From contig JAZDLR010000021.1 in the NCBI GenBank assembly GCA_043801745.1, forward strand, positions 6,018 through 70,017: a stretch of DNA of 64,000 nt. The letters are read 5' to 3'. The DNA comes from Candidatus Komeilibacteria bacterium. Its GTDB lineage: Bacteria; Patescibacteriota; Patescibacteriia; UBA1558; 2-01-FULL-52-15. Position numbers and translations under genes: made by a program. Positions 1 to 64,000 of the stretch are shown here, piece after piece. The first letter of the stretch is position 1. Every line of letters begins with the position of its first letter. The notes under the pieces were generated by a model. That model searched no databases. It was not told the origin of the DNA and saw only the letters and a list, made by a program, of their open reading frames with translations.

Positions 1-584
1 TGCTTGCCGGTGTCAGTATTTCACGGGATAAGTCGGCACAGACACTTTATTTAGAAACTAAGGGTTTAATTGAGCAGATATTGCAGCACTATTCCTTGCC
101 TTATGAATTCCGCTCGGAAACAGTTAAGTTCGGCAGTCAGGTATTAGGTATCCAAGCTCATGATCAAAAATTTGGTCTGCTGGGAACTCTCCGGCCGGAA
201 ATAATGGAGGAACACTTTTCTGGCTACAACATTGTTTGGTGGCAGATTAATTTACAAAAAATGGTTAAGCATGCCGAAGTTCGGCGCAGCTTTACGGCTT
301 TCCCTAAATTTCCCAGTGTTGTCCGGGATTTGGCTATTGTTGTGGATCGCACTATTGCCTGGGGTGATATTTATCAACAGTTAGTTGGTAGCTCGGGTTT
401 GATAGAGGAAATTGAACTATTTGATGTCTTTGAATCGCCGCAACTGGGCGAAGGCAAGCGGTCGCTGGCTTTTTCCCTAACTTTCCGCAGCAATGAGAAA
501 ACTTTAGAATCAGCCGAAATTGATTCCTTAGTTAAGCGCATCGTGGCTGATTTAACCAAGAAATTTGGAGCTAAACAGAGGTAG
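1..584 (+). CDS. pheT: Phenylalanine--tRNA ligase beta subunit, C-terminal part (5' end lies outside the window)
   Basis: The frame is open from the window edge. The C-terminal FDX-ACB-like segment reads '...FDVFESPQLGEGKRSLAFSLTFRSNEKTLESAEIDSLVKRIV', typical of the PheT C-terminus. Confidence 0.65.
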   Translation, partial: LAGVSISRDKSAQTLYLETKGLIEQILQHYSLPYEFRSETVKFGSQVLGIQAHDQKFGLLGTLRPEIMEEHFSGYNIVWWQINLQKMVKHAEVRRSFTAFPKFPSVVRDLAIVVDRTIAWGDIYQQLVGSSGLIEEIELFDVFESPQLGEGKRSLAFSLTFRSNEKTLESAEIDSLVKRIVADLTKKFGAKQR

Positions 585-708
585 CGGTTGTTTTGGTTTA
601 TCTATTAAAAATAAGCGTCCCAAAACGCTTATTTTCTCATTTGCGAACCTCATACACGCTGCTGTACGTTGCAGCGCAAAAACTCTGACTCTGGATATTG
701 TCCGAGTT

Positions 709-990
709 TTATTTGGATGTGTCTAGCTTGCGTCTTATCAGTTCAACAAGCTGACCGCAGGTGGAAAGAAGCGAGTCCTCTCCGCCATGATGGTCAATTA
801 TATTGTTTAGGTCGGTTATATCGCTTTCGTTGACTTCACATTTTCGTGCAAGTTCGACCAGTCTAGTACCGATCGACATTAAGGAATCCTCTCCCAGGTG
901 ATGATCGAGCTGTCTGTCGAGATCCTCCAAAGTCTTCTCGTTTAAGCTCTTTTGATCCATGTTTTTTTCGGGCAGACCTTCTTTACTCAT
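709..990 (-). CDS. Hypothetical small protein with internal duplication (DHHLGEDSLMSIGTRLVELARK / DHHGGEDSLLSTCGQLVELIRRK)
   Basis: 93-aa ORF. The sequence shows an internal repeat. An AT-rich promoter-like region and a C-rich repeat lie upstream at 1040-1100. Confidence 0.35.
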   Translation of the reverse strand: MSKEGLPEKNMDQKSLNEKTLEDLDRQLDHHLGEDSLMSIGTRLVELARKCEVNESDITDLNNIIDHHGGEDSLLSTCGQLVELIRRKLDTSK

Positions 991-1235
991 ATTTTTTTAA
1001 TTAGTCAATTAATTATTTTATAATTTCCGTTACAACGTACAACTGCACAGGATATCCCTGCCCGCCAGGCGAGCAAGGCGGCTTGCCCCGCTTAGGAATA
1101 TTCAATCTCTATGGGGTGTTAGGTGAAATACTAAAAAAATTAACCATTACACATTAATTATTGTATCAATTTTTAGGTAATGCGTTACTATAGAATATAA
1201 AAAGAACCCCCCCCATGTGCGCTCTTTATTAATTT

Positions 1236-1475
1236 CTATTTTTTAGAGTCCTTGGATAGTGTGCCAAGAAGTGTTCCGTTTGGTCCTCTTTTTTCTCGAA
1301 GCACTTCTAAACGCGCCTTCTCCTCAGTAGTTAGAGGTTGTTTCGGCTCTTTGCTGATGGATGCCAAAAGACTATTTCTACTTTCTAAATCGCGTAACTC
1401 CTGCATCTCTTCAGGAGAGAGGTCATTTTGTGTTATTTCCGAAGGGTTTTCTTGTAATGGCCATTCTTTGGACAT
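1236..1475 (-). CDS. Hypothetical small charged protein (starts MSKE, like the neighbouring gene)
   Basis: 79-aa ORF. The related repeat 'cctgcccgc...gccccgc' lies upstream at 1570-1640, matching the module upstream of 709-990. Confidence 0.3.
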   Translation of the reverse strand: MSKEWPLQENPSEITQNDLSPEEMQELRDLESRNSLLASISKEPKQPLTTEEKARLEVLREKRGPNGTLLGTLSKDSKK

Positions 1476-1682
1476 AATGTGATGATTAGTTATTTAGTAA
1501 GAAACGATGCATGTATATTATATCAAAATTATCTAATAGCTCAAGTTTTTTGCCATTTTACCTAACTGGCCATAATATTCCTGCCCGCTAAGTGAGTAAA
1601 ACGAGGCAGGCGAACTGCCTGCCCCGCAGAGCAGAGGTAAGGCGAAGTGTTGGGTAATGTACATTTCCGCTGTTTGAATTTA

Positions 1683-2156
1683 CTATGATACTTTGATTTG
1701 GCCAGCGTTTTTTTTCGCAGTTTCTACTTCCTCTTGAGACATTGTACGGTCATTGCTGAATTTTTTTACTATCTCCGGAAACCGCGCTTCAGCTAATCTT
1801 TCTACTGCTCTGGCAGCGACGACAACAGCATTGCTAATACTATCGTCGAGATTTTCCGCCACACCAGCTACAGCTGCAATTTCCCCTAGATTATTTCTGA
1901 CATATCTGCCTATGGCATCATCCCATTCTTGAAAAGCTGTTAGTTTTTGTAAAAGCTCTAGTGTTTTTAAAATTCCCTCTTTATGGTCGTTTGTTTTTGA
2001 TGATGTACCGACTTCAGCTCTAAGTCTCATGACTTCTTCTCCTAATTTTCTCGTGTCGATGGTTTCCAAAAGTCCTTTGAGGGTTTCAATGTCCTGTTGA
2101 TATTGCGTTTCGTACATACTCTGTTCTGTTTCGAACACGTTGAAAGATCGCTCCAT
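1683..2156 (-). CDS. Hypothetical protein
   Basis: 157-aa ORF of protein-like composition. I recognise no motif. Confidence 0.4.
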   Translation of the reverse strand: MERSFNVFETEQSMYETQYQQDIETLKGLLETIDTRKLGEEVMRLRAEVGTSSKTNDHKEGILKTLELLQKLTAFQEWDDAIGRYVRNNLGEIAAVAGVAENLDDSISNAVVVAARAVERLAEARFPEIVKKFSNDRTMSQEEVETAKKNAGQIKVS

Positions 2157-2368
2157 AAGTATATGTTTAATTTGTTAATCCCGCGATAATTAAGTCGCAA
2201 TTGAAAATTAAGTTTTTAAGTTGGTTTCAAGAAAGGCAAGAATGAATTTCACCTAACAGTTGGTCGCCTAACCCCCTGAAATTTTAGCTAAAGTTAGCCG
2301 GCTTGTAAAGCATTATTTTACTCTTATAATGCTTAATTTAAAGCATTGAAATTGGTTAGATAAAAGTC

Positions 2369-2397
2369 TTGTTTTTACCCTGAATTAGTGCTATACT
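2369..2397 (+). promoter_or_regulatory. Sigma70-like promoter with extended -10 (TTGTTT-17-TGcTATACT) upstream of gyrB
   Basis: TGCTATACT at 2389-2397 with TTGTTT 17 nt upstream. The identical TGCTATACT box recurs upstream of gap (52329-52337). Confidence 0.4.
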
Positions 2398-2478
2398 GTA
2401 ATAGTTAAAATGTGGCTAGAGTTAGCTATTAAATAGCGATTTTAGCTAAAAATTATACCATTATTTTTTTGTCATTAA

Positions 2479-4521
<2,043 letters not shown>

Positions 4522-4571
4522 GGGCTTGGGGCTTGTTACTTGGGGCTTGGCCGCCTCGCGTCATCACTTAC

Positions 4572-4697
4572 TGTCATTGCGAGCTTCCGCCTACGGCGGG
4601 AGCGCGGCAATCCAGTCTATACCATCTCAAAGCTAGATTGCTTCGTCGCCCAGCACCACTTGGCAGACAAGTGGTGCTGGGCTCCTCGCAAAGACAG
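4572..4697. repeat. MITE-like element, family C copy 1 (TIR TGTCATTGCGA...CTCGCAAAGACA; internal hairpins AATCTGT-AA-CAGATT and AGCACCACTTGGC/GCCAAGTGGTGCT)
   Basis: Near-identical copies at 11326-11428 and 17899-18011. All three are intergenic. Confidence 0.55.
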
Positions 4698-4720
4698 TAG
4701 CGAGGCGGGTAGTACTATTT

Positions 4721-5614
4721 ATGACGAATTTTGAAGATTACTTAAAAGAACGCGGCCAGTTAATCAACGATTATCTAGTCGAGCTGACCAAAGGCTCGCT
4801 TTTTAAAGATAAACTAGGCGAAGCCATGAAATATAGCTTACTCGCCGGCGGCAAGCGCCTGCGTCCGATTTTAGTTTTGGCCGCCTATGAAACTTGCGGT
4901 GGTAAGGATTTGCCATCGATGCTTCCGGTGGCGGCGGCTTTGGAATGTATTCATACATCTTCTCTGATTCATGATGATCTGCCGGCCATGGATAATGATG
5001 ACTACCGCCGCGGTAAATTAACTAATCATAAAGTTTATGGTGACGCCATGGCTATACTGGCCGGAGACGGATTATTGATCATGGCTTTTGAATTATTGAC
5101 CAGAGATGATTTAAATCCGGCGTTAGCGCCGGCTATTCGCGTTCGCTTAGTTGAAGAATTAGCTAGGGCCACCGGATCAGAGGGTATGGTTGGCGGTCAG
5201 TCAACTGACATTCTGTCTGAAGGCAAAAAGATTTCTTTAGATGAGCTGCGCAGTATTCATTCCAGAAAAACCGGAGCCCTGATTCGTGCCAGTGTGCGTA
5301 TGGGGGCTATTGGCGCGGAAATCGGGGAGGATCAGCTAGAAGCTTTAACTCAATTTAGTGACAGCGCCGGTTTAGCTTTTCAGATTGCTGATGATATTTT
5401 AAATGTTACCAGTACCCGTGAGGAGTTGGGTAAGGGCGTAGGAACTGATGTTGTTCAGGAAAAAGCCACTTATCCGCAGCTGGTCGGGTTGGATGAAGCT
5501 AAGAAGCTGGCCGAAGACGAAGTTGAGACAGCTATTAATATTTTGAATAAAATTCCGGGTAATACCGAGACGTTGAAAAGTTTGGTTAAGTATATTGTTG
5601 AACGTAAGAAATAA
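4721..5614 (+). CDS. Polyprenyl diphosphate synthase (FPP/GGPP synthase family)
   Basis: First and second Asp-rich motifs: 'LIHDDLPAMDNDDYRRGK' and 'FQIADDILNV'. Confidence 0.8.
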   Translation: MTNFEDYLKERGQLINDYLVELTKGSLFKDKLGEAMKYSLLAGGKRLRPILVLAAYETCGGKDLPSMLPVAAALECIHTSSLIHDDLPAMDNDDYRRGKLTNHKVYGDAMAILAGDGLLIMAFELLTRDDLNPALAPAIRVRLVEELARATGSEGMVGGQSTDILSEGKKISLDELRSIHSRKTGALIRASVRMGAIGAEIGEDQLEALTQFSDSAGLAFQIADDILNVTSTREELGKGVGTDVVQEKATYPQLVGLDEAKKLAEDEVETAINILNKIPGNTETLKSLVKYIVERKK

Positions 5615-5653
5615 TTTTTTAACGAATTAGCCTCATAATTTGACGGAGTTGAT

Positions 5654-5690
5654 TCCGTTAGAATCTTTGTTTCTAACGGAGTTGACAACC
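5654..5690 (+). promoter_or_regulatory. Palindrome TCCGTTAGAA-N7-TTCTAACGGA abutting a TTGACA -35 box
   Basis: Member of the recurring CCCCGTTAGA/TCTAACGGGG palindrome family, also at 8452, 50094, 55504. It directly precedes GTTGACA upstream of the GC-rich ORF at 5739. Confidence 0.3.
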
Positions 5691-5738
5691 GGCAGCCTGG
5701 CGTTAAACTTTAAGTAGTAATAAATTAACAGTAAAACT

Positions 5739-6245
5739 ATGCCCAGCAAAAAACAAAAAAAAGCTAGTCGAAAAAATATTGTCGCAGCGCAGAAACGCTG
5801 GCAATCAATGACACATTTTCACAGAGCCTTAGCTCAACCCCAAGGCCGGGCGCGGCTAAAGCCAGGTTCAACCGGTAAGGGCGAATTTTATCATATCGTG
5901 GTGCGGCCCAAAGAAGAGTTTACCAGTTTCCGTAATCAGGACGTGGGTAAGAAAGGGCACCTAGAACGGTTAGCTGGACGGCGTTCCAGCGGATCGTGGG
6001 CCACGCAAACTTGGTTGATCGGTAAAACTGATGCCACTGTTAAAAACGGTAAACTAATAGCTAAATCACCGGCAGCCAAAAAATTATTTGCCACTTTAGG
6101 TTCAGTACCAAGTTGGGTCAAGGGCGATATCTTTCAAGCTAAGGACAGGCGTAATATTCCGGAAAAGGACAAGCCGACCCTGGCGCAGCGCCGCGCTCAA
6201 GCTAAAAATATTAAGAAGGCTCAGGCAGCACGCCGCCGGCGTTAA
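5739..6245 (+). CDS. Hypothetical highly basic protein (GC about 50%, above window background)
   Basis: 168-aa ORF with Lys/Arg-rich termini. I recognise no family. Confidence 0.4.
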   Translation: MPSKKQKKASRKNIVAAQKRWQSMTHFHRALAQPQGRARLKPGSTGKGEFYHIVVRPKEEFTSFRNQDVGKKGHLERLAGRRSSGSWATQTWLIGKTDATVKNGKLIAKSPAAKKLFATLGSVPSWVKGDIFQAKDRRNIPEKDKPTLAQRRAQAKNIKKAQAARRRR

Positions 6246-6375
6246 GTTTCGCGGCAATAGTAGGTAGGCGCACTTGTATTTACAGAGTTTTTTTGTTATT
6301 ATTCTGTAGTAACAAGCCGCCATGGGCGGTTTTAAAATAGCCTTTAGCTATATTTGGCTAAAGTTAGCAAAAATT

Positions 6376-6558
6376 ATGAATAAAATTATCAACTATTTAC
6401 GCGGCGCCAGGGTAGAACTGATGAAAGTAGCCTGGCCAACTAGACAACAGACCACCAAATATACCATTGAGGTGGTGGTTATTTCCGCCGGTATAGCCTT
6501 ATTTTTGGGGTTGCTGGATTATATAATCAGCACTGTTTTGCAGCTATTTTTACGTTAA
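6376..6558 (+). CDS. secE: Preprotein translocase subunit SecE
   Basis: 'ELMKVAWPTRQQTTKYTIEVVVISAGIALFLGLLDYII' is the SecE signature with a single TM. It sits directly upstream of nusG, the conserved order. The start could instead be 6322 or 6337. Confidence 0.6.
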   Translation: MNKIINYLRGARVELMKVAWPTRQQTTKYTIEVVVISAGIALFLGLLDYIISTVLQLFLR

Positions 6559-6564
6559 ATCTCT

Positions 6565-7110
6565 ATGGCTAAACAAAATTTACAGCAAGGTCGCCGTTGG
6601 TATGCGCTTCATACCTATTCCGGTTATGAGGAAAACGTCTCTCGTAATCTGAAGCAGCGCATTGAATCCATGGATATGGAAGATAAAATTTTTGATGTTT
6701 TGATTCCGACCGAAACCAAGATCAAGATTAAGAATGGTAAACGCCGTACAGTACGCGAGAAAATATTTCCTGGCTACGTGCTGGTTAACATGATCGTAAC
6801 TGACGCTTCCTGGTATGTGGTGCGCAATACCCCTAATGTCACAGGATTTATCGGTACCGGTACTATCCCGACTCCGGTGGCGGATGAAGAAATAAAGTCC
6901 CTGCAGCAGCGTATGGGTGTAGAAGAGCCGGAATACAAGATTGATATTTCTGTTGGTCAGATGGTTAAGATTGTTGATGGACCGTTTAAGAATTACGAAG
7001 GTAAGGCCAGCGAAATTGACGAGGCCCGCGGCAAAGTTAAAGTTCTGATTTCTGTTTTTGGCCGGGAAACTCCGGTTGAGCTGGACTTTTTACAGGTTAA
7101 GAAGATGTAA
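6565..7110 (+). CDS. nusG: Transcription termination/antitermination factor NusG
   Basis: NGN domain ('WYALHTYSGYEENV', 'FPGYVLVNM') plus C-terminal KOW; in the secE-nusG-rplK-rplA arrangement. Confidence 0.85.
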   Translation: MAKQNLQQGRRWYALHTYSGYEENVSRNLKQRIESMDMEDKIFDVLIPTETKIKIKNGKRRTVREKIFPGYVLVNMIVTDASWYVVRNTPNVTGFIGTGTIPTPVADEEIKSLQQRMGVEEPEYKIDISVGQMVKIVDGPFKNYEGKASEIDEARGKVKVLISVFGRETPVELDFLQVKKM

Positions 7111-7191
7111 GATTAGTTGAAAGTTATAAGTTGAAAGTTAAAAGACGAGTTGATGCTTCTAGTCAACTCATAAGAAATTAAGATAATATTT

Positions 7192-7617
7192 ATGGCTAAA
7201 CCAATTAAAGCCTTAGTAAAATTGCAGATCATGGGTGGTGCGGCTACGCCGGCTCCGCCAGTAGGAACTGCGCTCGGACCGCACGGTGTTAATATTCAGG
7301 ATTTTTGCGCCAAGTTTAATGAAGCGACCAAAGATAAGCGTGGTACCACGGTGCCGATTGATTTGACGATTTATGAAGACCGCACTTTTACTTTTATCCT
7401 GAAAACTCCGCCAGCTTCGGAACTATTAAAGAAAGCTGCCGGTATTGAGAAAGGTTCAGGCAAGCCGTTACAGGAAAAAGTCGGCAGCGTGACCAAAGCG
7501 CAGGTACGGCAGATCGCCGAAGTGAAAATGCCGGATTTAAATGCCAATGATATTGAAGCCGCAATGAAGATTATTGAAGGCACGGCGCGGCAGATGGGAA
7601 TAACAATCAGGGACTAG
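7192..7617 (+). CDS. rplK: 50S ribosomal protein L11
   Basis: '[43 protein letters not shown]' is canonical L11. Confidence 0.9.
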
Positions 7618-7719
7618 GGACTTGGGGCTTGGGACTGGAATCGCTATTCCGTAGCTCACCTATTTAATTAAAGTGGGACCGCGTTGAACGCGGGCTATAA
7701 CCACACAAATTACAACATT

Positions 7720-8400
7720 ATGAAAATCAGTAAAAGAATGCAGGCCCAGAAGGCCAAGTTAGAAGCCGGAAAAGTTTATCCCTTAGCCGAAAGCATTGCT
7801 TTGGTTAAAGATACTTCCGGCGTTAAGTTTGATGCTACGATCGAAGTTCACGTCAAATTGGGAATTGATCCGAAACAGAGTGACCAGTTAGTTCGCGCTA
7901 CAGTTGCCTTGCCGCACGGCACAGGAAAATCGGTTAAAGTCGCTGCTTTTGTTCCGGAAGATTTGGTAGCTGAAGCCAAGAAAGCCGGCGCTGACATTGT
8001 CGGCAACAAGGAGCTAATTGAAGAGATCAAGAAAACCGGCAAATGTGATTTTGCCGTGGCTATTGCTACGCCAGATATGATGAAAGATTTGTCGGCTATC
8101 GCCCGTATCTTAGGTCAGAAAGGCTTAATGCCTAATCCTAAAACTGGCACTATTACCACTAAAGTTGGTCAGACGGTAACTGAACTTAAGGCTGGCAAAA
8201 TCAGCTTTAAGAATGATTCTTTCGGTAATGTCCACGTGGTCATTGGTAAGGTATCATTTGACCCGGCTAAATTGACCGAGAACTTTGAGGCTTTTGCTAA
8301 AGCTTTAAAAAGTGTCAAACCGGAAAAGATGAAAGGCATTTACATTAAGGGAATTTATCTGACCTCATCCATGGGACCGGCGATCAAAGTGAGTCTGTAA
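7720..8400 (+). CDS. rplA: 50S ribosomal protein L1
   Basis: 'MKISKRMQAQKAKLEAGKVYPLAESIALVKD...KFDATIEVHVKLGIDPKQSDQ' is canonical L1. I take the start at the internal ATG at 7720. Confidence 0.9.
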   Translation: MKISKRMQAQKAKLEAGKVYPLAESIALVKDTSGVKFDATIEVHVKLGIDPKQSDQLVRATVALPHGTGKSVKVAAFVPEDLVAEAKKAGADIVGNKELIEEIKKTGKCDFAVAIATPDMMKDLSAIARILGQKGLMPNPKTGTITTKVGQTVTELKAGKISFKNDSFGNVHVVIGKVSFDPAKLTENFEAFAKALKSVKPEKMKGIYIKGIYLTSSMGPAIKVSL

Positions 8401-8451
8401 TCAAAATTTTGACAAAAGGCCTGATTAAATATCGGGTTTTTTGTATTACTG

Positions 8452-8487
8452 CCCCGTTAGAAGCGTTTCCTTATAACGGGGTTGACA
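8452..8487 (+). promoter_or_regulatory. Palindrome CCCCGTTAGA-N10-TATAACGGGG immediately followed by a TTGACA -35
   Basis: Same palindrome family as 5654 and 50094. It lies upstream of the GC-rich membrane-protein gene at 8584. Confidence 0.3.
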
Positions 8488-8583
8488 TTTTTTGATTAAG
8501 ATTGTAGTGTCTAGTATCCGCACTTTGACAGAATTTTTTTTGAATCTGCGCCGTTTCCACCCCAAACCAGGAGGTAGTAATCT

Positions 8584-9408
8584 ATGTCCAGAAGCGATAA
8601 GTATTTGCGAATGTTGATGGCTGGTGCCATTGGCGCCATGATCGGCACGGTCGCGGCTCTGATCTTCAGCTGGTCGTTGATTCCTATGATGTGTTTTGGA
8701 GGCATTATCGGTTTCGTCGGCTATGCTCCGCGGAAGTTCGTGGCCGGAATTGCGCCAGCTTGGCGCAGCGCCAGATATCGTGTCGCACCTGTTGGTCCGG
8801 GGATCATGCAGGTCTGCCGGCGGCTGTGGACACATAAGAAGATGGTGTTCTGGGCCTGGTTGTTTTCTTTCGTTATGATACTTTGGATGTCCCAGCTTTT
8901 TATTCCACTTGTTATTCATTCAACAGTTGAAGAGCGTTCCGCAACACTACGGACGTTGTTTGGGATGTGGGTTTTCTTGTCTACATTCAGCGCTGCATTA
9001 TTTGTGGGAGCTCAGGAAGACGAGACGCGAGTTCAGACTGATGGCGCTTTTTTCCGCACCGTAAGCCTTCACGGTAATCCGATCAGCGCCGCTTTCTACA
9101 TCCTGCGGGCGTTGCTCTACTATCTGCCTCGCTGGGCTTGGCGACAGCTGCCGCAGTGGGGTAGATTCTTCGGGGCATTCTTCATTGCTTGGATGCGGTT
9201 TACCTACTCCCATGAGCGGCTCTTCGCTGGCTTTGGAGCAGCGCTCGGCACCCTGCTTGGCACTTTGTACGGCAGACATAGCGGACAGTTGTTTCCGGCA
9301 GCCATGATCGGTGCTTTAGCAGGTGGAGTGTCGACAGTGGCTGGGAATTTCGTGTTCCGTCTGCTTCTGTTGCGGTTTGATCCGGCGGCCGTGAAGCAGA
9401 GGATCTGA
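8584..9408 (+). CDS. Hypothetical polytopic membrane protein (GC about 52%)
   Basis: Strong RBS (AGGAGGTAGTAATCTATG) and multiple hydrophobic helices. The antisense ORF 8446-8919 is rejected. Confidence 0.5.
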   Translation: MSRSDKYLRMLMAGAIGAMIGTVAALIFSWSLIPMMCFGGIIGFVGYAPRKFVAGIAPAWRSARYRVAPVGPGIMQVCRRLWTHKKMVFWAWLFSFVMILWMSQLFIPLVIHSTVEERSATLRTLFGMWVFLSTFSAALFVGAQEDETRVQTDGAFFRTVSLHGNPISAAFYILRALLYYLPRWAWRQLPQWGRFFGAFFIAWMRFTYSHERLFAGFGAALGTLLGTLYGRHSGQLFPAAMIGALAGGVSTVAGNFVFRLLLLRFDPAAVKQRI

Positions 9409-9425
9409 TACAAGGAGAACTTTGG

Positions 9426-9470
9426 CGGCGGAGTTAGCTGTTTCATTCAGCTGATTCCGCCGTCTTTTTT
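9426..9470 (+). terminator. Rho-independent terminator
   Basis: Stem CGGCGGA/TCCGCCG with inner AGCTG/CAGCT, followed by TCTTTTTTT. Confidence 0.65.
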
Positions 9471-9493
9471 TATCTTCTGAAATATAAATGTTG

Positions 9494-9517
9494 AATCCTC
9501 CCTAAGGGGAGGATTCA
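9494..9517. terminator. Perfect palindrome GAATCCTCCCT-AA-GGGGAGGATTC at the stop of the minus-strand small ORF (possible bidirectional terminator)
   Basis: 11-bp perfect inverted repeat with AT-rich flanks on both sides. Confidence 0.4.
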
Positions 9518-9693
9518 TTGTCTGGCTGTTGGGCTTTTTTTTGGTAGGCACGCAGCAGCCGCAGGACCGGGTGGAGATAGCCGTTTTTGGCTTCTCGGAC
9601 ACGCGCTTTTAGCAGAGCCTGCTGCAGGCGATGTGCAATGTCGGCTACCATGACCGGCTGGGTGCTGGTCTTTTCGCTCTTTTTATCGCTCAT
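9502..9693 (-). CDS. Hypothetical small basic protein (63 aa, MSDKKSEKTS...)
   Basis: The internal ATG at 9693 has an upstream AGGAGGG. The longer ORF reaching 9810 would overlap the divergent deaminase start. Confidence 0.3.
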   Translation of the reverse strand: MSDKKSEKTSTQPVMVADIAHRLQQALLKARVREAKNGYLHPVLRLLRAYQKKAQQPDNESSP

Positions 9694-9809
9694 GAGCCCT
9701 CCTGAGGAACGAGACGCCTGAACTCTACGATGGAACCGGTCAGCCGTCAAGTTTAAATAGTCACTGCCCTTTGGTACAATACAGTCAGCTAATTTTTTAC
9801 TTATCAACA

Positions 9810-10334
9810 ATGACTGTACCTAGACCCTCGTGGGACGATTATTTCATGGCTATGACGCGTATCGTGGCTACGCGTAGCTCTTGTGACCGTTTGTCCGCCG
9901 GAGCTATTTTAGTTAAGCAAAAACGCATTATTGCCACTGGCTATAATGGCGCGCCTCCGGGTCAGCCGAATTGCAATGAGGTTGGTCATTTATTGGAAGA
10001 CGGTCACTGCGTGCGCACGATTCATGCCGAACATAATGCCATTTTGCAGGTGTCACTGTTGCAGGGTTCCAGCACAGAAGGATCCACTTTATATATTAAT
10101 TACAGTCCCTGTATTCACTGTGCTAAATATATTTTAGCCGCTGGGATTAAAAAAATCGTAATTGGTAAAATATACCGCACGCCGCAAGTGGTTGATTATC
10201 TGAAGCAGGCGGGTCTGGAAGTGGTGTTGTATCAGAGAAATGCGGCCTGGGATGAAGGATTGTCGGAAATGTTTAAGCATGAAATAGAGGATAGGAAAGC
10301 GCCGGAAGGTAACATAACTTTAACCAATGGCTAA
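9810..10334 (+). CDS. dCMP deaminase (cytidine/deoxycytidylate deaminase family)
   Basis: Zinc-ligand motifs 'HAEHNAI' and 'PCIHCAKYI', with 'GYNGAPPG'. Confidence 0.8.
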   Translation: MTVPRPSWDDYFMAMTRIVATRSSCDRLSAGAILVKQKRIIATGYNGAPPGQPNCNEVGHLLEDGHCVRTIHAEHNAILQVSLLQGSSTEGSTLYINYSPCIHCAKYILAAGIKKIVIGKIYRTPQVVDYLKQAGLEVVLYQRNAAWDEGLSEMFKHEIEDRKAPEGNITLTNG

Positions 10335-10893
10335 AATAATTCTGGGATTTACCGGGTTGATGTGTTGTGGCAAAGGAACGATTAATGTTTACCTGTCTTC
10401 ACATTACGGCGCCGCAACTTATCGCTATTCTACTATGATACGCGATGTTCTTGATCGCTTATATTTACCGCACAGCCGGGATAATATGAGTCATTTATCG
10501 ACTTTGTTACGGCAAGAATTTGGCGAAGATTTAATGGCCAAAGTTATGGCCCGCGACGTGACGAAAGCTGCCGAGTCACTGATCGCTATTGATGGCATTC
10601 GCCGGCCAATGGACGTGTCCAGTTTGAGAGAACTGCCGGAATTTAAATTAGTGGCTATCAATGCCGCTGAAGAGGTGCGTTATCAGCGCTTGATTAACCG
10701 CGGGGAAAATCCGGATGATAAAACGAAAACCCGGGAGCAGTTCCGCGCCGATCATTTATTGGAAACCGAGGCCTCAATTCCCGGTGCTATGGCCGAAGCG
10801 GATTTTCAATTGGATAATAACGGCGCCTTGGAGCAGTTATATCAGCAGTTAGATGATTTGTTAAAAAAATTGGGCTATGAAGGTAAAATTTAA
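10327..10893 (+). CDS. P-loop nucleoside/nucleotide kinase (dNMP-kinase-like), unusual Walker A 'GLMCCGKGT'
   Basis: N-terminal Walker A GxxxxGKGT with Cys-Cys in the loop, about 188 aa. It overlaps the deaminase stop and lies within the thymidylate operon. Confidence 0.5.
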   Translation: MAKIILGFTGLMCCGKGTINVYLSSHYGAATYRYSTMIRDVLDRLYLPHSRDNMSHLSTLLRQEFGEDLMAKVMARDVTKAAESLIAIDGIRRPMDVSSLRELPEFKLVAINAAEEVRYQRLINRGENPDDKTKTREQFRADHLLETEASIPGAMAEADFQLDNNGALEQLYQQLDDLLKKLGYEGKI

Positions 10894-11299
10894 AAAGTTA
10901 AATCCCGATGTCAGATTGCCGGAGTATAGTCATAGCGGCGACGCTGGGGCTAATGTATTTTCTTTGGAAGATAAAGTGATTAAAGCCGGGCAACGGGAAA
11001 CTTTTCATCTGGGTTTTGCTACAGAATTTCCGGCCACACATGTTGGTTTGATCTGGGACCGCGGCGGATTAGCAGCTCTGCAGGGCCTGACATGTTTAGC
11101 TGGCGTGGCGGATGCTAATTATCGCGGTGAGTGGGTGCTAGTTTTGTTAAATACCTCAGATCAGGATTATCAGGTGAAGAAAGGCGACAAGATCGCGCAG
11201 ATTTTGTTTCAGCCGATTGAAGTGGTTGAATTTGAAGTTGTTGATCAGCTAAGCGAGACCAGTAGAGGAGAGGGGAAGTTTGGATCAACGGGCAGATAA
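10877..11299 (+). CDS. dut: dUTP diphosphatase
   Basis: dUTPase motifs 'SGDAGANVF', 'GLIWDRGGLA', 'RGEGKFGSTG'. Confidence 0.85.
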   Translation: MKVKFKKLNPDVRLPEYSHSGDAGANVFSLEDKVIKAGQRETFHLGFATEFPATHVGLIWDRGGLAALQGLTCLAGVADANYRGEWVLVLLNTSDQDYQVKKGDKIAQILFQPIEVVEFEVVDQLSETSRGEGKFGSTGR

Positions 11300-11325
11300 T
11301 TAAATGGAACGCCCGTTTCGTTTCT

Positions 11326-11428
11326 GTCATTGCGAACCGCGTCCGACGCGGGAAGCAATCTGTAACAGATTGCTTCGTCGCCCTTCGACCTTCGACAAGC
11401 TCAGGTCTTGGGACTCCTCGCAATGACA
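11326..11428. repeat. MITE-like element, family C copy 2
   Basis: TIR TGTCATTGCGAAC...CTCGCAATGACA with the internal AATCTGTAACAGATTGCTTCGTCGCCC shared with copies 1 and 3. Confidence 0.55.
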
Positions 11429-11466
11429 ATGATGGTGTGCGGACAACTTACAATAAATAACTAACA

Positions 11467-13164
11467 ATGTTTACCCCAGAAGAAAAAGCCATACTAAAAA
11501 AATACGTCACCGATCCGGACGGTGATGTTTTCTGCGTTCAGAATCTGGAAGGCATTGTAGGCGCGGTTTATGCCCGTTACAGCCGGGCGCGCGGCGGTTT
11601 CCGTGAGGTGATGTTGAAAGAGTTTATTAAGGAGGGCTTGCTAGACGTTGAGAAAGCTAGTCAGTTAATTGAAAGGGTGTTAGTTGCTTATGGTGATGAC
11701 TCTGTTGGTGAACTAGAAGGAACGCATTTATCAGTGGAAAATATTTCTGTTTTAGCCACTAAGGAAATAGAGGACCGCCGAATTGGCGGCTCGCCCATTG
11801 AGCAGTCCACGCGTTATGTTTTCTACGATCAGCGAGATGATCAGGGACAGTTTAGATATTACCGCGAGCCGCGCATCATGGCTTCCAATCATTCCAAGGA
11901 TTACGTGGAGACCATGGATTATATTTTTCAAACCTACTGCGATTTGATTGAGCCGATGAAGGCTTATTATCAGGGATTAAAGTCAATTGACGAGGCCGAG
12001 TATGATGTCTTAGGTACCGGAACTAAACAAAAATTAGCGGATTTAAATGAAGAGAAAGACCGCAAGGCTTTTACCGTAACATATAATTCAGATATCAGAA
12101 CTAAGGCCTGCGACTCTCTGCGCAGTATTTTACCCATTGCTACGAAGACTAACGTCGGCTTATTTGGCAATGGCCGTTTCTTTCAATGGATGCTATCGCA
12201 TTTATATACCTCACCTTTATCCGAAGCAGCCGGCGTGGCCCAGCAGGCGAAAAATGAATTAGATAAAGTTATTCCGCATTACGTTAAACGGGCCAAGAAA
12301 AACGACTATCGGATTAAAATCCGCGAGGAAATGGAAAAATTGACCACCGAGTTATTAAGCACGGTTGAGCCAAAAGAAGAGGATAATATCACTTTATTTG
12401 ATCACGGCGAAGCAGTTATGGCTGAGGAAATAAATACTTTAGTCATGCAGCAATCTTTGGTAACGGCTGATCAGTTGCGTGAGCTGATAAAGAACGAGGA
12501 AGATCATTTGACTTATGCTATGATGTTGTATGAATATTGCCGTCATCCTTTGAAACAACTTTTAAAAATTGTGCGCAAGTTACCCCTTGAGACTAAAGAA
12601 AAAATCCGCAGTACTTATATTGGCGAGCGGCAAACACGGCGCGATCGGCCTTACCGCGCTTTGGAAAGCGGCTACCGTTACACTTTTGATTTAGTGACTG
12701 ACTTTGGCACGTATAAAGATTTAATGCGGCACCGGATGACCAGCCAGTTACGTCAGCGTTTCAACCCTTTGTTAGGTTTTATCGTGGTGGAGGATATTAA
12801 ACGGGCCGGTTTTGAAGAAAAAGTTTTGGAGTGCCACCGCCGCTCAGCCGAATTATATGGCCAAGTGGTCAAAGATTTTCCTCTGGAGGCCTCCTATGTT
12901 ACTCTACATGGACATAAGGTGCGCTGGGTCATGGGCTTTAATGAACGCGAGGCTTATCATTTACTGGAACTACGCACCACGCCGCAGGGTCATCCGCAAT
13001 ACCGTCGGGTCTGTCAGCTGATGCATAAGCAAATTGAAGCTAACCGCGCCTGGCGCGCCAGAGCCATGAAGTTTGTGGATCATAATGATTATTTTTGGTC
13101 GCGGGCAGACGCGGAAGCGAAGCAGAGGGTGGGAGAAAAGAAACTGGAAGAGAACAATAAATAA
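11467..13164 (+). CDS. thyX: FAD-dependent thymidylate synthase ThyX, tandem two-domain (pseudo-dimer) form
   Basis: 565 aa. The N-half has a degenerate ThyX motif ('EDRRIGGSPIEQSTRYV', cf. RHRxxSxxEQSxRY). The C-half carries 'RHRMTSQLRQRF'. It lies between dut and tdk. Confidence 0.55.
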   Translation: MFTPEEKAILKKYVTDPDGDVFCVQNLEGIVGAVYARYSRARGGFREVMLKEFIKEGLLDVEKASQLIERVLVAYGDDSVGELEGTHLSVENISVLATKEIEDRRIGGSPIEQSTRYVFYDQRDDQGQFRYYREPRIMASNHSKDYVETMDYIFQTYCDLIEPMKAYYQGLKSIDEAEYDVLGTGTKQKLADLNEEKDRKAFTVTYNSDIRTKACDSLRSILPIATKTNVGLFGNGRFFQWMLSHLYTSPLSEAAGVAQQAKNELDKVIPHYVKRAKKNDYRIKIREEMEKLTTELLSTVEPKEEDNITLFDHGEAVMAEEINTLVMQQSLVTADQLRELIKNEEDHLTYAMMLYEYCRHPLKQLLKIVRKLPLETKEKIRSTYIGERQTRRDRPYRALESGYRYTFDLVTDFGTYKDLMRHRMTSQLRQRFNPLLGFIVVEDIKRAGFEEKVLECHRRSAELYGQVVKDFPLEASYVTLHGHKVRWVMGFNEREAYHLLELRTTPQGHPQYRRVCQLMHKQIEANRAWRARAMKFVDHNDYFWSRADAEAKQRVGEKKLEENNK

Positions 13165-13312
13165 ATTTGTTGCTATTACAATGAGAAGTATCAAGATTCA
13201 GGTTACAAGTTCCAAACAATATTTAAGATTCAATTATCAGGTTTCAAAATTTTAAAATTGATAATTGAATATTGTTTGAATATTGATCATTGATTATTGA
13301 AACTTAATCCCA

Positions 13313-13870
13313 ATGCCTATCCCCAACATCCGCGTCATTTCCGGTTGTATGTTCTCCGGCAAAACTAGCCGCCTTTTATGGTATTTGAAACGCGCCGATC
13401 TGGCCAACCGTAAGGTCGTATTATTTAAGCCGCAAATTGATAACCGTTACAGCGCTTCGGAAGTCGTGACGCACGATAATACCCGCGTGCCTTCAATGGT
13501 AATTTCGCAGGCTGTGGAGATTTTACCTTTAGCTGATCAGTATGATGTTATTGGTATTGATGAGATTCATTTTTTTGATGCCAGGCAATTAGTGGCAGTG
13601 GCGGAAAAATTAGCCGCTCAAGGCAAAGCCGTTGTGGCGGCCGGTTTAGATTTAGATGCCGAGGATAACGCTTTTGAAGCTACTAAGGAACTTATGGGTA
13701 TTGCCGAGTTTGTGGAAAAACTTCAGGCCGTGTGTGCTGACTGCAATAATGAATATGCCTCACGCTCTTACCGCAAGTCGCAGTCTAAAGAAAAGTTTGA
13801 AGTTGGCGGCAAAGAGGCCTACTTACCTTTGTGCCGCGTGTGTAATGCTAAACGGAAAGCGCCAAAATGA
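13313..13870 (+). CDS. tdk: Thymidine kinase
   Basis: P-loop 'MFSGKTSRLL', 'IGIDEIHFFD', C-terminal zinc ribbon 'CADC...CRVC'. Confidence 0.85.
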   Translation: MPIPNIRVISGCMFSGKTSRLLWYLKRADLANRKVVLFKPQIDNRYSASEVVTHDNTRVPSMVISQAVEILPLADQYDVIGIDEIHFFDARQLVAVAEKLAAQGKAVVAAGLDLDAEDNAFEATKELMGIAEFVEKLQAVCADCNNEYASRSYRKSQSKEKFEVGGKEAYLPLCRVCNAKRKAPK

Positions 13871-14553
13871 CGGGCAAGTTAATTGTTATTGACGGCACCG
13901 ACGGTTCGGGTAAGGCCACGCAGGTTGAATTATTGGCCGAGCGTCTAAAAAAAGATGGCTATAAGGTAGCGATTGCGGATTTTCCGCGTCACGGCGAGCC
14001 GTCAGCTTATTTTGTGCAAGAGTATTTGAATGGTCGCTTCGGACCCTTAGAAACTATTGGACCCAAGAAAGGTTCAATTTTTTATGCGCTTGATCGTTAT
14101 GCGGCCAGTTTTCCTATGCGCCAGCAGTTAGAACAAGGTTATATTGTTTTGTCTAATCGTTATGTTACGGCCAACATGGGACATCAGGGGGGTAAAATTG
14201 CGGATCCTGAAGCCAGACACAAATTTTTCGACTGGCTGTATGAATTAGAATTTGAAATTGTGGGTATTCCTAAGCCGGATTTGAATATTATTCTGCACGT
14301 GCCGGCGGAAATTGGTCAGCAGCTGGTAGATCGAAAATCCAGCAGGGATTATATTGGTGGTAAGAAGCGCGATTTGCATGAGCAGGACATTAATCATTTA
14401 AAGGCCGCGGAGCAGGTATATTTGGAAATTGCCAAGAAGTATCCCAATTTTGCTTTGATTGAGTGCGTAGACAATGGTATGATTATGTCTAGAGAGAAGA
14501 TAAATGATTTGATTTGGGAAACTATCGAGAAATGTCTAAATACGAACCCGTAA
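13867..14553 (+). CDS. tmk: Thymidylate kinase
   Basis: 'LIVIDGTDGSGKATQ' with DRY-like 'LDRY'. ATGA overlap with tdk. Confidence 0.85.
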   Translation: MTGKLIVIDGTDGSGKATQVELLAERLKKDGYKVAIADFPRHGEPSAYFVQEYLNGRFGPLETIGPKKGSIFYALDRYAASFPMRQQLEQGYIVLSNRYVTANMGHQGGKIADPEARHKFFDWLYELEFEIVGIPKPDLNIILHVPAEIGQQLVDRKSSRDYIGGKKRDLHEQDINHLKAAEQVYLEIAKKYPNFALIECVDNGMIMSREKINDLIWETIEKCLNTNP

Positions 14554-16040
14554 TTGGTCTGGAAATTCACTTGCAGCTTAAAACTAAGAGCAAGATGTTT
14601 TGCCGTTGTGCCAATGAGCGTGACAATCAGCAGCCGAATTCCGCTGTTTGTCCGGTGTGTCTGGGGCATCCCGGCACTTTGCCGGTAGTGAATGCCGAAG
14701 CTATCCGTCAGGGTATCCGGCTGGGTCTGGGGATTAATTGCTATATTAACCGTTTTTCCAAGTTTGACCGCAAAAATTATTTTTATCCGGATTTACCCAA
14801 AGGTTACCAGATTACTCAATTTGATCAGCCGCTGGCTACGGACGGTTATTTGCTGTTATTGATTGGTGGTCAGGAGCGGCGTTTCAGCATTGAAAGGATG
14901 CATCTGGAAGAAGACACGGGCAAGAATTTTCATATTAAGGATCAGACTTTGATTGATTTTAACCGGGCCGGCGCGCCACTGGGTGAAATTGTGACTAAGC
15001 CGGATTTCCGCTCGCCGCAGGAAGCTAAGCGTTTTTTGCAGGAATTGAAATTAATCGCCCGCTATTTAGGAGTGTCTGACGCGGATATGGAAAAAGGACA
15101 ATTGCGCGTGGATGTTAATATTTCCCTGCGTCCGGTTGGTGACGTCAAACTATATCCCAAAACGGAAGTTAAAAATGTCAATTCTTTCCGTTCAGTGGAG
15201 CGGGCTCTGCAATATGAGATTGAGCGGCAAACTAAGTTATGGCAAGGCGAGATGCCGCCACAGCAGGGTAGTACCCGCGGCTGGGATGATTCCCGGGAGA
15301 TAACCGTGGAGCAAAGAGTAAAAGAAGAAAGTAATGATTACCGTTTCTTCCCCGAGCCGGATTTACCGCCCCTGGAGTTATCAGTAGAAGAAGTGGAAGA
15401 AATTAAGAAATCTTTACCCGAATTGCCGCTGGCTAAGCGTCACCGTTTTCAGGAGGAATTTCTGCTAAATTATGGCGAGGCTGAAGTTCTTTCTATGGAT
15501 ATCGCGACAGCCAATTATTTTGAAGCCACGGTCAGTGAATTACGAGCTTGGCTGTTATCATCCGGCGAAACCAGCGGCAGTGAAGAAGAAATTTGGGCCG
15601 CCAACCGCAAGAAATTAGCCCGTCTGGCTCTGGCTTGGATTACCACGGAATTATTCAAGCATTTGAATGCCGGCAATAAGACCATTGAGCAGTCGCCGGT
15701 AACACCGGAAGATATGACGGAATTTATTGTTCTGGTTTATCAGGGTAAAGTTAATAGCTCGGCGGCGCAGACAATTTTTGCCACTATGGTCACCACGGGC
15801 GAGGATCCGCAGGCTATTGCTGACCGTTTGGATTTGCATCAGGAGAGCAATGAAGAATCCTTGTCAGAAATTGTGCGAACTATTATTGAGAATAATCCTG
15901 ATCAGGTGAATGATTACCGCAGCGGCAAGCAAGCCATTATGAAATATTTTGTCGGTCTGGCCATGAAAGAATCTAAAGGTAGGGGAAATCCCCAGGTGCT
16001 GGAAAAGCTGTTTAAAGAAGAACTGGAAATTAGGCAGTAG
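14532..16040 (+). CDS. gatB: Asp-tRNA(Asn)/Glu-tRNA(Gln) amidotransferase subunit B
   Basis: 'YEPVIGLEIHLQLKTKSKMFCRC...CPVCLGHPGTLP'. I take the start at the internal ATG. Confidence 0.9.
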   Translation: MSKYEPVIGLEIHLQLKTKSKMFCRCANERDNQQPNSAVCPVCLGHPGTLPVVNAEAIRQGIRLGLGINCYINRFSKFDRKNYFYPDLPKGYQITQFDQPLATDGYLLLLIGGQERRFSIERMHLEEDTGKNFHIKDQTLIDFNRAGAPLGEIVTKPDFRSPQEAKRFLQELKLIARYLGVSDADMEKGQLRVDVNISLRPVGDVKLYPKTEVKNVNSFRSVERALQYEIERQTKLWQGEMPPQQGSTRGWDDSREITVEQRVKEESNDYRFFPEPDLPPLELSVEEVEEIKKSLPELPLAKRHRFQEEFLLNYGEAEVLSMDIATANYFEATVSELRAWLLSSGETSGSEEEIWAANRKKLARLALAWITTELFKHLNAGNKTIEQSPVTPEDMTEFIVLVYQGKVNSSAAQTIFATMVTTGEDPQAIADRLDLHQESNEESLSEIVRTIIENNPDQVNDYRSGKQAIMKYFVGLAMKESKGRGNPQVLEKLFKEELEIRQ

Positions 16041-16271
16041 GAAGGTAGCTTGTAGTGCGGCCGTCATGGCGATTTATCTTGGCTTAGGCTGGGATTTTTT
16101 TGATATATATTTGTACGGACAGGTCGCGACCTGTCCGTACGCGGAAAATCAGAGCTGAAATTTAAAATATGAAATCGCAATGACGGCCGGTTTGACACCC
16201 GCTATTTTTTCTATATACTGTAGTAACTTCTTTTCGCGTTCACAGTTGGTTGACTATACAGGAGGTGTCCG

Positions 16272-16640
16272 TTGAAGATAATGTTCATTGTTTTTCTGGT
16301 TTTGGCGGCCATACTAGCGGCTGTACCAGCCAGTGCCATCACTTTGCCGCTTGATTGTTTGGCGGCAGGGGATACGCTGAGCCTGCAGTATTTGCCTGAT
16401 TGCGACGCCCGAACCGGCGTCTTGCTTCCGCTCGGGCCCTGCCCACAGCAATTGTCCATGTTTTACATGGGCGGGCAGAACTGGATCGTGATTGGTGACC
16501 AGATCTACGGCGTGGTGGTGGATAACCCGGCGTTTGGGGTTATCCGTTATGTCATGATCTTGCCACGCTGTCACAAATCGGTTCTTCGGTTTGGCAGATG
16601 GCAGTTTCCTGGCCGCAGGCTGGTTTTCCACAATGGATAG
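16272..16640 (+). CDS. Hypothetical small secreted protein (signal peptide; GC-rich)
   Basis: RBS AGGAGGTG, N-terminal signal 'MKIMFIVFLVLAAILAAVPASA', downstream terminator. An antisense ORF also exists, so the call is uncertain. Confidence 0.35.
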   Translation: MKIMFIVFLVLAAILAAVPASAITLPLDCLAAGDTLSLQYLPDCDARTGVLLPLGPCPQQLSMFYMGGQNWIVIGDQIYGVVVDNPAFGVIRYVMILPRCHKSVLRFGRWQFPGRRLVFHNG

Positions 16641-16667
16641 CTGGAGACAAACCAAGGAGGAAAAAGG

Positions 16668-16715
16668 ACGGCCGTGTCGTTTGAGTGACATGGCCGTTTA
16701 AAATTTATTTTCTAC
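16668..16715 (+). terminator. Rho-independent terminator
   Basis: CGGCCGTGTC/GACATGGCCG stem with one G.U pair, then TTTAAAATTTATTTT. Confidence 0.55.
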
Positions 16716-16750
16716 CACCCCTTTCCCCTCCTTGGTAAGGAGGGGATGGA

Positions 16751-17719
16751 TTAAGAGTCCAGAAATTTTAAGGCTGCGGATTTGGCTTCGGCTTCGTTGC
16801 CGACCCAGGTGATTGGTGTTTTCTTTTCCATACGCCAGAACCAGGTCATTTGCCGTTTGGCATAGTTGCGGGTGTCTTGCTGAATCTGACTAATTATTTG
16901 TTCGCGGGTTATTTTTTTGTCAAAATAATCATGCCATTCGCGGTAACCGATGGAAAGCATGGCCGGGCAGTCCCAGCCGTATTGGGCTGATAGCTTTTTA
17001 ACTTCATCTTCTAAACCGCGCTTAAGCATTTCATGTACTCGGGTATTAATGCGGGAGTAGAGTAGTTCACGGTCGACCTCAATACCAATAAGACAGTAAT
17101 CATGTTTTGGTTCGGCTGTGGCCTGACTAGTGACAAAGCCGCGGCCGGTAATTTCACTGAACTCAATGGCGCGGATTAGTTTTAACCGGTTATTCTGATA
17201 AATCAGTTGCGAGCCTTCGGGATCAACTTTTTTTAAACGGAAAATTAATTCATCAGTAGTGAGCTTGTCTAGTTCTTCGCGTAATTTTGGTTGCGGCGCA
17301 ACGTTAGGAATTTGATAATTTTCCACCACAGCCGATAAGTATAATCCGGTACCGCCGACTAAAAAAGGCACTTTTTGCTGTTTTAAAATATCGTCGATTT
17401 TAGCCACAGCCATTGCCTGATAATCCGGCAAATAGATTTGATCTGTTGGTTCGGCAATGTCAATTAAATAATGCGGAATAACTTTCTGCTCTTCAATCGT
17501 AATTTTATTCGTGCCGATGTTAAAGTATTTATAAACATGCCGCGAGTCAGCTGACACAATTTCGCCGTTTAGCTCTTGGGCTAAGTGAATTGCCATAAGC
17601 GATTTGCCTGAAGCGGTGGGCCCAAGAATAACTATTACTTTGGGTTTAGGCAAGGCTAACGGGCGCTTGATTACAGCGGTAGAAGCTTTAACTTTTGGCT
17701 TGGTTTTGGTTGTTAACAT
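16751..17719 (-). CDS. miaA: tRNA dimethylallyltransferase
   Basis: 'VIVILGPTASGKSLMAIHLAQELNGEIVSADSRHVY'. Confidence 0.85.
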   Translation of the reverse strand: MLTTKTKPKVKASTAVIKRPLALPKPKVIVILGPTASGKSLMAIHLAQELNGEIVSADSRHVYKYFNIGTNKITIEEQKVIPHYLIDIAEPTDQIYLPDYQAMAVAKIDDILKQQKVPFLVGGTGLYLSAVVENYQIPNVAPQPKLREELDKLTTDELIFRLKKVDPEGSQLIYQNNRLKLIRAIEFSEITGRGFVTSQATAEPKHDYCLIGIEVDRELLYSRINTRVHEMLKRGLEDEVKKLSAQYGWDCPAMLSIGYREWHDYFDKKITREQIISQIQQDTRNYAKRQMTWFWRMEKKTPITWVGNEAEAKSAALKFLDS

Positions 17720-17898
17720 ATTATTTAAAGCGTACCGCCACTTTGGGTTTTTTAGTTCGAACTTTACATTTTAATTGGTCTGCCAAAGAAACGCGTTTAG
17801 TTAAGCGCTTTTTTTTGAGTAGTTCCCGTTTTTCGGACTTGGTGAGCATAAGGAAAGTATAGCAGAAAAGATGGAAAACGACCCGCTTGCCCCAGTCT

Positions 17899-18011
17899 TG
17901 TCATTGCGAACACCGCGCCGCTAGGCGGGGTGGTGGAACAATCTGTAACAGATTGCTTTGTCGCCCAGCACCACTTGGCTGCCAAGTGGTGCTGGGCTCC
18001 TCGCAATGACA
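17899..18011. repeat. MITE-like element, family C copy 3 (between miaA and miaB)
   Basis: TIR TGTCATTGCGAAC...CTCGCAATGACA. The internal hairpins are shared with copies at 4572 and 11326. Confidence 0.55.
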
Positions 18012-18035
18012 AGTGAGGGATAGGGGCGGGCGGGT

Positions 18036-19337
18036 TTATGGGACTAACTCACCGTCCAGGCCAAACGCTTTGGCTTTAGTGATGTGGACATTAACAAACT
18101 CGCCGATCAGCGGCAGATCTGGAGCATTAAAAGTGACTGTTTTGGATTCAGACGTTTTGCCTTCATAACGCCAGCCATCGCTTTTTTTGCGTCGGCTATC
18201 GACCAGCACTTTTACGGTTTGACTTTCAAATTGCCGGTTATAAGCCAATCCGGTTTGACCCAGTACTTCATTTAATTCAAATTCACGCTTTTCTTTGATA
18301 GCATGCGGTATGTCATCGGCATATAGTTTAGCCGCTGCTGTGCCCGGACGGGTGGAGTATTGAGATAAATAAGCCATATCAAATTTGACGTCCTTAAATA
18401 GTTGCAAGGTTTTTTGAAATTGTTCCTCGGTTTCGCCGCAAAAACCAACAATGACGTCAGTAGAAAGTCCGATAGTTGGCCGGACTTTACGGATTTTTTC
18501 AATCAGCTGTTTATAATGTTTGATAGTATAGTGACGATTCATTTTTTCCAAAATTTGGTCATCACCTGACTGCATGGGCAAATGCAAATAATTAGTCAGG
18601 TGTTTATTGCGGCCGAGTTCTTTTATTAAATCATCGGACATATCATAAGGATGTGAGGTCATGAAACGCAGCCACCAGTCACCTTGAATTTTGTCTAATT
18701 TTTGAAGCAGTGCCGGAAATTTAATTTCGTCTTTAAGATCCAGTCCATAAGAATTAACATTCTGACCAACCAGAATGATTTCTTTATAACCGCGTTTGAT
18801 TAAGTTTTTAACCTCTTCAATTATTTCAGACGAGGGCCGCGAAATCTCTTTACCTCTGGTATAGGGCACGGCGCAGTAAGTACAGAATTTATTACAGCCC
18901 GTAGCGATCGGCACATAGGCGGAAAATATGGACTGGTACTTGGGTTCAATTTTAAAATAGCTAGGTAAGTCAATTAGTTGTTCGTCCGTCAGCTTTTTCA
19001 GCTGCTCGGGTAAAGTATCAAGTTGTTTTATATCCAAAAAAATGTCAAATTTGTCATTTAACTGCTCACGGTCTTGCTGTAGTACACAGCCGGATAGCAG
19101 AGTAATCAGCGGCCGTTTGGTTTTTTCCAACTGCCATTGGCGTACCTTACCGTGAATGCGGTCCATGGCTGATTGCCGTACAGCGCAGGCCACGACGCCG
19201 ACCAGATCAGCCTGTGATTCATCATCTGTCGGCTGATAACCGATTTTTTCCAGAATTGTAGCTAAGCGCTCGGCGTCATTTTTGTTCATTTGGCAACCAA
19301 GAACGAGCAAATGGTAATATTTGGGGGCAATAGTCAT
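18036..19337 (-). CDS. miaB: tRNA-i6A37 methylthiotransferase MiaB (radical SAM MTTase)
   Basis: N-terminal MTTase cysteines, radical-SAM 'CNKFCTYCAVPYTRG', C-terminal TRAM. Adjacent to miaA. Confidence 0.8.
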   Translation of the reverse strand: MTIAPKYYHLLVLGCQMNKNDAERLATILEKIGYQPTDDESQADLVGVVACAVRQSAMDRIHGKVRQWQLEKTKRPLITLLSGCVLQQDREQLNDKFDIFLDIKQLDTLPEQLKKLTDEQLIDLPSYFKIEPKYQSIFSAYVPIATGCNKFCTYCAVPYTRGKEISRPSSEIIEEVKNLIKRGYKEIILVGQNVNSYGLDLKDEIKFPALLQKLDKIQGDWWLRFMTSHPYDMSDDLIKELGRNKHLTNYLHLPMQSGDDQILEKMNRHYTIKHYKQLIEKIRKVRPTIGLSTDVIVGFCGETEEQFQKTLQLFKDVKFDMAYLSQYSTRPGTAAAKLYADDIPHAIKEKREFELNEVLGQTGLAYNRQFESQTVKVLVDSRRKKSDGWRYEGKTSESKTVTFNAPDLPLIGEFVNVHITKAKAFGLDGELVP

Positions 19338-19395
19338 GCTCGCATTCTAGCAAACGCAACAGGAAATTCAAACCATGCAATTTATCTGTATTTAT

Positions 19396-19403
19396 TGTAT
19401 AAT
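19396..19403 (+). promoter_or_regulatory. Extended -10 element TGTATAAT upstream of the giant protein gene
   Basis: TGnTATAAT consensus about 25 nt upstream of the ATG. Confidence 0.35.
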
Positions 19404-19427
19404 ATCAATTAGATATTTCGAGATTTT

Positions 19428-22400
19428 TTGGTTATGAAAAACAATAAGCAGTCAGGTCTTTTTTGGAGAATGGCGTCAATTATTGGGGCAGTACTTTTTT
19501 TGATTTTTATCAGCAGATGGGCAGCAGCTAGAATCACTAAGCGGCGCAAAATGACTCTATTCGGTGGAGTAGCCATTCTGGCTTTAGCTTTTGTTAGCTT
19601 TAATGTCCAGGGAAAATATAACGATGTTTTAACTGTACCAGCTTATTTGAGTGATAATACGGTAAAGATGGCCACCTATCAGCCGACTTTTCATAACGCT
19701 TTATATTGGCCGTTTCAATCTTGTTATGAAGGTAGCTGCTCGGGTTATCATCGGACGCTGCCAGTGGGTTGGCCCGGTGATACTACCGATTCTGAAACTA
19801 TCCGATCTATTGGCGCGGAATCAATATTATATGGAGATACGGGTTTAAATTTATATTCCGAAGGTACTTCTGCTGATCCGGCTGTCATGGCTCAATTGGA
19901 TTGGGCTGCGTCCGTGGGAATGAAAGTTAATATGTGGGATTCAGTCACTGATTATTATATCAGATGGGGTACTTATTATTCGCTACCTCAGATTCAGATT
20001 CATATTAATCGGGTTGTCGAGCTTTATGCTTCACACTCCGGATTAGGTGGCTACGATGTTGCCGGAGAACCAGAGGGCTGGGGAGCGTCACCAATACAAC
20101 GCGAAGGCATGTATGCCCGTCTGGGTCAGGTAACAGCCCTTTATAAAGCGGCTGACCCGAATCACCGCGTCTATGCGGGCACGGCTTCGGCAGCTAAGAT
20201 GCGTTTTTGCCGCGAGGGTCGCCCCACTGAATGGGCAAATTCCGGTTTTGACTCCCTCCGGGGAGGTGGCGCTTTGATTGATGAAAATAGTCAGGAATTT
20301 CAGACTAATATCGAAAACAGGATTGATCTTTTAGACGTAGATTATTTATGCACGGAAAATTATGGTATTCCCTTTGGTTTTTCTTTGGCCGCGAATTATT
20401 GGGCTGGCGATAGTATCACACCGGCAGAAACCAGAATGTACATTTATCTGCTGTTGGCTCATGGCGGACAGGGTTTAGAGTGGTTTCCTTATGGTACGGA
20501 AGGTGGATTGGTCTGGGACAATCAGGCACCTGATTATACCTTGAATTTTTCCAATTGGTTGCCGGCTATGCAGGGAGGTTTGATTTATAAAGATTCGCAA
20601 TTTAAAAAACCGCCCGGCTCCAGTAATGTTCATTATGCCGTTGATACGTTGGAAAAACACAGTGGTAATTATTCGGCCCGCATGGATTTTTCCGGAGTAG
20701 CTGGTTACAATTTTAATTTACGACTTTTTCCCCCGGGGGATGTTTCGGCTACCTGGCCTCCGAATTTTAGAGGCTTAAAAGCTAATACGAGTTACACGAT
20801 GAAGGGTTGGGTTAAGATCGATGGCGATGCGGACATTCAATTAAAAGCCATTGGCCCGATGATAGCGGGTGACGGCTCCGACGTTAATTATGCCTATTCA
20901 GAGAATCTTCGTGGGACACATGATTGGACTGAAATTACTAAAAGTTTTACCACGGGGGCCACGACCGGCTTGTTTACCTTCGGACCTTATAGTAATTCTG
21001 CTTCGACCGGTAGTGTCTGGTTTGATGATTTTTCCTTAATTGAAACTGCGGACCCAACTCAGAGGAATTTAGCAGCTAAATTTAATCCTGGTTTTGAAAC
21101 CGTGACTGGCGCTGACCGCACGCCCCGTGAACCATTATATTCTGCGGTCCGTACTTTAAATTCGGAACTGGCGACTCTGGGACCGTTGATGGTTAGTTTA
21201 AAAAGGATTAGCGCCTTTGATGATCAGAAGGTGCCGACTAAAGGATTGGTAAATTCGGTCAGCTCATCAGTGCCAGTGGGACAACCACGCGTGGAAATAG
21301 GTGTTTTTGCTACAGCAGACAGCAATGCGGATTATTATTTAGCTGTGGTAAACAGAAATATCAATTCAGCAGCCACGGTTAATTTGGTTGTGAATTCGGC
21401 TGCTAATTTAAGCTTGACTGATGCTTTAACCGGCGCCAGTCAAAACGCTGTTTCCAACGGAACAACGGCTTCTACGGTCATATCTCTACCAGCCGGCGGC
21501 GGAAAAATTTTTCACCTAACAGGAATTAAGTATAATCCGCCGCAAAAAACTTTAGTCTATTCAGAAGATTTTGACGATGGTGCTGCTCAGGGCTGGACCA
21601 TGACCGGCGGAACCTGGACTTATGTTAATGATAATGACGGTAAAGTTTTAGACGTGCGTGATAGTAGCGGCTTGGCTTATGCCTTAGATAGGGCTCATGT
21701 TTATGATGACTTGGAGTATAGCGGCAAGGTCAAAATTATGAGTGATCATGATATGAGTTATGGTGTTAGTCCAATTGATATTACTTTTAGAAAAGATCCT
21801 AATGACCCCAGTCCCGGAAATAACAAATATGATATGAGGATTACTCTTGATCCCGGTGCTGAGAGTAGCGTTGGGGTGGTTGAGCTTGGCCGGCGTGATA
21901 CTGGTAGTACTACTTGGTTTTGTTTACTTACTGACGAGAATTTTGCCCGCGGTGACCGCTATGTTGATTTTAAAATCAGGGCTTATGGTAATAGAATTGA
22001 AGGTTACTTTGACGGCACCAAATATATTGATTGTATTGATAATAGCGGTTTAGGATTTTCCTCTGGTTATATTGGTTTGCGTGTTTCAGCCGGAGCGCAT
22101 TTACGTTTCGATGATTTGCAAGTTTATTCTTTAACGGCCGCTTCAAGTTCGTGCACGGAAAACTGGGGTTGTAGTGATTGGAGTGCTTGTGTCAATAGTT
22201 TACAGACCCGCACCTGCGTTGATGCTAATAGCTGTGGCACCGAGACCACTAAGCCGGCAACCTCACAAGCTTGTTTGCCTCCGTGTGAATCAAACTTTCA
22301 ATGTGATGATTGGAGCGTTTGTAGCTCACAAGGAGGTCAGACCCGCGCTTGTGTTGATATTAATTCCTGCGATCCGCCAGGAGTGAGCCCGCCGACAACT

Positions 22401-24068
22401 CAATCATGCACTTATGTTTGTCAGACAAATTGGCAATGTTCAGCTTGGTCGGTTTGTAGTAATAGTCAGCAAGTACGCGGCTGTATTGATGCTAATAACT
22501 GTAATATTTTTTCCGGTAAACCAGCCGAGAGTCAATCCTGTATCAACCCACCTAGAAGCGGAGGTGGTGGGGGCGGTAGTGGCCCCGCAATTTCCGGTTG
22601 CGAGGAAAGGTGGGTTTGTAGCGACTGGACAAATTGTTCCGGCGGAACTCAGATGCGTGCCTGCACTGACAGCAATCAGTGTGGCACAGTCTTGAATAAG
22701 CCTCTTTTGTCTCAGAGCTGTCAGGCGGCTTGTAAACCTTTTAAGGTGTGTCAGGAGTGGTCAGCCTGTATAAATGGGAGTCAGATTAGGGACTGTCAGG
22801 ATGTCAGTAGCTGTGGCGCCACAGCGGATACGACACTCACCCGCGACTGCTTAAGTGATACAGCTGCGGATATTATTTCGCCGGAAACTTATATTTCCCA
22901 GGCAGCAGTTCAGGGAGATACGGCTTCAATATTAGTTTATGCCAGTGATAATCAGACACCTTCGGCCAGCTTGAAATTATTTTGCCGCGTTGATCGCACG
23001 GAGGAAACTCAGTGTCCAACTGGTCAGCGGGTAATTTTAAGAAATTTAGCCAACGGCAGACACATCATTCATATTAGCAGTCTTGATGCTGCTGGTAATA
23101 AAGATTTGACGCCGGCTGAAGCAATAATCACAGTCACTAATTTACAACAAATTATTACTATTCCCAAGTCGGGCCCAAGTTTAGTCAGGATATTTGATAA
23201 TTTAGGCCGCCTGCTGTCGCAATTTTATGCCTTTGCTGCTTGGCATAAGTGGGGCGGCAGCGTCGGGGTGATTTATACTAATCAAGGACAGGAAATTGTT
23301 GCTGCTGCCGGCCGTGGTGGTCCGCCCGAAGTCAAGCTGTTTACTAAGGAAGGGAATTTGCTTAGCAGCTTTATGGCTTATCCGGATAATTTCCGCGGTG
23401 GCGTCAACGTGGCCGTGGCTGATTTAAATGGTGATGGCTTGCAGGAAATTATTACTGCTCCGGCTAGCGGAACCGGTCCTTGGCTCCGAGTTTTTAAAAC
23501 CGATGGAACTTTGGTAGGAGAGGGTTTGGCCGGAGACAAAGATTTCCGCGGCGGTTTGAATATCGCGGCCGGCACTTTAGATAACAGTGGAACTGATAAA
23601 CTGGTAGTAGCGGCGGCCAGTAACGGTACAGGAGAGATTAGTATTTATTCCTTGAAAGATGGAATTTTAGCTCAGGATAAAATTGTGAAACTGGAAGTAG
23701 TAACAGCCACCGCTGGCATATCTGTTGCTATTTCTCAAGTTACCGGTGAGGAGCCGCAGATTATTGCCAGTGTGACTGAAGGTTCTAAGACGCCGGAGAT
23801 TTATGTTTATGCTGCAACTTTGGATTATGTCGGCAAGATTCTGGCCGGAGACGCGAAATTTACCGGTGGTCTAACGGTTGGTAGCGGGGGATTGCGGTCG
23901 GAAGCCGGAGCCAAGGAAATTATTTCCGCTATTTACTCACAAGCCCGCTGCCGCATAACTTTATATTCTCCCGGAGAAAATCTTAAAAATTTACAGCCGG
24001 TCAGAACATTCGCTCCTTATGGTTGGAGTCGGTTTAGTATCAATGCTGTTATCGGCGCGCTTTATTAG
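19428..24068 (+). CDS. Giant (1546 aa) membrane-anchored surface protein: GH-like TIM-barrel region, CBM4/9-like domain, LamG/DUF1080-like jelly-roll, 6 tandem ~42-aa Cys-rich W-x-C-S-x-W-S-x-C repeats, Ig-like region, FG-GAP/VCBS beta-propeller repeats
   Basis: N-terminal TM helix. 'DVAGEPEGWG'. CBM-like 'GWVKIDGD...WTEITKSFTT...VWFDDFSLIE'. 'YIGLRVSAGAHLRFDDLQVY'. Repeats such as 'NWGCSDWSACVNSLQTRTCVDANSCG'. 'ADLNGDGLQEIITAP' FG-GAP-like repeats. Confidence 0.8.
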   Translation: MVMKNNKQSGLFWRMASIIGAVLFLIFISRWAAARITKRRKMTLFGGVAILALAFVSFNVQGKYNDVLTVPAYLSDNTVKMATYQPTFHNALYWPFQSCYEGSCSGYHRTLPVGWPGDTTDSETIRSIGAESILYGDTGLNLYSEGTSADPAVMAQLDWAASVGMKVNMWDSVTDYYIRWGTYYSLPQIQIHINRVVELYASHSGLGGYDVAGEPEGWGASPIQREGMYARLGQVTALYKAADPNHRVYAGTASAAKMRFCREGRPTEWANSGFDSLRGGGALIDENSQEFQTNIENRIDLLDVDYLCTENYGIPFGFSLAANYWAGDSITPAETRMYIYLLLAHGGQGLEWFPYGTEGGLVWDNQAPDYTLNFSNWLPAMQGGLIYKDSQFKKPPGSSNVHYAVDTLEKHSGNYSARMDFSGVAGYNFNLRLFPPGDVSATWPPNFRGLKANTSYTMKGWVKIDGDADIQLKAIGPMIAGDGSDVNYAYSENLRGTHDWTEITKSFTTGATTGLFTFGPYSNSASTGSVWFDDFSLIETADPTQRNLAAKFNPGFETVTGADRTPREPLYSAVRTLNSELATLGPLMVSLKRISAFDDQKVPTKGLVNSVSSSVPVGQPRVEIGVFATADSNADYYLAVVNRNINSAATVNLVVNSAANLSLTDALTGASQNAVSNGTTASTVISLPAGGGKIFHLTGIKYNPPQKTLVYSEDFDDGAAQGWTMTGGTWTYVNDNDGKVLDVRDSSGLAYALDRAHVYDDLEYSGKVKIMSDHDMSYGVSPIDITFRKDPNDPSPGNNKYDMRITLDPGAESSVGVVELGRRDTGSTTWFCLLTDENFARGDRYVDFKIRAYGNRIEGYFDGTKYIDCIDNSGLGFSSGYIGLRVSAGAHLRFDDLQVYSLTAASSSCTENWGCSDWSACVNSLQTRTCVDANSCGTETTKPATSQACLPPCESNFQCDDWSVCSSQGGQTRACVDINSCDPPGVSPPTTQSCTYVCQTNWQCSAWSVCSNSQQVRGCIDANNCNIFSGKPAESQSCINPPRSGGGGGGSGPAISGCEERWVCSDWTNCSGGTQMRACTDSNQCGTVLNKPLLSQSCQAACKPFKVCQEWSACINGSQIRDCQDVSSCGATADTTLTRDCLSDTAADIISPETYISQAAVQGDTASILVYASDNQTPSASLKLFCRVDRTEETQCPTGQRVILRNLANGRHIIHISSLDAAGNKDLTPAEAIITVTNLQQIITIPKSGPSLVRIFDNLGRLLSQFYAFAAWHKWGGSVGVIYTNQGQEIVAAAGRGGPPEVKLFTKEGNLLSSFMAYPDNFRGGVNVAVADLNGDGLQEIITAPASGTGPWLRVFKTDGTLVGEGLAGDKDFRGGLNIAAGTLDNSGTDKLVVAAASNGTGEISIYSLKDGILAQDKIVKLEVVTATAGISVAISQVTGEEPQIIASVTEGSKTPEIYVYAATLDYVGKILAGDAKFTGGLTVGSGGLRSEAGAKEIISAIYSQARCRITLYSPGENLKNLQPVRTFAPYGWSRFSINAVIGALY

Positions 24069-24087
24069 ATTGAACCAGATCTGGACA

Positions 24088-24128
24088 TAAAAAAACAGAG
24101 GCTTGATCATAACCTCTGTTTTGTTGTT
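24088..24128. terminator. Bidirectional Rho-independent terminator between the convergent giant gene and thrS
   Basis: ACAGAGG/CCTCTGT stem flanked by an A-run upstream and a T-run downstream. Confidence 0.65.
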
Positions 24129-25888
24129 TATAACTTTAATTCACCGGAACGGCCAGTGATAAGTTCCCGGAGTTTATTCAGTAGCGCTTCTGATTCAATA
24201 TTAACCAGCTGTTCTTGTCCGCGTATACGTACCTGCAAATCGCCGCCATCAACTTCTTTTTGCCCTAACACAATCTGATAGGGGATTTTCTGACCAGCAG
24301 CTTTACGGATTCTATTACCCAGAGTTTCATTACCATCATCAATAGTAACGCGGATTCCCTGCGCTTTCCAGTTAGCCGCCAGTTTATGAGCAGACTCAGT
24401 AAATTTGTCGCTGACCGGTAATAAGATGACTTGAATCGGCGCCAGCCAGAGGGGGAAGTTGCCGGCGTAGTGTTCGATTAAGAAACAGAGGAATCTTTCG
24501 TGAGTGGACAGTGGGGCGCGGTGGATAACAAAGACCTGATTATTTAGAGCGCCAGTACTGTCAGTATAGGATAGATGAAAACGCTCTTTGGCCAGGAAAT
24601 CCAGCTGAATCGTCGACATAGACTCTTCACGGCCAATAACCGAGCGGAACTGCACGTCAATTTTTGGGCCATAGAAAGCTGCTTCGTCACTGACCTCTTC
24701 AAATTTAACATTCATTTTTTTTAATAGCTGGCGCAGAATATCTTCGGTCATGGACCAATTTTCCGGCTGGTCAATGTACTTTTCCTTATGAGCCGGATCC
24801 CAGAGTGATAGCCGGAACCAATAATCATTCAGACCGAATAGCTGGAAGTATTTTTGTGTTAGCTGCATTACTTTGGCCACTTCTTCTTCGATCTGATCGG
24901 CGCGAACGTAAATATGGCCATCATTCATGGATAGCATGCGTACGCGCAGTAAACCTGCCAAAGCCCCAGATAATTCATTACGGTAGCAGGTGCCGTATTC
25001 AGCTAAACGTACAGGTAAATCACGGTAACTGCGCGGCTTGGATAAGTAAATCAAATGGTGATGTGGACAGTTCATGGGTTTAAGATAATAGGTACCATCA
25101 TCCATTTGCATAGCCGGGTACATACTGTCTTTATAGTAGGGAAGGTGCCGCGACATTTGAAATAGTGGCTCTTTAGCCATATGTGGAGTGGAAACTCGCT
25201 GATAGCCATCAGCATTTTCCATTTCAATGGCTAGTTTCTCAATCTCATTTTTAATAATCGTTCCGTTGGGAAGCCATAAAGGCAGACCCTTACCGACCAG
25301 ATCATCGAAAGTGAAGAGCTCCATTTCTTTACCGATTTTACGGTGGTCACGTTTTTTGGACTGCTCCAGATTATTGAGATAGACATTCATTTCGTCCGCC
25401 GTGGCAAAAGCCGTACCGTAAATGCGGGTCAGCATTTTATTTTTCTCATCTCCGCGCCAGTAAGCACCGGCTAGGGAAAGTAATTTGAAATGCTGCAAAT
25501 CTTGGCCGGGATTGTCCGTGTGACCGCCGCGGCAAAGGTCAGTAAAGTTGCCGGCGGTGTAAAGAGAAATTTTCTGTCCGGCTTTAATAATTTCCTCAAT
25601 AAGCTCCAGCTTGAAAGGATTGTCAGCAAACATTTTCTTAGCCTCTTCCGGACTGACTTCCCGACGTTCAAATTTGTTCCAGGTTGGAGCCAAGAGCCGC
25701 ATTTTGTCTTCAATTTTTCCCAATTCATTCTCGGAGATAGGACTGGCAAAATCGAAGTCATAATAAAAGCCCTCATCGATAACCGGACCGATAGTATGTT
25801 TGGTGTTAGGATAAAGTTCCATCACCGCGGCGGCCAGTAAATGTGCGGCGGAGTGACGGAGATTATTTAGGTCATTATTTTTTTCCAT
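24128..25888 (-). CDS. thrS: Threonine--tRNA ligase
   Basis: Class II aaRS motifs, 'HRAPLSTHERF', second-additional-domain 'HSAAHLL'. Confidence 0.9.
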   Translation of the reverse strand: MEKNNDLNNLRHSAAHLLAAAVMELYPNTKHTIGPVIDEGFYYDFDFASPISENELGKIEDKMRLLAPTWNKFERREVSPEEAKKMFADNPFKLELIEEIIKAGQKISLYTAGNFTDLCRGGHTDNPGQDLQHFKLLSLAGAYWRGDEKNKMLTRIYGTAFATADEMNVYLNNLEQSKKRDHRKIGKEMELFTFDDLVGKGLPLWLPNGTIIKNEIEKLAIEMENADGYQRVSTPHMAKEPLFQMSRHLPYYKDSMYPAMQMDDGTYYLKPMNCPHHHLIYLSKPRSYRDLPVRLAEYGTCYRNELSGALAGLLRVRMLSMNDGHIYVRADQIEEEVAKVMQLTQKYFQLFGLNDYWFRLSLWDPAHKEKYIDQPENWSMTEDILRQLLKKMNVKFEEVSDEAAFYGPKIDVQFRSVIGREESMSTIQLDFLAKERFHLSYTDSTGALNNQVFVIHRAPLSTHERFLCFLIEHYAGNFPLWLAPIQVILLPVSDKFTESAHKLAANWKAQGIRVTIDDGNETLGNRIRKAAGQKIPYQIVLGQKEVDGGDLQVRIRGQEQLVNIESEALLNKLRELITGRSGELKL

Positions 25889-25953
25889 AGGTTTTATATT
25901 TTAAGTTTCAAGTATCAATTACCAAGTTTCAAACAATAATTAAGTTTCAAGTT

Positions 25954-26316
25954 TCAATTTCGTTGCTCAGTCTTGATGATAATCGCCGTGAAAATTTTTA
26001 CTAACTGTCTAGCTTCTGATAATAAATCCTGATGTATCAAATTCTGGGTTGCTTCTACTTGAATCAGCTCAAGCCAATAGGCTGATTCCCTCGCTTCTTT
26101 GCGAGAAATTTTTAGGCGCATAAGAAAATCCTTTTTACTAAGCGCCTCGCAGGCCTCGAGGTAGTTGGCACCAACAGATCCAGATGATCGGGTTAGTTGC
26201 TTACCGTCTTCAATATTTGTCAGGGTTCGCGGCAGTGTTTTAATGAGCTGTCTGATACTTCTGGCAAAGTTTAGTGTGCGATCTGCAATGTCGTATTTTT
26301 TGCTGGGGATAGTCAT
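25954..26316 (-). CDS. Four-helix-bundle protein (TIGR02436-like, the family often found in 23S rRNA intervening sequences)
   Basis: '...FARSIRQLIKTLPRTLTNIEDGKQLTRSSGSVGANYLEACEALSKKDFLMRLKISRKEARESAYWLELI'. Confidence 0.6.
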   Translation of the reverse strand: MTIPSKKYDIADRTLNFARSIRQLIKTLPRTLTNIEDGKQLTRSSGSVGANYLEACEALSKKDFLMRLKISRKEARESAYWLELIQVEATQNLIHQDLLSEARQLVKIFTAIIIKTEQRN

Positions 26317-26603
26317 AATTATTAAATGATTATTATTAAATCCCCGTTTTAATTTAACTTGATTATTGTTGCTTAAATATTGTTTGGAAATTGATTATTG
26401 AATATTGGCCATTTAATAAAACCCCAAGAATTTCCCGGGGTCCCTTAGTAAATTAACTTAGGACGTTTCCACCCGAGTTCCCCCTGTATTATCAGGAGAC
26501 ACTCATTTATCTGACTTAGGCCAGTTACCCAGCACTTATTCAGTAGTGAGTTGGTAGCTCACTCAATCGTCATTAGGTATCTTAAAACTAATGTTTTTTC
26601 TTG

Positions 26604-27740
26604 TCAATTACTGTTCGCTTGATCGGGATTAATCATTTCAATTTTGATGTGATCTACTAAGCGTGGAATATGACGAACCCAGAAAGGAAATAATACGACC
26701 TGGGCATTTTTTACTCCCTGATCGTTAAGATATTTTTGCGCCTCTTGGGCGGTCTTACCCACTAAGACGGACGGATCGATGAAATCATTGATCGTATTGT
26801 TGCTGGCAATAGAAGCTTCCAGATGTATTTTGGCCGTGGCAGAAGCTGTGGTGGTGTTAAAGTCAGTTAAACTATAAGTAAAGCTGTCGTTTTTGATTTG
26901 TAATAGGCTGGCGCTACTAGGCAGTTTCTCCTGTAATTTATCTGTAGCTAATAATAACAGGCGGTCAGGTTCAAAAATCATAGTGGTAAAAGTCGCCTCA
27001 ACTTGATAGCTAAATTGCTGAGTTTTAGTTCCCAAGCCCGGGTCAATTTTTTCGTTGATCACTGTGGCCACAATATGATCAGGTGAGAGATCAAGGGCGG
27101 TAGGCATTTGGGTTTTAAGTTGCTTTGCTGCAGTTTGTTTCAGGCCTTCCAGTAAACTTTTCCGCGCCTGGTCAACATCAGCGCTGCCCAGGGTTAGAGC
27201 TTCAGGTCGCTCCATTGACGCCGGTTTGTCACTCTGGCCGTAAATTTTATCTTGTTGACTTAAGGGTAATCCCGGAATAGTAAAGCGTCCGGCCGCTACC
27301 TGATAGTCGGTTCCGGGTTTGTCAGCCACAATCAGCGCTCCAATGGTTCCGTTGGCCGGTACTGTGGTACTGGCCGCCAGGCGAAACAGCTTATTGTCGG
27401 CGCTTAAGAAACGGGTAGTTTTGACTAAGGTTTGCGGCCTGGCAGTAGTATTGGTAATGGTAATTGTCGCGCTGGCTGTGTCGCTGGTGATTAATTTGCC
27501 CGATACAGAAAAAACTTTTTGCTGTTCCAGATCAATTGAAGCGGTTTCACCGTAAACCTCATCAGGCCCAGCACTATTAGTAATTTCAATTGGCGCTTCG
27601 AGGATGAAGTTCTCAACTTTAGCTGGAATTTTTATAGTGGCTAGGGCCAAAGTTATATGGACAATAACAATAATGACAATTACAGTGATTATCATAAAAA
27701 AGGTGGCAATATGGCTATAGAGGTTGCCCGAGCGTTTCAT
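26604..27740 (-). CDS. Hypothetical N-terminally membrane-anchored protein
   Basis: 378-aa ORF with an N-terminal TM ('FFMIITVIVIIVIVHITLALA'). Confidence 0.45.
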   Translation of the reverse strand: MKRSGNLYSHIATFFMIITVIVIIVIVHITLALATIKIPAKVENFILEAPIEITNSAGPDEVYGETASIDLEQQKVFSVSGKLITSDTASATITITNTTARPQTLVKTTRFLSADNKLFRLAASTTVPANGTIGALIVADKPGTDYQVAAGRFTIPGLPLSQQDKIYGQSDKPASMERPEALTLGSADVDQARKSLLEGLKQTAAKQLKTQMPTALDLSPDHIVATVINEKIDPGLGTKTQQFSYQVEATFTTMIFEPDRLLLLATDKLQEKLPSSASLLQIKNDSFTYSLTDFNTTTASATAKIHLEASIASNNTINDFIDPSVLVGKTAQEAQKYLNDQGVKNAQVVLFPFWVRHIPRLVDHIKIEMINPDQANSN

Positions 27741-27789
27741 AGGGTTATTATAGTGAATTGAAGACGTGCTGTCTATCAGTCAAATAATT

Positions 27790-28221
27790 TTATTTATTCA
27801 ATATGGCAAAGCCTTTTTTAATCGCTTTGCCTTCCTCTTCGTTTCCAGCAAATAACTTAGCTGCCTCTTCGGGTCCGACCCAGCGGAATTCGGAATGGTC
27901 TGCGGCATTGATTTTAATGTCTTGGTCGGGACTGACCAGGGTAGCGAAATAATCAACTTCGATTGAATGCTCCGAGTTATTGTCAATATAAGTGAAAACA
28001 AAGAAAGGTTCATCAATTTTTACGTCGATATGCAACTCTTCTTTAATTTCACGGGCCAAGCCTTGTTCCATGGTTTCGCCAAATTCAATATGACCGCCCG
28101 GCAACTCATATTGTCCGGCTAAAAATTTTTTGGTATCGGCCCGGCGCGCTACCAATAATTTCCCCTCTCGGTGAATAAAAGCGCTGGCTGTGATTTTTTG
28201 AGTTTTGTTGTCGATATTCAT
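27790..28221 (-). CDS. NUDIX hydrolase
   Basis: Nudix box 'GGHIEFGETMEQGLAREIKEELHIDV'. Confidence 0.75.
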   Translation of the reverse strand: MNIDNKTQKITASAFIHREGKLLVARRADTKKFLAGQYELPGGHIEFGETMEQGLAREIKEELHIDVKIDEPFFVFTYIDNNSEHSIEVDYFATLVSPDQDIKINAADHSEFRWVGPEEAAKLFAGNEEEGKAIKKGFAILNK

Positions 28222-28228
28222 AGATATA

Positions 28229-28564
28229 TTAGGTTATCTTATTTCCCGCCAGTAAATGAAAATGTAAATGAGGAGAATCTTGAAATTTACCCATATTAGT
28301 TATCAGTTTAGCCCCGTCTTTTTCTAAATTAATTTTTTTAGCTAAATCTCTGGTAACATTCAATATTTCCATCAGTATTGGTTGATCTTCAGTCGATAAA
28401 TCAACCAGGCTATTTATATGTTTTTTCGGAATAATGACAATATGAGTCATATATTGAGGTTTGGTATGTTGGAAAGCCAAAACGTTATCTGATTCATATT
28501 CAATATTCACTTTTGTTTTGCCGGATAGTACTTGGTCACAATAGAAATCGAGCGGGTTATTCAT
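28229..28564 (-). CDS. HIT-family (histidine triad) protein
   Basis: 'HLHFHLLAGN' histidine triad near the C-terminus. Confidence 0.75.
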   Translation of the reverse strand: MNNPLDFYCDQVLSGKTKVNIEYESDNVLAFQHTKPQYMTHIVIIPKKHINSLVDLSTEDQPILMEILNVTRDLAKKINLEKDGAKLITNMGKFQDSPHLHFHLLAGNKIT

Positions 28565-28630
28565 AAATATCAGAGGCTAATCATTTTGACTAAGATATGA
28601 AATAAGTGGTTCTGGATAATTTGTAATTCT

Positions 28631-29416
28631 TTACTTTGAACTTTTTTCTCGTATTGTTTTGAGAGAGGTCTCATAGCGGATTCTTTCTGGATTCGAAAAA
28701 TCTTTAAGTGCTTCAATTCTTGTCGAGATATTGGCTAGATTTTTTTCAAGCTGATTGAAGAACTCCGGCTTCAGAAAATCTTGAACGCTCTTTAAAAGCG
28801 GCTCAACATGGTATTTGATAAAACCATGCCGATTAACTATCCAATCGGTCATATTGGCAGGACTATTTTGCGGCGATTCTTCTAATAAGCGCATACTTTC
28901 ATCAATCCAGCCATCCCAACCCTTAATAAATCCACTGACATCCGCCAGCGCCAGGAGTTTTTGTGCCGGCGTTTTAGGCCCGTAGTCCCGATAGTAAGTT
29001 TTTTTATTATCCGGCAGCTTGGCTTTGTCAGATTGCCCGAAAGAAGTTGCCAGAATATTGTCTCGCATGAATCGTAGGTCGTCATCGGGTAGAAGGCCGT
29101 GTGTATCTTCTCCCAATAATTTTACGGCGTATTCTTCATTACTTAGCCCATCATCTAGGGTATCCTGTCGGTAAGTATTTCCTGAATGTCCATCGTCGTG
29201 ACGTAAAGCACATTCTAGCAGCATTGCTTTTTCCTTTTCCGTCAGCAAGGTATTATCGGACAGATTGTCTAAAAATTTTTTAACATTAGCCTGAACTTCT
29301 TCAGCGTGTTGTTTATTATGATACGGATGATCTAATTCTTGAAGTCTCCGGTCCAATTTTTCTCTTGTCCCTCGGAAAACTTCCTCAATATTTGGTGGAT
29401 TTTCTGGCAGTTCCAT
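28631..29416 (-). CDS. Hypothetical protein, possible HD-domain phosphohydrolase-like
   Basis: 'NKQHAEEV' followed by 'ALRHDDGH' resembles the H...HD signature. Confidence 0.35.
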   Translation of the reverse strand: MELPENPPNIEEVFRGTREKLDRRLQELDHPYHNKQHAEEVQANVKKFLDNLSDNTLLTEKEKAMLLECALRHDDGHSGNTYRQDTLDDGLSNEEYAVKLLGEDTHGLLPDDDLRFMRDNILATSFGQSDKAKLPDNKKTYYRDYGPKTPAQKLLALADVSGFIKGWDGWIDESMRLLEESPQNSPANMTDWIVNRHGFIKYHVEPLLKSVQDFLKPEFFNQLEKNLANISTRIEALKDFSNPERIRYETSLKTIREKSSK

Positions 29417-29498
29417 AGATATGAATAAGTTAAGATATTAGTGTTCTTGTCTGCTAATCAGACACTTAATAAACCTTAGCCAATCCCAGCGAATTTGT

Positions 29499-32400
29499 CT
29501 ACGCCCGTTCTTCCAGTTTCCAACTTCCGGCTCCAACTAATTGTTCCAAAGCTGATTGTAATTCTTGGCTGGCAGTAACGTGCAGATTAGTGCGGACTTT
29601 GCGGGTCTCGTGATTTTGAATAACTAAATAAACAGGTACCGGTCCCTGGTGCTGCTGACAAATTTCTTTGATGGCAGTTAATTTTTCCCGGGCAAAATTA
29701 GCCGGCAAGGTGAGCCAGACCTTGAGGTCGCGTAAGCGCGACTGCTGATATTTTTGTAAGGTTTCTTCGGTTAATTCTTTAACTGAATCGGCAATAATTT
29801 TCGGTACCCCATCTTTATCCGATACTTTACCTTCCACCATGACCAGTAAACTGTTACGCCAGGCAATAGCCGTACTTTGCAGTAATTTGGGAAAAATTAT
29901 GACTTCGGGTGAAGCTGTGCTATCTTCAATGGTAATAAAAAGCATGGGATCGCCGGCTTTGGTCACGACTTTGTGCACATTAGTAACTACGCCGGCCACT
30001 GTAACGCCGCGGCCATCGTGTTTTTTTAGATCACGCAGCGGAACAATGGCTTCTTTCAGCCAGGTCAGGTAGGGTTTAAAAGGATGATCGCTGACATAGA
30101 GGCCCAATAATTCCTTTTCCCAGGCCAGCCGTTGCCAGTTATCCGTGGCCGGAGCCGGTTCCAATTTTAAGCGGGCATTAATTTTTATGGGTAGGTCAGC
30201 GAATAAATTAGTAATACCGACCTTGCCATCGTTATGACTTTTTTTATTAAAGGTCAGTAGAGTTTCCAAGTTGGCCAACATTTGACCACGTTCGCCAAAA
30301 GCGTCTAAGGCTCCGGCTTTAATTAAACTTTCTAAGGATTTTTTATTCAAATCTTTATCAGTCACTCGTTGCAGGAAATTTTCCAGAGTCTGGTAAAAGC
30401 CATTGGTTTTTCTTTCGCGCACAATAGCTTTACTGATATGTTCGCCCACGTTTTTAATTGCATTTAAACCGAAACGCAAGGTACGGGGTTTTTCTTGAGG
30501 CTTGTCAGGATTCATCACAACGGAGAAAGTGCTGAAGCTTTCATTAACATCCGGCGGCAGCACAGCTAAGCCCATGGCCGAGCAGTCATTAACTTCTTTG
30601 GACACAGTTTCAATATCATGCAAATCAGCAGTCAGCAGGGCAGCCATGAATTGCGCCGGAAAATGCGCTTTAAGATAAGCCGTATGGAACGAAATCATGG
30701 CATAGGAGGCGGCGTGCGACCGGTTAAAGCCGTAACGGGCAAAGGGTACGATAAAATCCCAAATTTTTTGAGCAGTCTCGGCCGGTATATTGTTGGTTAC
30801 CATGCCTTTAATCAATAATTCTTCCTGCTCGTCCAGTAATTTTTTGATTTTTTTACCCACGGCTTTGCGTAGAATGTCGGCCTGACCATAAGTAAAGCCG
30901 GCCAGTTTGCGGGCAATTTCCATGATCTGTTCCTGATAGACTGCGATACCATAAGTATTAGCCAGTATCGGCTCCAGCTCCGGATGCAGATAGGTAATTT
31001 TTCTGGTGCCGTGTTTGCCACCAATATATTCTTCAATAAATTCCATCGGGCCTGGGCGGTAGAGGGAGATCATAGCAATAATATCTTCAATAGAAGTTGG
31101 TTTCAGCTGTTTCAAGTAGCGGGTCATGCCGCTGGATTCTAGCTGGAAGATGCCGCGCGTATCGCCCCGCTGCAATAGTTGGAAGGTGGTCGGATCATCC
31201 AACGGAATGGCGTCGAGCTTAATTTCAGTACCCGTGGTAGCGCGGATAATATCCAGAGCGTTTTCAATAATAGTGAGATTTTTCAAGCCCAAAAAATCCA
31301 TTTTCAATAAACCCAGATCTTCTACCGGATGCATGGAATACTGCGAGATAATGGAAGTATCGTCTGAGCTGGAATATTGTAAGGGTACATAATTGACCAG
31401 AGCATCTTTGGTGATCAGCACGGCGCAGGCATGGGTCGAAGCGTGTCGGGCCACACCTTCCAGTTGACGCGCGGCGTCAATCAGGCGTTTGGCTTGCTCA
31501 TCTTCCTGGTAGACTTCCTGTAATTCTTTAACTTTGGCCAAAGCATCGCTCAAAGTGCTCATCAGCGGAATTAATTTAGCAATACGGTCACAGTAACTGT
31601 AGCCAAAATCCAATACGCGGCCGACATCGCGGATCGCCGCCCGGGCCGCCATAGTACCGAAAGTGATGATTTGTGCCACGCGGTCATGACCGTATTTAGT
31701 TTCGACGTATTTTAAGACTTCTTCCCGCCGCACGTCGGCAAAGTCCATATCAATATCCGGCATAGATACGCGTTCCGGATTTAAGAAACGTTCAAACAGC
31801 AGTTTGTAGGTTATGGGATCAACATTGGTGATGTTAAGCAAGTAGGAGACAATACTGCCGGCGGCGCTGCCACGTCCGGGTCCGACCACGATGCCATTTT
31901 TTTTAGCCCAGTTAACAAAATCCTGCACAATTAAAAAATAAGCCGCAAAGCCGGTTTTGGAAATGATATCCAGCTCATAATCCAGCCGGTCCTTGAGTTC
32001 TTGAGGCGCAGTTTCATAGCTGGTCTGATAGCGCGCCGGTAAGCCCTGATAGGTTAATTGACGCAGGTAATCTTCCGGTGTCAAGCCATTAGGTACTTCA
32101 AATTCGGGCAAATTAATCTTGCCTAATTCAATTTCCAGATTACAGCGTTCGGCGATGGCAGCCGTATTACTGATGGCTTCGGGTGTGTTGGTAAAATTGG
32201 CGCCCATGTCTTCGGCTGACAGCAGAGAATAGTCTTCGCCAATATAGCTTAAGCGGTCTTTGTCGGTAATTTTACTCTTAGTCTGTAGACAGATCAGAAT
32301 GTCGTGAGCTAAAGAATCTTCAGACCGAGCATAATGCACATCGTTGGTGGCTACCAGAGGTAAACGGTGCTTCTTACTAAGACGGATTAATCCGCTGTTG

Positions 32401-32951
32401 ACTAGGCTTTGTTCCGGCATAGTGGGCCGGTTTTGCATTTCCAGATAAAAATTATCTGAACCAAAAATTTTTACAATTTTTTGTAGATTCAGTTCAGCCT
32501 GCTGATCGTCATTTTGCGCCAGGTGGCGGGCTAGGGGACCATTGAGACAACCGGAAAGAGCAATTAAGCCGTCAGAATATTGCTCTAGTAGCTGCCAATC
32601 AATACGCGGTTTATAATAAAATCCCTGCAGATGAGCTATAGAGGTGAGCTGCAATAAATTTTTATAACCGGTTTTATTTTTAGCCAGTAAAGTCAGATGA
32701 TAAGGCCGTTCGCGGCTAGGCTGGTCCTGGATGGATTCATTGGCCAGATAAGCTTCCATGCCAATGATGGGTTTAATTCCGGCTTTGAGGCACTTCTGAT
32801 AAAATTCAATAGCGCCGTACATGACGCCGTGATCTGTCAGGGCTAAGGCGGTCATGTTCAGGTCTTTGGCTCGGCTGATCAACTGATCAATTTTGCCTAG
32901 GCCATCAAGCAGACTGAAATGTGAGTGGACGTGGAGGTGAGTAAATTCCAT
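29499..32951 (-). CDS. dnaE: DNA polymerase III alpha subunit
   Basis: N-terminal PHP domain ('HLHVHSHFSLLDG', 'ALTDHGVMYG'), polymerase core, OB fold. 1150 aa. Confidence 0.9.
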   Translation of the reverse strand: MEFTHLHVHSHFSLLDGLGKIDQLISRAKDLNMTALALTDHGVMYGAIEFYQKCLKAGIKPIIGMEAYLANESIQDQPSRERPYHLTLLAKNKTGYKNLLQLTSIAHLQGFYYKPRIDWQLLEQYSDGLIALSGCLNGPLARHLAQNDDQQAELNLQKIVKIFGSDNFYLEMQNRPTMPEQSLVNSGLIRLSKKHRLPLVATNDVHYARSEDSLAHDILICLQTKSKITDKDRLSYIGEDYSLLSAEDMGANFTNTPEAISNTAAIAERCNLEIELGKINLPEFEVPNGLTPEDYLRQLTYQGLPARYQTSYETAPQELKDRLDYELDIISKTGFAAYFLIVQDFVNWAKKNGIVVGPGRGSAAGSIVSYLLNITNVDPITYKLLFERFLNPERVSMPDIDMDFADVRREEVLKYVETKYGHDRVAQIITFGTMAARAAIRDVGRVLDFGYSYCDRIAKLIPLMSTLSDALAKVKELQEVYQEDEQAKRLIDAARQLEGVARHASTHACAVLITKDALVNYVPLQYSSSDDTSIISQYSMHPVEDLGLLKMDFLGLKNLTIIENALDIIRATTGTEIKLDAIPLDDPTTFQLLQRGDTRGIFQLESSGMTRYLKQLKPTSIEDIIAMISLYRPGPMEFIEEYIGGKHGTRKITYLHPELEPILANTYGIAVYQEQIMEIARKLAGFTYGQADILRKAVGKKIKKLLDEQEELLIKGMVTNNIPAETAQKIWDFIVPFARYGFNRSHAASYAMISFHTAYLKAHFPAQFMAALLTADLHDIETVSKEVNDCSAMGLAVLPPDVNESFSTFSVVMNPDKPQEKPRTLRFGLNAIKNVGEHISKAIVRERKTNGFYQTLENFLQRVTDKDLNKKSLESLIKAGALDAFGERGQMLANLETLLTFNKKSHNDGKVGITNLFADLPIKINARLKLEPAPATDNWQRLAWEKELLGLYVSDHPFKPYLTWLKEAIVPLRDLKKHDGRGVTVAGVVTNVHKVVTKAGDPMLFITIEDSTASPEVIIFPKLLQSTAIAWRNSLLVMVEGKVSDKDGVPKIIADSVKELTEETLQKYQQSRLRDLKVWLTLPANFAREKLTAIKEICQQHQGPVPVYLVIQNHETRKVRTNLHVTASQELQSALEQLVGAGSWKLEERA

Positions 32952-33022
32952 AAGTGTAAACCGAATTCCCGCCTAAGACAGGGGGAGTAAGAGCACAATC
33001 GTGAATATAATTAATTACCCGC

Positions 33023-33072
33023 TTACGCTCCTCGTCGAGCTAAGCTCGATCGGAGCTTCAGCGGGTTCGTCT
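33023..33072 (-). terminator. Terminator hairpin (ACCCGCT...AGCGGGT with inner TCGAGCTTAGCTCGA palindrome)
   Basis: Long stem followed on the minus strand by an AT-rich stretch. The same TCGAGCTTAGCTCGATC palindrome recurs at 33527. Confidence 0.45.
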
Positions 33073-33155
33073 TTTCTTCATATTCACCTGGTGAATATTC
33101 GAAACAGACGAAAAATCCGGCCATTAACAAGCAGGAAATTATGAAGAGCTGTTGT

Positions 33156-33473
33156 TTATTTTTCTTTTTCTTCTGACTGCCGTTTGCCGCGTTTAGATTT
33201 CTTGTCAGTAAATTTCTCAATTACAGATTTAAGTTCAGCTCCACCGCGGATAATCAGGGGGATGTAGGTGGCCAGATCTTCAGTTTTACGGCGCATAGCC
33301 TGGGTGGCTTCGTGAATTGAGCTGGTAATAGCTTCCACCCGGTTGATAATGCGGCTGGTTTTACGCAGGAAATTAACCACATAAAACATCATCCAGCAGA
33401 GGAAGAAGGTAATGGCTACGGCGCAGATTGCCAGCACAAGCCAGAAAATATCCAAGGTAGTGTTGATGACCAT
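33156..33473 (-). CDS. DUF948-like small membrane protein
   Basis: N-terminal TM followed by a charged coiled region and a Lys-rich tail. Confidence 0.45.
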   Translation of the reverse strand: MVINTTLDIFWLVLAICAVAITFFLCWMMFYVVNFLRKTSRIINRVEAITSSIHEATQAMRRKTEDLATYIPLIIRGGAELKSVIEKFTDKKSKRGKRQSEEKEK

Positions 33474-33613
33474 AAGTTCAACTGGAATTATAGCACAAAT
33501 TAGGCATTAGGAAATAGGCGTTAGTCGAGCTTAGCTCGATCAGGTTGTAGTCAGAGGGGGGATTTACTAAGAACCTAATGCCCAATTCCTAACGCCTATG
33601 CTATAATTAACTC

Positions 33614-34489
33614 ATGCCCATAAATGTTAGTGACCAACAACTTGAGCGGTCATTGCTGATTGCGCGGCATAAATTACGCATCCGCTGGTCAATATTGGCA
33701 GCCCTGCTTTTAGTGGCTACACTTTCTTTGCTGTTTGCTGCTAATGGTCTATTAGCTTATTTTTCCCAGTCAGATAGTTATAACCGTTCAATGTCGCAAC
33801 TGTGGCATCCGGGAACTGATTGGGCAGCGGTGCATCAGCAGCAGAAGCCGCAGTCTTTGGTTATTGGCGCGGCTTATGTCTGGCCGCGGGGTAATGGCCG
33901 CTATGATCTGGCAGCTGAAGTCAGTAATCCTAATGCTCATTGGGGCGTGCAGCAACTGGATTATCAATTTTTTCGTGACAATGACGTCGTGGCTCAGGGT
34001 AGTACCACATTACTGCCAAGTCAGAGTCGTTTACTTACAGTCTTAGGCCAAACAGCTTCATCAACATTAGACACTATTGATGGCATACGTTTGACTAAAA
34101 CCAATTGGCGTTATATTCCGGACGATTCTTCTGGCTGGTGGCCCTTTAGCACTGAACCGCAATTTCAGGCCAGGACAGTTAGTGGTGACGGCAGTGGTGG
34201 AGGAGTGACGACTCTGCCGCGGGTGTCCTGGGAAGCGATGAATAACACTAAAATAAATCTGCGTCAGGTTGTCTGGCAAATAATCTTGCGCACCAGTGAT
34301 CGGGTGGATCAGGTTATTGAATATACTGCCAACAATGTGGCTTTTGGGGTGCTGCGTCGTTATGAGGTGGGGATAGCTTCAGACGTTGGTCGGCCGGATA
34401 CTATTAGTGTGCTACCGATTAGTGATGTTTATAATTCGGACAATAGCTATTCGCCGGTTCCGATAGATCCCTTATTACCTAACCGCTAG
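33614..34489 (+). CDS. Hypothetical membrane-anchored protein
   Basis: 291-aa ORF with an N-terminal TM ('WSILAALLLVATLSLLFAANGLLAYF'). Confidence 0.45.
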   Translation: MPINVSDQQLERSLLIARHKLRIRWSILAALLLVATLSLLFAANGLLAYFSQSDSYNRSMSQLWHPGTDWAAVHQQQKPQSLVIGAAYVWPRGNGRYDLAAEVSNPNAHWGVQQLDYQFFRDNDVVAQGSTTLLPSQSRLLTVLGQTASSTLDTIDGIRLTKTNWRYIPDDSSGWWPFSTEPQFQARTVSGDGSGGGVTTLPRVSWEAMNNTKINLRQVVWQIILRTSDRVDQVIEYTANNVAFGVLRRYEVGIASDVGRPDTISVLPISDVYNSDNSYSPVPIDPLLPNR

Positions 34490-34539
34490 GCAGTTACCTG
34501 GCCGTTGACTAGATCAGGTGACTTGGCTACAGTAGAGTT

Positions 34540-35637
34540 ATGTATCAGTGGCTAGCTTTCGCCAGAAAATTTGACTGGCTGCTAACGGCAGCAGTTTTAT
34601 TTTTGATTTTTTTCGGTTTATTGATGATGTACAGCTTTGGACTCAATGACCCGGCCAGTCACTATATTCTTTTTAAGAAGCAGCTACTTTTCGCAGTTGT
34701 GGGCTTGATTCTCTATGCCCTGGTGGCCAATATGAATCACCGCATCTGGCAGACTTTTAGTAAATTAATCTACTGGTTATTTGCCTTGGTATTAATTTTA
34801 GTGGTTTTATTTGGCCGGACCATTAATGGCACCACTGGTTGGCTGCAGATAGCCGGCTTTGGTTTACAGCCAGTGGAGTTTGCCAAAGTGGCGGTCGTTA
34901 TTTTTTTAGCCAAATATTTTAGCCAGTACGCGCGGGAATTTTTTCTCTGGCGGCATGTCATTATTAGCGGCGCCAGTGTTCTCTTGATTGTTGGCTTAAT
35001 TCTATTACAGCCGGATTTGGGTTCGGCTATGGTAATTTTAGCCAGCTGGATTTTAATGTTGTTAATTGTAGGTGTGAAGAAATCTCATTTAGCGACTATT
35101 CTGATAATTTTTGTCGTAGTGGCTTTAGCCGGCTGGCTGTGGGTGCTGCAGCCGTATCAGAAGCAGCGTATTATCACTTTTGTTAATCCACAGTCAGATC
35201 CTTTGGACCGCGGTTATAATGTTCGTCAGTCGATTATTGCTGTTGGTTCCGGCCAGCTGATTGGCCGCGGCTATGCGCTGGGTTCGCAGAGTCAGCTGCA
35301 TTTCTTGCCGGAACCGGAAACAGATTTTATTTTCGCTGTTATTGGCGAGGAGTTTGGTTTGGTCGGAATTACCCTAATTCTGCTGGCTTATGCGGCGATT
35401 TTATATCGTTTGACGGTAATTGCCAATAAAACACGGGATAATTACGCGGCCTATTACTGTCTGGGTTTGGGCGCGGTTTTGTTGGTGCAGATTTTTATTA
35501 ACGTGGGAATGAACATGGGTATTGCTCCGGTAACGGGAATTCCCTTGCCCTTTCTTAGCGCCGGCGGCAGTTCCATGATTGCTATTTTGATTGCCTTAGC
35601 AATGGTCAATAATATGGGAGCGGAGAATAGGAATTAG
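34540..35637 (+). CDS. SEDS-family peptidoglycan glycosyltransferase (FtsW/RodA)
   Basis: Polytopic, 'GFGLQPVEFAKVAVVIFLAKYF', 'PEPETDFIFAVIGEEFG', 'IPLPFLSAGGSS'. Confidence 0.8.
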   Translation: MYQWLAFARKFDWLLTAAVLFLIFFGLLMMYSFGLNDPASHYILFKKQLLFAVVGLILYALVANMNHRIWQTFSKLIYWLFALVLILVVLFGRTINGTTGWLQIAGFGLQPVEFAKVAVVIFLAKYFSQYAREFFLWRHVIISGASVLLIVGLILLQPDLGSAMVILASWILMLLIVGVKKSHLATILIIFVVVALAGWLWVLQPYQKQRIITFVNPQSDPLDRGYNVRQSIIAVGSGQLIGRGYALGSQSQLHFLPEPETDFIFAVIGEEFGLVGITLILLAYAAILYRLTVIANKTRDNYAAYYCLGLGAVLLVQIFINVGMNMGIAPVTGIPLPFLSAGGSSMIAILIALAMVNNMGAENRN

Positions 35638-35783
35638 GTTGTAGGTTTTGGGAATTAGGTTGTAGGCATTAGGCGTTAGCTTCTTAGCAGGTCTTCATCC
35701 GGCTACAACCTAAAGCCTAATTCCTGATTAGATCTTGACTTGGTTCTATAACTATGATTAAATAGTGGCCTAAACTTATATTT

Positions 35784-36476
35784 ATGCAATATACATTAAA
35801 GGCAGAAAAGCGGGAAATTGGTACGCCGTCAGCTTTGAATGAGCTGCGCGCAGCCAAAAAGATCCCGGGAATTATTTATGGCCACGGTACTGAACCGCTG
35901 ACTATTGCAGTTGATTATTTGGCGTTTAGCCGCTTAGTTACCCAGGCCGGTGAAAGCAGCTTGGTGACCATGGAAATCCCCGGTGTTGAGCCTTTCAGCG
36001 TGCTGATTAAGGATGTTCAATATGATCCGGTTAAGGATAGGGTGATTCATTTTGATTTACACCGCATCCGCATGGATGAAGAGGTGAAAGCCGAAGTTAA
36101 ATTGGTTTTTGTCGGCGAATCCCCGGCAGTCAAAGAAATGGGCGCCAATTTAGTTACAAATATGGACCACGTCAGAGTGGAATGTTTGCCCAAAGATTTG
36201 CCGCACGAGTTATCAGTTGATTTGTCCGGTTTGAAAGAAATTGGTGATGCTATTTCTATTGCTGATTTGAAAATACCAACCGGCGTTAAGGTTGTCGATG
36301 AAGCTGAATTGACCATTGTTTCTGTCATGCATGTGAAGGAAGAGAAAGTTCCTGAAGGTCCGGTGGAAACCGTGGTGGCTGAAGCTGTTAAACAGGGCGC
36401 TGAAGCTGAGCCGGCTGTTGAAGGTGATAAGAAGGAAGGTAAGAGAGAGGAAAAGAAGGAAGGGAAGAAAGAGTAG
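35784..36476 (+). CDS. rplY: 50S ribosomal protein L25 / general stress protein Ctc
   Basis: 'LKAEKREIGTPSALNELRAAKKIPGIIYGHGTEP' with a C-terminal Lys/Glu-rich tail. Confidence 0.85.
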   Translation: MQYTLKAEKREIGTPSALNELRAAKKIPGIIYGHGTEPLTIAVDYLAFSRLVTQAGESSLVTMEIPGVEPFSVLIKDVQYDPVKDRVIHFDLHRIRMDEEVKAEVKLVFVGESPAVKEMGANLVTNMDHVRVECLPKDLPHELSVDLSGLKEIGDAISIADLKIPTGVKVVDEAELTIVSVMHVKEEKVPEGPVETVVAEAVKQGAEAEPAVEGDKKEGKREEKKEGKKE

Positions 36477-36587
36477 TTTGGTAGATTGGTAGTTTGGTAG
36501 TTGAGCGGGGCGAGTTGGAAAAGATAGTTTGAATTTTTTAAACCGTTGGGTGTGGGACGCTAAGCGTCCTAAACTTGGCGGTTTTTT

Positions 36588-36805
36588 GTTAACTCCCCTT
36601 GTCACTGAAACTCCCTCTGTCTCCCTCTTGTTAAGAGGGAGAACCTTCTCATAGCGTGCCCCTCTTGAAAAGAGGGGACAGGGGAGTTAGTAAGTCGAAG
36701 CCAGTTTTTCAATAACCCCTCTTAGTCTCCCCTTATACTAAGGGGAGAAACTCTTTATCAGGGTTTCCCCCTCTTAAAGTAAGAGGGGAACAAGGGGAGT
36801 TATTT
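36588..36805. repeat. Two tandem MITE-like hairpin elements (TIR TAACTCCCCTTG...CAAGGGGAGTTA; modules CTCCCC-loop-GGGGAG)
   Basis: TAACTCCCCTTGTC at 36588. Its reverse complement occurs at 36676 and 36793. Internal hairpins CTCCCTCTTGTTAAGAGGGAG and CCCCTCTTGAAAAGAGGGG. Confidence 0.45.
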
Positions 36806-36837
36806 GAGATAGAAAAACTCCGTAAATTTAATAGCGC

Positions 36838-36882
36838 CGCGCTTCTATCGATGTTCTGATAGATGCGCGGCGCTGTGTTTCT
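36838..36882 (-). terminator. Intrinsic terminator of the GC-rich island operon
   Basis: AGCGCCGCGC...GCGCGGCGCT 10-bp stem, then ATTAAATTTACGGAGTTTTT on the minus strand, just after the stop of 36900-37673. Confidence 0.55.
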
Positions 36883-36899
36883 CACCTCGTGAAGAGGTG

Positions 36900-37673
36900 T
36901 TACTCGGCGGTCAGATCGGCCAGGACCTGCCCCCAGTCCTTGCGGTCCTGGCGAACGTCGTCCTGCTTGCCGGTTCCCTTGCAGGTTCTGCACTTGCCCA
37001 CATCTTCGTGGCAGCCATTGCACTCGCCATCGACATACTCGTCGTGGCGCTGGCCGGAGCCGTGGCAGTATTGGCATTTGCCGGAGCCGTAACAGTACTC
37101 ACAGTCCTTCTGGCCGAGAACTTCGCGGTAGAAGGGAGTGTGCACGAACATGACCTTGGCCCCGTTGACCCCGAAGTTGGGCTTGAAGCCCTCACGATAG
37201 TAGGACGTTCCAAGATGATCGATGGCGGCGCTCATCGCGCCCTTATGGTGGTTGGTGTCCGTGACCATGGCCACGAACTTGGCGCCGACTTTGGCCGCCT
37301 TCAGGGCTATGATGAAGCCGTATGGCACCTGCTCGGCGGGATGGTAGGCCTCCGAAGCAAGCGTCTGCCTGCTCATCGGCATCATCATGTCGGTGAGCAC
37401 CACATCGAACGGGAAAGGAACCACCGACTTGGCTTCTGCCTCGCGGTGGGCCTTCCAGAAAGCCTTCCATTCCTCGTCACCACCATTCCGGTCGGGCGTG
37501 GCCGGGAAGCCGGCCTCGGTCATGAGGCGCGTGACGTTCTCGTCGTCGATCTTCTTGGCCATGAGTCCCATGGCAGCATCGAAGGAGTCGACGATGGTCA
37601 CATCGTGACCAGCGAGGGAGTCGCGGGCCGACTGACGATGCATTTCCTTGTCTTCGACCACCAGAATTTTCAT
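36900..37673 (-). CDS. Receiver (REC) domain protein fused to a DnaJ-type (CxxCxGxG)x4 zinc finger; about 60% GC
   Basis: 'MKILVVEDKE' acidic pocket and 'DVVLTDMMMP' phospho-acceptor context. C-terminus 'CEYCYGSGKCQYCHGSG...CNGCHEDVGKCRTCKGTG'. The antisense low-complexity ORFs are rejected. Confidence 0.6.
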   Translation of the reverse strand: MKILVVEDKEMHRQSARDSLAGHDVTIVDSFDAAMGLMAKKIDDENVTRLMTEAGFPATPDRNGGDEEWKAFWKAHREAEAKSVVPFPFDVVLTDMMMPMSRQTLASEAYHPAEQVPYGFIIALKAAKVGAKFVAMVTDTNHHKGAMSAAIDHLGTSYYREGFKPNFGVNGAKVMFVHTPFYREVLGQKDCEYCYGSGKCQYCHGSGQRHDEYVDGECNGCHEDVGKCRTCKGTGKQDDVRQDRKDWGQVLADLTAE

Positions 37674-37899
37674 CTCTTCTCCTCATTGCCCGATCAGGGG
37701 CGTGGGGGTTTACGAACTCGTTGTCTTGAAGTTTATATTAACCGCGCAAAAGCACGGTTGATGTTTAAAGAACTTTTCGGATCACTTGAGCATACTAAGT
37801 TTTAGTTACTATGCTCGAGTGATCCCCCCGTCTAATCTTTCGACTAGACGAGGGGTATTGCTGGCGGTCGCGTTGCGCGGCGCGGGTCATGATGGTCGC

Positions 37900-38313
37900 C
37901 TACTGCTTCATGATGAAGCTTTCGGCCGCCCACTTCCACTGGGGCGTGCCTCTCTTGTAGACTTCCACGAAAGCCCGCGGGATGTACTTCCGGGGACAGG
38001 TATAGTCGCCGGTAAGGGCGTGCCCTTTCCCCCAGTAGTGGATCGAGCCATCATCCTTGATGTGGGCGATGGCGACGATCAGGCCGTCGTTCCGGCGGAG
38101 CAGGTCTCCGACCTGCAGGCTGTCTACCTCGGCTTGAGTGATGCCGTCGGTGGAGTTGACGTCGACTGCGGCGGAGGCCGGCGCCGGGTGGGTGGAGTGG
38201 TTCTTGGTACTGTCGCGAGGCAAGATCCAGATGAACACCAGCACTGCTGCAATTAAGAATATGATCACAGCCTGAAAGGGCGTGAGACCCATATTCTTCG
38301 GGCTCTCTTGCAT
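37900..38313 (-). CDS. Membrane-anchored hypothetical protein, paralog 1 (C-terminal ...AFVEVYKRGTPQWKWAAESF)
   Basis: RBS AAGGAGAAAGAGTC-ATG. TM helix, then a Pro/Ala/Ser linker and a roughly 80-aa domain shared with the next gene. Confidence 0.5.
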   Translation of the reverse strand: MQESPKNMGLTPFQAVIIFLIAAVLVFIWILPRDSTKNHSTHPAPASAAVDVNSTDGITQAEVDSLQVGDLLRRNDGLIVAIAHIKDDGSIHYWGKGHALTGDYTCPRKYIPRAFVEVYKRGTPQWKWAAESFIMKQ

Positions 38314-38357
38314 GACTCTTTCTCCTTCTTGCCCATCAGCTGATGGACGGTGGAAGT

Positions 38358-38741
38358 TTACTGGGCGAAGTACCGTTCGGCAGCCCAGATCCAGCCCGGC
38401 TCACCCTTCTTGTAGACAGCGATGAACCTGGTGTCGACTTGGCCGAGCGGGCAGAGCATGGGGGCCGTGTGGTGGCCTTGGTACTCGATGTTGCCGGTTT
38501 TGAGATTCGACCAACTTGGCCGATACTCCACGACCATTGAGTCGGTAGTCAGGAACAGCTTGCCGGGTGTGAAATCCAGGAAGTCGTTCCTGGTGACCGT
38601 GACGGAATTGACGGCGACCGCGGCGGACACCGGCGCCGGCTGGGTGGGGCGTTGCATGGCCGCTATGACAACCCAGGTTACCAATCCCACAGCTATTGCT
38701 GTGCCTATCATGGCATACGGGCCGAGCATTTTTTGGCTCAC
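38358..38741 (-). CDS. Membrane-anchored hypothetical protein, paralog 2 (C-terminal ...FIAVYKKGEPGWIWAAERYF), GTG start
   Basis: An identical upstream block 'CTGATGGGCAAGAAGGAGAAAG' precedes a GTG at 38741. Same architecture as 37900-38313. Confidence 0.45.
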   Translation of the reverse strand: MSQKMLGPYAMIGTAIAVGLVTWVVIAAMQRPTQPAPVSAAVAVNSVTVTRNDFLDFTPGKLFLTTDSMVVEYRPSWSNLKTGNIEYQGHHTAPMLCPLGQVDTRFIAVYKKGEPGWIWAAERYFAQ

Positions 38742-39183
38742 GACACTTTCTCCTTCTTGCCCATCAGCTCCGTCGGTTGGCGGATGGCTGGGGCGGTGAG
38801 GGTAAATTGAAAACTGATTCCTACTCACACAACTGAAGACAGGAGTTGATTGCTATCAACCAAAGGTCAATAGCATGGGCTTTACCTCTACGAGAGAAGG
38901 AAACCCGGCAAACAAGATTCGGGCAGTAACTAGATAAATCCAGTTGCGGCCACAAATACAAGTTCGCAAAATATCAGCAACCTGCCTCCATCTGTGTGAG
39001 TAGGAACGTTTAGTGGAATTAATCGCGTCAAATCACGTTAAACGTGACTAGCGCGATTTTAGTTTCAAGGAACTGACTTTGAATTAGTCACTTCTAAGCT
39101 TTCAACCAGTTAAAAGTTTAGAAGTGAGGAGGAGGAAAACAGCTGATGCTGTCTGCCTCCTCCTTGTGCCCATACGATCGGGA

Positions 39184-39471
39184 CTAGACCGGGATGAAGT
39201 GGTCGTTGTCCGCGTCGTCCCATTCGTTGGGGTCGCCGCAGGACACGCCGGTGGCGGTCCAGGCGGGGAGGAAGTTGATGGTCACCGGCAGCAGGTCGGA
39301 ACAGGTGTCGGCAGAGACGATTCGGGCCCACCGCCTTTCGATCCGCCGGAGGTGGTTCAGGGTCCAGTCATCAACGCTGTTCCAGAACTTCCACCCCTTC
39401 TCACCACCGAAGCGGTGAGACTGGGGCCTGAACTTCTTTCCGCGGCCGGGCAGTCTGACGAAAACGCGCAT
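39184..39471 (-). CDS. Hypothetical 95-aa Trp-rich protein of the GC-rich island
   Basis: RBS AAAGGTGG-5-ATG at 39471. The antisense ORF is Gly/Val/Pro low-complexity. Confidence 0.4.
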   Translation of the reverse strand: MRVFVRLPGRGKKFRPQSHRFGGEKGWKFWNSVDDWTLNHLRRIERRWARIVSADTCSDLLPVTINFLPAWTATGVSCGDPNEWDDADNDHFIPV

Positions 39472-39651
39472 TTCTGCCACCTTTCTTTTGTGGAGGATGA
39501 CAAAAACCCGTGAAAAAACTAAATTGATCTCAAGGTACACTTTGTCGTATCGAGCGTTGCTCGACAGCGACTCATCTAAACTTACATCTCTTGATATAAA
39601 CTTGGATGAGCGCGCGAGTCCCGAAGGACCTCGCGCGGCGGAGACTAGCAC

Positions 39652-39819
39652 CTAGCGCCGGTTGATGGCCTTGATGATTTCCTGGGCCGAGATGTCGATC
39701 TGAGTGACGACTGCCAGGATTCCGGCAATCACGCCCGGCCCGATCAGGAAGTCGCACACCGGAAAAATCGCAGCGAACATGAAGCAAGTTGCTGACAGGA
39801 AAGCAAGAATGAAGGGCAT
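39652..39819 (-). CDS. Hypothetical 55-aa hydrophobic peptide (MPFILAFLSATCFMFAAIFPVCDFLIGPGVIAGILAVVTQIDISAQEIIKAINRR)
   Basis: Hand-translated. RBS AAGGAGACTATC-ATG. First gene downstream of the consensus promoter at 39899-39927. Not in the supplied ORF track. Confidence 0.35.
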   Translation of the reverse strand: MPFILAFLSATCFMFAAIFPVCDFLIGPGVIAGILAVVTQIDISAQEIIKAINRR

Positions 39820-39898
39820 GATAGTCTCCTTATTGGCGTCGCCCTATGGGCGAGCCGGTCAAGGTACGTCATAAGCTAACCTTAGCCTAGAATATAGT

Positions 39899-39927
39899 AT
39901 TATAGCACCAATTCTAGCCATTGTCAA
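39899..39927 (-). promoter_or_regulatory. Perfect consensus sigma70 promoter (TTGACA-17-TATAAT) driving the GC-rich island operon
   Basis: On the minus strand: cTTGACAatggctagaattggtgcTATAATact, about 70 nt upstream of the ATG at 39819. Confidence 0.55.
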
Positions 39928-39967
39928 GTAGGGGGTGGTAGGGGGCGGAAATGGGGGTTTGAGCACA

Positions 39968-40005
39968 AGAAAAAGCCCCTGTTTGGGGCTTATTGTTATT
40001 GATTT
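39968..40005. terminator. Hairpin AGCCCC-TGTTT-GGGGCT with T/A-rich flanks; likely terminator of the rpmE-prfA-prmC operon
   Basis: GC stem with T-rich tracts on both strands. Immediately 3' of prmC beyond the MITE. Confidence 0.4.
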
Positions 40006-40010
40006 TTTAA

Positions 40011-40170
40011 TACCTCACCCCAACCCTCTCCTTGAAAAGGAGAGGGAGGATGCGCGGAGGTTGAGTAGAGCGACTAGCTTTATAAATAGCGTTCCTCTCC
40101 TTTTGAAGGAGAGGACAGGCCTGCCCGCCGTAGCTCTGAAAGTAACGAAGAGCGAAGGCGGGTGAGGTAA
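40011..40170. repeat. MITE family A copy 1 (TIR TACCTCACCCC...GGGTGAGGTA; internal CTCTCC-TTGAAAA-GGAGAG hairpins)
   Basis: Terminal 11-bp inverted repeats. Homologous copies at 61644-61824 and 62227-62384; a related fragment at 59225-59300. Confidence 0.6.
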
Positions 40171-40179
40171 TCTAACAAA

Positions 40180-41028
40180 TTATTGACGACTCAAAGCCAG
40201 CACCCGAATCCGGTTACTGAGATCAGGATAGAAAGTATAATCCCAATCAGGCAGAGTTTGCTTAATATCGCTTTCAATAATATCTTTTTGACTGGGATCA
40301 AGTTCTAAGAGAACCAGTGAACCTGATTTGGTAAATGCCGGCAGTTGCGGTAAAAGTTGTCGGATAAAGTGCAATCCTTGTTTACCGCCGTGCAGAGCTA
40401 ACTCCGGTTCGTGCTTAATCGAGGGCTCGGTTAATTGTTCAATGGTAAGGTAGGGGAGATTAGCTACAATCAGGTTGTAGGTTGTAGGTTGTAGGTTGTA
40501 GTCAGAGAACGTATTAAAAAGATTTGATTGTATGAAAGTAACAGCCGCGTTATTTTCAATGGCATTTTTTTTCGCTACTGCCAGAGCTTTGGCTGAAATA
40601 TCACTGGCAAAGTAATTAAACTGATTATTGGTTTCACAAGCCAAAGTAATGATCAGACAGCCCGAGCCAGTTCCGACATCCAGAATACTGGCTTGTTTTT
40701 TATCTTTCAGATATGCTAAAGCTTTCATAATTAGAACTTCGCTATCCGGCCGGGGAATTAGCACATCAGGATTAACTTTAAATTTCAGGCCATAGAATTC
40801 CTGTAAACCGCGGATATAGGCCATCGGTTTACCCGTTGCCCGCTCTTTAACCTGATTAATAAAATTGTTGTATTTATCATCGTTAATGTCTTGTCCCGGA
40901 TGCATCAGTAGCTGACTGCGGTCTACTTCTAAAACATGACTAAGCAAAAGATCGGCTTCGCCGGGATCAATAGATTGGGCTCGTAAGATTGAAGCTGCCT
41001 GTTCTAGGGCAGCTTGGATGGTAGGCAT
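40180..41028 (-). CDS. prmC: Release factor glutamine N5-methyltransferase PrmC (HemK)
   Basis: SAM motif 'ILDVGTGSGCLIITLA' and 'LIVANLPY' (NPPY-type). Directly downstream of prfA. Contains an in-frame (CTACAAC)4 repeat. Confidence 0.8.
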   Translation of the reverse strand: MPTIQAALEQAASILRAQSIDPGEADLLLSHVLEVDRSQLLMHPGQDINDDKYNNFINQVKERATGKPMAYIRGLQEFYGLKFKVNPDVLIPRPDSEVLIMKALAYLKDKKQASILDVGTGSGCLIITLACETNNQFNYFASDISAKALAVAKKNAIENNAAVTFIQSNLFNTFSDYNLQPTTYNLIVANLPYLTIEQLTEPSIKHEPELALHGGKQGLHFIRQLLPQLPAFTKSGSLVLLELDPSQKDIIESDIKQTLPDWDYTFYPDLSNRIRVLALSRQ

Positions 41029-41029
41029 A

Positions 41030-42082
41030 TTAAGTTGTGGCCGTCTGTTTTTCGGCTGTATGCAGGGCTTGGATTAATTCATCTAAATCGCCGTCCATAA
41101 TATCCGGCAAGCTATGACCGGTATATTTTATGCGGTGGTCAGTCAGCCGGTCTTGGGGAAAGTTATAGGTGCGGATTTTCTCACTTCGGTCACCGGTGCC
41201 GATCTGACTTTTACGCGCATCAGCCCGCTCTTGATGCAGACGTTCTTTTTCTAGCGCGAGAAGCCGCGAAGCTAAGACTTGCAGGGCTTTTAAGCGGTTT
41301 TGCTGTTGTGACTTTTCATCCTGACAAGTTACTATCATTCCTGTGGGCACGTGGACTACGCGTACGGCGGAATAAGTTGTATTAACTGATTGTCCGCCGT
41401 GTCCGCCGGCCATAAAAGTATCTATGCGTAGATCCTCGGGCTTAAGTTGAATATCCGCTTCTTCCGCTTCCGGCAGAACAGCCACAGTGACAGTGGAAGT
41501 ATGAACACGGCCGGCTTTTTCCGTGGCCGGTACCCGCTGTACGCGGTGTACCCCGGATTCATATTTAAGATCACGGTAAACGTGGTCGCCGTGCACTTCG
41601 AAAATGATTTCTTTATAACCGCCAAGCTCCGTGCGGTTGGCGGAAATAATGTGCGGCCGCCAACCGTGACGCTCAGCGTAGCGGGTATACATGCGGAATA
41701 ATTCCGCGGCAAAAAGCGCCGACTCATCGCCACCGGCCCCGGGACGGATTTCTATAATAATATCTTTCTTGTCCAGAGGGTCAGCTGGATTAGTCAGGTC
41801 TTCCAGTTTATTTTTAGCTTCGGTGAGTTGCGATCCCAGTTGAATAATCTCCTCCCGCGTCAGAGCAGCCATTTCCGGATCAGGCTCGTTGTTCAAGGAC
41901 AACTCCAGATGCTCAATTTCGAACAGCAGCTGGCTGACAGTTTCGCTGGTTTCCACAATGTCTTTCTTTTCCTTGTATTCTTTATTTAAAGCTTGCATTT
42001 TCGCCGGATCAGAAGCAGCGGCCGGAGTGGACATTTCAGCCTCTAGTTCTTGCAGACGTAGTTTTAGTTCTTGAATATTCAT
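41030..42082 (-). CDS. prfA: Peptide chain release factor 1
   Basis: GGQ motif 'GGHGGQSVNTT', RF1-type 'PATEKAGRVHTS'. Confidence 0.9.
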   Translation of the reverse strand: MNIQELKLRLQELEAEMSTPAAASDPAKMQALNKEYKEKKDIVETSETVSQLLFEIEHLELSLNNEPDPEMAALTREEIIQLGSQLTEAKNKLEDLTNPADPLDKKDIIIEIRPGAGGDESALFAAELFRMYTRYAERHGWRPHIISANRTELGGYKEIIFEVHGDHVYRDLKYESGVHRVQRVPATEKAGRVHTSTVTVAVLPEAEEADIQLKPEDLRIDTFMAGGHGGQSVNTTYSAVRVVHVPTGMIVTCQDEKSQQQNRLKALQVLASRLLALEKERLHQERADARKSQIGTGDRSEKIRTYNFPQDRLTDHRIKYTGHSLPDIMDGDLDELIQALHTAEKQTATT

Positions 42083-42141
42083 GGTGGGAATTAAAAACAG
42101 AGCTCGGCTTCATTATAGCAGGAAGCAGAACTCTGGCGTAG

Positions 42142-42432
42142 TTACTTTTCGGCTTTGGCTTTGCCGGCTTTCTTGACTTTGGCCGCGGCTTTCTTGACCT
42201 TGCGGCCCTTGCGCACAGCCGATTCAGCTGCTTGCTTGCTGACCAATTTCTTGAAGCGGTCAACGCGGCCGGCAGTATCAATCAGCTTATCTTTACCGGT
42301 ATAGAAAGGGTGACATTGGGAGCAAATTTCCACTTGTAGTGATTCTACAGTAGAACCCACGGTAAATACATTACCACAGGCGCAGGTAATCTTAGCTTTG
42401 GGATAATAGGTGGGGTGGGTGTCTTTTTTCAT
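42142..42432 (-). CDS. rpmE: 50S ribosomal protein L31 (with Lys-rich C-terminal extension)
   Basis: '[23 protein letters not shown]...[11 protein letters not shown]'. Confidence 0.85.
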
Positions 42433-42466
42433 AGTAGTCGCATAATAACAGAGGATTAGGGGGTTG

Positions 42467-43285
42467 TCAATAATCTAGCTTGGAGAGTAATTTTTTGACC
42501 TTGCCACTATCAATCCTTTGATCCCAACCCGTAAGATTAGTTAGTTTCTTATTGACCTTGCCTTTTTTCAGAGCAGTGCTGACAATAACTCCGTTGGCAT
42601 AATTAAGAATAGTGGTGATATTTTTCGAATTAACTCCGCTACCGGCCAGAATAGGATGTTGACCGGCTGCCCCGCGGGCAATAGCCAGGTCAGTTGTTTG
42701 CGGCGCGTCACCAGTCCAGCTGCCGGTTATGATTAAAGCGTCTGAACCTTTCTTAATTGCCAGACGGGCTGATTGCGCCAGTGAATAGCGGGACAATAAT
42801 TTTGCATGCTTAACGTGAATATCAGTAAAAATTTGCACGCCTTCAGCTTTGATTTGACGCCGGTAGCGTATTACATCATCGGGCTGACCTTTGATGATGC
42901 CGCAGGCAGTTTTAACGGTGTCCACAAAAACCGGAATTCTGATAAAAGATAAATCGGCAATTTTAGCAATTGATAATGCGGCGCGGTAATCGTTCCAAAG
43001 TACCGATATACCCAGAGGCAGCCGGGGAAAGCTCTGACGTAGTTTGACAGCCAGATATGTCAGGCAGGCCAAGGATCCGGCCGGAATATTTACCTGATGC
43101 GGCAGGTCATAATTATTTTCCATTATAACTCCTGGCGCTCCGCCGGCTATAAAATTTTTGATGTCTTGGGTGGAATTTTTTAAAGACGTTTTAATACCTG
43201 GAAATTCCGGGTAGCCCAATAAAGGGGGAAAATGAACTGCCCCGATGACAATATGGGAATTTTGCTGAAATATAGACTTTAACAT
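42467..43285 (-). CDS. BtpA/SgcQ-family TIM-barrel protein (putative)
   Basis: '[14 protein letters not shown]...', '[10 protein letters not shown]', '[10 protein letters not shown]' resemble BtpA-family signatures. Confidence 0.45.
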
Positions 43286-43495
43286 TGTGTTAGTATAGCA
43301 TCAGTTATTTTCAGAAAGAAGAGCGGCCCGCGCATAAGAAGGCGCGGGCCGCGGGCTGTCAGGCCAGGAATTCCCGTATGTTCTGAACATGGTTAAAGAC
43401 CTGACCGCTGGCAAAAACTTCGCTGGCCAGCTTCTGAAGTAGTCAAGCAAAACCAGAATACCCGAAGCCCTGGCGGTTACCAAACTGCCGGGGCT
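43283..43495 (+). ncRNA. Candidate small RNA (promoter-like TGTTAGTAT, two strong hairpins, intrinsic terminator)
   Basis: Hairpin GGCCCGCGC-ATAAGAAG-GCGCGGGCC at about 43322-43352. Terminal hairpin GAAGCCC...GGGCTTC followed by TTCTTTTTATT at about 43455-43495. No ORF. Confidence 0.25.
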
Positions 43496-43692
43496 TCTTC
43501 TTTTTATTATGAGAAATAGTTCGCTATAGTGCTTTGTAAGAAAAGAATCTTATCAGCGGCTAATATTAGTCAGGTGTATATTCTGGGGATAATTTCACTA
43601 GCGACAAAGTTGAAATATTAGGTTATATTAAAGGTGGAATTTAGCCTTATTTACATTTTTATTTAGTTGTGCTCTAATGTGGTCACTAATTA

Positions 43693-44313
43693 ATGCCTCT
43701 CTCAATGCCTAGAAAGACCCTTATCCGTGTAATTTTACTAGCTGCCTTTGTGGCGTCTTTTGGCTATCTTTCCTGGACTTCGGTCAGAATCTATAGTCAG
43801 TCGCTGCCAACAGCGGAAACGGCTGATCAGGCAACGTCAACCGATACAGACCAACCCTTGCAAGGAACTAATATTGCTCAAGCAGCTACCGCTAAGTCCG
43901 AAGTCGCGGCTAATCAAATCAATACTTTGCAGGTTGCTGCCATGAAAGTTGACAGCCGGATCTGGGAAGGCGCTGGAACTGCGACACTGAATAAAGGTTT
44001 ATGGCGCATTCCCGGCAGTTCCACTCCGGATAAAGGCGGCAACACCGTTATTGCGGCACACCGCTGGAAATGGTTGCCCACCAGTAAGAAGTCTTTTTAC
44101 GATATTGATAAAGTTAAAGTCGGTGACCAAATTTCTCTGCAGTGGGCCGGCAAAGATTATCAGTATAAGGTTTCTAAAATTAGCACTGTAACTCCGGACA
44201 AGGTTGATATTTTAAAAAATAGTGATCAGCCCAAGCTGACGCTTTTTTCTTGCACGCCGCTTTTTTCCAGCAAGTACCGCCTGATTGTTGAAGCTGATCT
44301 GATAACAACTTAA
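43693..44313 (+). CDS. Sortase (transpeptidase)
   Basis: N-terminal TM. Catalytic His ('VIAAHRW'), Cys in 'LTLFSCTP' (TLxTC), Arg in 'YRLIV'. Confidence 0.7.
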   Translation: MPLSMPRKTLIRVILLAAFVASFGYLSWTSVRIYSQSLPTAETADQATSTDTDQPLQGTNIAQAATAKSEVAANQINTLQVAAMKVDSRIWEGAGTATLNKGLWRIPGSSTPDKGGNTVIAAHRWKWLPTSKKSFYDIDKVKVGDQISLQWAGKDYQYKVSKISTVTPDKVDILKNSDQPKLTLFSCTPLFSSKYRLIVEADLITT

Positions 44314-44360
44314 TTTATTAAATTATTTATTAATTTTCGAGGAGGGTCGACAATAATTAT

Positions 44361-47300
44361 ATGAAAAAATATTTTCACAAGCTGCAGCGGACACTGACGT
44401 TGCTATCCTTGCTGGCTCTGGTCGTGAGTCAAGCGGGATTGCAATCAGTGCCTTTAGCAGGATTGAACTTGACTAAGAAGGCCCAAGCTCAATTAGCGGC
44501 ACCAGTAATAACTATTGGTGGCATGAAATGGGAAGATTTAAACGGGAATGGCGTGCTAGATAGTGGTGAACCAGGTGTTCAAGGGGTTCAGATTAATATC
44601 AATCAATTGCTTTTAGCTGATGCGCCGTCAATAAGAGGTTTATTTATTCCTACGGCCCATGCTGATTTTGTTTATTCCGCCAGTACCGTGACTGATAGTC
44701 AGGGTAACTATTCTTTTACTGATGTACCTCTGGGCGGTAGCTATGATGTTTGTGAAACCGTACCCTCTGGTTGGCACCAAACCTTTCCGATAAATGCTAA
44801 TAATAATTGTCATCGGATAAATTTAAATCTTTCAGAGACAGAATCAGTGACTGGTGCACCCATCTATGATTTTGGTAATCAACGTAATCAGGCTACTATC
44901 GTTGTTGATAAGATCGTTTGTCCGAATGAATCTGACTTGCCCAATTGGGGCGATCATTCTGGCGGCCCAATTGACGCTAATACCGCCGCTGTCTTTTTAC
45001 GGGAACATAAGGATTGTCATCTGGCTTCCGGATGGAGTTTCCAGTGGGCTTTCAATAATGTTGAGAATCCCGGAGATCAAACGGCAACATCAAGTGATTT
45101 GACTACCTTTGGCCCAACAGATGGCTCTGGTCGGACATCAACCCAGGTAGTACTGGGTGATAAGGACGAAATTAGGGTGCGGGAAGTTTTTCAGTCAGGT
45201 TATATACCGTTTACTGGTGCCAGTACTGCCGATAATGTCAGCGCGGAGATTTACTGTAATGATGATGTTCTGAATTATGATAATTATGATTATATCCGTG
45301 GTGCCAGCGTTGGCAACACATATTATTGTGTAGCCTGGAACGTGGCTCAATTGCCAGCCCAGCAGTGCGGTAATGGTCAGGTAGAGGGTACGGAAGTTTG
45401 TGATGAAGGTACGGTTAATGGTCAGCCGCTACATTGTAACCTTGACTGCAGCGGTAACACTCTACCGGTTTGCGGCAACCAGATTACCGAAAGTGATCCT
45501 TACGGCGCTGAGCAATGTGATGACGGCAATTTGAATGACGGTGACGGTTGTAGCTCAACTTGTCAGCAGGAACAGATTGCCTGTCATTCACCGCTAGACT
45601 ATGTCAATACTGAAGGTGTACTCGGTCCTGATCACGGATTAACTTTGAGCGATGCGGTGATTTTTACCCAGAGATACGAAGCAGCTTTAGGCAGTCACAC
45701 TGGTGATGGTAACTTTGATGCTACGGTTGACGTGAATAATGACGGTGCCATTACTGCAGCTGATTATCTTTGCACTCGGCCTTATTACGCTGCCAATGGT
45801 CCGTACACCTGTCAGCTAGATTGTAATAATATCTGCGTCAATCCTTTGGATTATGACCAAAACTATCAGATTACCTTGAGTGATGGAACTGAATTTACGA
45901 ATTATTACGAGAATAAAACTTATGCCACCTCTAGCGCCAGATATTTGGCTGACCTAAATGGTAATGGCGGGGTTGATTATGGTGATTATCTTTGCTCTTA
46001 TGATCAGCTGGCTATGGCTGATTATCAGTGTCCGATTAAGTGCGCCTCGGTTTGTGGCGATGGCACTATTCAGCCACGTTTAGGTGAAACTTGCGATGAT
46101 GGTAATCATATTGATTTTGATGGTTGCAGTTCTTTCTGCCAGACAGAAACTAATGAATGCCAGGAGCCGAATAAATTGGATTATAATCATGATTATCAGT
46201 TTACCGGCGGTGACGCAGTTATCTTTACCAGTTTTTATGAAGCTGATAATAGTCAGGCTGACGTCAATAACGACGGATTAGTTGATTATGGCGATAAGCT
46301 CTGTGCCAATAAATATTACAGCGCAGCCTTAGCTTATGTCTGTGATATTGTTTGTCCAGACTATACTCCAGTTTGCGGTGACACCCATATAGATGAGGGT
46401 GAACAATGTGATGATGGTAATACCACTAATGGTGACGGTTGTAATTCTAGATGTCAGAATGAACAGCTAATGTGTGTTGGTACTGGTACCTATACTCTGG
46501 ACGCTGATTTTGATAAAGGTACTTTGATCAATGTCGTGCATACTCCGAGCGATCAGTTGCAGTTAAGCAGTGAGATGAAGGCTTTTAACTTCATCTGGGT
46601 AGCCGTTTCTACCAAAGGAACAGTGGTGAAGATAAATACTGACACCGGAGCGATTATGGGCGAATATGCCACTAATCCGGCCTCACATGGCTGGGGCCAG
46701 GGCAATCCTTCACGAACGACAGTTGATAAAGACGGCAGTGTTTGGCTGACTAACCGCAACGATGTTTATGAAGGCGTTGGTTCAGTCATCCACATAGGAT
46801 TGGTGGAAAATAATCAGTGCCAAGACCGTAATGGTAATGGTCTGATTGATACTTCGACTGCCCAGAATGATATTAAGCCCTGGACCACTGCTTCGGTTTC
46901 GCCGGGTGTTGGTACAGCCGAAGATGAATGTATTATTCATTATGTGAAATTACCCAACTCCAGCGGTACTAGACACGTTTCTGTTACTGCCAATAATGAT
47001 GTTTGGGTGGCTGGATTATATTCCAGAAATTTTGATTTGGTAAAAGGTGGAGGTCCTGGAGTACCTGGTTCTGGCACCATTATCCGCAGTGAATCTAGTG
47101 TTGGTTATGGCGGTTATGGTGGTTTAATTACACCGAGCGGCGTGATTTGGTCCTCTAATCCGTTAATGCGCTGGGATACATCTGTACCGCTAGTAGCTGG
47201 AAATTTCCTCGGCTACGGACACGATAGCTATGGTTTATGTATAGATCCGAGTGGTAATGTCTGGAATACCTCACTATCCGGAGACCAAATACGGAAATTT

Positions 47301-48743
47301 GCTCCGGATGGTTCTCTGCTAGGAACATTCGGACATGGAAGCTATTACGCTCAGGGTTGTGCTGCAGCTGCCAACGGTGATATTTGGGTAGCTGGCTCTC
47401 TCTATGATACTGTGGTTGGTCACTTGAAAAATAATGGAACTTTGGTCGGTACTGTATCTGTGCCTTCCGGACCTACCGGCATTGCTGTAGATGCTAATGG
47501 AAAAGTTTGGTCAACGAATTACAATGCCGGCAATGTGACCCGTATAGATCCGTTAGGCGGAGCAATTGGTGGCGATGGGGTAACTCCTATTGGATCAGTT
47601 GATCTTACTACAGTTGGTTTAGGTGGAAATCCTTATAACTATTCTGATATGACTGGCAGTACCTTATCCGGCAGCGCCACTAACGGTACTTGGACAGTTA
47701 TTCATGATGGTGAAGTTTCTCTGCCCTGGGGTAGTTTGACTTGGACTGCTACTGGTTCACTGACTGTTACTGTTGCGACCAGTGAAGACGGTTCTACTTT
47801 TGGTGCGCCCCAGACAATTACTAGCGGTCAGGATCTATCCAGCTTAACCTCGCGTTATCTGAAGATTGTTGTTGCTTTCGAGCGGGAAGTTACTGGTGCC
47901 AGTCCGATTCTCTATGATCTGACAGTTAATAGACTTTGCGATCAGCCGCCGGCACCAAGCTGCGGTAATAGCGTTATTGATGAAGGTGAGCAGTGTGATG
48001 AAGGTGAAGTGAACGGTCAACCGGGACACTGCAATAGTCAGTGCTCAGGCATAACGGAAGCGACCTGCGGGAATACAATCGTTGAAGCCGGTGAGCAATG
48101 TGATGATGGTAATATTAATGATGGTGACGGCTGCTCTGCTAGCTGTCAAAGTGAGCAAAATCCGCCCACACCTCCTCCAACTCCTGGTCCTTCCCGCAGT
48201 GGCGGCGGTGGCGGAGGTGGTATGACAACCTTAGCCAGTTTGCTGGTTGCTAAGACAGCTTCTTTGCCTTTCGTTTCACCCGGCTCACAGGTTACCTTCA
48301 CAATTTCAGTTACCAATAATGGTAATGTGATTGCTACCAATGTTTCCTTGGATGATTCTTTACCGGCCGGATTTACTTTTGCTGATGGTGGCGGTACGGC
48401 CAAGACTTGGACCTGGGACACGATTGGAGTTGGTCAGACTGTAACGGTATCCTATTTAGTTAATGTTAGCTCTACCGCGTCTCTGGGCGTTTATTCCAAC
48501 ACAGCCGTGGTTAAATCCAATGCCGGAATCGTCTCAGCTCAAGGTTCGGTAAATGTTGAGGTCCGCAGCCCGCAGGTTCTGGGAGTGGAAACTGAAGTCC
48601 CGGCTAGCGCGGAAAAAGTCAAAGTTCTAGGCTTTGAAGCACTGCCTGATACTTCCGGTGACTGGAGTTACTTAGGAATCTTTGGCGCTTTGATCGTCAT
48701 GGGCCTAAGTATTTTCTACGGCCGTAAAGCTTTCCAAGACTAG
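44361..48743 (+). CDS. Giant (1460 aa) LPXTG-type (LPDTSG) cell-surface protein: signal peptide, 5-6 Myxococcus-type Cys-rich repeats (DUF4215; CGxG...E.CDDGN...GDGCS..C), dockerin/EF-hand-like Ca-binding loops, NHL-like beta-propeller, DUF11 domain, sorting signal
   Basis: Repeats such as 'CGNTIVEAGEQCDDGNINDGDGCSASCQSEQ'. 'DVNNDGAITAADYL'. Propeller 'GSVWLTN/NDVWVAG/GDIWVAG/GKVWSTN'. C-terminal 'LPDTSGDWSYLGIFGALIVMGLSIFYGRKAFQD'. Confidence 0.8.
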   Translation: MKKYFHKLQRTLTLLSLLALVVSQAGLQSVPLAGLNLTKKAQAQLAAPVITIGGMKWEDLNGNGVLDSGEPGVQGVQININQLLLADAPSIRGLFIPTAHADFVYSASTVTDSQGNYSFTDVPLGGSYDVCETVPSGWHQTFPINANNNCHRINLNLSETESVTGAPIYDFGNQRNQATIVVDKIVCPNESDLPNWGDHSGGPIDANTAAVFLREHKDCHLASGWSFQWAFNNVENPGDQTATSSDLTTFGPTDGSGRTSTQVVLGDKDEIRVREVFQSGYIPFTGASTADNVSAEIYCNDDVLNYDNYDYIRGASVGNTYYCVAWNVAQLPAQQCGNGQVEGTEVCDEGTVNGQPLHCNLDCSGNTLPVCGNQITESDPYGAEQCDDGNLNDGDGCSSTCQQEQIACHSPLDYVNTEGVLGPDHGLTLSDAVIFTQRYEAALGSHTGDGNFDATVDVNNDGAITAADYLCTRPYYAANGPYTCQLDCNNICVNPLDYDQNYQITLSDGTEFTNYYENKTYATSSARYLADLNGNGGVDYGDYLCSYDQLAMADYQCPIKCASVCGDGTIQPRLGETCDDGNHIDFDGCSSFCQTETNECQEPNKLDYNHDYQFTGGDAVIFTSFYEADNSQADVNNDGLVDYGDKLCANKYYSAALAYVCDIVCPDYTPVCGDTHIDEGEQCDDGNTTNGDGCNSRCQNEQLMCVGTGTYTLDADFDKGTLINVVHTPSDQLQLSSEMKAFNFIWVAVSTKGTVVKINTDTGAIMGEYATNPASHGWGQGNPSRTTVDKDGSVWLTNRNDVYEGVGSVIHIGLVENNQCQDRNGNGLIDTSTAQNDIKPWTTASVSPGVGTAEDECIIHYVKLPNSSGTRHVSVTANNDVWVAGLYSRNFDLVKGGGPGVPGSGTIIRSESSVGYGGYGGLITPSGVIWSSNPLMRWDTSVPLVAGNFLGYGHDSYGLCIDPSGNVWNTSLSGDQIRKFAPDGSLLGTFGHGSYYAQGCAAAANGDIWVAGSLYDTVVGHLKNNGTLVGTVSVPSGPTGIAVDANGKVWSTNYNAGNVTRIDPLGGAIGGDGVTPIGSVDLTTVGLGGNPYNYSDMTGSTLSGSATNGTWTVIHDGEVSLPWGSLTWTATGSLTVTVATSEDGSTFGAPQTITSGQDLSSLTSRYLKIVVAFEREVTGASPILYDLTVNRLCDQPPAPSCGNSVIDEGEQCDEGEVNGQPGHCNSQCSGITEATCGNTIVEAGEQCDDGNINDGDGCSASCQSEQNPPTPPPTPGPSRSGGGGGGGMTTLASLLVAKTASLPFVSPGSQVTFTISVTNNGNVIATNVSLDDSLPAGFTFADGGGTAKTWTWDTIGVGQTVTVSYLVNVSSTASLGVYSNTAVVKSNAGIVSAQGSVNVEVRSPQVLGVETEVPASAEKVKVLGFEALPDTSGDWSYLGIFGALIVMGLSIFYGRKAFQD

Positions 48744-48766
48744 GTAAGAGATTAGTTAAGCAATAA

Positions 48767-48800
48767 ACAGAGCTCCTGCGGGGGCTCTGTTTGGTTTTAT
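48767..48800 (+). terminator. Rho-independent terminator
   Basis: ACAGAGCTCC-TGCG-GGGGCTCTGT then TTGGTTTT. Confidence 0.7.
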
Positions 48801-48814
48801 GAAATTTATTATAT

Positions 48815-48950
48815 CCCCTCGCCGGGGAGGCCCTACTTTTGTAACCAAAAGTAGGCAAAAGTTTTGGGGTCGCGTAAGTCGCGTGGGTCTTTTTAGTTTG
48901 ATCTCGCCAGTCGTGGCTATCAGTACGCGACCCCAAACCCCTTAAAATAT
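48815..48950. repeat. Repeat family D copy 1 (hairpin CCTACTTTTGTAACCAAAAGTAGG; long-range IR TTGGGGTCGCGTA...TACGCGACCCCAA)
   Basis: Second copy at 52078-52215 with the same two modules. Confidence 0.45.
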
Positions 48951-49089
48951 AAAATTAGTAGGCGTTGATTAAACATTAGCGTTCTTACTTTAATCATATC
49001 AACTTCGGCAAAAAATTAACTACGGAAATTCAAAAGGACCCGTCCAGTACAGCGAGATGCTGCACCGGACGGGCCCAAGATGATTCGGG

Positions 49090-49947
49090 CTAGTTGCCCG
49101 GTTTCGGAGTCATACAGTTGATGGCCTCGATGTCGTCGAGGAACCGGTTGAGGAGTCTCACCTTTTCCTCCATCCGCTTGTGCGCCTGGAACCAGTTCGG
49201 CCACTTGGCATTGATCTGAATTTCAGCGGTGTCGAGATCTTCAGCTAGGGCAGCGATCGCGGCGTTCTTGGCGCCGGCCCGCTTCAGCTGATCGGTCATG
49301 CTGGCAACTTTACTCAGATCAGCCAACAGGCCCTGACATTCCATCTGGCTGCACTGAAAATCGGTTCTGGTCGTTCCCAGCTGCAGCTGCAGGTCTTCTA
49401 GCTGAGCCAGGAGACCCTGTTTGTCTTTCCAGGAAGCAACCTGCTGCCGGAACTCGTCGGCCGTGATGATGCCGGCCGCGTAGCGGCAGATCAAATTTCC
49501 ATTGACCTGGCCGTGCAGGTTGGCATCTTCCTTCTCCGCCTCGGTGTAGAGCGCGCGGGTCGTGAAGAGATCCTTGCCGATCTGGATTTCCAGATGGCCG
49601 TATCTGACGATCTGGAGTAGACGGTCAGCAGCCGGGACCCAGCCCCGGTCCAGGTTGATGCTGAACTCCATCTCAGAAGCTTCAACCGGAGCAATGAAAT
49701 TGTAGCGGTAAGAAGATGTGTTCTTGCCCGAACCTTCGGACACAATCACCTCGAAGGCAACCAGATGGTCACAGTTTTCCGTCGGCCGAGCAATGGTGAA
49801 GCTGTTGATCTCTTCAGTTCCAGGTTGAGCGCTGCAATTGCAGCTGGAACCGGAGAACCTCAGACGATAACTCTTCTTGGTCACCAGCTGAAGAACGTCC
49901 GTCGTTGAGGGTGACCTTTCGATAACCACCACTTCATTGGCTTTCAT
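49090..49947 (-). CDS. Hypothetical protein (GC about 55%, foreign-looking), C-terminal coiled-coil-like region
   Basis: 285-aa ORF with RBS AAAAAGGAGTACGGCC-ATG and a long 5'UTR from a strong promoter. No recognisable family. Confidence 0.5.
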   Translation of the reverse strand: MKANEVVVIERSPSTTDVLQLVTKKSYRLRFSGSSCNCSAQPGTEEINSFTIARPTENCDHLVAFEVIVSEGSGKNTSSYRYNFIAPVEASEMEFSINLDRGWVPAADRLLQIVRYGHLEIQIGKDLFTTRALYTEAEKEDANLHGQVNGNLICRYAAGIITADEFRQQVASWKDKQGLLAQLEDLQLQLGTTRTDFQCSQMECQGLLADLSKVASMTDQLKRAGAKNAAIAALAEDLDTAEIQINAKWPNWFQAHKRMEEKVRLLNRFLDDIEAINCMTPKPGN

Positions 49948-50069
49948 GGCCGTACTCCTTTTTTGTCCCCGTAGGGGAGCTTTGGAAGGTACTGGCGACA
50001 GTGCGAAGCAGCTGTCTGAACGGCTATGGCCCGCCGTCTTACAGGGCTCCTCCTAGTTGAGGATTTTGC

Positions 50070-50098
50070 AGTATACTATATAGTTAAATATTTGTCAA
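50070..50098 (-). promoter_or_regulatory. Strong sigma70 promoter (TTGACA-17-TATACT) for the GC-rich ORF 49090-49947
   Basis: Minus strand: gTTGACAaatatttaactatatagTATACTgc. Confidence 0.55.
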
Positions 50099-50198
50099 CC
50101 CCGTTAGATATAATTAAGTTTAATTGAGAAAAACAAGGTTTTGTATGATTTTTCGCTTACTTACCTAATGCATGAAAAACATATATCTAACGGGGTCA
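50092..50198. repeat. 16-bp perfect inverted repeat ACCCCGTTAGATAT...ATATCTAACGGGGT bracketing 69 bp; left arm overlaps the -35 box
   Basis: Arms at 50094-50111 and 50181-50198. Same half-site as 5654, 8452 and 55504. Confidence 0.4.
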
Positions 50199-50417
50199 AT
50201 GTTTTAAATTTAGCTCTTGCGGAAGCCTAAAATATCTGCTATTCTATTGCGGTCATTGATTTTCTCAATGATGACAATCCTTTTCACTCCCTCGACAAGC
50301 TCGGGGCTAAGGCGAGCAAGGACACAAACCTATCAATTAAGCCTTCTAGGCAATTCTGCCCCGTCAAAGGGGTCGCCCAGAAGTAGATAGGACTTATTAT
50401 TTAAAGAAGAAAACAAT

Positions 50418-51179
50418 ATGGTTACTATACCAACGGCTTTGGAGATGCTGAAGTCCGGTGTCCATTTCGGCCATCAGACCCAGAAGCGTCATCCTAAAAT
50501 GAAGCCTTTTATTTTTACCAAACGTAACAACGTCTCCATTATTGATCTGGAGAGCACACGTGTTAAGTTAGAGGAAGCTCTGGACTTTGTGCGGCAGATC
50601 AGCGCTAACGGCGGCGTTATTTTATTTGTTGGTACCAAGAAACAGGCCCGGTCAGCTGTCAGGAAAGCGGCGGAAAGTTGTAAGTCACCGTTTATTATTG
50701 TGCGTTGGATCGGCGGCATGTTTACCAACTATGATAATATTTCCCGTTTGTTCACTAAATTAAAAAGTTTAGAAAGCGGTCAGACCACCGGTGAATGGAA
50801 AAAGTATACTAAAAAAGAACAAGTTTCTTTGGCCAAAGAAATGAAAAAGTTGGACGAATTTGTCGGCGGTGTCAAAGATATGAATAAATTACCCAAGGCA
50901 ATATTTGTGGTGGATATTAAGAAAGAAGAAACCGCCGTGGCTGAAGCCAACAAGCGCGGCATCCCGATCATTGCCATGACCGACACTAATGTTAATCCGG
51001 AGCTGGTTCAGTATCCGATCCCGGCCAACGATGACGCGGTAAAATCCATTGAAATGATCTCCGGTTTAATTGCCGCAGCTATCCAAGAAGGTCAGGCTAA
51101 TCCGGCCCGCCTGGAACCGAAAGCCGAGGTTAAGACTGAAAGTCAGCCTGTGGCTAAAGTAGCCCAAGAAGTTAAATAA
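50418..51179 (+). CDS. rpsB: 30S ribosomal protein S2
   Basis: 'LEMLKSGVHFGHQTQKRHPKMKPFIF'. Confidence 0.9.
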   Translation: MVTIPTALEMLKSGVHFGHQTQKRHPKMKPFIFTKRNNVSIIDLESTRVKLEEALDFVRQISANGGVILFVGTKKQARSAVRKAAESCKSPFIIVRWIGGMFTNYDNISRLFTKLKSLESGQTTGEWKKYTKKEQVSLAKEMKKLDEFVGGVKDMNKLPKAIFVVDIKKEETAVAEANKRGIPIIAMTDTNVNPELVQYPIPANDDAVKSIEMISGLIAAAIQEGQANPARLEPKAEVKTESQPVAKVAQEVK

Positions 51180-51199
51180 TTATTTTAAGCAAAACAAAT

Positions 51200-51973
51200 A
51201 TGTCTTTAGAATTGATCAAAAAAATTCGCACTCTGACCGGCGCCGGTATGATGGATGTGCAGAAAGCTTTGGCTGAAGCCGGCAATGATGAACAGAAAGC
51301 TATTGATTTATTGCGTGAGCGCGGACAGAAAATGGCGGCCAAACGTTCTGACCGTGAGACCAAAGAAGGCGTTATTGCTCTGGCCAAAGGTCAGGGGAAG
51401 CTAGCTTGGGCCTATTTAACTTGCGAAACTGATTTCGTGGCGCTGAACGCTGATTTTATTCAGGCAGTACAGGATTTCGCTGACCAGGCTCTAAGTCAGG
51501 GTGCTGATAGTGTGAATGCTAACGCGCCGGAAAAGGTTAACAAAGAATTGATTTTGAAAATTGGCGAGAACATTCAGTTTGGTGGCGTTGCCAGTTTCAG
51601 TGGCGCTGTTATCGGTTCCTATCTGCACGGCAACCGCAAAGTAGCCGCAGTTGTTATTTTAGAATTCGGCAGTCAGGAAGTGGCTAATGATATTGCTATG
51701 CAGGCAGCGGCTATGCGCCCCGATTATCTGCAGCCTGCCGATGTGCCAGCTGATATAGTTGCCAAAGAGAAAGAAGTCTATCGTAAGCAATTGGAAACTG
51801 AAGGTAAACCAGCGGCCATGATTGAGAAAATTTTGCCCGGTAAATTGGATAAATATTATTCTGAAGTTTGTCTGATTAAGCAAAAGTTTATTAAGGATGA
51901 TAAGCTGACTGTCGAGCAGTACTTGCAGAATAACCAGGCTGCCATTGTTTCTTTCAAATATCTGGCGTTGTAA
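51200..51973 (+). CDS. tsf: Elongation factor Ts
   Basis: UBA-like N-terminus 'IKKIRTLTGAGMMDVQKALAEAGNDEQKAIDLLRE'. Follows rpsB. Confidence 0.9.
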   Translation: MSLELIKKIRTLTGAGMMDVQKALAEAGNDEQKAIDLLRERGQKMAAKRSDRETKEGVIALAKGQGKLAWAYLTCETDFVALNADFIQAVQDFADQALSQGADSVNANAPEKVNKELILKIGENIQFGGVASFSGAVIGSYLHGNRKVAAVVILEFGSQEVANDIAMQAAAMRPDYLQPADVPADIVAKEKEVYRKQLETEGKPAAMIEKILPGKLDKYYSEVCLIKQKFIKDDKLTVEQYLQNNQAAIVSFKYLAL

Positions 51974-52077
51974 ACGGAATAAGCTCAGTAATTTAGGCTC
52001 CTCATCAATCAATGATTGGTGGGGAGTTTTGTAAATTTTACTAACTATCGGATATTATGGATAAAATTCGGTTTTAC

Positions 52078-52215
52078 CGCTCGCCGCTAGGGCATTACTT
52101 TTGTGACCAAAAGTAATCAAAAGTCTTGGGGTCGCCTAGACTCGCCTTCGGTCTATTGATCCTTATCTTTCTTTTCTTGGGCTCAAACAAGTAGGCGACC
52201 CCAAACCCCAAGAGT
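52078..52215. repeat. Repeat family D copy 2
   Basis: CATTACTTTTGTGACCAAAAGTAATCAAAAGTCTTGGGGTCGCCTA...TAGGCGACCCCAAACCCC, homologous to 48815-48950. Confidence 0.45.
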
Positions 52216-52328
52216 GATTTTGATATTTAAATTGGGTTATTTTTCAATGCTGCTGCAGGTATCAGCAACAGGACCCCCTCGTGAATTAAACTGCGTTGGG
52301 TTTTGTCAGGGCAAAAAAAGCCTCAATG

Positions 52329-52337
52329 TGCTATACT
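52329..52337 (+). promoter_or_regulatory. Extended -10 promoter element TGCTATACT upstream of gap
   Basis: Same 9-mer as the gyrB promoter, 30 nt upstream of the ATG. Confidence 0.4.
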
Positions 52338-52366
52338 ATTTCTAGTATTATTATTAATTTACACCT

Positions 52367-53377
52367 ATGCCCGCAGCAGCTAAAAAAGTCCGCGTTGCTA
52401 TTAACGGCTTTGGCCGTATTGGCCGGGCGGCTTTCAAAATCGCTTTGACCAATAAGCGTTACCGGATTGTGGCGATTAATGATTTAACTGACGCTCTAAC
52501 CCTGGCTCATTTATTGCAGAATGACACTGTTTACGGACGTTATGATAAAAAAGTTTCAGCCAGCGGCAGTAACTTGATAGTAGATAAGAAATCTTATCCG
52601 GTTATTGCCCAGCCCGATCCGACAAAATTGCCCTGGAAAAAATATCAGGTAGACGTGGTGCTGGAATGTACCGGCCGGTTTGTTGACGGTGATAAAGCTA
52701 AGGCTCATCTGAAAGCCGGTGCCAAGCGGGTAATTCTTTCTGCTCCGGCCAAAGGCGGAGGAGTGCAGACTTATTTGCTGGGAGTTAACGCTCATCACTA
52801 TAAAGGTGAAGCTATCATTTCTAATGCTTCTTGCACTACGAACTGCATCGCGCCGGTCGCTCAGGTGATGGAATCGGTGTTCGGTGTGGAGAAAGCTATG
52901 ATGACCACGATTCATTCTTACACCGCTGATCAAAATTTAATGGACGGTCCGCATAAAGATCAACGCCGGGCCCGGGCAGCTGGCGTGAACATTGTCCCGA
53001 CCACGACCGGCGCGGCCCTGGCCATGGGCGAAGTTATTCCGGAGTTGCAGGGAATCTTTGATGGTTTGGCCATCCGCGTGCCAACCATTTGCGGCTCGCT
53101 GTCGGATTTCACTTTTTTACTAAAGAAAAATGTGACGGTTAAGCAGGTTAATGACGCTTTGATTAAAGCCAGCAAGTCGCCGCGGATGCGGGGTATTTTG
53201 ATGTGTACTGATGAACCTTTGGTTTCCACGGACATTATCGGCAATCCCTATTCTTCGATTGTTGATCTGTCATTAACTAAGGTAGTGGACGGCAATTTGG
53301 TGAAAGTTATTGCCTGGTATGATAATGAATACGGTTACTCGCGGCGTTTGGTGGAAATGATTGATTCAATTATGTAA
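52367..53377 (+). CDS. gap: Glyceraldehyde-3-phosphate dehydrogenase
   Basis: 'VAINGFGRIGR', active site 'SNASCTTNCIAP'. Confidence 0.9.
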   Translation: MPAAAKKVRVAINGFGRIGRAAFKIALTNKRYRIVAINDLTDALTLAHLLQNDTVYGRYDKKVSASGSNLIVDKKSYPVIAQPDPTKLPWKKYQVDVVLECTGRFVDGDKAKAHLKAGAKRVILSAPAKGGGVQTYLLGVNAHHYKGEAIISNASCTTNCIAPVAQVMESVFGVEKAMMTTIHSYTADQNLMDGPHKDQRRARAAGVNIVPTTTGAALAMGEVIPELQGIFDGLAIRVPTICGSLSDFTFLLKKNVTVKQVNDALIKASKSPRMRGILMCTDEPLVSTDIIGNPYSSIVDLSLTKVVDGNLVKVIAWYDNEYGYSRRLVEMIDSIM

Positions 53378-53379
53378 TC

Positions 53380-53745
53380 ATGTCAGTAGAAATCCCTGAT
53401 CCTAATAATGAATTAGCTTTTGGTCCAGGCGATCGTGTGGAGGATTTTGATTTTCACCCCGACCATGAAGGTAAATATGATTTTGCTGAAGCATTGGAAC
53501 TGAGTGAGGATTTCGTTGACTTATGTCTAGTGTTCCGGGAGCAGGATACAATTAAGTCTGCCTCTGGCTCTGATGTTTCGGTTGATGATACTGTGCGTTT
53601 ACTTGAGCAGATTGCCGCCAAGGCCAAGGAGGAGATATCCGTTCGCAATGAGCAAGAGTTGCACGCTCTGATCTTACAGCTGCCCAATGTCGTGGGTTTA
53701 TTTGACAAAGTTATCAAGTTGTTGAATCCTGAAGGTAAGAATTAA
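53380..53745 (+). CDS. Hypothetical acidic protein
   Basis: 121-aa ORF, start overlapping the gap stop. Confidence 0.35.
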   Translation: MSVEIPDPNNELAFGPGDRVEDFDFHPDHEGKYDFAEALELSEDFVDLCLVFREQDTIKSASGSDVSVDDTVRLLEQIAAKAKEEISVRNEQELHALILQLPNVVGLFDKVIKLLNPEGKN

Positions 53746-53757
53746 CTTTTTGTCGCC

Positions 53758-54963
53758 ATGAAACTCTATAATAGCCTGACGCGAGTTAAGGAGGATTTCC
53801 TGCCCTTAGTGCCTGGTCAGGTGGGTTTGTATACTTGCGGACCCACTGTTTATGACTATCAGCACATTGGCAATTTACGCGCTTATATTACCTGGGACGT
53901 GCTTAAGCGGCTGTTAACCCATCATGGCTTAGCCGTCACGCATATTATGAATATTACCGATGTCGGTCATCTGACTTCGGATAATGACAGCGGCGAAGAT
54001 AAGTTGGAGGTGGCCAAACTGCGCGACCGTAAGAGCGCCTGGGATGTGGCCTTGGATTATACCCAAATTTTTAAAGACGATTTAGCGGCTGTCAATGTTC
54101 TGTCGCCGACTCATTTTGTGCCGGCTACGGAAACGATCACCGAGCAGATTGCGCTGGCGCTGAAATTAGACGCGGCCGGCTTTCTTTACCGCACCAGCGA
54201 TGGCATGTATTTTGATACCAGCAAATTGGCTGACTACGGTAAACTGGCGCAGATAAATAAAGTGGATTTACTGGCTGGCGCGCGTGTGGAAATGAATCCG
54301 GAAAAGAAAAATGTCAGTGATTTTGCCGTTTGGAAATTTAGTCCCAAGAAAAGCCAGCGCGATATGGAGTGGAACAGTCCCTGGGGCAAGGGTTTCCCGG
54401 GTTGGCATTTGGAATGTTCGGCTATCAGCATGTTGTATTTAGGTGAGACTTTTGATATTCATACCGGCGGTATTGATCATCTGACCGTGCATCATCCTAA
54501 TGAAATGGCGCAGTCAGAGGCGGTTACCGGTAAGCCGCTGGCCAAATATTGGCTGCATAATGCTTTCTTAAATTTCGGTGAAGATAAAATGTCTAAATCC
54601 AAGGGTACTTTCGTGACTTTGGATGATCTGCGGGAAAAAGGTATTCCGCCGCTGGCTTACCGTTTTTTCCTGCTGCAAACTCATTACCGTAAAGTTGTAC
54701 AGTTTTCTTGGGACGCTCTGGAAGCAGCCAAGACCGGTCTGATTAACTTAGGCCAGCAGATTGTCTATTTTCCCGATGCCTCAGGTTCCTGTCAGGAATA
54801 TGATCAGCAATTCTTGGAAGCCATAGATAATGATTTGGCTACGCCTCAGGCCCTGGCCGTAATGATGGAAATGTTAGGCTCGCGTTTGCCTTCAGCGCAG
54901 AAGATGGGCAGTTTGGAAATGATGGAAAGTATTTTAGATTTAGGCTTACTGGAAGAGCGCTAG
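53758..54963 (+). CDS. cysS: Cysteine--tRNA ligase, catalytic and DALR region, ending at an in-frame TAG
   Basis: 'LYTCGPTVYDYQHIGNLRAYITWDV' (HIGH), 'KMSKSKGT'. Only 401 aa. The in-frame TAG lies at 54961-54963. Confidence 0.8.
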   Translation: MKLYNSLTRVKEDFLPLVPGQVGLYTCGPTVYDYQHIGNLRAYITWDVLKRLLTHHGLAVTHIMNITDVGHLTSDNDSGEDKLEVAKLRDRKSAWDVALDYTQIFKDDLAAVNVLSPTHFVPATETITEQIALALKLDAAGFLYRTSDGMYFDTSKLADYGKLAQINKVDLLAGARVEMNPEKKNVSDFAVWKFSPKKSQRDMEWNSPWGKGFPGWHLECSAISMLYLGETFDIHTGGIDHLTVHHPNEMAQSEAVTGKPLAKYWLHNAFLNFGEDKMSKSKGTFVTLDDLREKGIPPLAYRFFLLQTHYRKVVQFSWDALEAAKTGLINLGQQIVYFPDASGSCQEYDQQFLEAIDNDLATPQALAVMMEMLGSRLPSAQKMGSLEMMESILDLGLLEER

Positions 54964-55131
54964 CGCCGCCGGCAAATTCCGCAGATTGCTTATCCTTTGC
55001 TTAATGAGCGCACTAAGGCGCGTGAGGAAAAGAATTGGAAACGTTCGGACCGTTTGCGTGAAGAACTGTCCAAGTTAGGAATTGAAGTAAAAGATACCGG
55101 CGATGGTCAGCAGGCCGTGATGAGGCACTAG
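54964..55131 (+). pseudogene. cysS: In-frame continuation of cysS after the TAG encoding the conserved CysRS C-terminal anticodon-binding helices (...ERTKAREEKNWKRSDRLREELSKLGIEVKDTGDGQQAV)
   Basis: 56 codons in the same frame as cysS. The motif pattern matches canonical CysRS C-termini (ARKAKDW..AD.IRDEL...GI.LEDT..G). Confidence 0.5.
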
Positions 55132-55174
55132 GGAAATTCAAAATTTAAAATTCAAAAAGCAAAATCAAAGGTAT

Positions 55175-55615
55175 ATGGAAATTGGATTAATTGTCCATGT
55201 TTTAATTTTAAATACTGAGGGTAAGCTTTTAGTTTTGCGCCGGCAGAAGAATGATAATGTTTTACCGGGTTATTGGGATATACCCGGCGGAACTTTAGAA
55301 GTAGGGGAGGATCCGGCAGTTGGCGCAGCGCGTGAGGCGCGTGAGGAATGCGGTTTGGAAGTTGAGCATCTGCGGATCGTACATTTTACTTCTAATATTG
55401 ACCAAGAGAAGAATAAACAGTTTGTCCGGTTAATTTTTCAGGCCCGCGCTAAAACCGATAATATTAAGCTTAATCCGGAGGAGCATGATCATTACCGTTG
55501 GATTGACCCCGTTAGAGAGGAAATCTCTAACGGGGTTGATCTTGCACATCCCGACGACCTAAAATATGTTGATTATTTGAAGGGGTGTTTTGGGTTGTTG
55601 ATTGCCAGGAGTTGA
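55175..55615 (+). CDS. NUDIX hydrolase
   Basis: Nudix box '[26 protein letters not shown]'. The 3' end contains the CCCCGTTAGAG-N7-CTCTAACGGGG palindrome. Confidence 0.7.
55504..55539. repeat. Perfect 11-bp inverted repeat ACCCCGTTAGAG-aggaaat-CTCTAACGGGGT embedded in-frame in the NUDIX CDS (encodes [12 protein letters not shown])
   Basis: Same half-site as the intergenic palindromes at 5654, 8452 and 50094. Followed by TTGATC-18-TAAAAT. Confidence 0.45.
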
Positions 55616-55686
55616 TTTAGTTTTGGCGAATAGGCCAGAGTTATTTTTAAAAGCTCCATCTGTAATGTTTCTGGTAGAAATTTAGT

Positions 55687-56235
55687 TTAAGATTTACACC
55701 ACTGAGACCAATCATTATAACTGGCAACCCTTCGATGATCACGACCGACTTTATATTCTGCGCTAAAGGCATCAAAAGGAATGAATTTGTTCTTTCCTGG
55801 CAGATAAACCTCAATCCAGGCATGACTGCGCCAGACACCGTTTCTCTTTAATTTTCCGTCAATAAGTTTCGTTGGTAAGCCAAGGTAACGAAGCACCAGA
55901 GCACTGACGCTGGCGATGCTGCCACAAGTACGTAGTCGCCGCCGGAGTATGACCGATACCGGTAGACAGCGCGACTCACTCTTTTTTTGAGTTGTGGAGG
56001 TGTGATATTTGGCGGGATTAAAATAGTTTCGAATATCGGTGATAATTTTAAAAATGAGCTTATCGCTTACTTGATAATTCTTATAGTTAGAAAAGTTTCG
56101 TAAAAATGAAATTGGGTAGTCGGAGCAATAAGGGCCATTAGTTAAATATTTCGAGGGTGAGGTCAAAATATTATTGCTATTTTGAATTAATAATTTTTTC
56201 TCTTTCTTCGTGCTCGAGATGTTTTGTTTCTTCAT
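55687..56235 (-). CDS. Transglutaminase-like cysteine protease-fold protein
   Basis: Cys in 'LRTCGSIASV', His in 'RSHAWIEVYLP', Asp in 'IPFDAF', with core spacing. Last gene of the candidate RiPP operon. Confidence 0.5.
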   Translation of the reverse strand: MKKQNISSTKKEKKLLIQNSNNILTSPSKYLTNGPYCSDYPISFLRNFSNYKNYQVSDKLIFKIITDIRNYFNPAKYHTSTTQKKSESRCLPVSVILRRRLRTCGSIASVSALVLRYLGLPTKLIDGKLKRNGVWRSHAWIEVYLPGKNKFIPFDAFSAEYKVGRDHRRVASYNDWSQWCKS

Positions 56236-56548
56236 AATATATTAGGTGCTTAATTTCATGATCAATAACTTTGTTGAAACCACCGGCATTTTCAATTTCC
56301 CAAGGGCAGATAAAAATTTTATTAGGAGGAGTAAAGGCTCCCCAGGTGCCACAGTGTACCCAATAACAAATAATATCTCGATCGGAAAAGAGTTCGATTT
56401 TGGGTCTCTTGAACCACAGCAATAACATTCTAAAGATATTTGGATAGAAAACTACGAGTTTTTTTTGTTTAAGCCACTTAAGATTGCTTAAAGTTCTATA
56501 ACTCCAGCGTAAGTCTTCAATTAGGCTATATTTATAGGCAATCATCAA
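56177..56548 (-). CDS. Small HExxH-motif protein (putative zinc metallopeptidase-like)
   Basis: 'VIDHEIKHLIYYEETKH'. 123 aa. Overlaps the next gene by 59 nt, so the true start is uncertain. Confidence 0.35.
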   Translation of the reverse strand: MMIAYKYSLIEDLRWSYRTLSNLKWLKQKKLVVFYPNIFRMLLLWFKRPKIELFSDRDIICYWVHCGTWGAFTPPNKIFICPWEIENAGGFNKVIDHEIKHLIYYEETKHLEHEEREKIINSK

Positions 56549-56698
56549 GAATAATTTCTAAGATAGTGTGTTTAGAAACAACGATAAAGCATTTACTAAT
56601 TGAGGTAAATTTTGTCCGTTTATAGTCTCGTTCGTGGACAATCGGCGTAGTAGAGACCGTTGATTATGTATTTTGAGTACACGGGTGTCTGGCACGTC

Positions 56699-57409
56699 TT
56701 AAATATTATTCAAATATTCTTCTGATAGTTTATCAAAGGTCGTGATAATATCGCGATTTACTTTCCAGCTATCAATCACTAATTGACGTAGTTTCTCATG
56801 ACCCAGATAGCCAATTTCAGGACGTTCAATTAAATCGCTCAATTCTAAATTAAGTAATTCAGTCAAGGACTCTTTGATATCGTACCTCTTCTTTTCCTCC
56901 ATTTCACGTAATTTTTTGTCAAAAACGTGATAAGTGTAAAAATGAAGTAGCTCGTGGCAAATTATTCTTAGTGGCTCATTACTATAAGCCGTGACAAAAA
57001 AATAATTTTGACCTAAACCGCATCTATCATTTGTTGTCAAATAGGCGGTCAATTCTTGTTGCGGGTAATCGTAATTGAAAATTTTATCCAGGCGGGTTTT
57101 AACGTTATTTTCAACTGGTAGCCATAATGTCTGGATGTCAAGTAATTTTTGTCGAAGATCAAATTTATTATATTTGACGAAGCCTTCGATAAATTTTGTC
57201 AAATTATTATCGCTAAAATCATATGCAAATTTTTTAGTAAAAAACGCCAAAACCTTTGAATCGCCGCCTTTATATTTGGTATTGGCAATTATTTTATAGT
57301 TTTCTATATCTTTTTCTAGATCATACTTTATATTTAGCAGCATAATGAATATTGTTAATAAATAGTTGAGGCCCACCTTTAGGGTAGGCCTCAATGGATT
57401 ACTAGTCAA
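56699..57409 (-). CDS. HExxH-motif protein (putative metallopeptidase-like), possibly membrane-anchored
   Basis: 'LRIICHELLHFYTYHV' with a downstream Glu. N-terminal hydrophobic segment. Confidence 0.4.
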   Translation of the reverse strand: MTSNPLRPTLKVGLNYLLTIFIMLLNIKYDLEKDIENYKIIANTKYKGGDSKVLAFFTKKFAYDFSDNNLTKFIEGFVKYNKFDLRQKLLDIQTLWLPVENNVKTRLDKIFNYDYPQQELTAYLTTNDRCGLGQNYFFVTAYSNEPLRIICHELLHFYTYHVFDKKLREMEEKKRYDIKESLTELLNLELSDLIERPEIGYLGHEKLRQLVIDSWKVNRDIITTFDKLSEEYLNNI

Positions 57410-57420
57410 CGTGATGTCAA

Positions 57421-57588
57421 CTAGTCCTGATCACATGACACGCAGTTGGTGCCACCGCTTCCGCTGCTACCGCCGTCTGAGCAGTCACAGTTGTAGCAGT
57501 TGTCAACGATGACGAGCGGTAACATTTGCATGGCTGGAAAGTCTTCCCTTGCTTCCAGCATGGCTTTTATGTCGAACTCCTCATTCAT
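57421..57588 (-). CDS. Candidate RiPP precursor peptide (55 aa): MNEEFDIKAMLEAREDFPAMQMLPLVIVDN-CYNCDCSDGGSSGSGGTNCVSCDQD
   Basis: RBS AGGAGGACGGTT-ATG. The ATG overlaps the radical-SAM stop in ATGAATGA (translational coupling). The C-terminal core has 5 Cys plus many Asp/Ser/Thr/Gly. Confidence 0.55.
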   Translation of the reverse strand: MNEEFDIKAMLEAREDFPAMQMLPLVIVDNCYNCDCSDGGSSGSGGTNCVSCDQD

Positions 57589-58948
57589 AACCGTCCTCCT
57601 TTCGCTCTCGGTCAAGAGAGATGAACCCCCTTGAAGCAAGTAGAGAAATGACGCGCGTGAATTCTCTATCGCCAGGATGACATCCGGACAATTGAGCTAG
57701 ACGTGCAAGCGATATTGGAGAATTGTTCCTAAGAAAGATGACAAAATGAAACATTGGCCCATTGATCGCGGTTACGTTCCTGTTTGCCCGCGAAGAGGCG
57801 ATCAAATATGTGTTTTTTCCCTCCCCTCTATATCTTAGTGGGTTTGACAACGTTACTACAGTGTCGGGTGTTAACTGTGGTGCTATACCTGAATTTGGTT
57901 TCTCAGGTGGTCTTGCGGTGGGAGTTGTCATCCATGGGTCCTCACCTTTGTCATGGCCGGTTAAAGCTTTGGCGGTAATTCTGCAGCCGCCGAAGCAATT
58001 TGTCACTAGGCCACAGGCGAGGCATCTATCGGGAGTTGTCTGTGTGTCTCGCCACTCAGACATTTTTTCCCAGATTGTCTCCAGTGGTTCGGATAGAAGG
58101 TTCCCATAGATTTTTGGGTTATGAGAACAGGGACGGATGTCGCCATTGTTGGCAATAGAAGCTACGGTTTTTCCCGCCTGACAGCAACGACTTACGAAAG
58201 AGTAACCGGCATCTCTTACGTACGGCGGGAATATACATTTGGGTAGCGCTTCAAAGATGTCAACCTCCATCCGTAGTTTTTCCTTAATACGGATTAGCTC
58301 TTTGATGACGGTTAGAACATCTTCTTGAGACAGCAGACGTGTGGAGTCAGGATTTTGAAGATTGAGTGCCATTGGGGTGACACCAAACATCCTTACTCCT
58401 AGATCACGCATCCGTTCCGCGGTTTGTCTGATATCGGCCAGATTTCGTTTATTGACCACCATATTGATGGCAAAGCGCTGTCCACTAGCGATAAGCATTT
58501 TAAGGTTATATTCAAACCTTTCGTAAATGCCGCCGCCAGTCATAGCCGAGTACAGTCGAGCATCACTCGAAGGACAGGAAACGAGCATGCTGTCGAGACC
58601 ACGGGCCACAAGAGATGCCAGTGATGCTTGATTGAGAAGAATCAGATTGGTGTTAAGCGATACATAAACACCATTTTGTTTGAGGTAATGAATCACCCTG
58701 AGAGCTAGCTCCTTGCGTACTAAAGGCTCGCCCCCGGTAACTACCACACCAAAAATCCGATCTTCAACGAGTTTCCTGGCCATTTCCATTACCAGCTCAT
58801 CAGGAATATCGGCCGTTTTTTTGACACGGTCGAATTCGAGATGATAGCAATGACTGCAACGCAAATTACATCTGTCAGTAATCTCCAGTTGCATATTTAT
58901 GGGTCGAGTCAGAGTCGGCATCTTGTCCTCCGAGGTATCGTTATGCAC
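57581..58948 (-). CDS. Radical SAM enzyme with C-terminal SPASM/twitch cysteine cluster (RiPP maturase-like; SCIFF/ranthipeptide-type)
   Basis: 'CNLRCSHCY' (CX3CX2C). Auxiliary clusters 'CCQAGK...CSHNP...CLACGLVTNCFGGC'. The likely start is the internal ATG at 58921 (GGAGGACAAG-ATG). Confidence 0.8.
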   Translation of the reverse strand: MHNDTSEDKMPTLTRPINMQLEITDRCNLRCSHCYHLEFDRVKKTADIPDELVMEMARKLVEDRIFGVVVTGGEPLVRKELALRVIHYLKQNGVYVSLNTNLILLNQASLASLVARGLDSMLVSCPSSDARLYSAMTGGGIYERFEYNLKMLIASGQRFAINMVVNKRNLADIRQTAERMRDLGVRMFGVTPMALNLQNPDSTRLLSQEDVLTVIKELIRIKEKLRMEVDIFEALPKCIFPPYVRDAGYSFVSRCCQAGKTVASIANNGDIRPCSHNPKIYGNLLSEPLETIWEKMSEWRDTQTTPDRCLACGLVTNCFGGCRITAKALTGHDKGEDPWMTTPTARPPEKPNSGIAPQLTPDTVVTLSNPLRYRGEGKNTYLIASSRANRNVTAINGPMFHFVIFLRNNSPISLARLAQLSGCHPGDREFTRVISLLASRGFISLDRERKEDGYE

Positions 58949-59224
58949 ATAGCAGACCGACGGCTATCAAATATGCCGTCTCACATTCCTTCGCCAAGGT
59001 AGGTACTGTTCATGACAAAGTCGTCAGTTTGAGTCTGAAACCGACGGCTATATTTGTGTTAAAGTACTTGTTTACATATGTATTTTAGCATCTTGTTCTG
59101 CTATTGGTAATCGCTTATGGTTTTCTTTAAAAAAATATGATCTATTGATTTAGCCTAAATAATTTATTTATCGGCGCAACAAAAAGATTAGTAATAATTT
59201 TTATTTAAATAGATTCTGGTAGGG

Positions 59225-59300
59225 ATAATTTGTTTTAGCGTTCCTCCTTTTGAAAGGGGAGGGTGACCGAGTGATTTCAAAAGATGGTGCCCTCTTGACA
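59225..59300. repeat. MITE family A-related fragment (TTCCTCCTTTTGAAAGGGGAGG hairpin)
   Basis: Shares the CTCC-TTTTGAA-GGAG hairpin module with 40011-40170. Confidence 0.3.
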
Positions 59301-59369
59301 TTTTTTTAGGTAGCGTTATGCTAAAGCCGTCTATATATTATCCGACGGCTTATTAATTAATGCCAATAT

Positions 59370-60062
59370 ATGAGTAAAATCCTGGCAGATCCGCAGTTAT
59401 TAGGACTGGCAATCGTTACTCTGTTAAATCTAGCTTTAGGACTGTATGTTTTTTTAAAGGATTTTAGAAATGTTTTAAATAAGATATTTCTGTTTTTAGC
59501 CATTTCAATAGTGGCTTGGTGTATCGCTATCTTCTGTACAATTTATTTTTATGAGGATGTCTTCCTATATGATTTGTCTGATAAGTTTACTTACATTGCC
59601 GGTCTTCTAATAGCCATTGGTTTTTATCTTTTTAGCATTTATTACGGCTATAAAAACCATAAGATCTCATCTTTAATTGTCATTGGTTATATTTTATTTT
59701 TTGCTATATTTTCTTATTTAGCCCTATTCTCACATTTGTTTGTGATTAATACTGCCAAAGAGGGCTTAATAACAGTTATTTACCGCAATCAGATGTCTTA
59801 TGCGATATATTCTTTGGCACTCATAAGCTTGTTCATTCTAGGATTAGTTGAATTATGGAAGAAAATGAAGGGCGGGGACGGAGTATATAAACAGCATTTC
59901 TTGACCTTAATCATATTAGTGGGTTTTTCTATTATTCTGAGTATATTCTTTGATCTATCGCTTTCAGCATTTAATAATTATTCTTATAGCGCTGTTGGCC
60001 CCCTATCGTCAGTTTTATTTATCTTCGCCATTATGAGGATGATTAATAGCAGTAAAGAATAG
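59370..60062 (+). CDS. Hypothetical polytopic (about 7 TM) membrane protein
   Basis: 230-aa ORF of alternating hydrophobic helices, Phe/Ile-rich. Divergent from the RiPP-like operon. Confidence 0.5.
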   Translation: MSKILADPQLLGLAIVTLLNLALGLYVFLKDFRNVLNKIFLFLAISIVAWCIAIFCTIYFYEDVFLYDLSDKFTYIAGLLIAIGFYLFSIYYGYKNHKISSLIVIGYILFFAIFSYLALFSHLFVINTAKEGLITVIYRNQMSYAIYSLALISLFILGLVELWKKMKGGDGVYKQHFLTLIILVGFSIILSIFFDLSLSAFNNYSYSAVGPLSSVLFIFAIMRMINSSKE

Positions 60063-60065
60063 CCA

Positions 60066-61034
60066 ATGTCTAAACGCAAGAAAATCGCTTTAATCTATTC
60101 AACTGGCACAGTCTTATCTTCCCTGAAAAACCGCAGTATTGTTTTTGTTGATTCTGATAGTGATATTCCCAAGTGGCTGGAGTCTATTCCGGAGATTTCT
60201 CTAATTGCTGATATTGAGCCGCAATTTTTTTTGTCTGAATCCGCGACTATGGGATATTCTGATACTTTGCGGTTGTCAGAGCAGATTGACATTCTGCGGC
60301 GGCAGGTTGATGGCATTGTGATTCTGATGCGGACCGAAAGTATTATTCAGCAAGCTACGCTACTGAATTTTCTCAATCAAAATGTCACCATTCCGGTTAT
60401 TATTACCGGCGCTGTGGTTTCGCCCCAAGCTTTGACCGAGGGCGTACTGTCGGATATTTCCAAGAAAAATGTCGCCTTGAGCCTGAAGAGTAATGTGATT
60501 AACGCCACTCAGGTAGCAACCCGGGATTTTCACGGCTTTGGCCTGATGTATGGTAACCGTTTAATCGAACCGGTCCGCGCCCAGAGAGATAATATTGAAG
60601 CGCTTAATGTATTTAGTTCAATTGATGGTAACTACGCCGGCCGGGTGGAATTTGGCATTAGCTTGAATCAGCCCAAAAAGGCCGATAAGCCAACTAAACA
60701 TTATAATAATTTTTCTACTAATGTAACTGTTATTGACTCGTCTTTCTTAACTCTGGGTAGCTTAAAAAATCTGACAGCTGACGCGGTTATTATTAAAATT
60801 CGGGAAAATGAGCAGTTACCTTTGGAAGTTTACGAAGCCTTACGTCAGTTAAAACAGCCGGTAATTCTTTATAATTATTGGTACGTTTTGGAGCATAAAG
60901 GCCTGATAGATATTTCTCATATTACTGAAGAGAGCTTATTGGCAAAAGTAATGTGGCTGGCGGCTGACAGCAAATCAACGGCAGCGTTTTATCAAAGAAT
61001 AAGCGAAAACGTAATTGGGGAACTACTGCAATGA
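60066..61034 (+). CDS. Asparaginase-family-like protein with degenerate catalytic motifs (possibly non-catalytic)
   Basis: 'IALIYSTGTVLSS' (cf. TGGTIAG) and 'GIVILMRTESI' (cf. HGTDTM), 'PVIITGAVVSP'. 322 aa. Confidence 0.35.
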   Translation: MSKRKKIALIYSTGTVLSSLKNRSIVFVDSDSDIPKWLESIPEISLIADIEPQFFLSESATMGYSDTLRLSEQIDILRRQVDGIVILMRTESIIQQATLLNFLNQNVTIPVIITGAVVSPQALTEGVLSDISKKNVALSLKSNVINATQVATRDFHGFGLMYGNRLIEPVRAQRDNIEALNVFSSIDGNYAGRVEFGISLNQPKKADKPTKHYNNFSTNVTVIDSSFLTLGSLKNLTADAVIIKIRENEQLPLEVYEALRQLKQPVILYNYWYVLEHKGLIDISHITEESLLAKVMWLAADSKSTAAFYQRISENVIGELLQ

Positions 61035-61597
61035 GAATCTATTATTTTGCTAATGTCAAGAATCCGGCTCAACTTCTGATATTTCAGGAAGCGTCTTCAT
61101 TATTACGTAAGTATGGCTTATCAGTGGTTGACAACGTTAAATCCAAGCCTGACTTTGAATTAGGCGAGCAGGGAGGCGTTGATCAGATAGACGCGGTGAT
61201 TATTGATGCTAGTGGTTCCGATGCCGAAGCCGGTTATTTACTGGCCGTGGCTATTGCTCATAAGAAGCCGGTTTTATATTTATTGCCGGCTGGTACGCAG
61301 CTTGACACGTCGGTGAAAGCTTTGACTCTCAATAAAGCCATCAAAGATTATCTGCGCGTGGAATTTTTCCTGACAGTGAATTTTTCCAAGAAGATTAAAG
61401 AATTTCTACAGTATTTGGATCAGGATATTGGCAAGGAAGCGCATTCAGTGAAATTTACTTTACGCCTGACGCCGAAACTGGAACGTTATTTAAACTGGAA
61501 AGCCGAAAAAGGTAATCGTAACAAGGCGGATTATGTCCGTAGCTTTCTGGAGGAGTCCATGAAAGCGGACGAGGAATATAAGAATCGGTTAAAGTAG
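61031..61597 (+). CDS. Hypothetical protein, nucleoside 2-deoxyribosyltransferase-like fold suspected
   Basis: 'MRIYYFANV...DAVIIDASGSDAEAGYLLAVAIAHKKPVLYL' resembles the NDT-like Rossmann pattern. Weak. Confidence 0.3.
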   Translation: MRIYYFANVKNPAQLLIFQEASSLLRKYGLSVVDNVKSKPDFELGEQGGVDQIDAVIIDASGSDAEAGYLLAVAIAHKKPVLYLLPAGTQLDTSVKALTLNKAIKDYLRVEFFLTVNFSKKIKEFLQYLDQDIGKEAHSVKFTLRLTPKLERYLNWKAEKGNRNKADYVRSFLEESMKADEEYKNRLK

Positions 61598-61643
61598 AGG
61601 AGCAGAAAACGGGGATGATGAGTCCTTGTTTTATTATTTAACG

Positions 61644-61824
61644 ACCTCACTCCCGCCTGCTAACGCCTGAGCGTAGCGATGGCGGGCAGGCCAACCCTCT
61701 CCTTAGAAAAGGAGAGGGAGGATGCACTCCTAAACAGGGTTCCTCTCCTTTTTAAGGAGAGGACAGGTGAGGTAATTAAAATAACTCCGAGGACAGCTCG
61801 CCCGCCTCTGGTGAAGTGAGGTAA
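61644..61824. repeat. MITE family A copy 2
   Basis: ACCTCACTCCC...GTGAGGTAAT termini. Internal CTCTCC-TTAGAAAA-GGAGAG and CTCTCC-TTTTTAA-GGAGAG hairpins. Confidence 0.55.
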
Positions 61825-61851
61825 TCTAAAAAATTGCTAGGCAATTTAATA

Positions 61852-62250
61852 ATGACAAAATTATTTAATAAACCAGAAGAGACATTTAAACGTCGAATCT
61901 TGAGAGTCAATAATCCATTGGCTGAATTAAGAATGTGGTACTTATTGCGAAATAGACGATTAAATAATCAAAAATTTCGTCGTCAGTATGGTATTGGTTC
62001 GTTTGTTGTGGATTTCTATTGTCCTGAAGCAAAGTTAGTAATTGAGATCGATGGTGCTACTCATAGTACTAAAGGGGAGCTTGAAAATGACCAGAAACGT
62101 CAGGATTACATAGAATCCTTAGGACTAACTGTTATACGCTTTACGAATGAAGAGGTATATTACAGACCTGACAGAGTATTAAGAAAAATACGGAGAGTTT
62201 TGAAACAATTGAAGAATTGTTTGAATACCTCATCCCAACCTTCTCCTTGA
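61852..62250 (+). CDS. DUF559/Vsr-like endonuclease-domain protein
   Basis: 'FRRQYGIGSFVVDFYCPEAKLVIEIDGATHS...DQKRQDYIESLGLTVIRFTNEEV'. The last 8 codons and stop lie inside MITE copy 3. Confidence 0.65.
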   Translation: MTKLFNKPEETFKRRILRVNNPLAELRMWYLLRNRRLNNQKFRRQYGIGSFVVDFYCPEAKLVIEIDGATHSTKGELENDQKRQDYIESLGLTVIRFTNEEVYYRPDRVLRKIRRVLKQLKNCLNTSSQPSP

Positions 62251-62384
62251 AAAGGAGAAGGGGGTAGCGCGTGGCGGAAAAGAGCGACTAGCCATTAATT
62301 TACGTCCCTCTCCTTTTTAAGCCAGCCCCGAGCGAGGTCGAGGGGGAGAGGACAGCTTGCCCGCCTCTGGTGGGGTGAGGTAAT
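62227..62384. repeat. MITE family A copy 3 (TACCTCATCCC...GGGGTGAGGTAAT)
   Basis: TIRs and hairpin modules homologous to copies 1 and 2. Overlaps the 3' end of the DUF559 gene. Confidence 0.55.
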
Positions 62385-62439
62385 TAAAATAATTTTTCCT
62401 CTAGATTTTTTCGCTAGTTTATGCCATAATCCAGGCACT

Positions 62440-63255
62440 ATGGCGACTGTTGCCACCAGAGCTGATATTTTAGATTACACCTTACGGACGGACATTAAGA
62501 AGAATGCCCTGCCGTTCTTTTTTCCGGCTCAAGATAAGAAGAATCTGGCCATTTTAATTCACGGTTTCAGTGGCTCGCCTTATGATATGGCCGAGCTGGG
62601 ACAGTATTTGGGCGAACAGGGGATTAGCGCCAGAGGCGTTCTGCTGGCCGGTCACGGCGGCGATTATGACCATTTGGCTCAAGCCGGACATCAGGAGTGG
62701 TGGCAGAGTGTCAAGGATGAGCTGGACCGTAATGAAGGTCAATATGAAAATATTTATTTAATCGGCTATTCTTTTGGTTCTAACTTGGCTATTGATCTGG
62801 CTAACCGTTATCCCGACAAATTGAAGGGTATTATCTGTATGTCAGCTTCGGTTTTTATCCGTAGCGATAAGAAAGTTAGATTGCTTAATACCGCGCTGTC
62901 ATTATTCACTGACCGCGTGAAGAAGCGCCGCATGCGCAAAGAACGTCAATCAGTTTATGAAGCCGGCGGCCGGCATTTGGTGGTTCCGCTTAAGGGCCTG
63001 GCTGATTTTTTCCATTTTATTGATAATTTTACCAAGCGGGAAATCGGGCAGGTAAAAACTCCGATCTTATTAATTCACGCCCGTGATGATTATGCTTCTG
63101 ATCCTAAAAGTTCGGAATATATCTTTGAACATATTGGCAGCGAAGACAAGGAATTATTTATGATCAATGAATTTGAACACAATCCCTTAAATACTAATAG
63201 CCGCAACGTAATTTTTGCCAAGATTTTACAATTTGTGGCCGAACATCAGCAATGA
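62440..63255 (+). CDS. Alpha/beta-fold hydrolase (esterase/lipase-like)
   Basis: 'ILIHGFSGSP', nucleophile elbow 'IGYSFGSN', C-terminal His. Confidence 0.7.
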   Translation: MATVATRADILDYTLRTDIKKNALPFFFPAQDKKNLAILIHGFSGSPYDMAELGQYLGEQGISARGVLLAGHGGDYDHLAQAGHQEWWQSVKDELDRNEGQYENIYLIGYSFGSNLAIDLANRYPDKLKGIICMSASVFIRSDKKVRLLNTALSLFTDRVKKRRMRKERQSVYEAGGRHLVVPLKGLADFFHFIDNFTKREIGQVKTPILLIHARDDYASDPKSSEYIFEHIGSEDKELFMINEFEHNPLNTNSRNVIFAKILQFVAEHQQ

Positions 63256-64000
63256 CTACAATTTTTTCCAGATTTAAGGAAGTTGCTGCACGTTATAGCG
63301 CTAACGTATTTGTTGCTGATATACGTGATAATCAGATTTACCGGCAAACTTACAGTGAGGTGTTGGAGAAAGTACAGCGTGTATCCGCTGCTCTACGCTC
63401 ATTGGGTCTGATTAAGGGTGACCGTCTGGCTTTATTACTGCCTAACTCCTCCGATTGGGTGATTGTTGATTTGGCCTGCGCCCAACTGGGACTAATTGAC
63501 GTCCCTATTCATACGACCTATAGCTGGCATTACATCAAATATACCATTGAACATTCCGGATCTAGTGCCTTAGTTATCGATAATTTCCTTTGGCAAAAGT
63601 ATTCCGAGCAGATTAGTCAATTAGGCCTGAAGCATATTATTGTGCGGGCGAATGAGGTGTCCGCACCGGCCATTACTCTGAATCACTGCTTTGAACAGCC
63701 GCCATTATTGGAAGCGGAAAAGTTAGCGGAAACCGACGTTCATACTATAGTTTATACTTCCGGCACTACAGCTGAACCCAAAGGCGTTATGCTGACGCAT
63801 CAAAATATGTTATTTGATACTGACAGTGCCCGCCAAATACTTCCGATAGATCCTACTGACAGCTTTTTTTCTTTTCTGCCTTTGTCCCATATGATGGAAA
63901 GAACCGGTTGTTATTACACAGCCTTATCAGTAGGGGCGTCTGTCTATTTTTGCAGTGATAAATCGCGGATCATTAACGAAATCAAACTGGTGCGCCCGAC
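63252..64000 (+). CDS. AMP-dependent synthetase/ligase (long-chain-fatty-acid--CoA ligase-like), 3' end outside the window
   Basis: AMP-binding motif 'VYTSGTTAEPKGVMLTHQN'. ATGA overlap with the upstream hydrolase gene. Confidence 0.8.
   Translation, partial: MTTIFSRFKEVAARYSANVFVADIRDNQIYRQTYSEVLEKVQRVSAALRSLGLIKGDRLALLLPNSSDWVIVDLACAQLGLIDVPIHTTYSWHYIKYTIEHSGSSALVIDNFLWQKYSEQISQLGLKHIIVRANEVSAPAITLNHCFEQPPLLEAEKLAETDVHTIVYTSGTTAEPKGVMLTHQNMLFDTDSARQILPIDPTDSFFSFLPLSHMMERTGCYYTALSVGASVYFCSDKSRIINEIKLVRP

What the first reader, a model, noticed from the sequence alone, without database searches (positions are those of the whole stretch)
53758..55131. cysS interrupted by an in-frame TAG followed by 56 in-frame codons encoding the conserved CysRS C-terminus
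The 401-aa cysS ORF ends at the TAG at 54961-54963, within the palindrome GCGCTAGCGC. The reading frame continues uninterrupted to 55131 and encodes ...[41 protein letters not shown]. This matches the canonical C-terminal anticodon-binding helices of CysRS (..RxxARKAKDWxxADxIRDxLxxxGIxLEDTxxG..). TAG is used as a genuine stop elsewhere in the window (gyrB, rplK, rplY). The options are therefore programmed read-through or suppression, a very recent nonsense mutation in an essential gene, a split gene whose C-terminal piece is made separately, or a sequencing error.
Basis: seen in the sequence. Interest (0 to 1): 0.55.

Follow-up and report, generated by a model that had tools for sequence, protein, structure and literature searches.

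The report
Premature stop codon in cysS
A single A-to-T change has turned a lysine codon into a stop codon near the end of the essential cysteinyl-tRNA synthetase gene of an uncultured Komeilibacteria genome. This is an ordinary recent nonsense mutation or a consensus error, not a recoding signal.

Summary
cysS (53758-54960) is cut by an in-frame TAG at 54961-54963. Another 55 sense codons follow, ending at a second TAG at 55129-55131, and they encode the CysRS C-terminal anticodon-binding domain (Pfam CysS_C, E=4e-12).

The four closest relatives (85-86% identity) are 457 aa, exactly the read-through length. The three whose DNA was aligned have AAG (Lys) at this codon, so the lesion is one A->T transversion. 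Synonymous sites are saturated against these relatives, yet the tail's non-synonymous divergence (0.08-0.13) equals the body's (0.09-0.10). The stop is therefore very recent, or not real.

TAG is a normal stop in this genome. It ends 20 of 59 ORFs, including gyrB, rplK and L25. An intact RF1 gene (prfA-prmC) lies in the window. None of the other 119 listed homologues is truncated. There is no suppressor tRNA in the window, no downstream RNA structure and no credible internal start.

My estimates are: a real, recent, unprogrammed and possibly leaky nonsense allele about 0.5; an assembly or sequencing error about 0.33; programmed read-through or a two-piece enzyme about 0.05 each. Only read-level data can separate the first two. 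Interest is low.

The parts
53758..54960 (+). cysS body, 401 codons. It holds the class I catalytic domain (HIGN at residues 36-39, KMSKS at 277-281), the stem-contact fold and the helical bundle.
   Evidence: Pfam tRNA-synt_1e E=3.7e-85 over residues 16-325. TIGR00435 cysS scores 364.6 bits against a cutoff of 340. It is identical to NCBI MFH0874070.1 from a Candidatus Komeilibacteria MAG.
54961..54963 (+). In-frame TAG. The context is CGC-TAG-CGC, so C lies at both -1 and +4.
   Evidence: The three relatives aligned at the DNA level have AAG (Lys) at this codon, and all four closest relatives have Lys in the protein alignment. The column is variable in more distant homologues (K/Q/T/N/R/E).
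54957..54966 (.). Perfect 10-bp palindrome GCGCTAGCGC, created by the A->T change. The presumed ancestor is GCGCAAGCGC.
   Evidence: Only 95 of 6577 (1.4%) possible stop-creating substitutions in the window's genes would make a perfect palindrome of 10 bp or more. This test was made post hoc.
54964..55128 (+). 55 intact sense codons encoding the CysRS C-terminal anticodon-binding domain.
   Evidence: Pfam CysS_C E=4.1e-12. Collinear with the 457-aa relatives without gaps. pN is 0.076-0.13 in the tail against 0.086-0.10 in the body, with pS saturated.
55129..55131 (+). Natural terminator (TAG) of the full-length gene.
   Evidence: The relatives end at the same aligned codon with TAA.
54997..55131 (+). 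44-aa TTG-initiated ORF, annotated in GenBank as hypothetical protein V1846_04525. It is an annotation by-product of the interruption.
   Evidence: It would lack the first 11 tail residues. The 20 nt upstream are 45% GC and give no anti-SD pairing.
41030..42082 (-). prfA, peptide chain release factor 1. This is context showing that UAG is read as a stop in this organism.
   Evidence: NCBIfam NF001859 scores 481 bits (cutoff 400) and TIGR00019 scores 464.7 (cutoff 423). PAT and GGQ motifs are present in the translation. prmC lies immediately downstream at 40180-41028.

Best explanation
A canonical, single-piece cysS gene carries a very recent, unprogrammed AAG(Lys)->TAG point mutation in the variable linker just before its C-terminal anticodon-binding domain.

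Shown:
- One base differs from the sense codon of the relatives.
- The downstream 55 codons are intact and as constrained as the rest of the gene.
- The organism terminates at UAG with RF1.

Inferred:
- In cells that carry the allele, most ribosomes stop and release a 401-aa enzyme. It retains the catalytic core but lacks the domain that reads the GCA anticodon.
- A small fraction of ribosomes read UAG with a near-cognate tRNA (Gln, Lys, Glu or Tyr). Because this linker position tolerates K/Q/T/N/R/E, that fraction is fully functional 457-aa CysRS.
- The allele is therefore a leaky hypomorph. It is probably a transient or strain-level variant captured by the MAG consensus.
- It may have arisen by template switching that perfected the quasi-palindrome GCGCAAGCGC.
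For: - The lesion is a single A->T change. The closest relatives P0001 and P0003-P0005 (85-86% identity) are all 457 aa, which equals the read-through length. All four have Lys at the column, and the DNA aligned for P0003 and P0004 shows AAG.
- The tail is Pfam CysS_C at E=4e-12, with no frameshift or second stop.
- pS is saturated (0.70-0.88). Tail pN (0.076-0.13) is about equal to body pN (0.086-0.10), so the tail was under full purifying selection for essentially the whole lineage.
- TAG is an ordinary stop: 20 of 59 ORFs end in it, and RF1 and PrmC are intact.
- The rest of the window looks clean. About 49 kb of coding sequence is uninterrupted, including ORFs of 1546, 1460 and 1150 aa. 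This argues against a noisy assembly.
- The position is about the most tolerable one in the gene. It is a variable linker column, it lies at the N-terminal boundary of the last domain, and it is in a C-UAG-C context.
- In Salmonella pseudogenes, read-through of in-frame stops was mostly at UAG (68.6%), with C enriched at -1 (58%) and +4 (37.5%). Protein levels were about 10% of the intact homologues (PMC9122581).
- The change perfects a 10-bp palindrome. Only 1.4% of possible stop-creating substitutions in the window would do that. This is the signature of quasi-palindrome template-switch mutagenesis (PMC7202029).
Against: - No reads and no second assembly of the same strain could be found. 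The base call itself is therefore unverified.
- cysS is normally essential, and the anticodon is a major tRNA-Cys identity element (PMC9976931). A truncating allele should be strongly selected against.
- The palindrome argument is post hoc. The mutated base lies at the very centre of a spacer-less palindrome, which is not the typical site of hairpin-templated correction.
- Leakiness is extrapolated from Salmonella and E. coli, not measured in Patescibacteria.
- Whether a second cysS or a SepRS/SepCysS route exists elsewhere in the genome could not be checked.
Confidence: 0.5

Rival explanations
1. Sequencing, assembly or consensus error. The organism's real codon is AAG (or another sense codon), and the T at 54961 exists only in the deposited contig. 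It could come from low coverage, a polishing artefact or an amplification artefact.
For: - It needs only one wrong base.
- The tail is perfectly intact and fully constrained, as expected if the gene is not interrupted at all.
- The gene is essential, and none of the other 119 listed homologues is truncated.
- The sequence comes from a MAG represented by one contig in one source.
- 4.5% of random substitutions in coding sequence create a stop. Across a whole MAG, a consensus error rate of 1e-5 would already give a few tenths of such an event.
Against: - The other ~49 kb of coding sequence in the window shows no further broken gene. The error rate is therefore not high.
- A random error would not be expected to fall at the most tolerable spot of the gene, in the leakiest context, and also to perfect a 10-bp palindrome (p about 0.014, post hoc).
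- A<->T miscalls are not the typical systematic error of the common platforms (my own knowledge).
Confidence: 0.33
2. Programmed read-through or suppression. The UAG is deliberately decoded, by a suppressor tRNA, by pyrrolysine-type machinery or by context-driven read-through. This would produce full-length CysRS as a regulated fraction of the product.
For: - The tail is intact and constrained.
- The C-UAG-C context matches the context enriched at read-through sites in Salmonella (PMC9122581).
- The column tolerates many residues.
Against: - The stop is not conserved. All close relatives have Lys there (AAG where the DNA was aligned), and all other listed homologues are full-length.
- RF1 and PrmC are intact, and TAG terminates 20 of 59 ORFs, including conserved genes.
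- The window has no tRNA and no Rfam element.
- The 120 nt around the stop fold worse than shuffled sequences (z=+1.55).
Confidence: 0.05
3. Two-piece enzyme. The 401-aa body and a separately initiated 44-51-aa C-terminal peptide (TTG 54997 or ATT 54976/54985, possibly by reinitiation after termination) assemble in trans.
For: - The stop falls exactly at a domain boundary.
- GenBank annotates the 44-aa ORF as a separate protein.
- Naturally split aaRS genes exist in other lineages (my own knowledge).
Against: - No ATG or GTG is available.
- Gene starts in this window have AT-rich leaders (mean GC 0.31). The 20 nt before ATT 54976, ATT 54985 and TTG 54997 are 75%, 70% and 45% GC, with no anti-SD pairing.
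- A TTG start would delete the first 11 residues of the domain.
- No relative is split, so there has been no time for the pieces to evolve affinity for each other.
- A single in-frame stop is not how the known split synthetases are organised.
Confidence: 0.05
4. A stably short CysRS. The lineage has dispensed with the anticodon-binding domain, as MshC has, and the downstream sequence is a decaying remnant.
For: - The 401-aa product keeps the whole catalytic core and still passes the TIGR00435 cutoff.
- MshC-type homologues naturally lack this domain.
Against: - The tail shows no decay: no indels, no further stops, and pN equal to the body although synonymous sites are saturated.
- The MshC model scores 205 bits against a cutoff of 485.
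- All relatives keep the domain.
Confidence: 0.02

Closest known systems
Bacterial 'pseudo-pseudogenes': genes with an in-frame stop that still yield low levels of full-length protein (Salmonella Typhi and Paratyphi A, PMC9122581)
   Same: An unprogrammed nonsense mutation in an otherwise intact gene. The stop is UAG with C at -1 and +4, which is the class and context most often read through in that study. The expected outcome is mostly truncated product plus a minor full-length fraction.
   Different: Translation through the stop has not been measured here. The gene is an essential aaRS, not a dispensable virulence or metabolic gene. The sequence is from a MAG, so the base itself is unverified.
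Canonical bacterial cysteinyl-tRNA synthetase (TIGR00435; E. coli CysRS, PDB 1LI5/1U0B)
   Same: Same domain order and motifs. The read-through product aligns end to end: TIGR00435 positions 1-462 of 466 and PDB CysRS chains.
   Different: [quoted passage not shown]
MshC (cysteine:GlcN-Ins ligase), a CysRS homologue that naturally lacks the anticodon-binding domain
   Same: The 401-aa product would have the same architecture, a catalytic core without the C-terminal domain (8hfm and 3c8z align to query residues 13-369).
   Different: It is not an MshC: TIGR03447 scores 205 bits against a cutoff of 485. The missing domain is still encoded immediately downstream and is under constraint.
Naturally split aminoacyl-tRNA synthetases (for example split LeuRS of Aquifex and split AlaRS of Nanoarchaeum; my own knowledge)
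   Same: The break lies at a domain boundary.
   Different: Those splits are conserved, and each piece has its own start. Here the split is one in-frame stop that is unique to one contig, and the second piece has no credible start.
Quasi-palindrome-associated template-switch mutations (Ripley 1982; Lovett laboratory, PMC7202029)
   Same: The substitution converts the imperfect inverted repeat GCGCAAGCGC into a perfect one.
   Different: The repeat is short (10 bp) and has no spacer, and the changed base is at its centre. Classical cases correct mismatches in the stems of hairpins that have loops.

Membership tests
Canonical CysRS (TIGR00435 / Pfam tRNA-synt_1e + CysS_C) | Score above the curated cutoff of the equivalog model | tested here: met
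   TIGR00435 scores 364.6 bits (401 aa) and 390.7 bits (read-through) against a cutoff of 340. PF01406 gives E=3.7e-85.
Canonical CysRS (TIGR00435 / Pfam tRNA-synt_1e + CysS_C) | Class I signature motifs and zinc ligands | tested here: met
   HIGN at 36-39 and KMSKS at 277-281 are present in the translation. C27, C220, H245 and E249 are invariant across the 15 aligned sequences. Their assignment as zinc ligands rests on my own knowledge of E. coli CysRS.
Canonical CysRS (TIGR00435 / Pfam tRNA-synt_1e + CysS_C) | C-terminal anticodon-binding domain in one polypeptide with the catalytic body | tested here: not met
   The domain is encoded (PF23493, E=4e-12) but separated from the body by the TAG at 54961-54963. 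This feature would be met if the TAG is an error or is read through.
MshC | Score above the TIGR03447 cutoff | tested here: not met
   205.6 bits against a cutoff of 485.1.
Genome-wide UAG reassignment | Loss or inactivation of RF1 | tested here: not met
   Intact prfA at 41030-42082 (NF001859, 481 bits, cutoff 400; PAT and GGQ motifs), followed by prmC.
Genome-wide UAG reassignment | TAG not used as a terminator; in-frame TAGs in many genes | tested here: not met
   20 of 59 ORFs end in TAG. gyrB, rplK and L25 end there with complete C-terminal Pfam domains. The in-frame extensions after the gyrB stop and the 19428-24068 stop have no Pfam match.
Pyrrolysine or suppressor-tRNA decoding of UAG | tRNA with a CUA anticodon (pylT or a suppressor), and pylS/BCD | not testable with these tools
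   There is no tRNA at all in the 64-kb window and no Rfam hit. The rest of the genome could not be retrieved.
Programmed stop-codon read-through | The stop codon is conserved at the same position in relatives | tested here: not met
   Lys in all four closest relatives, with AAG in the DNA aligned for P0003 and P0004. Sense residues occur in all 14 aligned homologues. None of the other 119 listed hits is truncated.
Programmed stop-codon read-through | Stimulatory downstream RNA structure or motif | tested here: not met
   The MFE of 54931-55050 is -26.5 kcal/mol against a shuffle mean of -32.1 (z=+1.55).
Naturally split aaRS | The second piece has its own translation start, and the split is conserved | tested here: not met
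   Only ATT and TTG candidates exist, behind GC-rich sequence that is not leader-like. No relative is split.
Quasi-palindrome template-switch mutation | The mutation increases the complementarity of a pre-existing imperfect inverted repeat | tested here: inconclusive
   GCGCAAGCGC becomes GCGCTAGCGC. Only 1.4% of possible stop-creating substitutions would do the same. The test is post hoc, and the changed base is at the centre of a palindrome without a loop.

The most novel reading that the evidence does not exclude
The TAG is real and fixed in this Komeilibacteria strain. The cell lives on a CysRS supply made by inefficient termination at C-UAG-C, or by a body plus a separately made mini-domain. 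An essential aminoacyl-tRNA synthetase would then be maintained through stop-codon read-through or as a newly born split enzyme in a reduced-genome symbiont.
Probability: 0.07. Interest if true: 0.55.

Novelty: already known. Interest (0 to 1): 0.15.

Why it matters
The main value is practical. The GenBank record annotates a 401-aa 'cysteine--tRNA ligase' plus a 44-aa 'hypothetical protein' (V1846_04525). Together these are one 457-aa cysS with a one-base lesion. Both should be flagged as a possible error or pseudogene rather than counted as a short CysRS and a new small protein.

If the allele is real, it would be a small natural example of an essential synthetase surviving as a leaky nonsense hypomorph in a Patescibacteria population. 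That would be mildly interesting for how reduced-genome symbionts tolerate deleterious mutations. It would not be a new mechanism.

Tried and rejected
- **Same-strain contigs.** I looked for contigs that would verify the base. Exact-protein look-ups of the 401-aa cysS, the NUDIX gene, GAPDH, the 121-aa ORF and the 44-aa ORF all returned nothing. The scans of genome contigs and metagenome contigs found nothing closer than 59-61% identity.
- **Stand-alone tails.** A tail-only protein search returned only the window's own annotated 44-aa ORF. It is uninformative on whether other genomes have stand-alone tails.
- **Genome-wide TAG recoding.** Rejected on RF1 and stop-codon usage.
- **Other TAG-separated genes.** The HisKA_7TM ORF (59370-60062) is followed in frame by the asparaginase ORF. 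These are separate genes in relatives too. The extensions after the gyrB stop and the 19428-24068 stop have no Pfam match.
- **Shine-Dalgarno test for an internal start.** It is uninformative as such, because this genome does not use SD at all. I used leader GC content instead.
- **RNA structure around the stop.** None. Rfam found nothing in the window.
- **The palindrome as a motif.** Not significant. As a mutational signature it is only weakly suggestive.
- **Effect of deleting the CysRS C-terminal domain.** I found no quantitative data in the held papers. Hauenstein et al. 2004 is not held.
- **Assembly quality.** Neighbouring overlapping ORFs (9771-11299, 13313-16040, 40180-42082) are distinct complete genes, not fragments.

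Full report
**Observation**

The window holds an ATG-initiated ORF at 53758-54963 (401 aa) that ends at a TAG at 54961-54963, inside GCGCTAGCGC. Translating straight through gives 55 further sense codons, [56 protein letters not shown] second TAG follows at 55129-55131.

The 401-aa part is an unambiguous CysRS. Pfam tRNA-synt_1e gives E=3.7e-85, and TIGR00435 scores 364.6 bits against a cutoff of 340. The 55-aa tail alone matches Pfam PF23493, 'Cysteinyl-tRNA ligase anticodon binding domain', at E=4.1e-12. Model positions 4-49 of 51 align to tail residues 5-50, so the stop sits exactly at the N-terminal edge of that domain.

The read-through product aligns to TIGR00435 from position 1 to 462 of 466 and end to end with solved CysRS structures. 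Against E. coli CysRS (1LI5/1U0B), the stop falls in the linker that follows the motif LGLLEQE, upstream of the C-terminal domain.

**What relatives show**

The 401-aa protein is NCBI MFH0874070.1, 'MAG: cysteine--tRNA ligase [Candidatus Komeilibacteria bacterium]', on a 70,416-bp contig. The next four hits (P0001, P0003, P0004, P0005; 85-86% identity) are all 457 aa. That is exactly the length of the read-through product, and they align to it without a single gap.

All four have Lys at the TAG column. At the DNA level the codon is AAG in the aligned loci, which encode P0003 and P0004. The lesion is therefore one A->T transversion. More distant homologues have K, Q, T, N, R or E there, so the column is a variable linker residue. 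Among the 120 best hits, only the window's own protein is truncated.

Synteny (GAPDH, a ~120-aa ORF, then cysS) is shared with these relatives.

**Is the tail still under selection?**

I ran codon-wise Nei-Gojobori counts against the four relatives. Synonymous sites are saturated: pS is 0.72-0.78 in the body and 0.70-0.88 in the tail. The non-synonymous proportion in the tail (0.076-0.13) is the same as in the body (0.086-0.10). There are no indels and no further stops.

The tail has therefore been held by purifying selection for essentially the whole history of this lineage. A long-standing truncation, a 'genuinely short CysRS', is excluded. The stop is very recent, or not real, or it is decoded.

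**Is UAG a stop in this organism?**

Yes.
- Of 59 non-overlapping ORFs of 80 aa or more, 29 end in TAA, 20 in TAG and 10 in TGA.
- gyrB, rplK and the L25 gene end in TAG with their C-terminal Pfam domains complete. The in-frame sequence after the gyrB stop and after the 19428-24068 stop has no Pfam match.
- The window itself encodes release factor 1 at 41030-42082 on the minus strand. NF001859 scores 481 bits (cutoff 400) and TIGR00019 scores 464.7 (cutoff 423). The PAT and GGQ motifs are present, and prmC follows directly.
- No tRNA gene and no Rfam family is present in the 64 kb.

Genome-wide reassignment is excluded. A dedicated suppressor cannot be excluded outside the window, but nothing points to one.

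**Programmed read-through or a split gene?**

The stop is not conserved in any relative. The 120 nt around it fold worse than shuffled controls (z=+1.55).

For a separately made tail, the only start-like codons are ATT 54976, ATT 54985 and TTG 54997. This genome does not use Shine-Dalgarno sequences. Duplex energy to the anti-SD at 47 gene starts has a median of -0.4 kcal/mol, against -2.3 for random positions. Gene starts instead have AT-rich leaders, with mean GC 0.31. The 20 nt before the three candidates are 75%, 70% and 45% GC. A TTG start would also remove the first 11 residues of the domain.

GenBank does annotate this 44-aa ORF as hypothetical protein V1846_04525. I regard that as a by-product of automatic gene calling.

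**Error or real mutation?**

This cannot be settled without reads. I could not retrieve any other contig of the same strain.

Arguments for an error:
- One base suffices.
- The gene is essential.
- The anticodon that the missing domain reads is a major identity element of tRNA-Cys (PMC9976931).
- 4.5% of random substitutions in coding sequence create a stop.

Arguments for a real allele:
- The remaining ~49 kb of coding sequence in the window is uninterrupted, including ORFs of 1546, 1460 and 1150 aa, ThrRS, GatB and DnaE. The assembly is not sloppy.
- The stop lies at about the most tolerable place in the gene: a variable linker column, at the boundary of the last domain, in a C-UAG-C context.
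- In Salmonella pseudogenes, read-through of in-frame stops was mostly at UAG (68.6%), with C enriched at -1 (58.3%) and +4 (37.5%). Protein levels were about 10% of the intact homologues (PMC9122581).
- The A->T change turns the imperfect inverted repeat GCGCAAGCGC into a perfect 10-bp palindrome. Only 95 of 6577 (1.4%) possible stop-creating substitutions in the window's genes would create a perfect palindrome of 10 bp or more. This is the signature of quasi-palindrome template-switch mutagenesis (PMC7202029). The test is post hoc, and the geometry (central base, no loop) is atypical.

I put a real, recent, unprogrammed allele at about 0.5 and an error at about 0.33.

**Mechanism, if real (inferred, not shown)**

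RF1 terminates most ribosomes at the UAG. They release a 401-aa CysRS with an intact catalytic core but without the anticodon-binding domain, an architecture like that of MshC. The protein itself is not an MshC: TIGR03447 scores 205 bits against a cutoff of 485.

A minor fraction of ribosomes insert a near-cognate residue. The column accepts many residues, so those molecules are normal 457-aa CysRS. The allele would then be a leaky hypomorph that is segregating in, or has recently swept through, a small population.

**Comparison with known systems and novelty**

Functionally and by membership, this is a canonical cysS carrying a nonsense lesion. The closest described phenomenon is the 'pseudo-pseudogene' class of Salmonella. 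It fails the tests made for UAG reassignment, programmed read-through, split synthetases and MshC (see the membership table). Nothing here is new in kind.

The practical consequence is an annotation correction. The 401-aa 'ligase' and the 44-aa 'hypothetical protein' are one gene. Interest is 0.15. The most novel reading not excluded is an essential synthetase maintained through read-through or as a nascent split. I give it a probability of about 0.07.

Noticed in passing
window, 47 gene starts (e.g. 52347-52366, 53738-53757): Genes in this window show no Shine-Dalgarno signal. Pairing energy to the anti-SD has a median of -0.4 kcal/mol at starts against -2.3 at random positions. Leaders are AT-rich (mean GC 0.31 against 0.45 for the window) and often end in CT or ACT just before the ATG.
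   Followed up: partly
window 36700-39700: A ~3-kb block has GC of 0.55-0.61, against 0.45 elsewhere. It carries overlapping ORFs on both strands and has no Pfam hit (E<=0.1 apart from a 0.017 partial Response_reg match) and no Rfam hit. Internal ~430-450-bp-spaced direct repeats occur at 38152/38604 and 38311/38739. It may be a foreign or fast-evolving gene cluster.
   Followed up: partly
window 36590-36800 and 40025-40114: Clusters of short GC-rich hairpin units of the type CCCTCTT-loop-AAGAGGG or CCTCTCCTT-loop-AAGGAGAGG flank the GC-rich block. They look like REP-like or terminator-like repeats.
   Followed up: no
window 54997-55131: The public record annotates the cysS tail as a separate 44-aa hypothetical protein (V1846_04525). 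This is an artefact of the interruption and should be merged with cysS.
   Followed up: yes
window 59370-61034: The HisKA_7TM ORF (59370-60062) ends in TAG, and the asparaginase ORF (60066-61034) follows in the same frame after one codon. Relatives have them as separate genes with a ~50-nt gap, and they carry three tandem HisKA_7TM paralogues where the window has one. The shared frame is coincidental.
   Followed up: yes
window 1-64000: CTAG is under-represented: 108 sites against 173 +/- 13 expected from dinucleotide-preserving shuffles. The 64 kb contains no tRNA gene and no Rfam family.
   Followed up: no
window 11467-13164: A 565-aa ORF has two stretches matching the ThyX domain (Pfam Thy1). 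It appears to be a tandem or fused ThyX. It sits in a nucleotide-salvage cluster with dCMP deaminase, a kinase, dUTPase, thymidine kinase and thymidylate kinase.
   Followed up: no
L001 4631-5860, L168 5448-6566 versus window 55175-58948: Synteny with relatives breaks right after cysS. Relatives carry YD-shell/Ntox44 toxin-like genes or a 258-262-aa ORF. The window has a NUDIX hydrolase, followed by minus-strand transglutaminase-like and radical-SAM/SPASM genes.
   Followed up: no

Follow-up and report, generated by a model that had tools for sequence, protein, structure and literature searches.

In the 64-kb window, which is the whole stretch of DNA analysed here, we identified a minus-strand cluster comprising a radical-SAM/SPASM gene, a 55-aa peptide gene, two genes for HExxH proteins (HExxH-1 and HExxH-2) and a gene for a transglutaminase-like protein, with a 7-TM membrane protein encoded divergently (Table 1). 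Every gene that the preliminary description had listed was thus found. Its account of the region as an AT-rich stretch held for the HExxH genes (GC content 0.30–0.38) and the 7-TM gene (0.32), but not for the radical-SAM and peptide genes (0.46–0.49), which resemble the rest of the window. The cluster may be a mosaic, since the GC content of HExxH-1, of HExxH-2 and of the beginning of the transglutaminase gene departs from that of the radical-SAM and peptide genes. Neither an exporter nor an immunity gene was evident in the cluster, and some related loci consist of the enzyme and peptide alone (L009).

Table 1. Positions of the genes and sequence features of the cluster, counted from the first letter of the window
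Feature	Position	Strand	Description
Radical-SAM ORF	57581..58948	−	Radical-SAM/SPASM protein, putative peptide maturase with predicted C-terminal RRE; 455 aa from GTG
Radical-SAM core	58412..58885	−	Residues 22–179; cluster motif C27x3C31x2C34
SPASM region	57983..58183	−	Residues 256–322; C256-X12-G-X4-C274 and C309x2C312x5C318x3C322, with C238 upstream
Predicted RRE	57608..57865	−	Residues ~362–447; winged helix-turn-helix
Precursor peptide gene	57421..57588	−	55 aa plus stop; unannotated
Leader	57502..57588	−	Residues ~1–29
Core	57424..57501	−	Residues ~30–55
Terminator-like or attenuator hairpin	57366..57394	−	12-bp stem; directly 3′ of the precursor gene
HExxH-1	56699..57343 (NCBI start); ORF 56699..57409	−	214 aa; HELLH
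HExxH-2	56177..56545; ORF also given as 56177..56548	−	122 aa; HEIKH
Transglutaminase-core (papain-like) protein	55687..56235	−	182 aa; PF01841
Upstream region of radical-SAM gene	58957..59350	−	Three exact AGCCGTCGG copies: 58957..58965, 59041..59049, 59342..59350
7-TM membrane protein	59370..60062	+	Divergent; HisKA_7TM-type, without kinase domain; PF16927

The radical-SAM protein is called by NCBI at 437 aa and is 100% identical to a protein from a Candidatus Komeilibacteria MAG. An ATG at 58921, with GGAGG 4 nt upstream, would give 446 aa, and this start is likelier than the GTG. The core of the enzyme scored 75.4 bits with PF04055 (cut-off 29.5) and was also above the gathering cut-off of PF13353, while residues 256–312 scored 29.7 bits with the SPASM domain PF13186 (cut-off 21.5). 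In an alignment of 30 homologues (A1), C27, C31 and C34 of the cluster motif were at least 90% conserved; the seven Cys of the SPASM region (C238, C256, C274, C309, C312, C318 and C322) and D337 were invariant, and no conserved eighth Cys was present in that region. Both the motif and the domain scores place the enzyme in the radical SAM/SPASM superfamily. The predicted fold of the last ~100 residues is a PqqD-like winged helix-turn-helix, and the model matched RREs of RiPP systems, some of them solved with leader bound, which indicates that the enzyme carries a fused RRE at its C-terminus. We detected 607 relatives with E ≤ 1e-10, of which hundreds are ~440 aa long. No close characterized homologue was found. 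The solved structures nearest to the family were SuiB (E = 6e-18) and PqqE, both of which form C–C bonds and not thioethers; CteB and anSME reached only 1e-11.

The peptide had been described as translationally coupled, rich in Cys and Asp and missing from the ORF track, and this was confirmed. Its ATG overlaps the TGA of the radical-SAM gene within 8 nt (ATGAATGA), with a strong Shine–Dalgarno sequence, AGGAGG, 6 nt upstream. The sequence, MNEEFDIKAMLEAREDFPAMQMLPLVIVDNCYNCDCSDGGSSGSGGTNCVSCDQD, contains five Cys. The leader carries EDFPAM, the form that the family motif [FY][DN]Fxx[ML] takes in this peptide, and the core, NCYNCDCSDGGSSGSGGTNCVSCDQD, includes three CX3D motifs (C31–D35, C34–D38 and C49–D53). 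When a filter for Cys/Asp-rich tails was applied to the whole window, exactly one small ORF passed, namely, this peptide. The exact sequence was absent from a collection of 15 billion proteins and has therefore not been called by any gene caller. The hairpin 3′ of the gene was detected by a scan (intergenic fold −25.5 kcal/mol, z = −5.3). L005, L006, L007, L008 and L011 have a hairpin at the corresponding position, in most cases with a U-run, so that one is present in all six loci examined including the window. The window hairpin lies between the peptide and HExxH-1, and HExxH-1 might therefore have a transcript of its own.

Analysis of related loci established that the peptide ORF is more than a chance occurrence. 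Of 52 related loci, between 33 (with a strict filter) and 41 have a Cys/Asp-rich small ORF beside the radical-SAM gene and on the same strand, compared with none of 27 control loci around distant radical-SAM genes. The preliminary description had held that its reading would fail if the radical-SAM protein matched a non-RiPP family with high confidence and the small ORF was not conserved in relatives; since the ORF is conserved, that objection does not arise. Alignment of the family peptides revealed conservation of the leader motif and of the core start NC[YF]xCD, while the core itself is highly variable in length and sequence. The family cores are composed of 27% C and 24% D, and the residue after Cys is D, N or E in 81% of cases. 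Asp stands at +1 from Cys in 176 of 275 cases and at +4 in 104, against an expectation of ~66. One protein, P0030, is a natural in-frame fusion of the enzyme with its precursor peptide, and in Bacteroidales two or three tandem paralogous precursors are found per locus. Members of the family occur in ultra-small bacteria (CPR) and archaea (DPANN), in Bacteroidales of the rumen and gut, and in others. A precursor gene that is kept next to the enzyme across relatives, and in which the leader is conserved while the core varies, is the organization of a RiPP cluster, and together with the fusion and the predicted RRE these data give good support to the earlier assignment of the locus as a radical-SAM/SPASM RiPP-type cluster with a coupled precursor.

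Comparison with curated families identified this one as a widespread, unnamed and uncurated variant of the radical-SAM/SPASM RiPPs. No NCBIfam model reached its cut-off with the window enzyme (the best was GeoRSP, 106 bits against 400, and all of the top 25 scored below 107 bits), and the window peptide matched no NCBIfam model. The label 'SCIFF-like' given previously was therefore not supported, neither the peptide (TIGR03973) nor the maturase (TIGR03974) attaining the curated cut-off. The SCIFF system CteB/Tte1186 does resemble the window in having a short multi-Cys precursor next to a radical-SAM/SPASM maturase with an RRE, but the RRE is N-terminal in CteB and C-terminal in the window enzyme, the SCIFF core contains Thr whereas the window core is rich in Asp and Gly, and CteB matched the family profile with E = 1e-11 only. 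Sactipeptide maturases were likewise rejected (AlbA, NF012164, 58 bits against 850; StsB, NF045574, 78 against 625). The arrangement of CDCSDGGSSGSGG and of close relatives, in which a Gly-rich stretch comes after a Cys cluster, recalls the CxCxCx4GxGxG core of StsA (PMC10288494), but the Gly-rich stretch is missing from the Bacteroidales members.

PapB, which acts on a Cys/Asp-rich core, joins Cys sulfur to the Asp β-carbon in CX3D and accepts CXnD with n = 0–6, although CX0D was handled poorly (PMC9413430). Membership in the PapB family (NF047865, at least 340 bits) was rejected at 68.3 bits for the window enzyme and 75.2 bits for a Bacteroidia member. The three CX3D motifs of the window core are weak evidence of likeness to PapB/PapA (freyrasin), because an Asp at +4 also follows from CDxCD periodicity; spaced CX3D is the pattern in PapA, whereas adjacent Cys–Asp in CDxCD or CDCD runs dominates here, and the leader motifs differ. 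QhpD is another radical-SAM/SPASM enzyme that forms thioethers, from Cys to Asp or Glu. On the Pelotalea family member L013, the QhpD-type model TIGR03906 reached 57 of the required 453 bits; the amine dehydrogenase genes of the QhpD/QhpC system are not present at our locus, and the substrate here would be a short, free-standing peptide that carries a leader. QhpD has been named alongside CteB and Tte1186 as a radical-SAM/SPASM thioether enzyme (PMC10352776). The curated FibroRumin model (TIGR04135) covers small Cys-rich peptides named as radical-SAM-modified, and the name was not mentioned in the literature searched. It was rejected, with no match to the window peptide and a score of 13.6 bits against 45 (E = 0.048) for a Bacteroidia family peptide, the sole match to any peptide model.

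The proteins encoded downstream had been proposed to belong with the cluster, and their recurrence in related loci bears this out. HExxH-1, with HELLH at residues 130–134 (an invariant HExxH) and invariant K157–E158, Y179 and R186, follows the peptide and adjoins the enzyme–peptide pair in 15 loci; it is probably a gluzincin-fold protein and a putative leader peptidase. HExxH-2 is a minimal zincin-like protein with invariant H96, E97, H100 and E116 (alignment A4). An exhaustive HMMER search gave 36 clusters of HExxH-2 homologues, and in all three loci with context (L085, L086 and L088) the gene adjoins a different radical-SAM protein of ~345 aa and a Cys-rich peptide. In Pfam, HExxH-2 had no match except a weak one to M76 (E = 0.023). 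The 182-aa protein belongs, as judged from its sequence, to the transglutaminase-core superfamily (PF01841, 41.2 bits against 23, E = 2e-10), with the Cys, His and Asp residues in RTCGS, SHAW and PFDA, respectively. It did not reach the gathering cut-off of the lasso-peptide B2-type family PF13471 (16.9 bits against 26, E = 0.0063). In L029, the gene immediately 3′ of the radical-SAM gene encodes a homologue of 40% identity in which the Cys, His and Asp are likewise present. Transglutaminase-fold and HExxH zincin-fold proteins, such as the lasso-peptide B2 and transglutaminase-like leader peptidases, ChlH and PflC, have established roles in the tailoring or processing of RiPPs (PMC12636437), but HExxH-1 and HExxH-2 are much smaller than ChlH and match no curated family.

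Taken together, these observations suggest the following scheme, which as a whole we consider fairly probable. The enzyme and precursor genes would be co-transcribed and translationally coupled, with the hairpin ending or attenuating the transcript. The C-terminal RRE would bind the precursor leader via [FY][DN]Fxx[ML], and the core, rich in Cys, Asp and Gly (NCYNCDCSD...CVSCDQD), would thereby be positioned at the active site. The radical-SAM cluster would then generate a 5′-deoxyadenosyl radical that abstracts hydrogen from an acceptor residue, and the SPASM auxiliary clusters would help to join Cys sulfur to the acceptor carbon, so that several thioether rings would form within the molecule. 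As acceptor, the Asp β-carbon is the likeliest, as with PapB or QhpD, and the alternative is the Gly α-carbon, as with StsB. Removal of the leader would come last and may be the task of HExxH-1, possibly together with HExxH-2 and the transglutaminase-like Cys–His–Asp protein. The enzyme thus probably cross-links the 55-aa peptide.

Other readings differ from this scheme mainly in the chemistry. The same RiPP architecture could support a non-thioether radical-SAM reaction on Cys–Asp units, for example epimerization, C–C or C–O cross-linking, formation of Cys-derived heterocycles or oxidation that yields a metal-binding ligand, with a product such as a metal-chelating peptide. We regard this as possible, though somewhat unlikely. 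The best-scoring solved or curated relatives (SuiB, PqqE, GeoRSP, AhbD and MftC) are without thioether formation, and the adjacent Cys–Asp dipeptide that forms the main repeat (176/275 Cys) is, to our knowledge, the unit in no characterized thioether RiPP. Dense Cys/Asp runs are, moreover, good metal ligands. The poor handling of CX0D by PapB (PMC9413430) points in the same direction. However, thioether formation is the most frequent fate of the Cys-rich cores of characterized radical-SAM/SPASM RiPPs, PapB and QhpD provide two precedents for links from Cys to Asp (PMC9413430; PMC10352776), and no sequence feature points to any specific alternative. A role of HExxH-1, and perhaps HExxH-2, as an α-ketoglutarate/Fe(II)-dependent oxygenase hydroxylating Asp or other core residues, as do ChlH, BpmH and PflC in other RiPP clusters, appears decidedly unlikely. 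Such HExxH hydroxylases are a known alternative to peptidases in RiPP clusters (PMC12636437). The sequence of HExxH-1 did not place it in their family (TIGR04267/IPR026337).

It is very improbable that the peptide gives rise to an intracellular redox cofactor or to an Fe–S or metal-handling factor, comparable to PQQ or mycofactocin, instead of a secreted bioactive product. The presence of PqqE, MftC and AhbD-type models among the best-scoring relatives and the lack of an exporter would agree with such a role, as would the reduced genome, because of which costly secondary metabolism is unexpected. On the other hand, the cores vary widely in length and sequence, the tandem paralogous precursors of Bacteroidales resemble those of bacteriocin-like RiPPs, unlike the fixed-motif precursors of cofactors, and no conserved cofactor-dependent enzyme is encoded nearby. 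A further reading would make the peptide a chance ORF and its neighbour an enzyme outside RiPP biosynthesis, for instance an anaerobic sulfatase maturase. The peptide does lack annotation and has a low-complexity sequence, and anSME is among the generic SPASM enzymes. However, with the pairing kept across relatives, a shared leader motif, a naturally occurring fusion and an RRE fused to the enzyme, the probability of this reading is negligible, and the conservation data refute it. The anSME model TIGR03942 was rejected separately: it scored 62 bits against 349 in a Bacteroidia family member and was not in the top 25 of the window enzyme, and no sulfatase ORF is present near the radical-SAM gene.

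The preliminary description had also presented a RiPP cluster in Patescibacteria as undescribed. This was overstated, because antiSMASH surveys have already counted RiPP clusters in CPR and DPANN genomes (PMC12153355; PMC8692599). What distinguishes the present family is its Cys–Asp repeat core, the predicted C-terminal recognition domain and two small zincin-like partner families without a Pfam or NCBIfam model. If the enzyme does modify peptides of this family, an uncurated and phylogenetically wide branch would be added to the radical-SAM peptide natural products, with a concrete example of specialized peptide chemistry retained in genome-reduced episymbionts. A further proposal, that poly-(Cys–Asp) cores define an unrecognized RiPP class common to CPR bacteria, DPANN archaea and rumen Bacteroidales, with an undescribed radical-SAM modification and a product serving symbiont–host interaction or metal acquisition, is tentative and in our view rather unlikely. 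The modification would then be, for instance, links within or between adjacent Cys–Asp units, or the product a metal-binding scaffold. As with PapB, substrates built of short and simple CD repeats might be of interest for the enzymology of peptide macrocyclization. Gene callers systematically miss such precursors or call an antisense ORF instead.

Two features upstream of the radical-SAM gene were also observed. The three AGCCGTCGG copies, all on the minus strand, are the sole exact copies in the window and are possibly a regulatory repeat. The divergent 7-TM protein matched PF16927 (42 bits against 28.6, E = 1e-10), and two further loci from Patescibacteria, L006 and L035, have weak homologues near the radical-SAM gene; the association with the cluster is weak, and common ancestry of the neighbourhood may account for it.

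The ORF list and the sequence bore out the preliminary description of the locus as five minus-strand genes with a divergent membrane protein gene (see table). The AT-richness ascribed to this stretch was found in the HExxH genes (GC content 0.30-0.38) and the 7-TM gene (0.32), but not in the genes for the radical-SAM/SPASM enzyme (rSAM) and the peptide, which at 0.46-0.49 were like the remaining window. The rSAM ORF matched Radical_SAM, Fer4_12 and SPASM in Pfam, and a homologue search found a 100% identical protein in a Candidatus Komeilibacteria MAG. Its start is most likely the ATG at 58921, giving 446 aa; GGAGG lies 4 nt 5' of this ATG, and the 446-aa form agrees with the N-termini of homologues. 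The rSAM TGA and the peptide ATG overlap as ATGAATGA, with AGGAGG 6 nt 5' of the peptide ATG. The peptide, HExxH-1 and HExxH-2 gave no Pfam match, and as of June 2026 neither Pfam nor NCBIfam held a model for any of them.

Features of the rSAM cluster, of other parts of the window and of related loci (numbers preceded by L) from other genomes
Feature	Coordinates	Strand	Basis or remark
rSAM ORF, 455 aa	57581-58948	-	C27x3C31x2C34 and SPASM-type cysteines (ORF list, sequence)
Precursor peptide ORF, 55 aa, MNEEFDIKAMLEAREDFPAMQMLPLVIVDNCYNCDCSDGGSSGSGGTNCVSCDQD	57421-57588	-	Sequence
HExxH-1, HELLH protein	56699-57409 (NCBI start 57343, 214 aa)	-	ORF list
HExxH-2, HEIKH protein	56177-56548	-	ORF list
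Transglutaminase-like protein, 182 aa	55687-56235	-	Pfam Transglut_core, E = 2e-10
7-TM membrane protein, 230 aa	59370-60062	divergent	Pfam HisKA_7TM, E = 1e-10
Hairpin 3' of precursor gene	57366-57394	-	-25.5 kcal/mol, z = -5.3
Hairpins of relatives	L005 6905-6983; L006 7478-7545; L007 1645-1735; L008 2033-2143; L011 4338-4442		
Exact 9-mer AGCCGTCGG, three copies	58957-58965, 59041-59049, 59342-59350	-	
Asparaginase-N-terminal-domain protein (322 aa), then 188-aa protein	60066-61597	+	PF00710 E = 2e-19; weak RelB-like C-terminus
Same pair, Buchananbacteria	L006 3884-5391	other orientation	Beside rSAM cluster
Precursor of L001	6767-6904	+	
Public call in L001, 70-aa ORF	6737-6949	-	Antisense to precursor
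Larger island, Patescibacteria	L029 1244-8485		Around family rSAM
Precursor in this island	L029 5733-5888		Upstream of family rSAM
Second rSAM-peptide module	L085 3743-5399; L086 2648-4429; L088 183-1931		
GC-rich island	~36900-39700		GC 0.53-0.58 vs ~0.45
257-aa protein in GC-rich island	36900-37673	-	Response-regulator-like N-terminus, repeated CxxC motifs C-terminally
Membrane-anchored protein, 137 aa	37900-38313	-	Paralogue of 156-aa protein
Membrane-anchored protein, 156 aa	38358-38828	-	Paralogue of 137-aa protein

The small ORF is real. The rSAM had 607 homologues with E <= 1e-10, the best 120 of which were 38-56% identical, mostly over ~440 aa, and 346 family matches were found in GTDB contigs with one genome per species. 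We scanned for precursors in 52 loci with an rSAM ~27-54% identical to the window enzyme in the best aligned segment, using as a control 27 loci carrying only distant rSAMs (22-30% identity). Since phmmer with the window peptide matched none of the ORFs of 60 aa or more in these loci, a strict composition filter and alignment were used in its place. A small ORF, Cys/Asp-rich towards its C-terminus, passed the filter in 33 of the 52 related loci, or 41 when visibly similar ORFs were added, and in none of the 27 control loci; in the whole 64-kb window, the 55-aa peptide was the only ORF to pass. The ORF lies directly downstream of the rSAM on the same strand, its start a few nucleotides from the rSAM stop or overlapping it; in four exceptions (L028, L029, L030 and L033), it lies within ~1 kb upstream. 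Alignment of the peptides revealed a common leader motif, [FY][DN]Fxx[ML] (the window peptide has EDFPAM), and about 8-10 residues past it a core start, (D/N)NC[YF]xCD. A chance ORF was therefore rejected; loss of the ORF in relatives, which the preliminary description had named as evidence against its reading, was not what we observed.

A homologous protein, P0030, which is 494 aa long and encoded on a 48.5-kb ENA contig, is an apparent in-frame fusion of a rSAM-SPASM-RRE (RiPP recognition element) enzyme and a family precursor, ...SDFAAMQVLPLSVVDNCFCDCDSGGCDCDTCNCDSCDAGT. The exact window peptide was not found among 15 billion proteins; this collection held two relatives, the named one labelled 'hypothetical protein', and in L001, a close relative, the public call is an ORF antisense to the real precursor. 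Precursors of this family are systematically missed or mis-called by gene callers.

The enzyme scored far under the cut-off of every NCBIfam model, including GeoRSP (106 bits against 400), PqqE (99 against 381), AhbD (99 against 500), StsB (78 against 625), PapB (68 against 340) and AlbA (58 against 850). Family members from Bacteroidia and Pelotalea were likewise under every cut-off. An anaerobic sulfatase maturase (anSME) or another non-RiPP rSAM was rejected, the Bacteroidia member scoring 62 bits against the anSME cut-off of 349. With the family profile, the nearest solved structures were SuiB (E = 6e-18), PqqE and SkfB, while the structures of anSME and of CteB reached 1e-11 only. Membership tests placed the cluster outside SCIFF, PapB, sactisynthases, FibroRumin, QhpD and anSME; a reading as SCIFF was rejected. 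In its workings the cluster resembles an rSAM-SPASM RiPP system, and the earlier interpretation was right in kind: we are highly confident that the locus is an rSAM-dependent RiPP cluster.

The SPASM region contains seven invariant Cys residues (C238, C256, C274, C309, C312, C318 and C322) and an invariant D337, and lacks an eighth conserved Cys, so that one auxiliary cluster may have a non-Cys ligand or an open site. Pfam did not match PqqD to the C-terminal domain; it is the predicted fold that assigns this domain as an RRE. C-terminal RREs are precedented in proteusin epimerases (PMC8326336), whereas the thioether/SPASM maturases checked carry the RRE N-terminally (PMC10352776).

Cys made up 27% of core residues in 38 family peptides, next to Asp (24%), Gly (11%), Ser (10%) and Asn (8%). 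Asp occupied position +1 of Cys in 176 of 275 cases, and D, N or E did so in 81%; Asp was enriched at +4, with 104 found where ~66 would be expected, and depleted at +2. Three CX3D motifs (C31-D35, C34-D38 and C49-D53) occur in the window core, whose Cys cluster is followed by a Gly-rich run. In CX3D motifs PapB forms a bond from Cys S to the beta-carbon of Asp, and it also accepts CXnD spacings with n = 0-6, CX0D poorly (PMC9413430); StsB joins three Cys to Gly alpha-carbons in the core CxCxCx4GxGxG (PMC10288494). By analogy with these precedents, thioether formation is the most economical hypothesis, to which we assign an even chance; the relatives closest to the rSAM by score form bonds other than thioethers. 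The best explanation in full, in which the rSAM and its RRE would bind the precursor leader and make Cys thioethers and the protease-like neighbours would remove the leader, appears somewhat favoured.

Among neighbouring genes, an unrelated second HExxH family of ~200 aa, weakly similar to Peptidase_MA_2, adjoins the rSAM in nine other loci, and Bacteroidales loci have a DUF4760 membrane protein instead. HMMs of the locus-derived HExxH families C1 and C3 detected neither HExxH-2 nor the 200-aa HExxH protein of L029, and thus give no evidence that the HExxH proteins share an ancestor. The HExxH-2 family comprises 36 clusters with invariant H96, E97, H100 and E116. In all three loci with context, its members adjoin a different rSAM of ~345 aa (19% identical) and a 51-73-aa peptide, with cores CQCDCQEC, HCQCDCACE and CVCNCGGGWC. 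These loci represent a second, distinct module, in which the peptide has the leader FIRxNYRGxGxSAP and the core C-x-C-[DN]-C; window HExxH-2 belongs to its partner family, and the window has no ~345-aa rSAM of that kind. A word-indexed search with the transglutaminase-like protein returned only itself. The locus set contained one homologue, in L029; it is 40% identical, retains the Cys, His and Asp and is encoded immediately 3' of the rSAM. The island in L029 also encodes a C39 peptidase, a DUF2268 Zn-protease, another 200-aa HExxH protein and a second rSAM-SPASM, extended N-terminally.

Immediately 3' of the window's precursor gene lies a strong, terminator-like hairpin, and five relatives have a hairpin there too, mostly with a U-run; across these six loci its position is kept and its sequence is not, which points to attenuation separating the precursor gene from the HExxH-1 gene downstream. 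Just two further Patescibacteria loci have the 7-TM protein in the vicinity of the rSAM, and we regard its association with the cluster as weak. Within 64 kb, the AGCCGTCGG copies are confined to 400 nt 5' of the rSAM gene (chance expectation ~0.5 copies per window), and the copy at 59342 sits in an inverted repeat, AGCCGTC...GACGGCT; one possibility is an operator or other regulatory repeat in the stretch that separates the divergent rSAM and 7-TM genes. Recurrence of the asparaginase-domain/188-aa pair could reflect synteny or a functional link.

The rSAM family spans CPR, DPANN and rumen Bacteroidales. Archaeal MAGs with the enzyme, from DPANN and beyond, include Pacearchaeota (L008), Nanoarchaeota (L047 and L048) and Methanosarcinales (L054). 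L008, at 45% identity, shares the window's gene order of rSAM, peptide and HExxH-1, and this points to CPR-DPANN transfer or to binning errors. The literature found on RiPPs, ranthipeptides and radical SAM in CPR, Patescibacteria and DPANN gave bulk antiSMASH counts only: 16 RiPP-type clusters in CPR and 9 in DPANN (PMC12153355), further counts in both (PMC8692599), and zero in the Patescibacteria MAGs of one study (PMC11613949). Given the published CPR/DPANN counts, the statement that RiPPs had not been described from Patescibacteria was too strong. A Bacteroidales RiPP survey covers other clusters (PMC10352776), and 'FibroRumin' was absent from the literature searched. No published description of the family was found, subscription papers lying outside the search, and an earlier bioinformatic mention is possible. 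The cluster demonstrates no new principle; the family is wide yet uncurated, and is set apart by a core of Cys-Asp repeats, an RRE at the C-terminus of the enzyme and dedicated mini-zincins.

Elsewhere in the window, Rfam found no family, tRNA included, at gathering score over the whole 64 kb, and zero RNA families in the GC-rich 36.5-40.5 kb stretch. The GC-rich island, which encodes the 257-aa protein and the two membrane-anchored paralogues, is probably foreign DNA.
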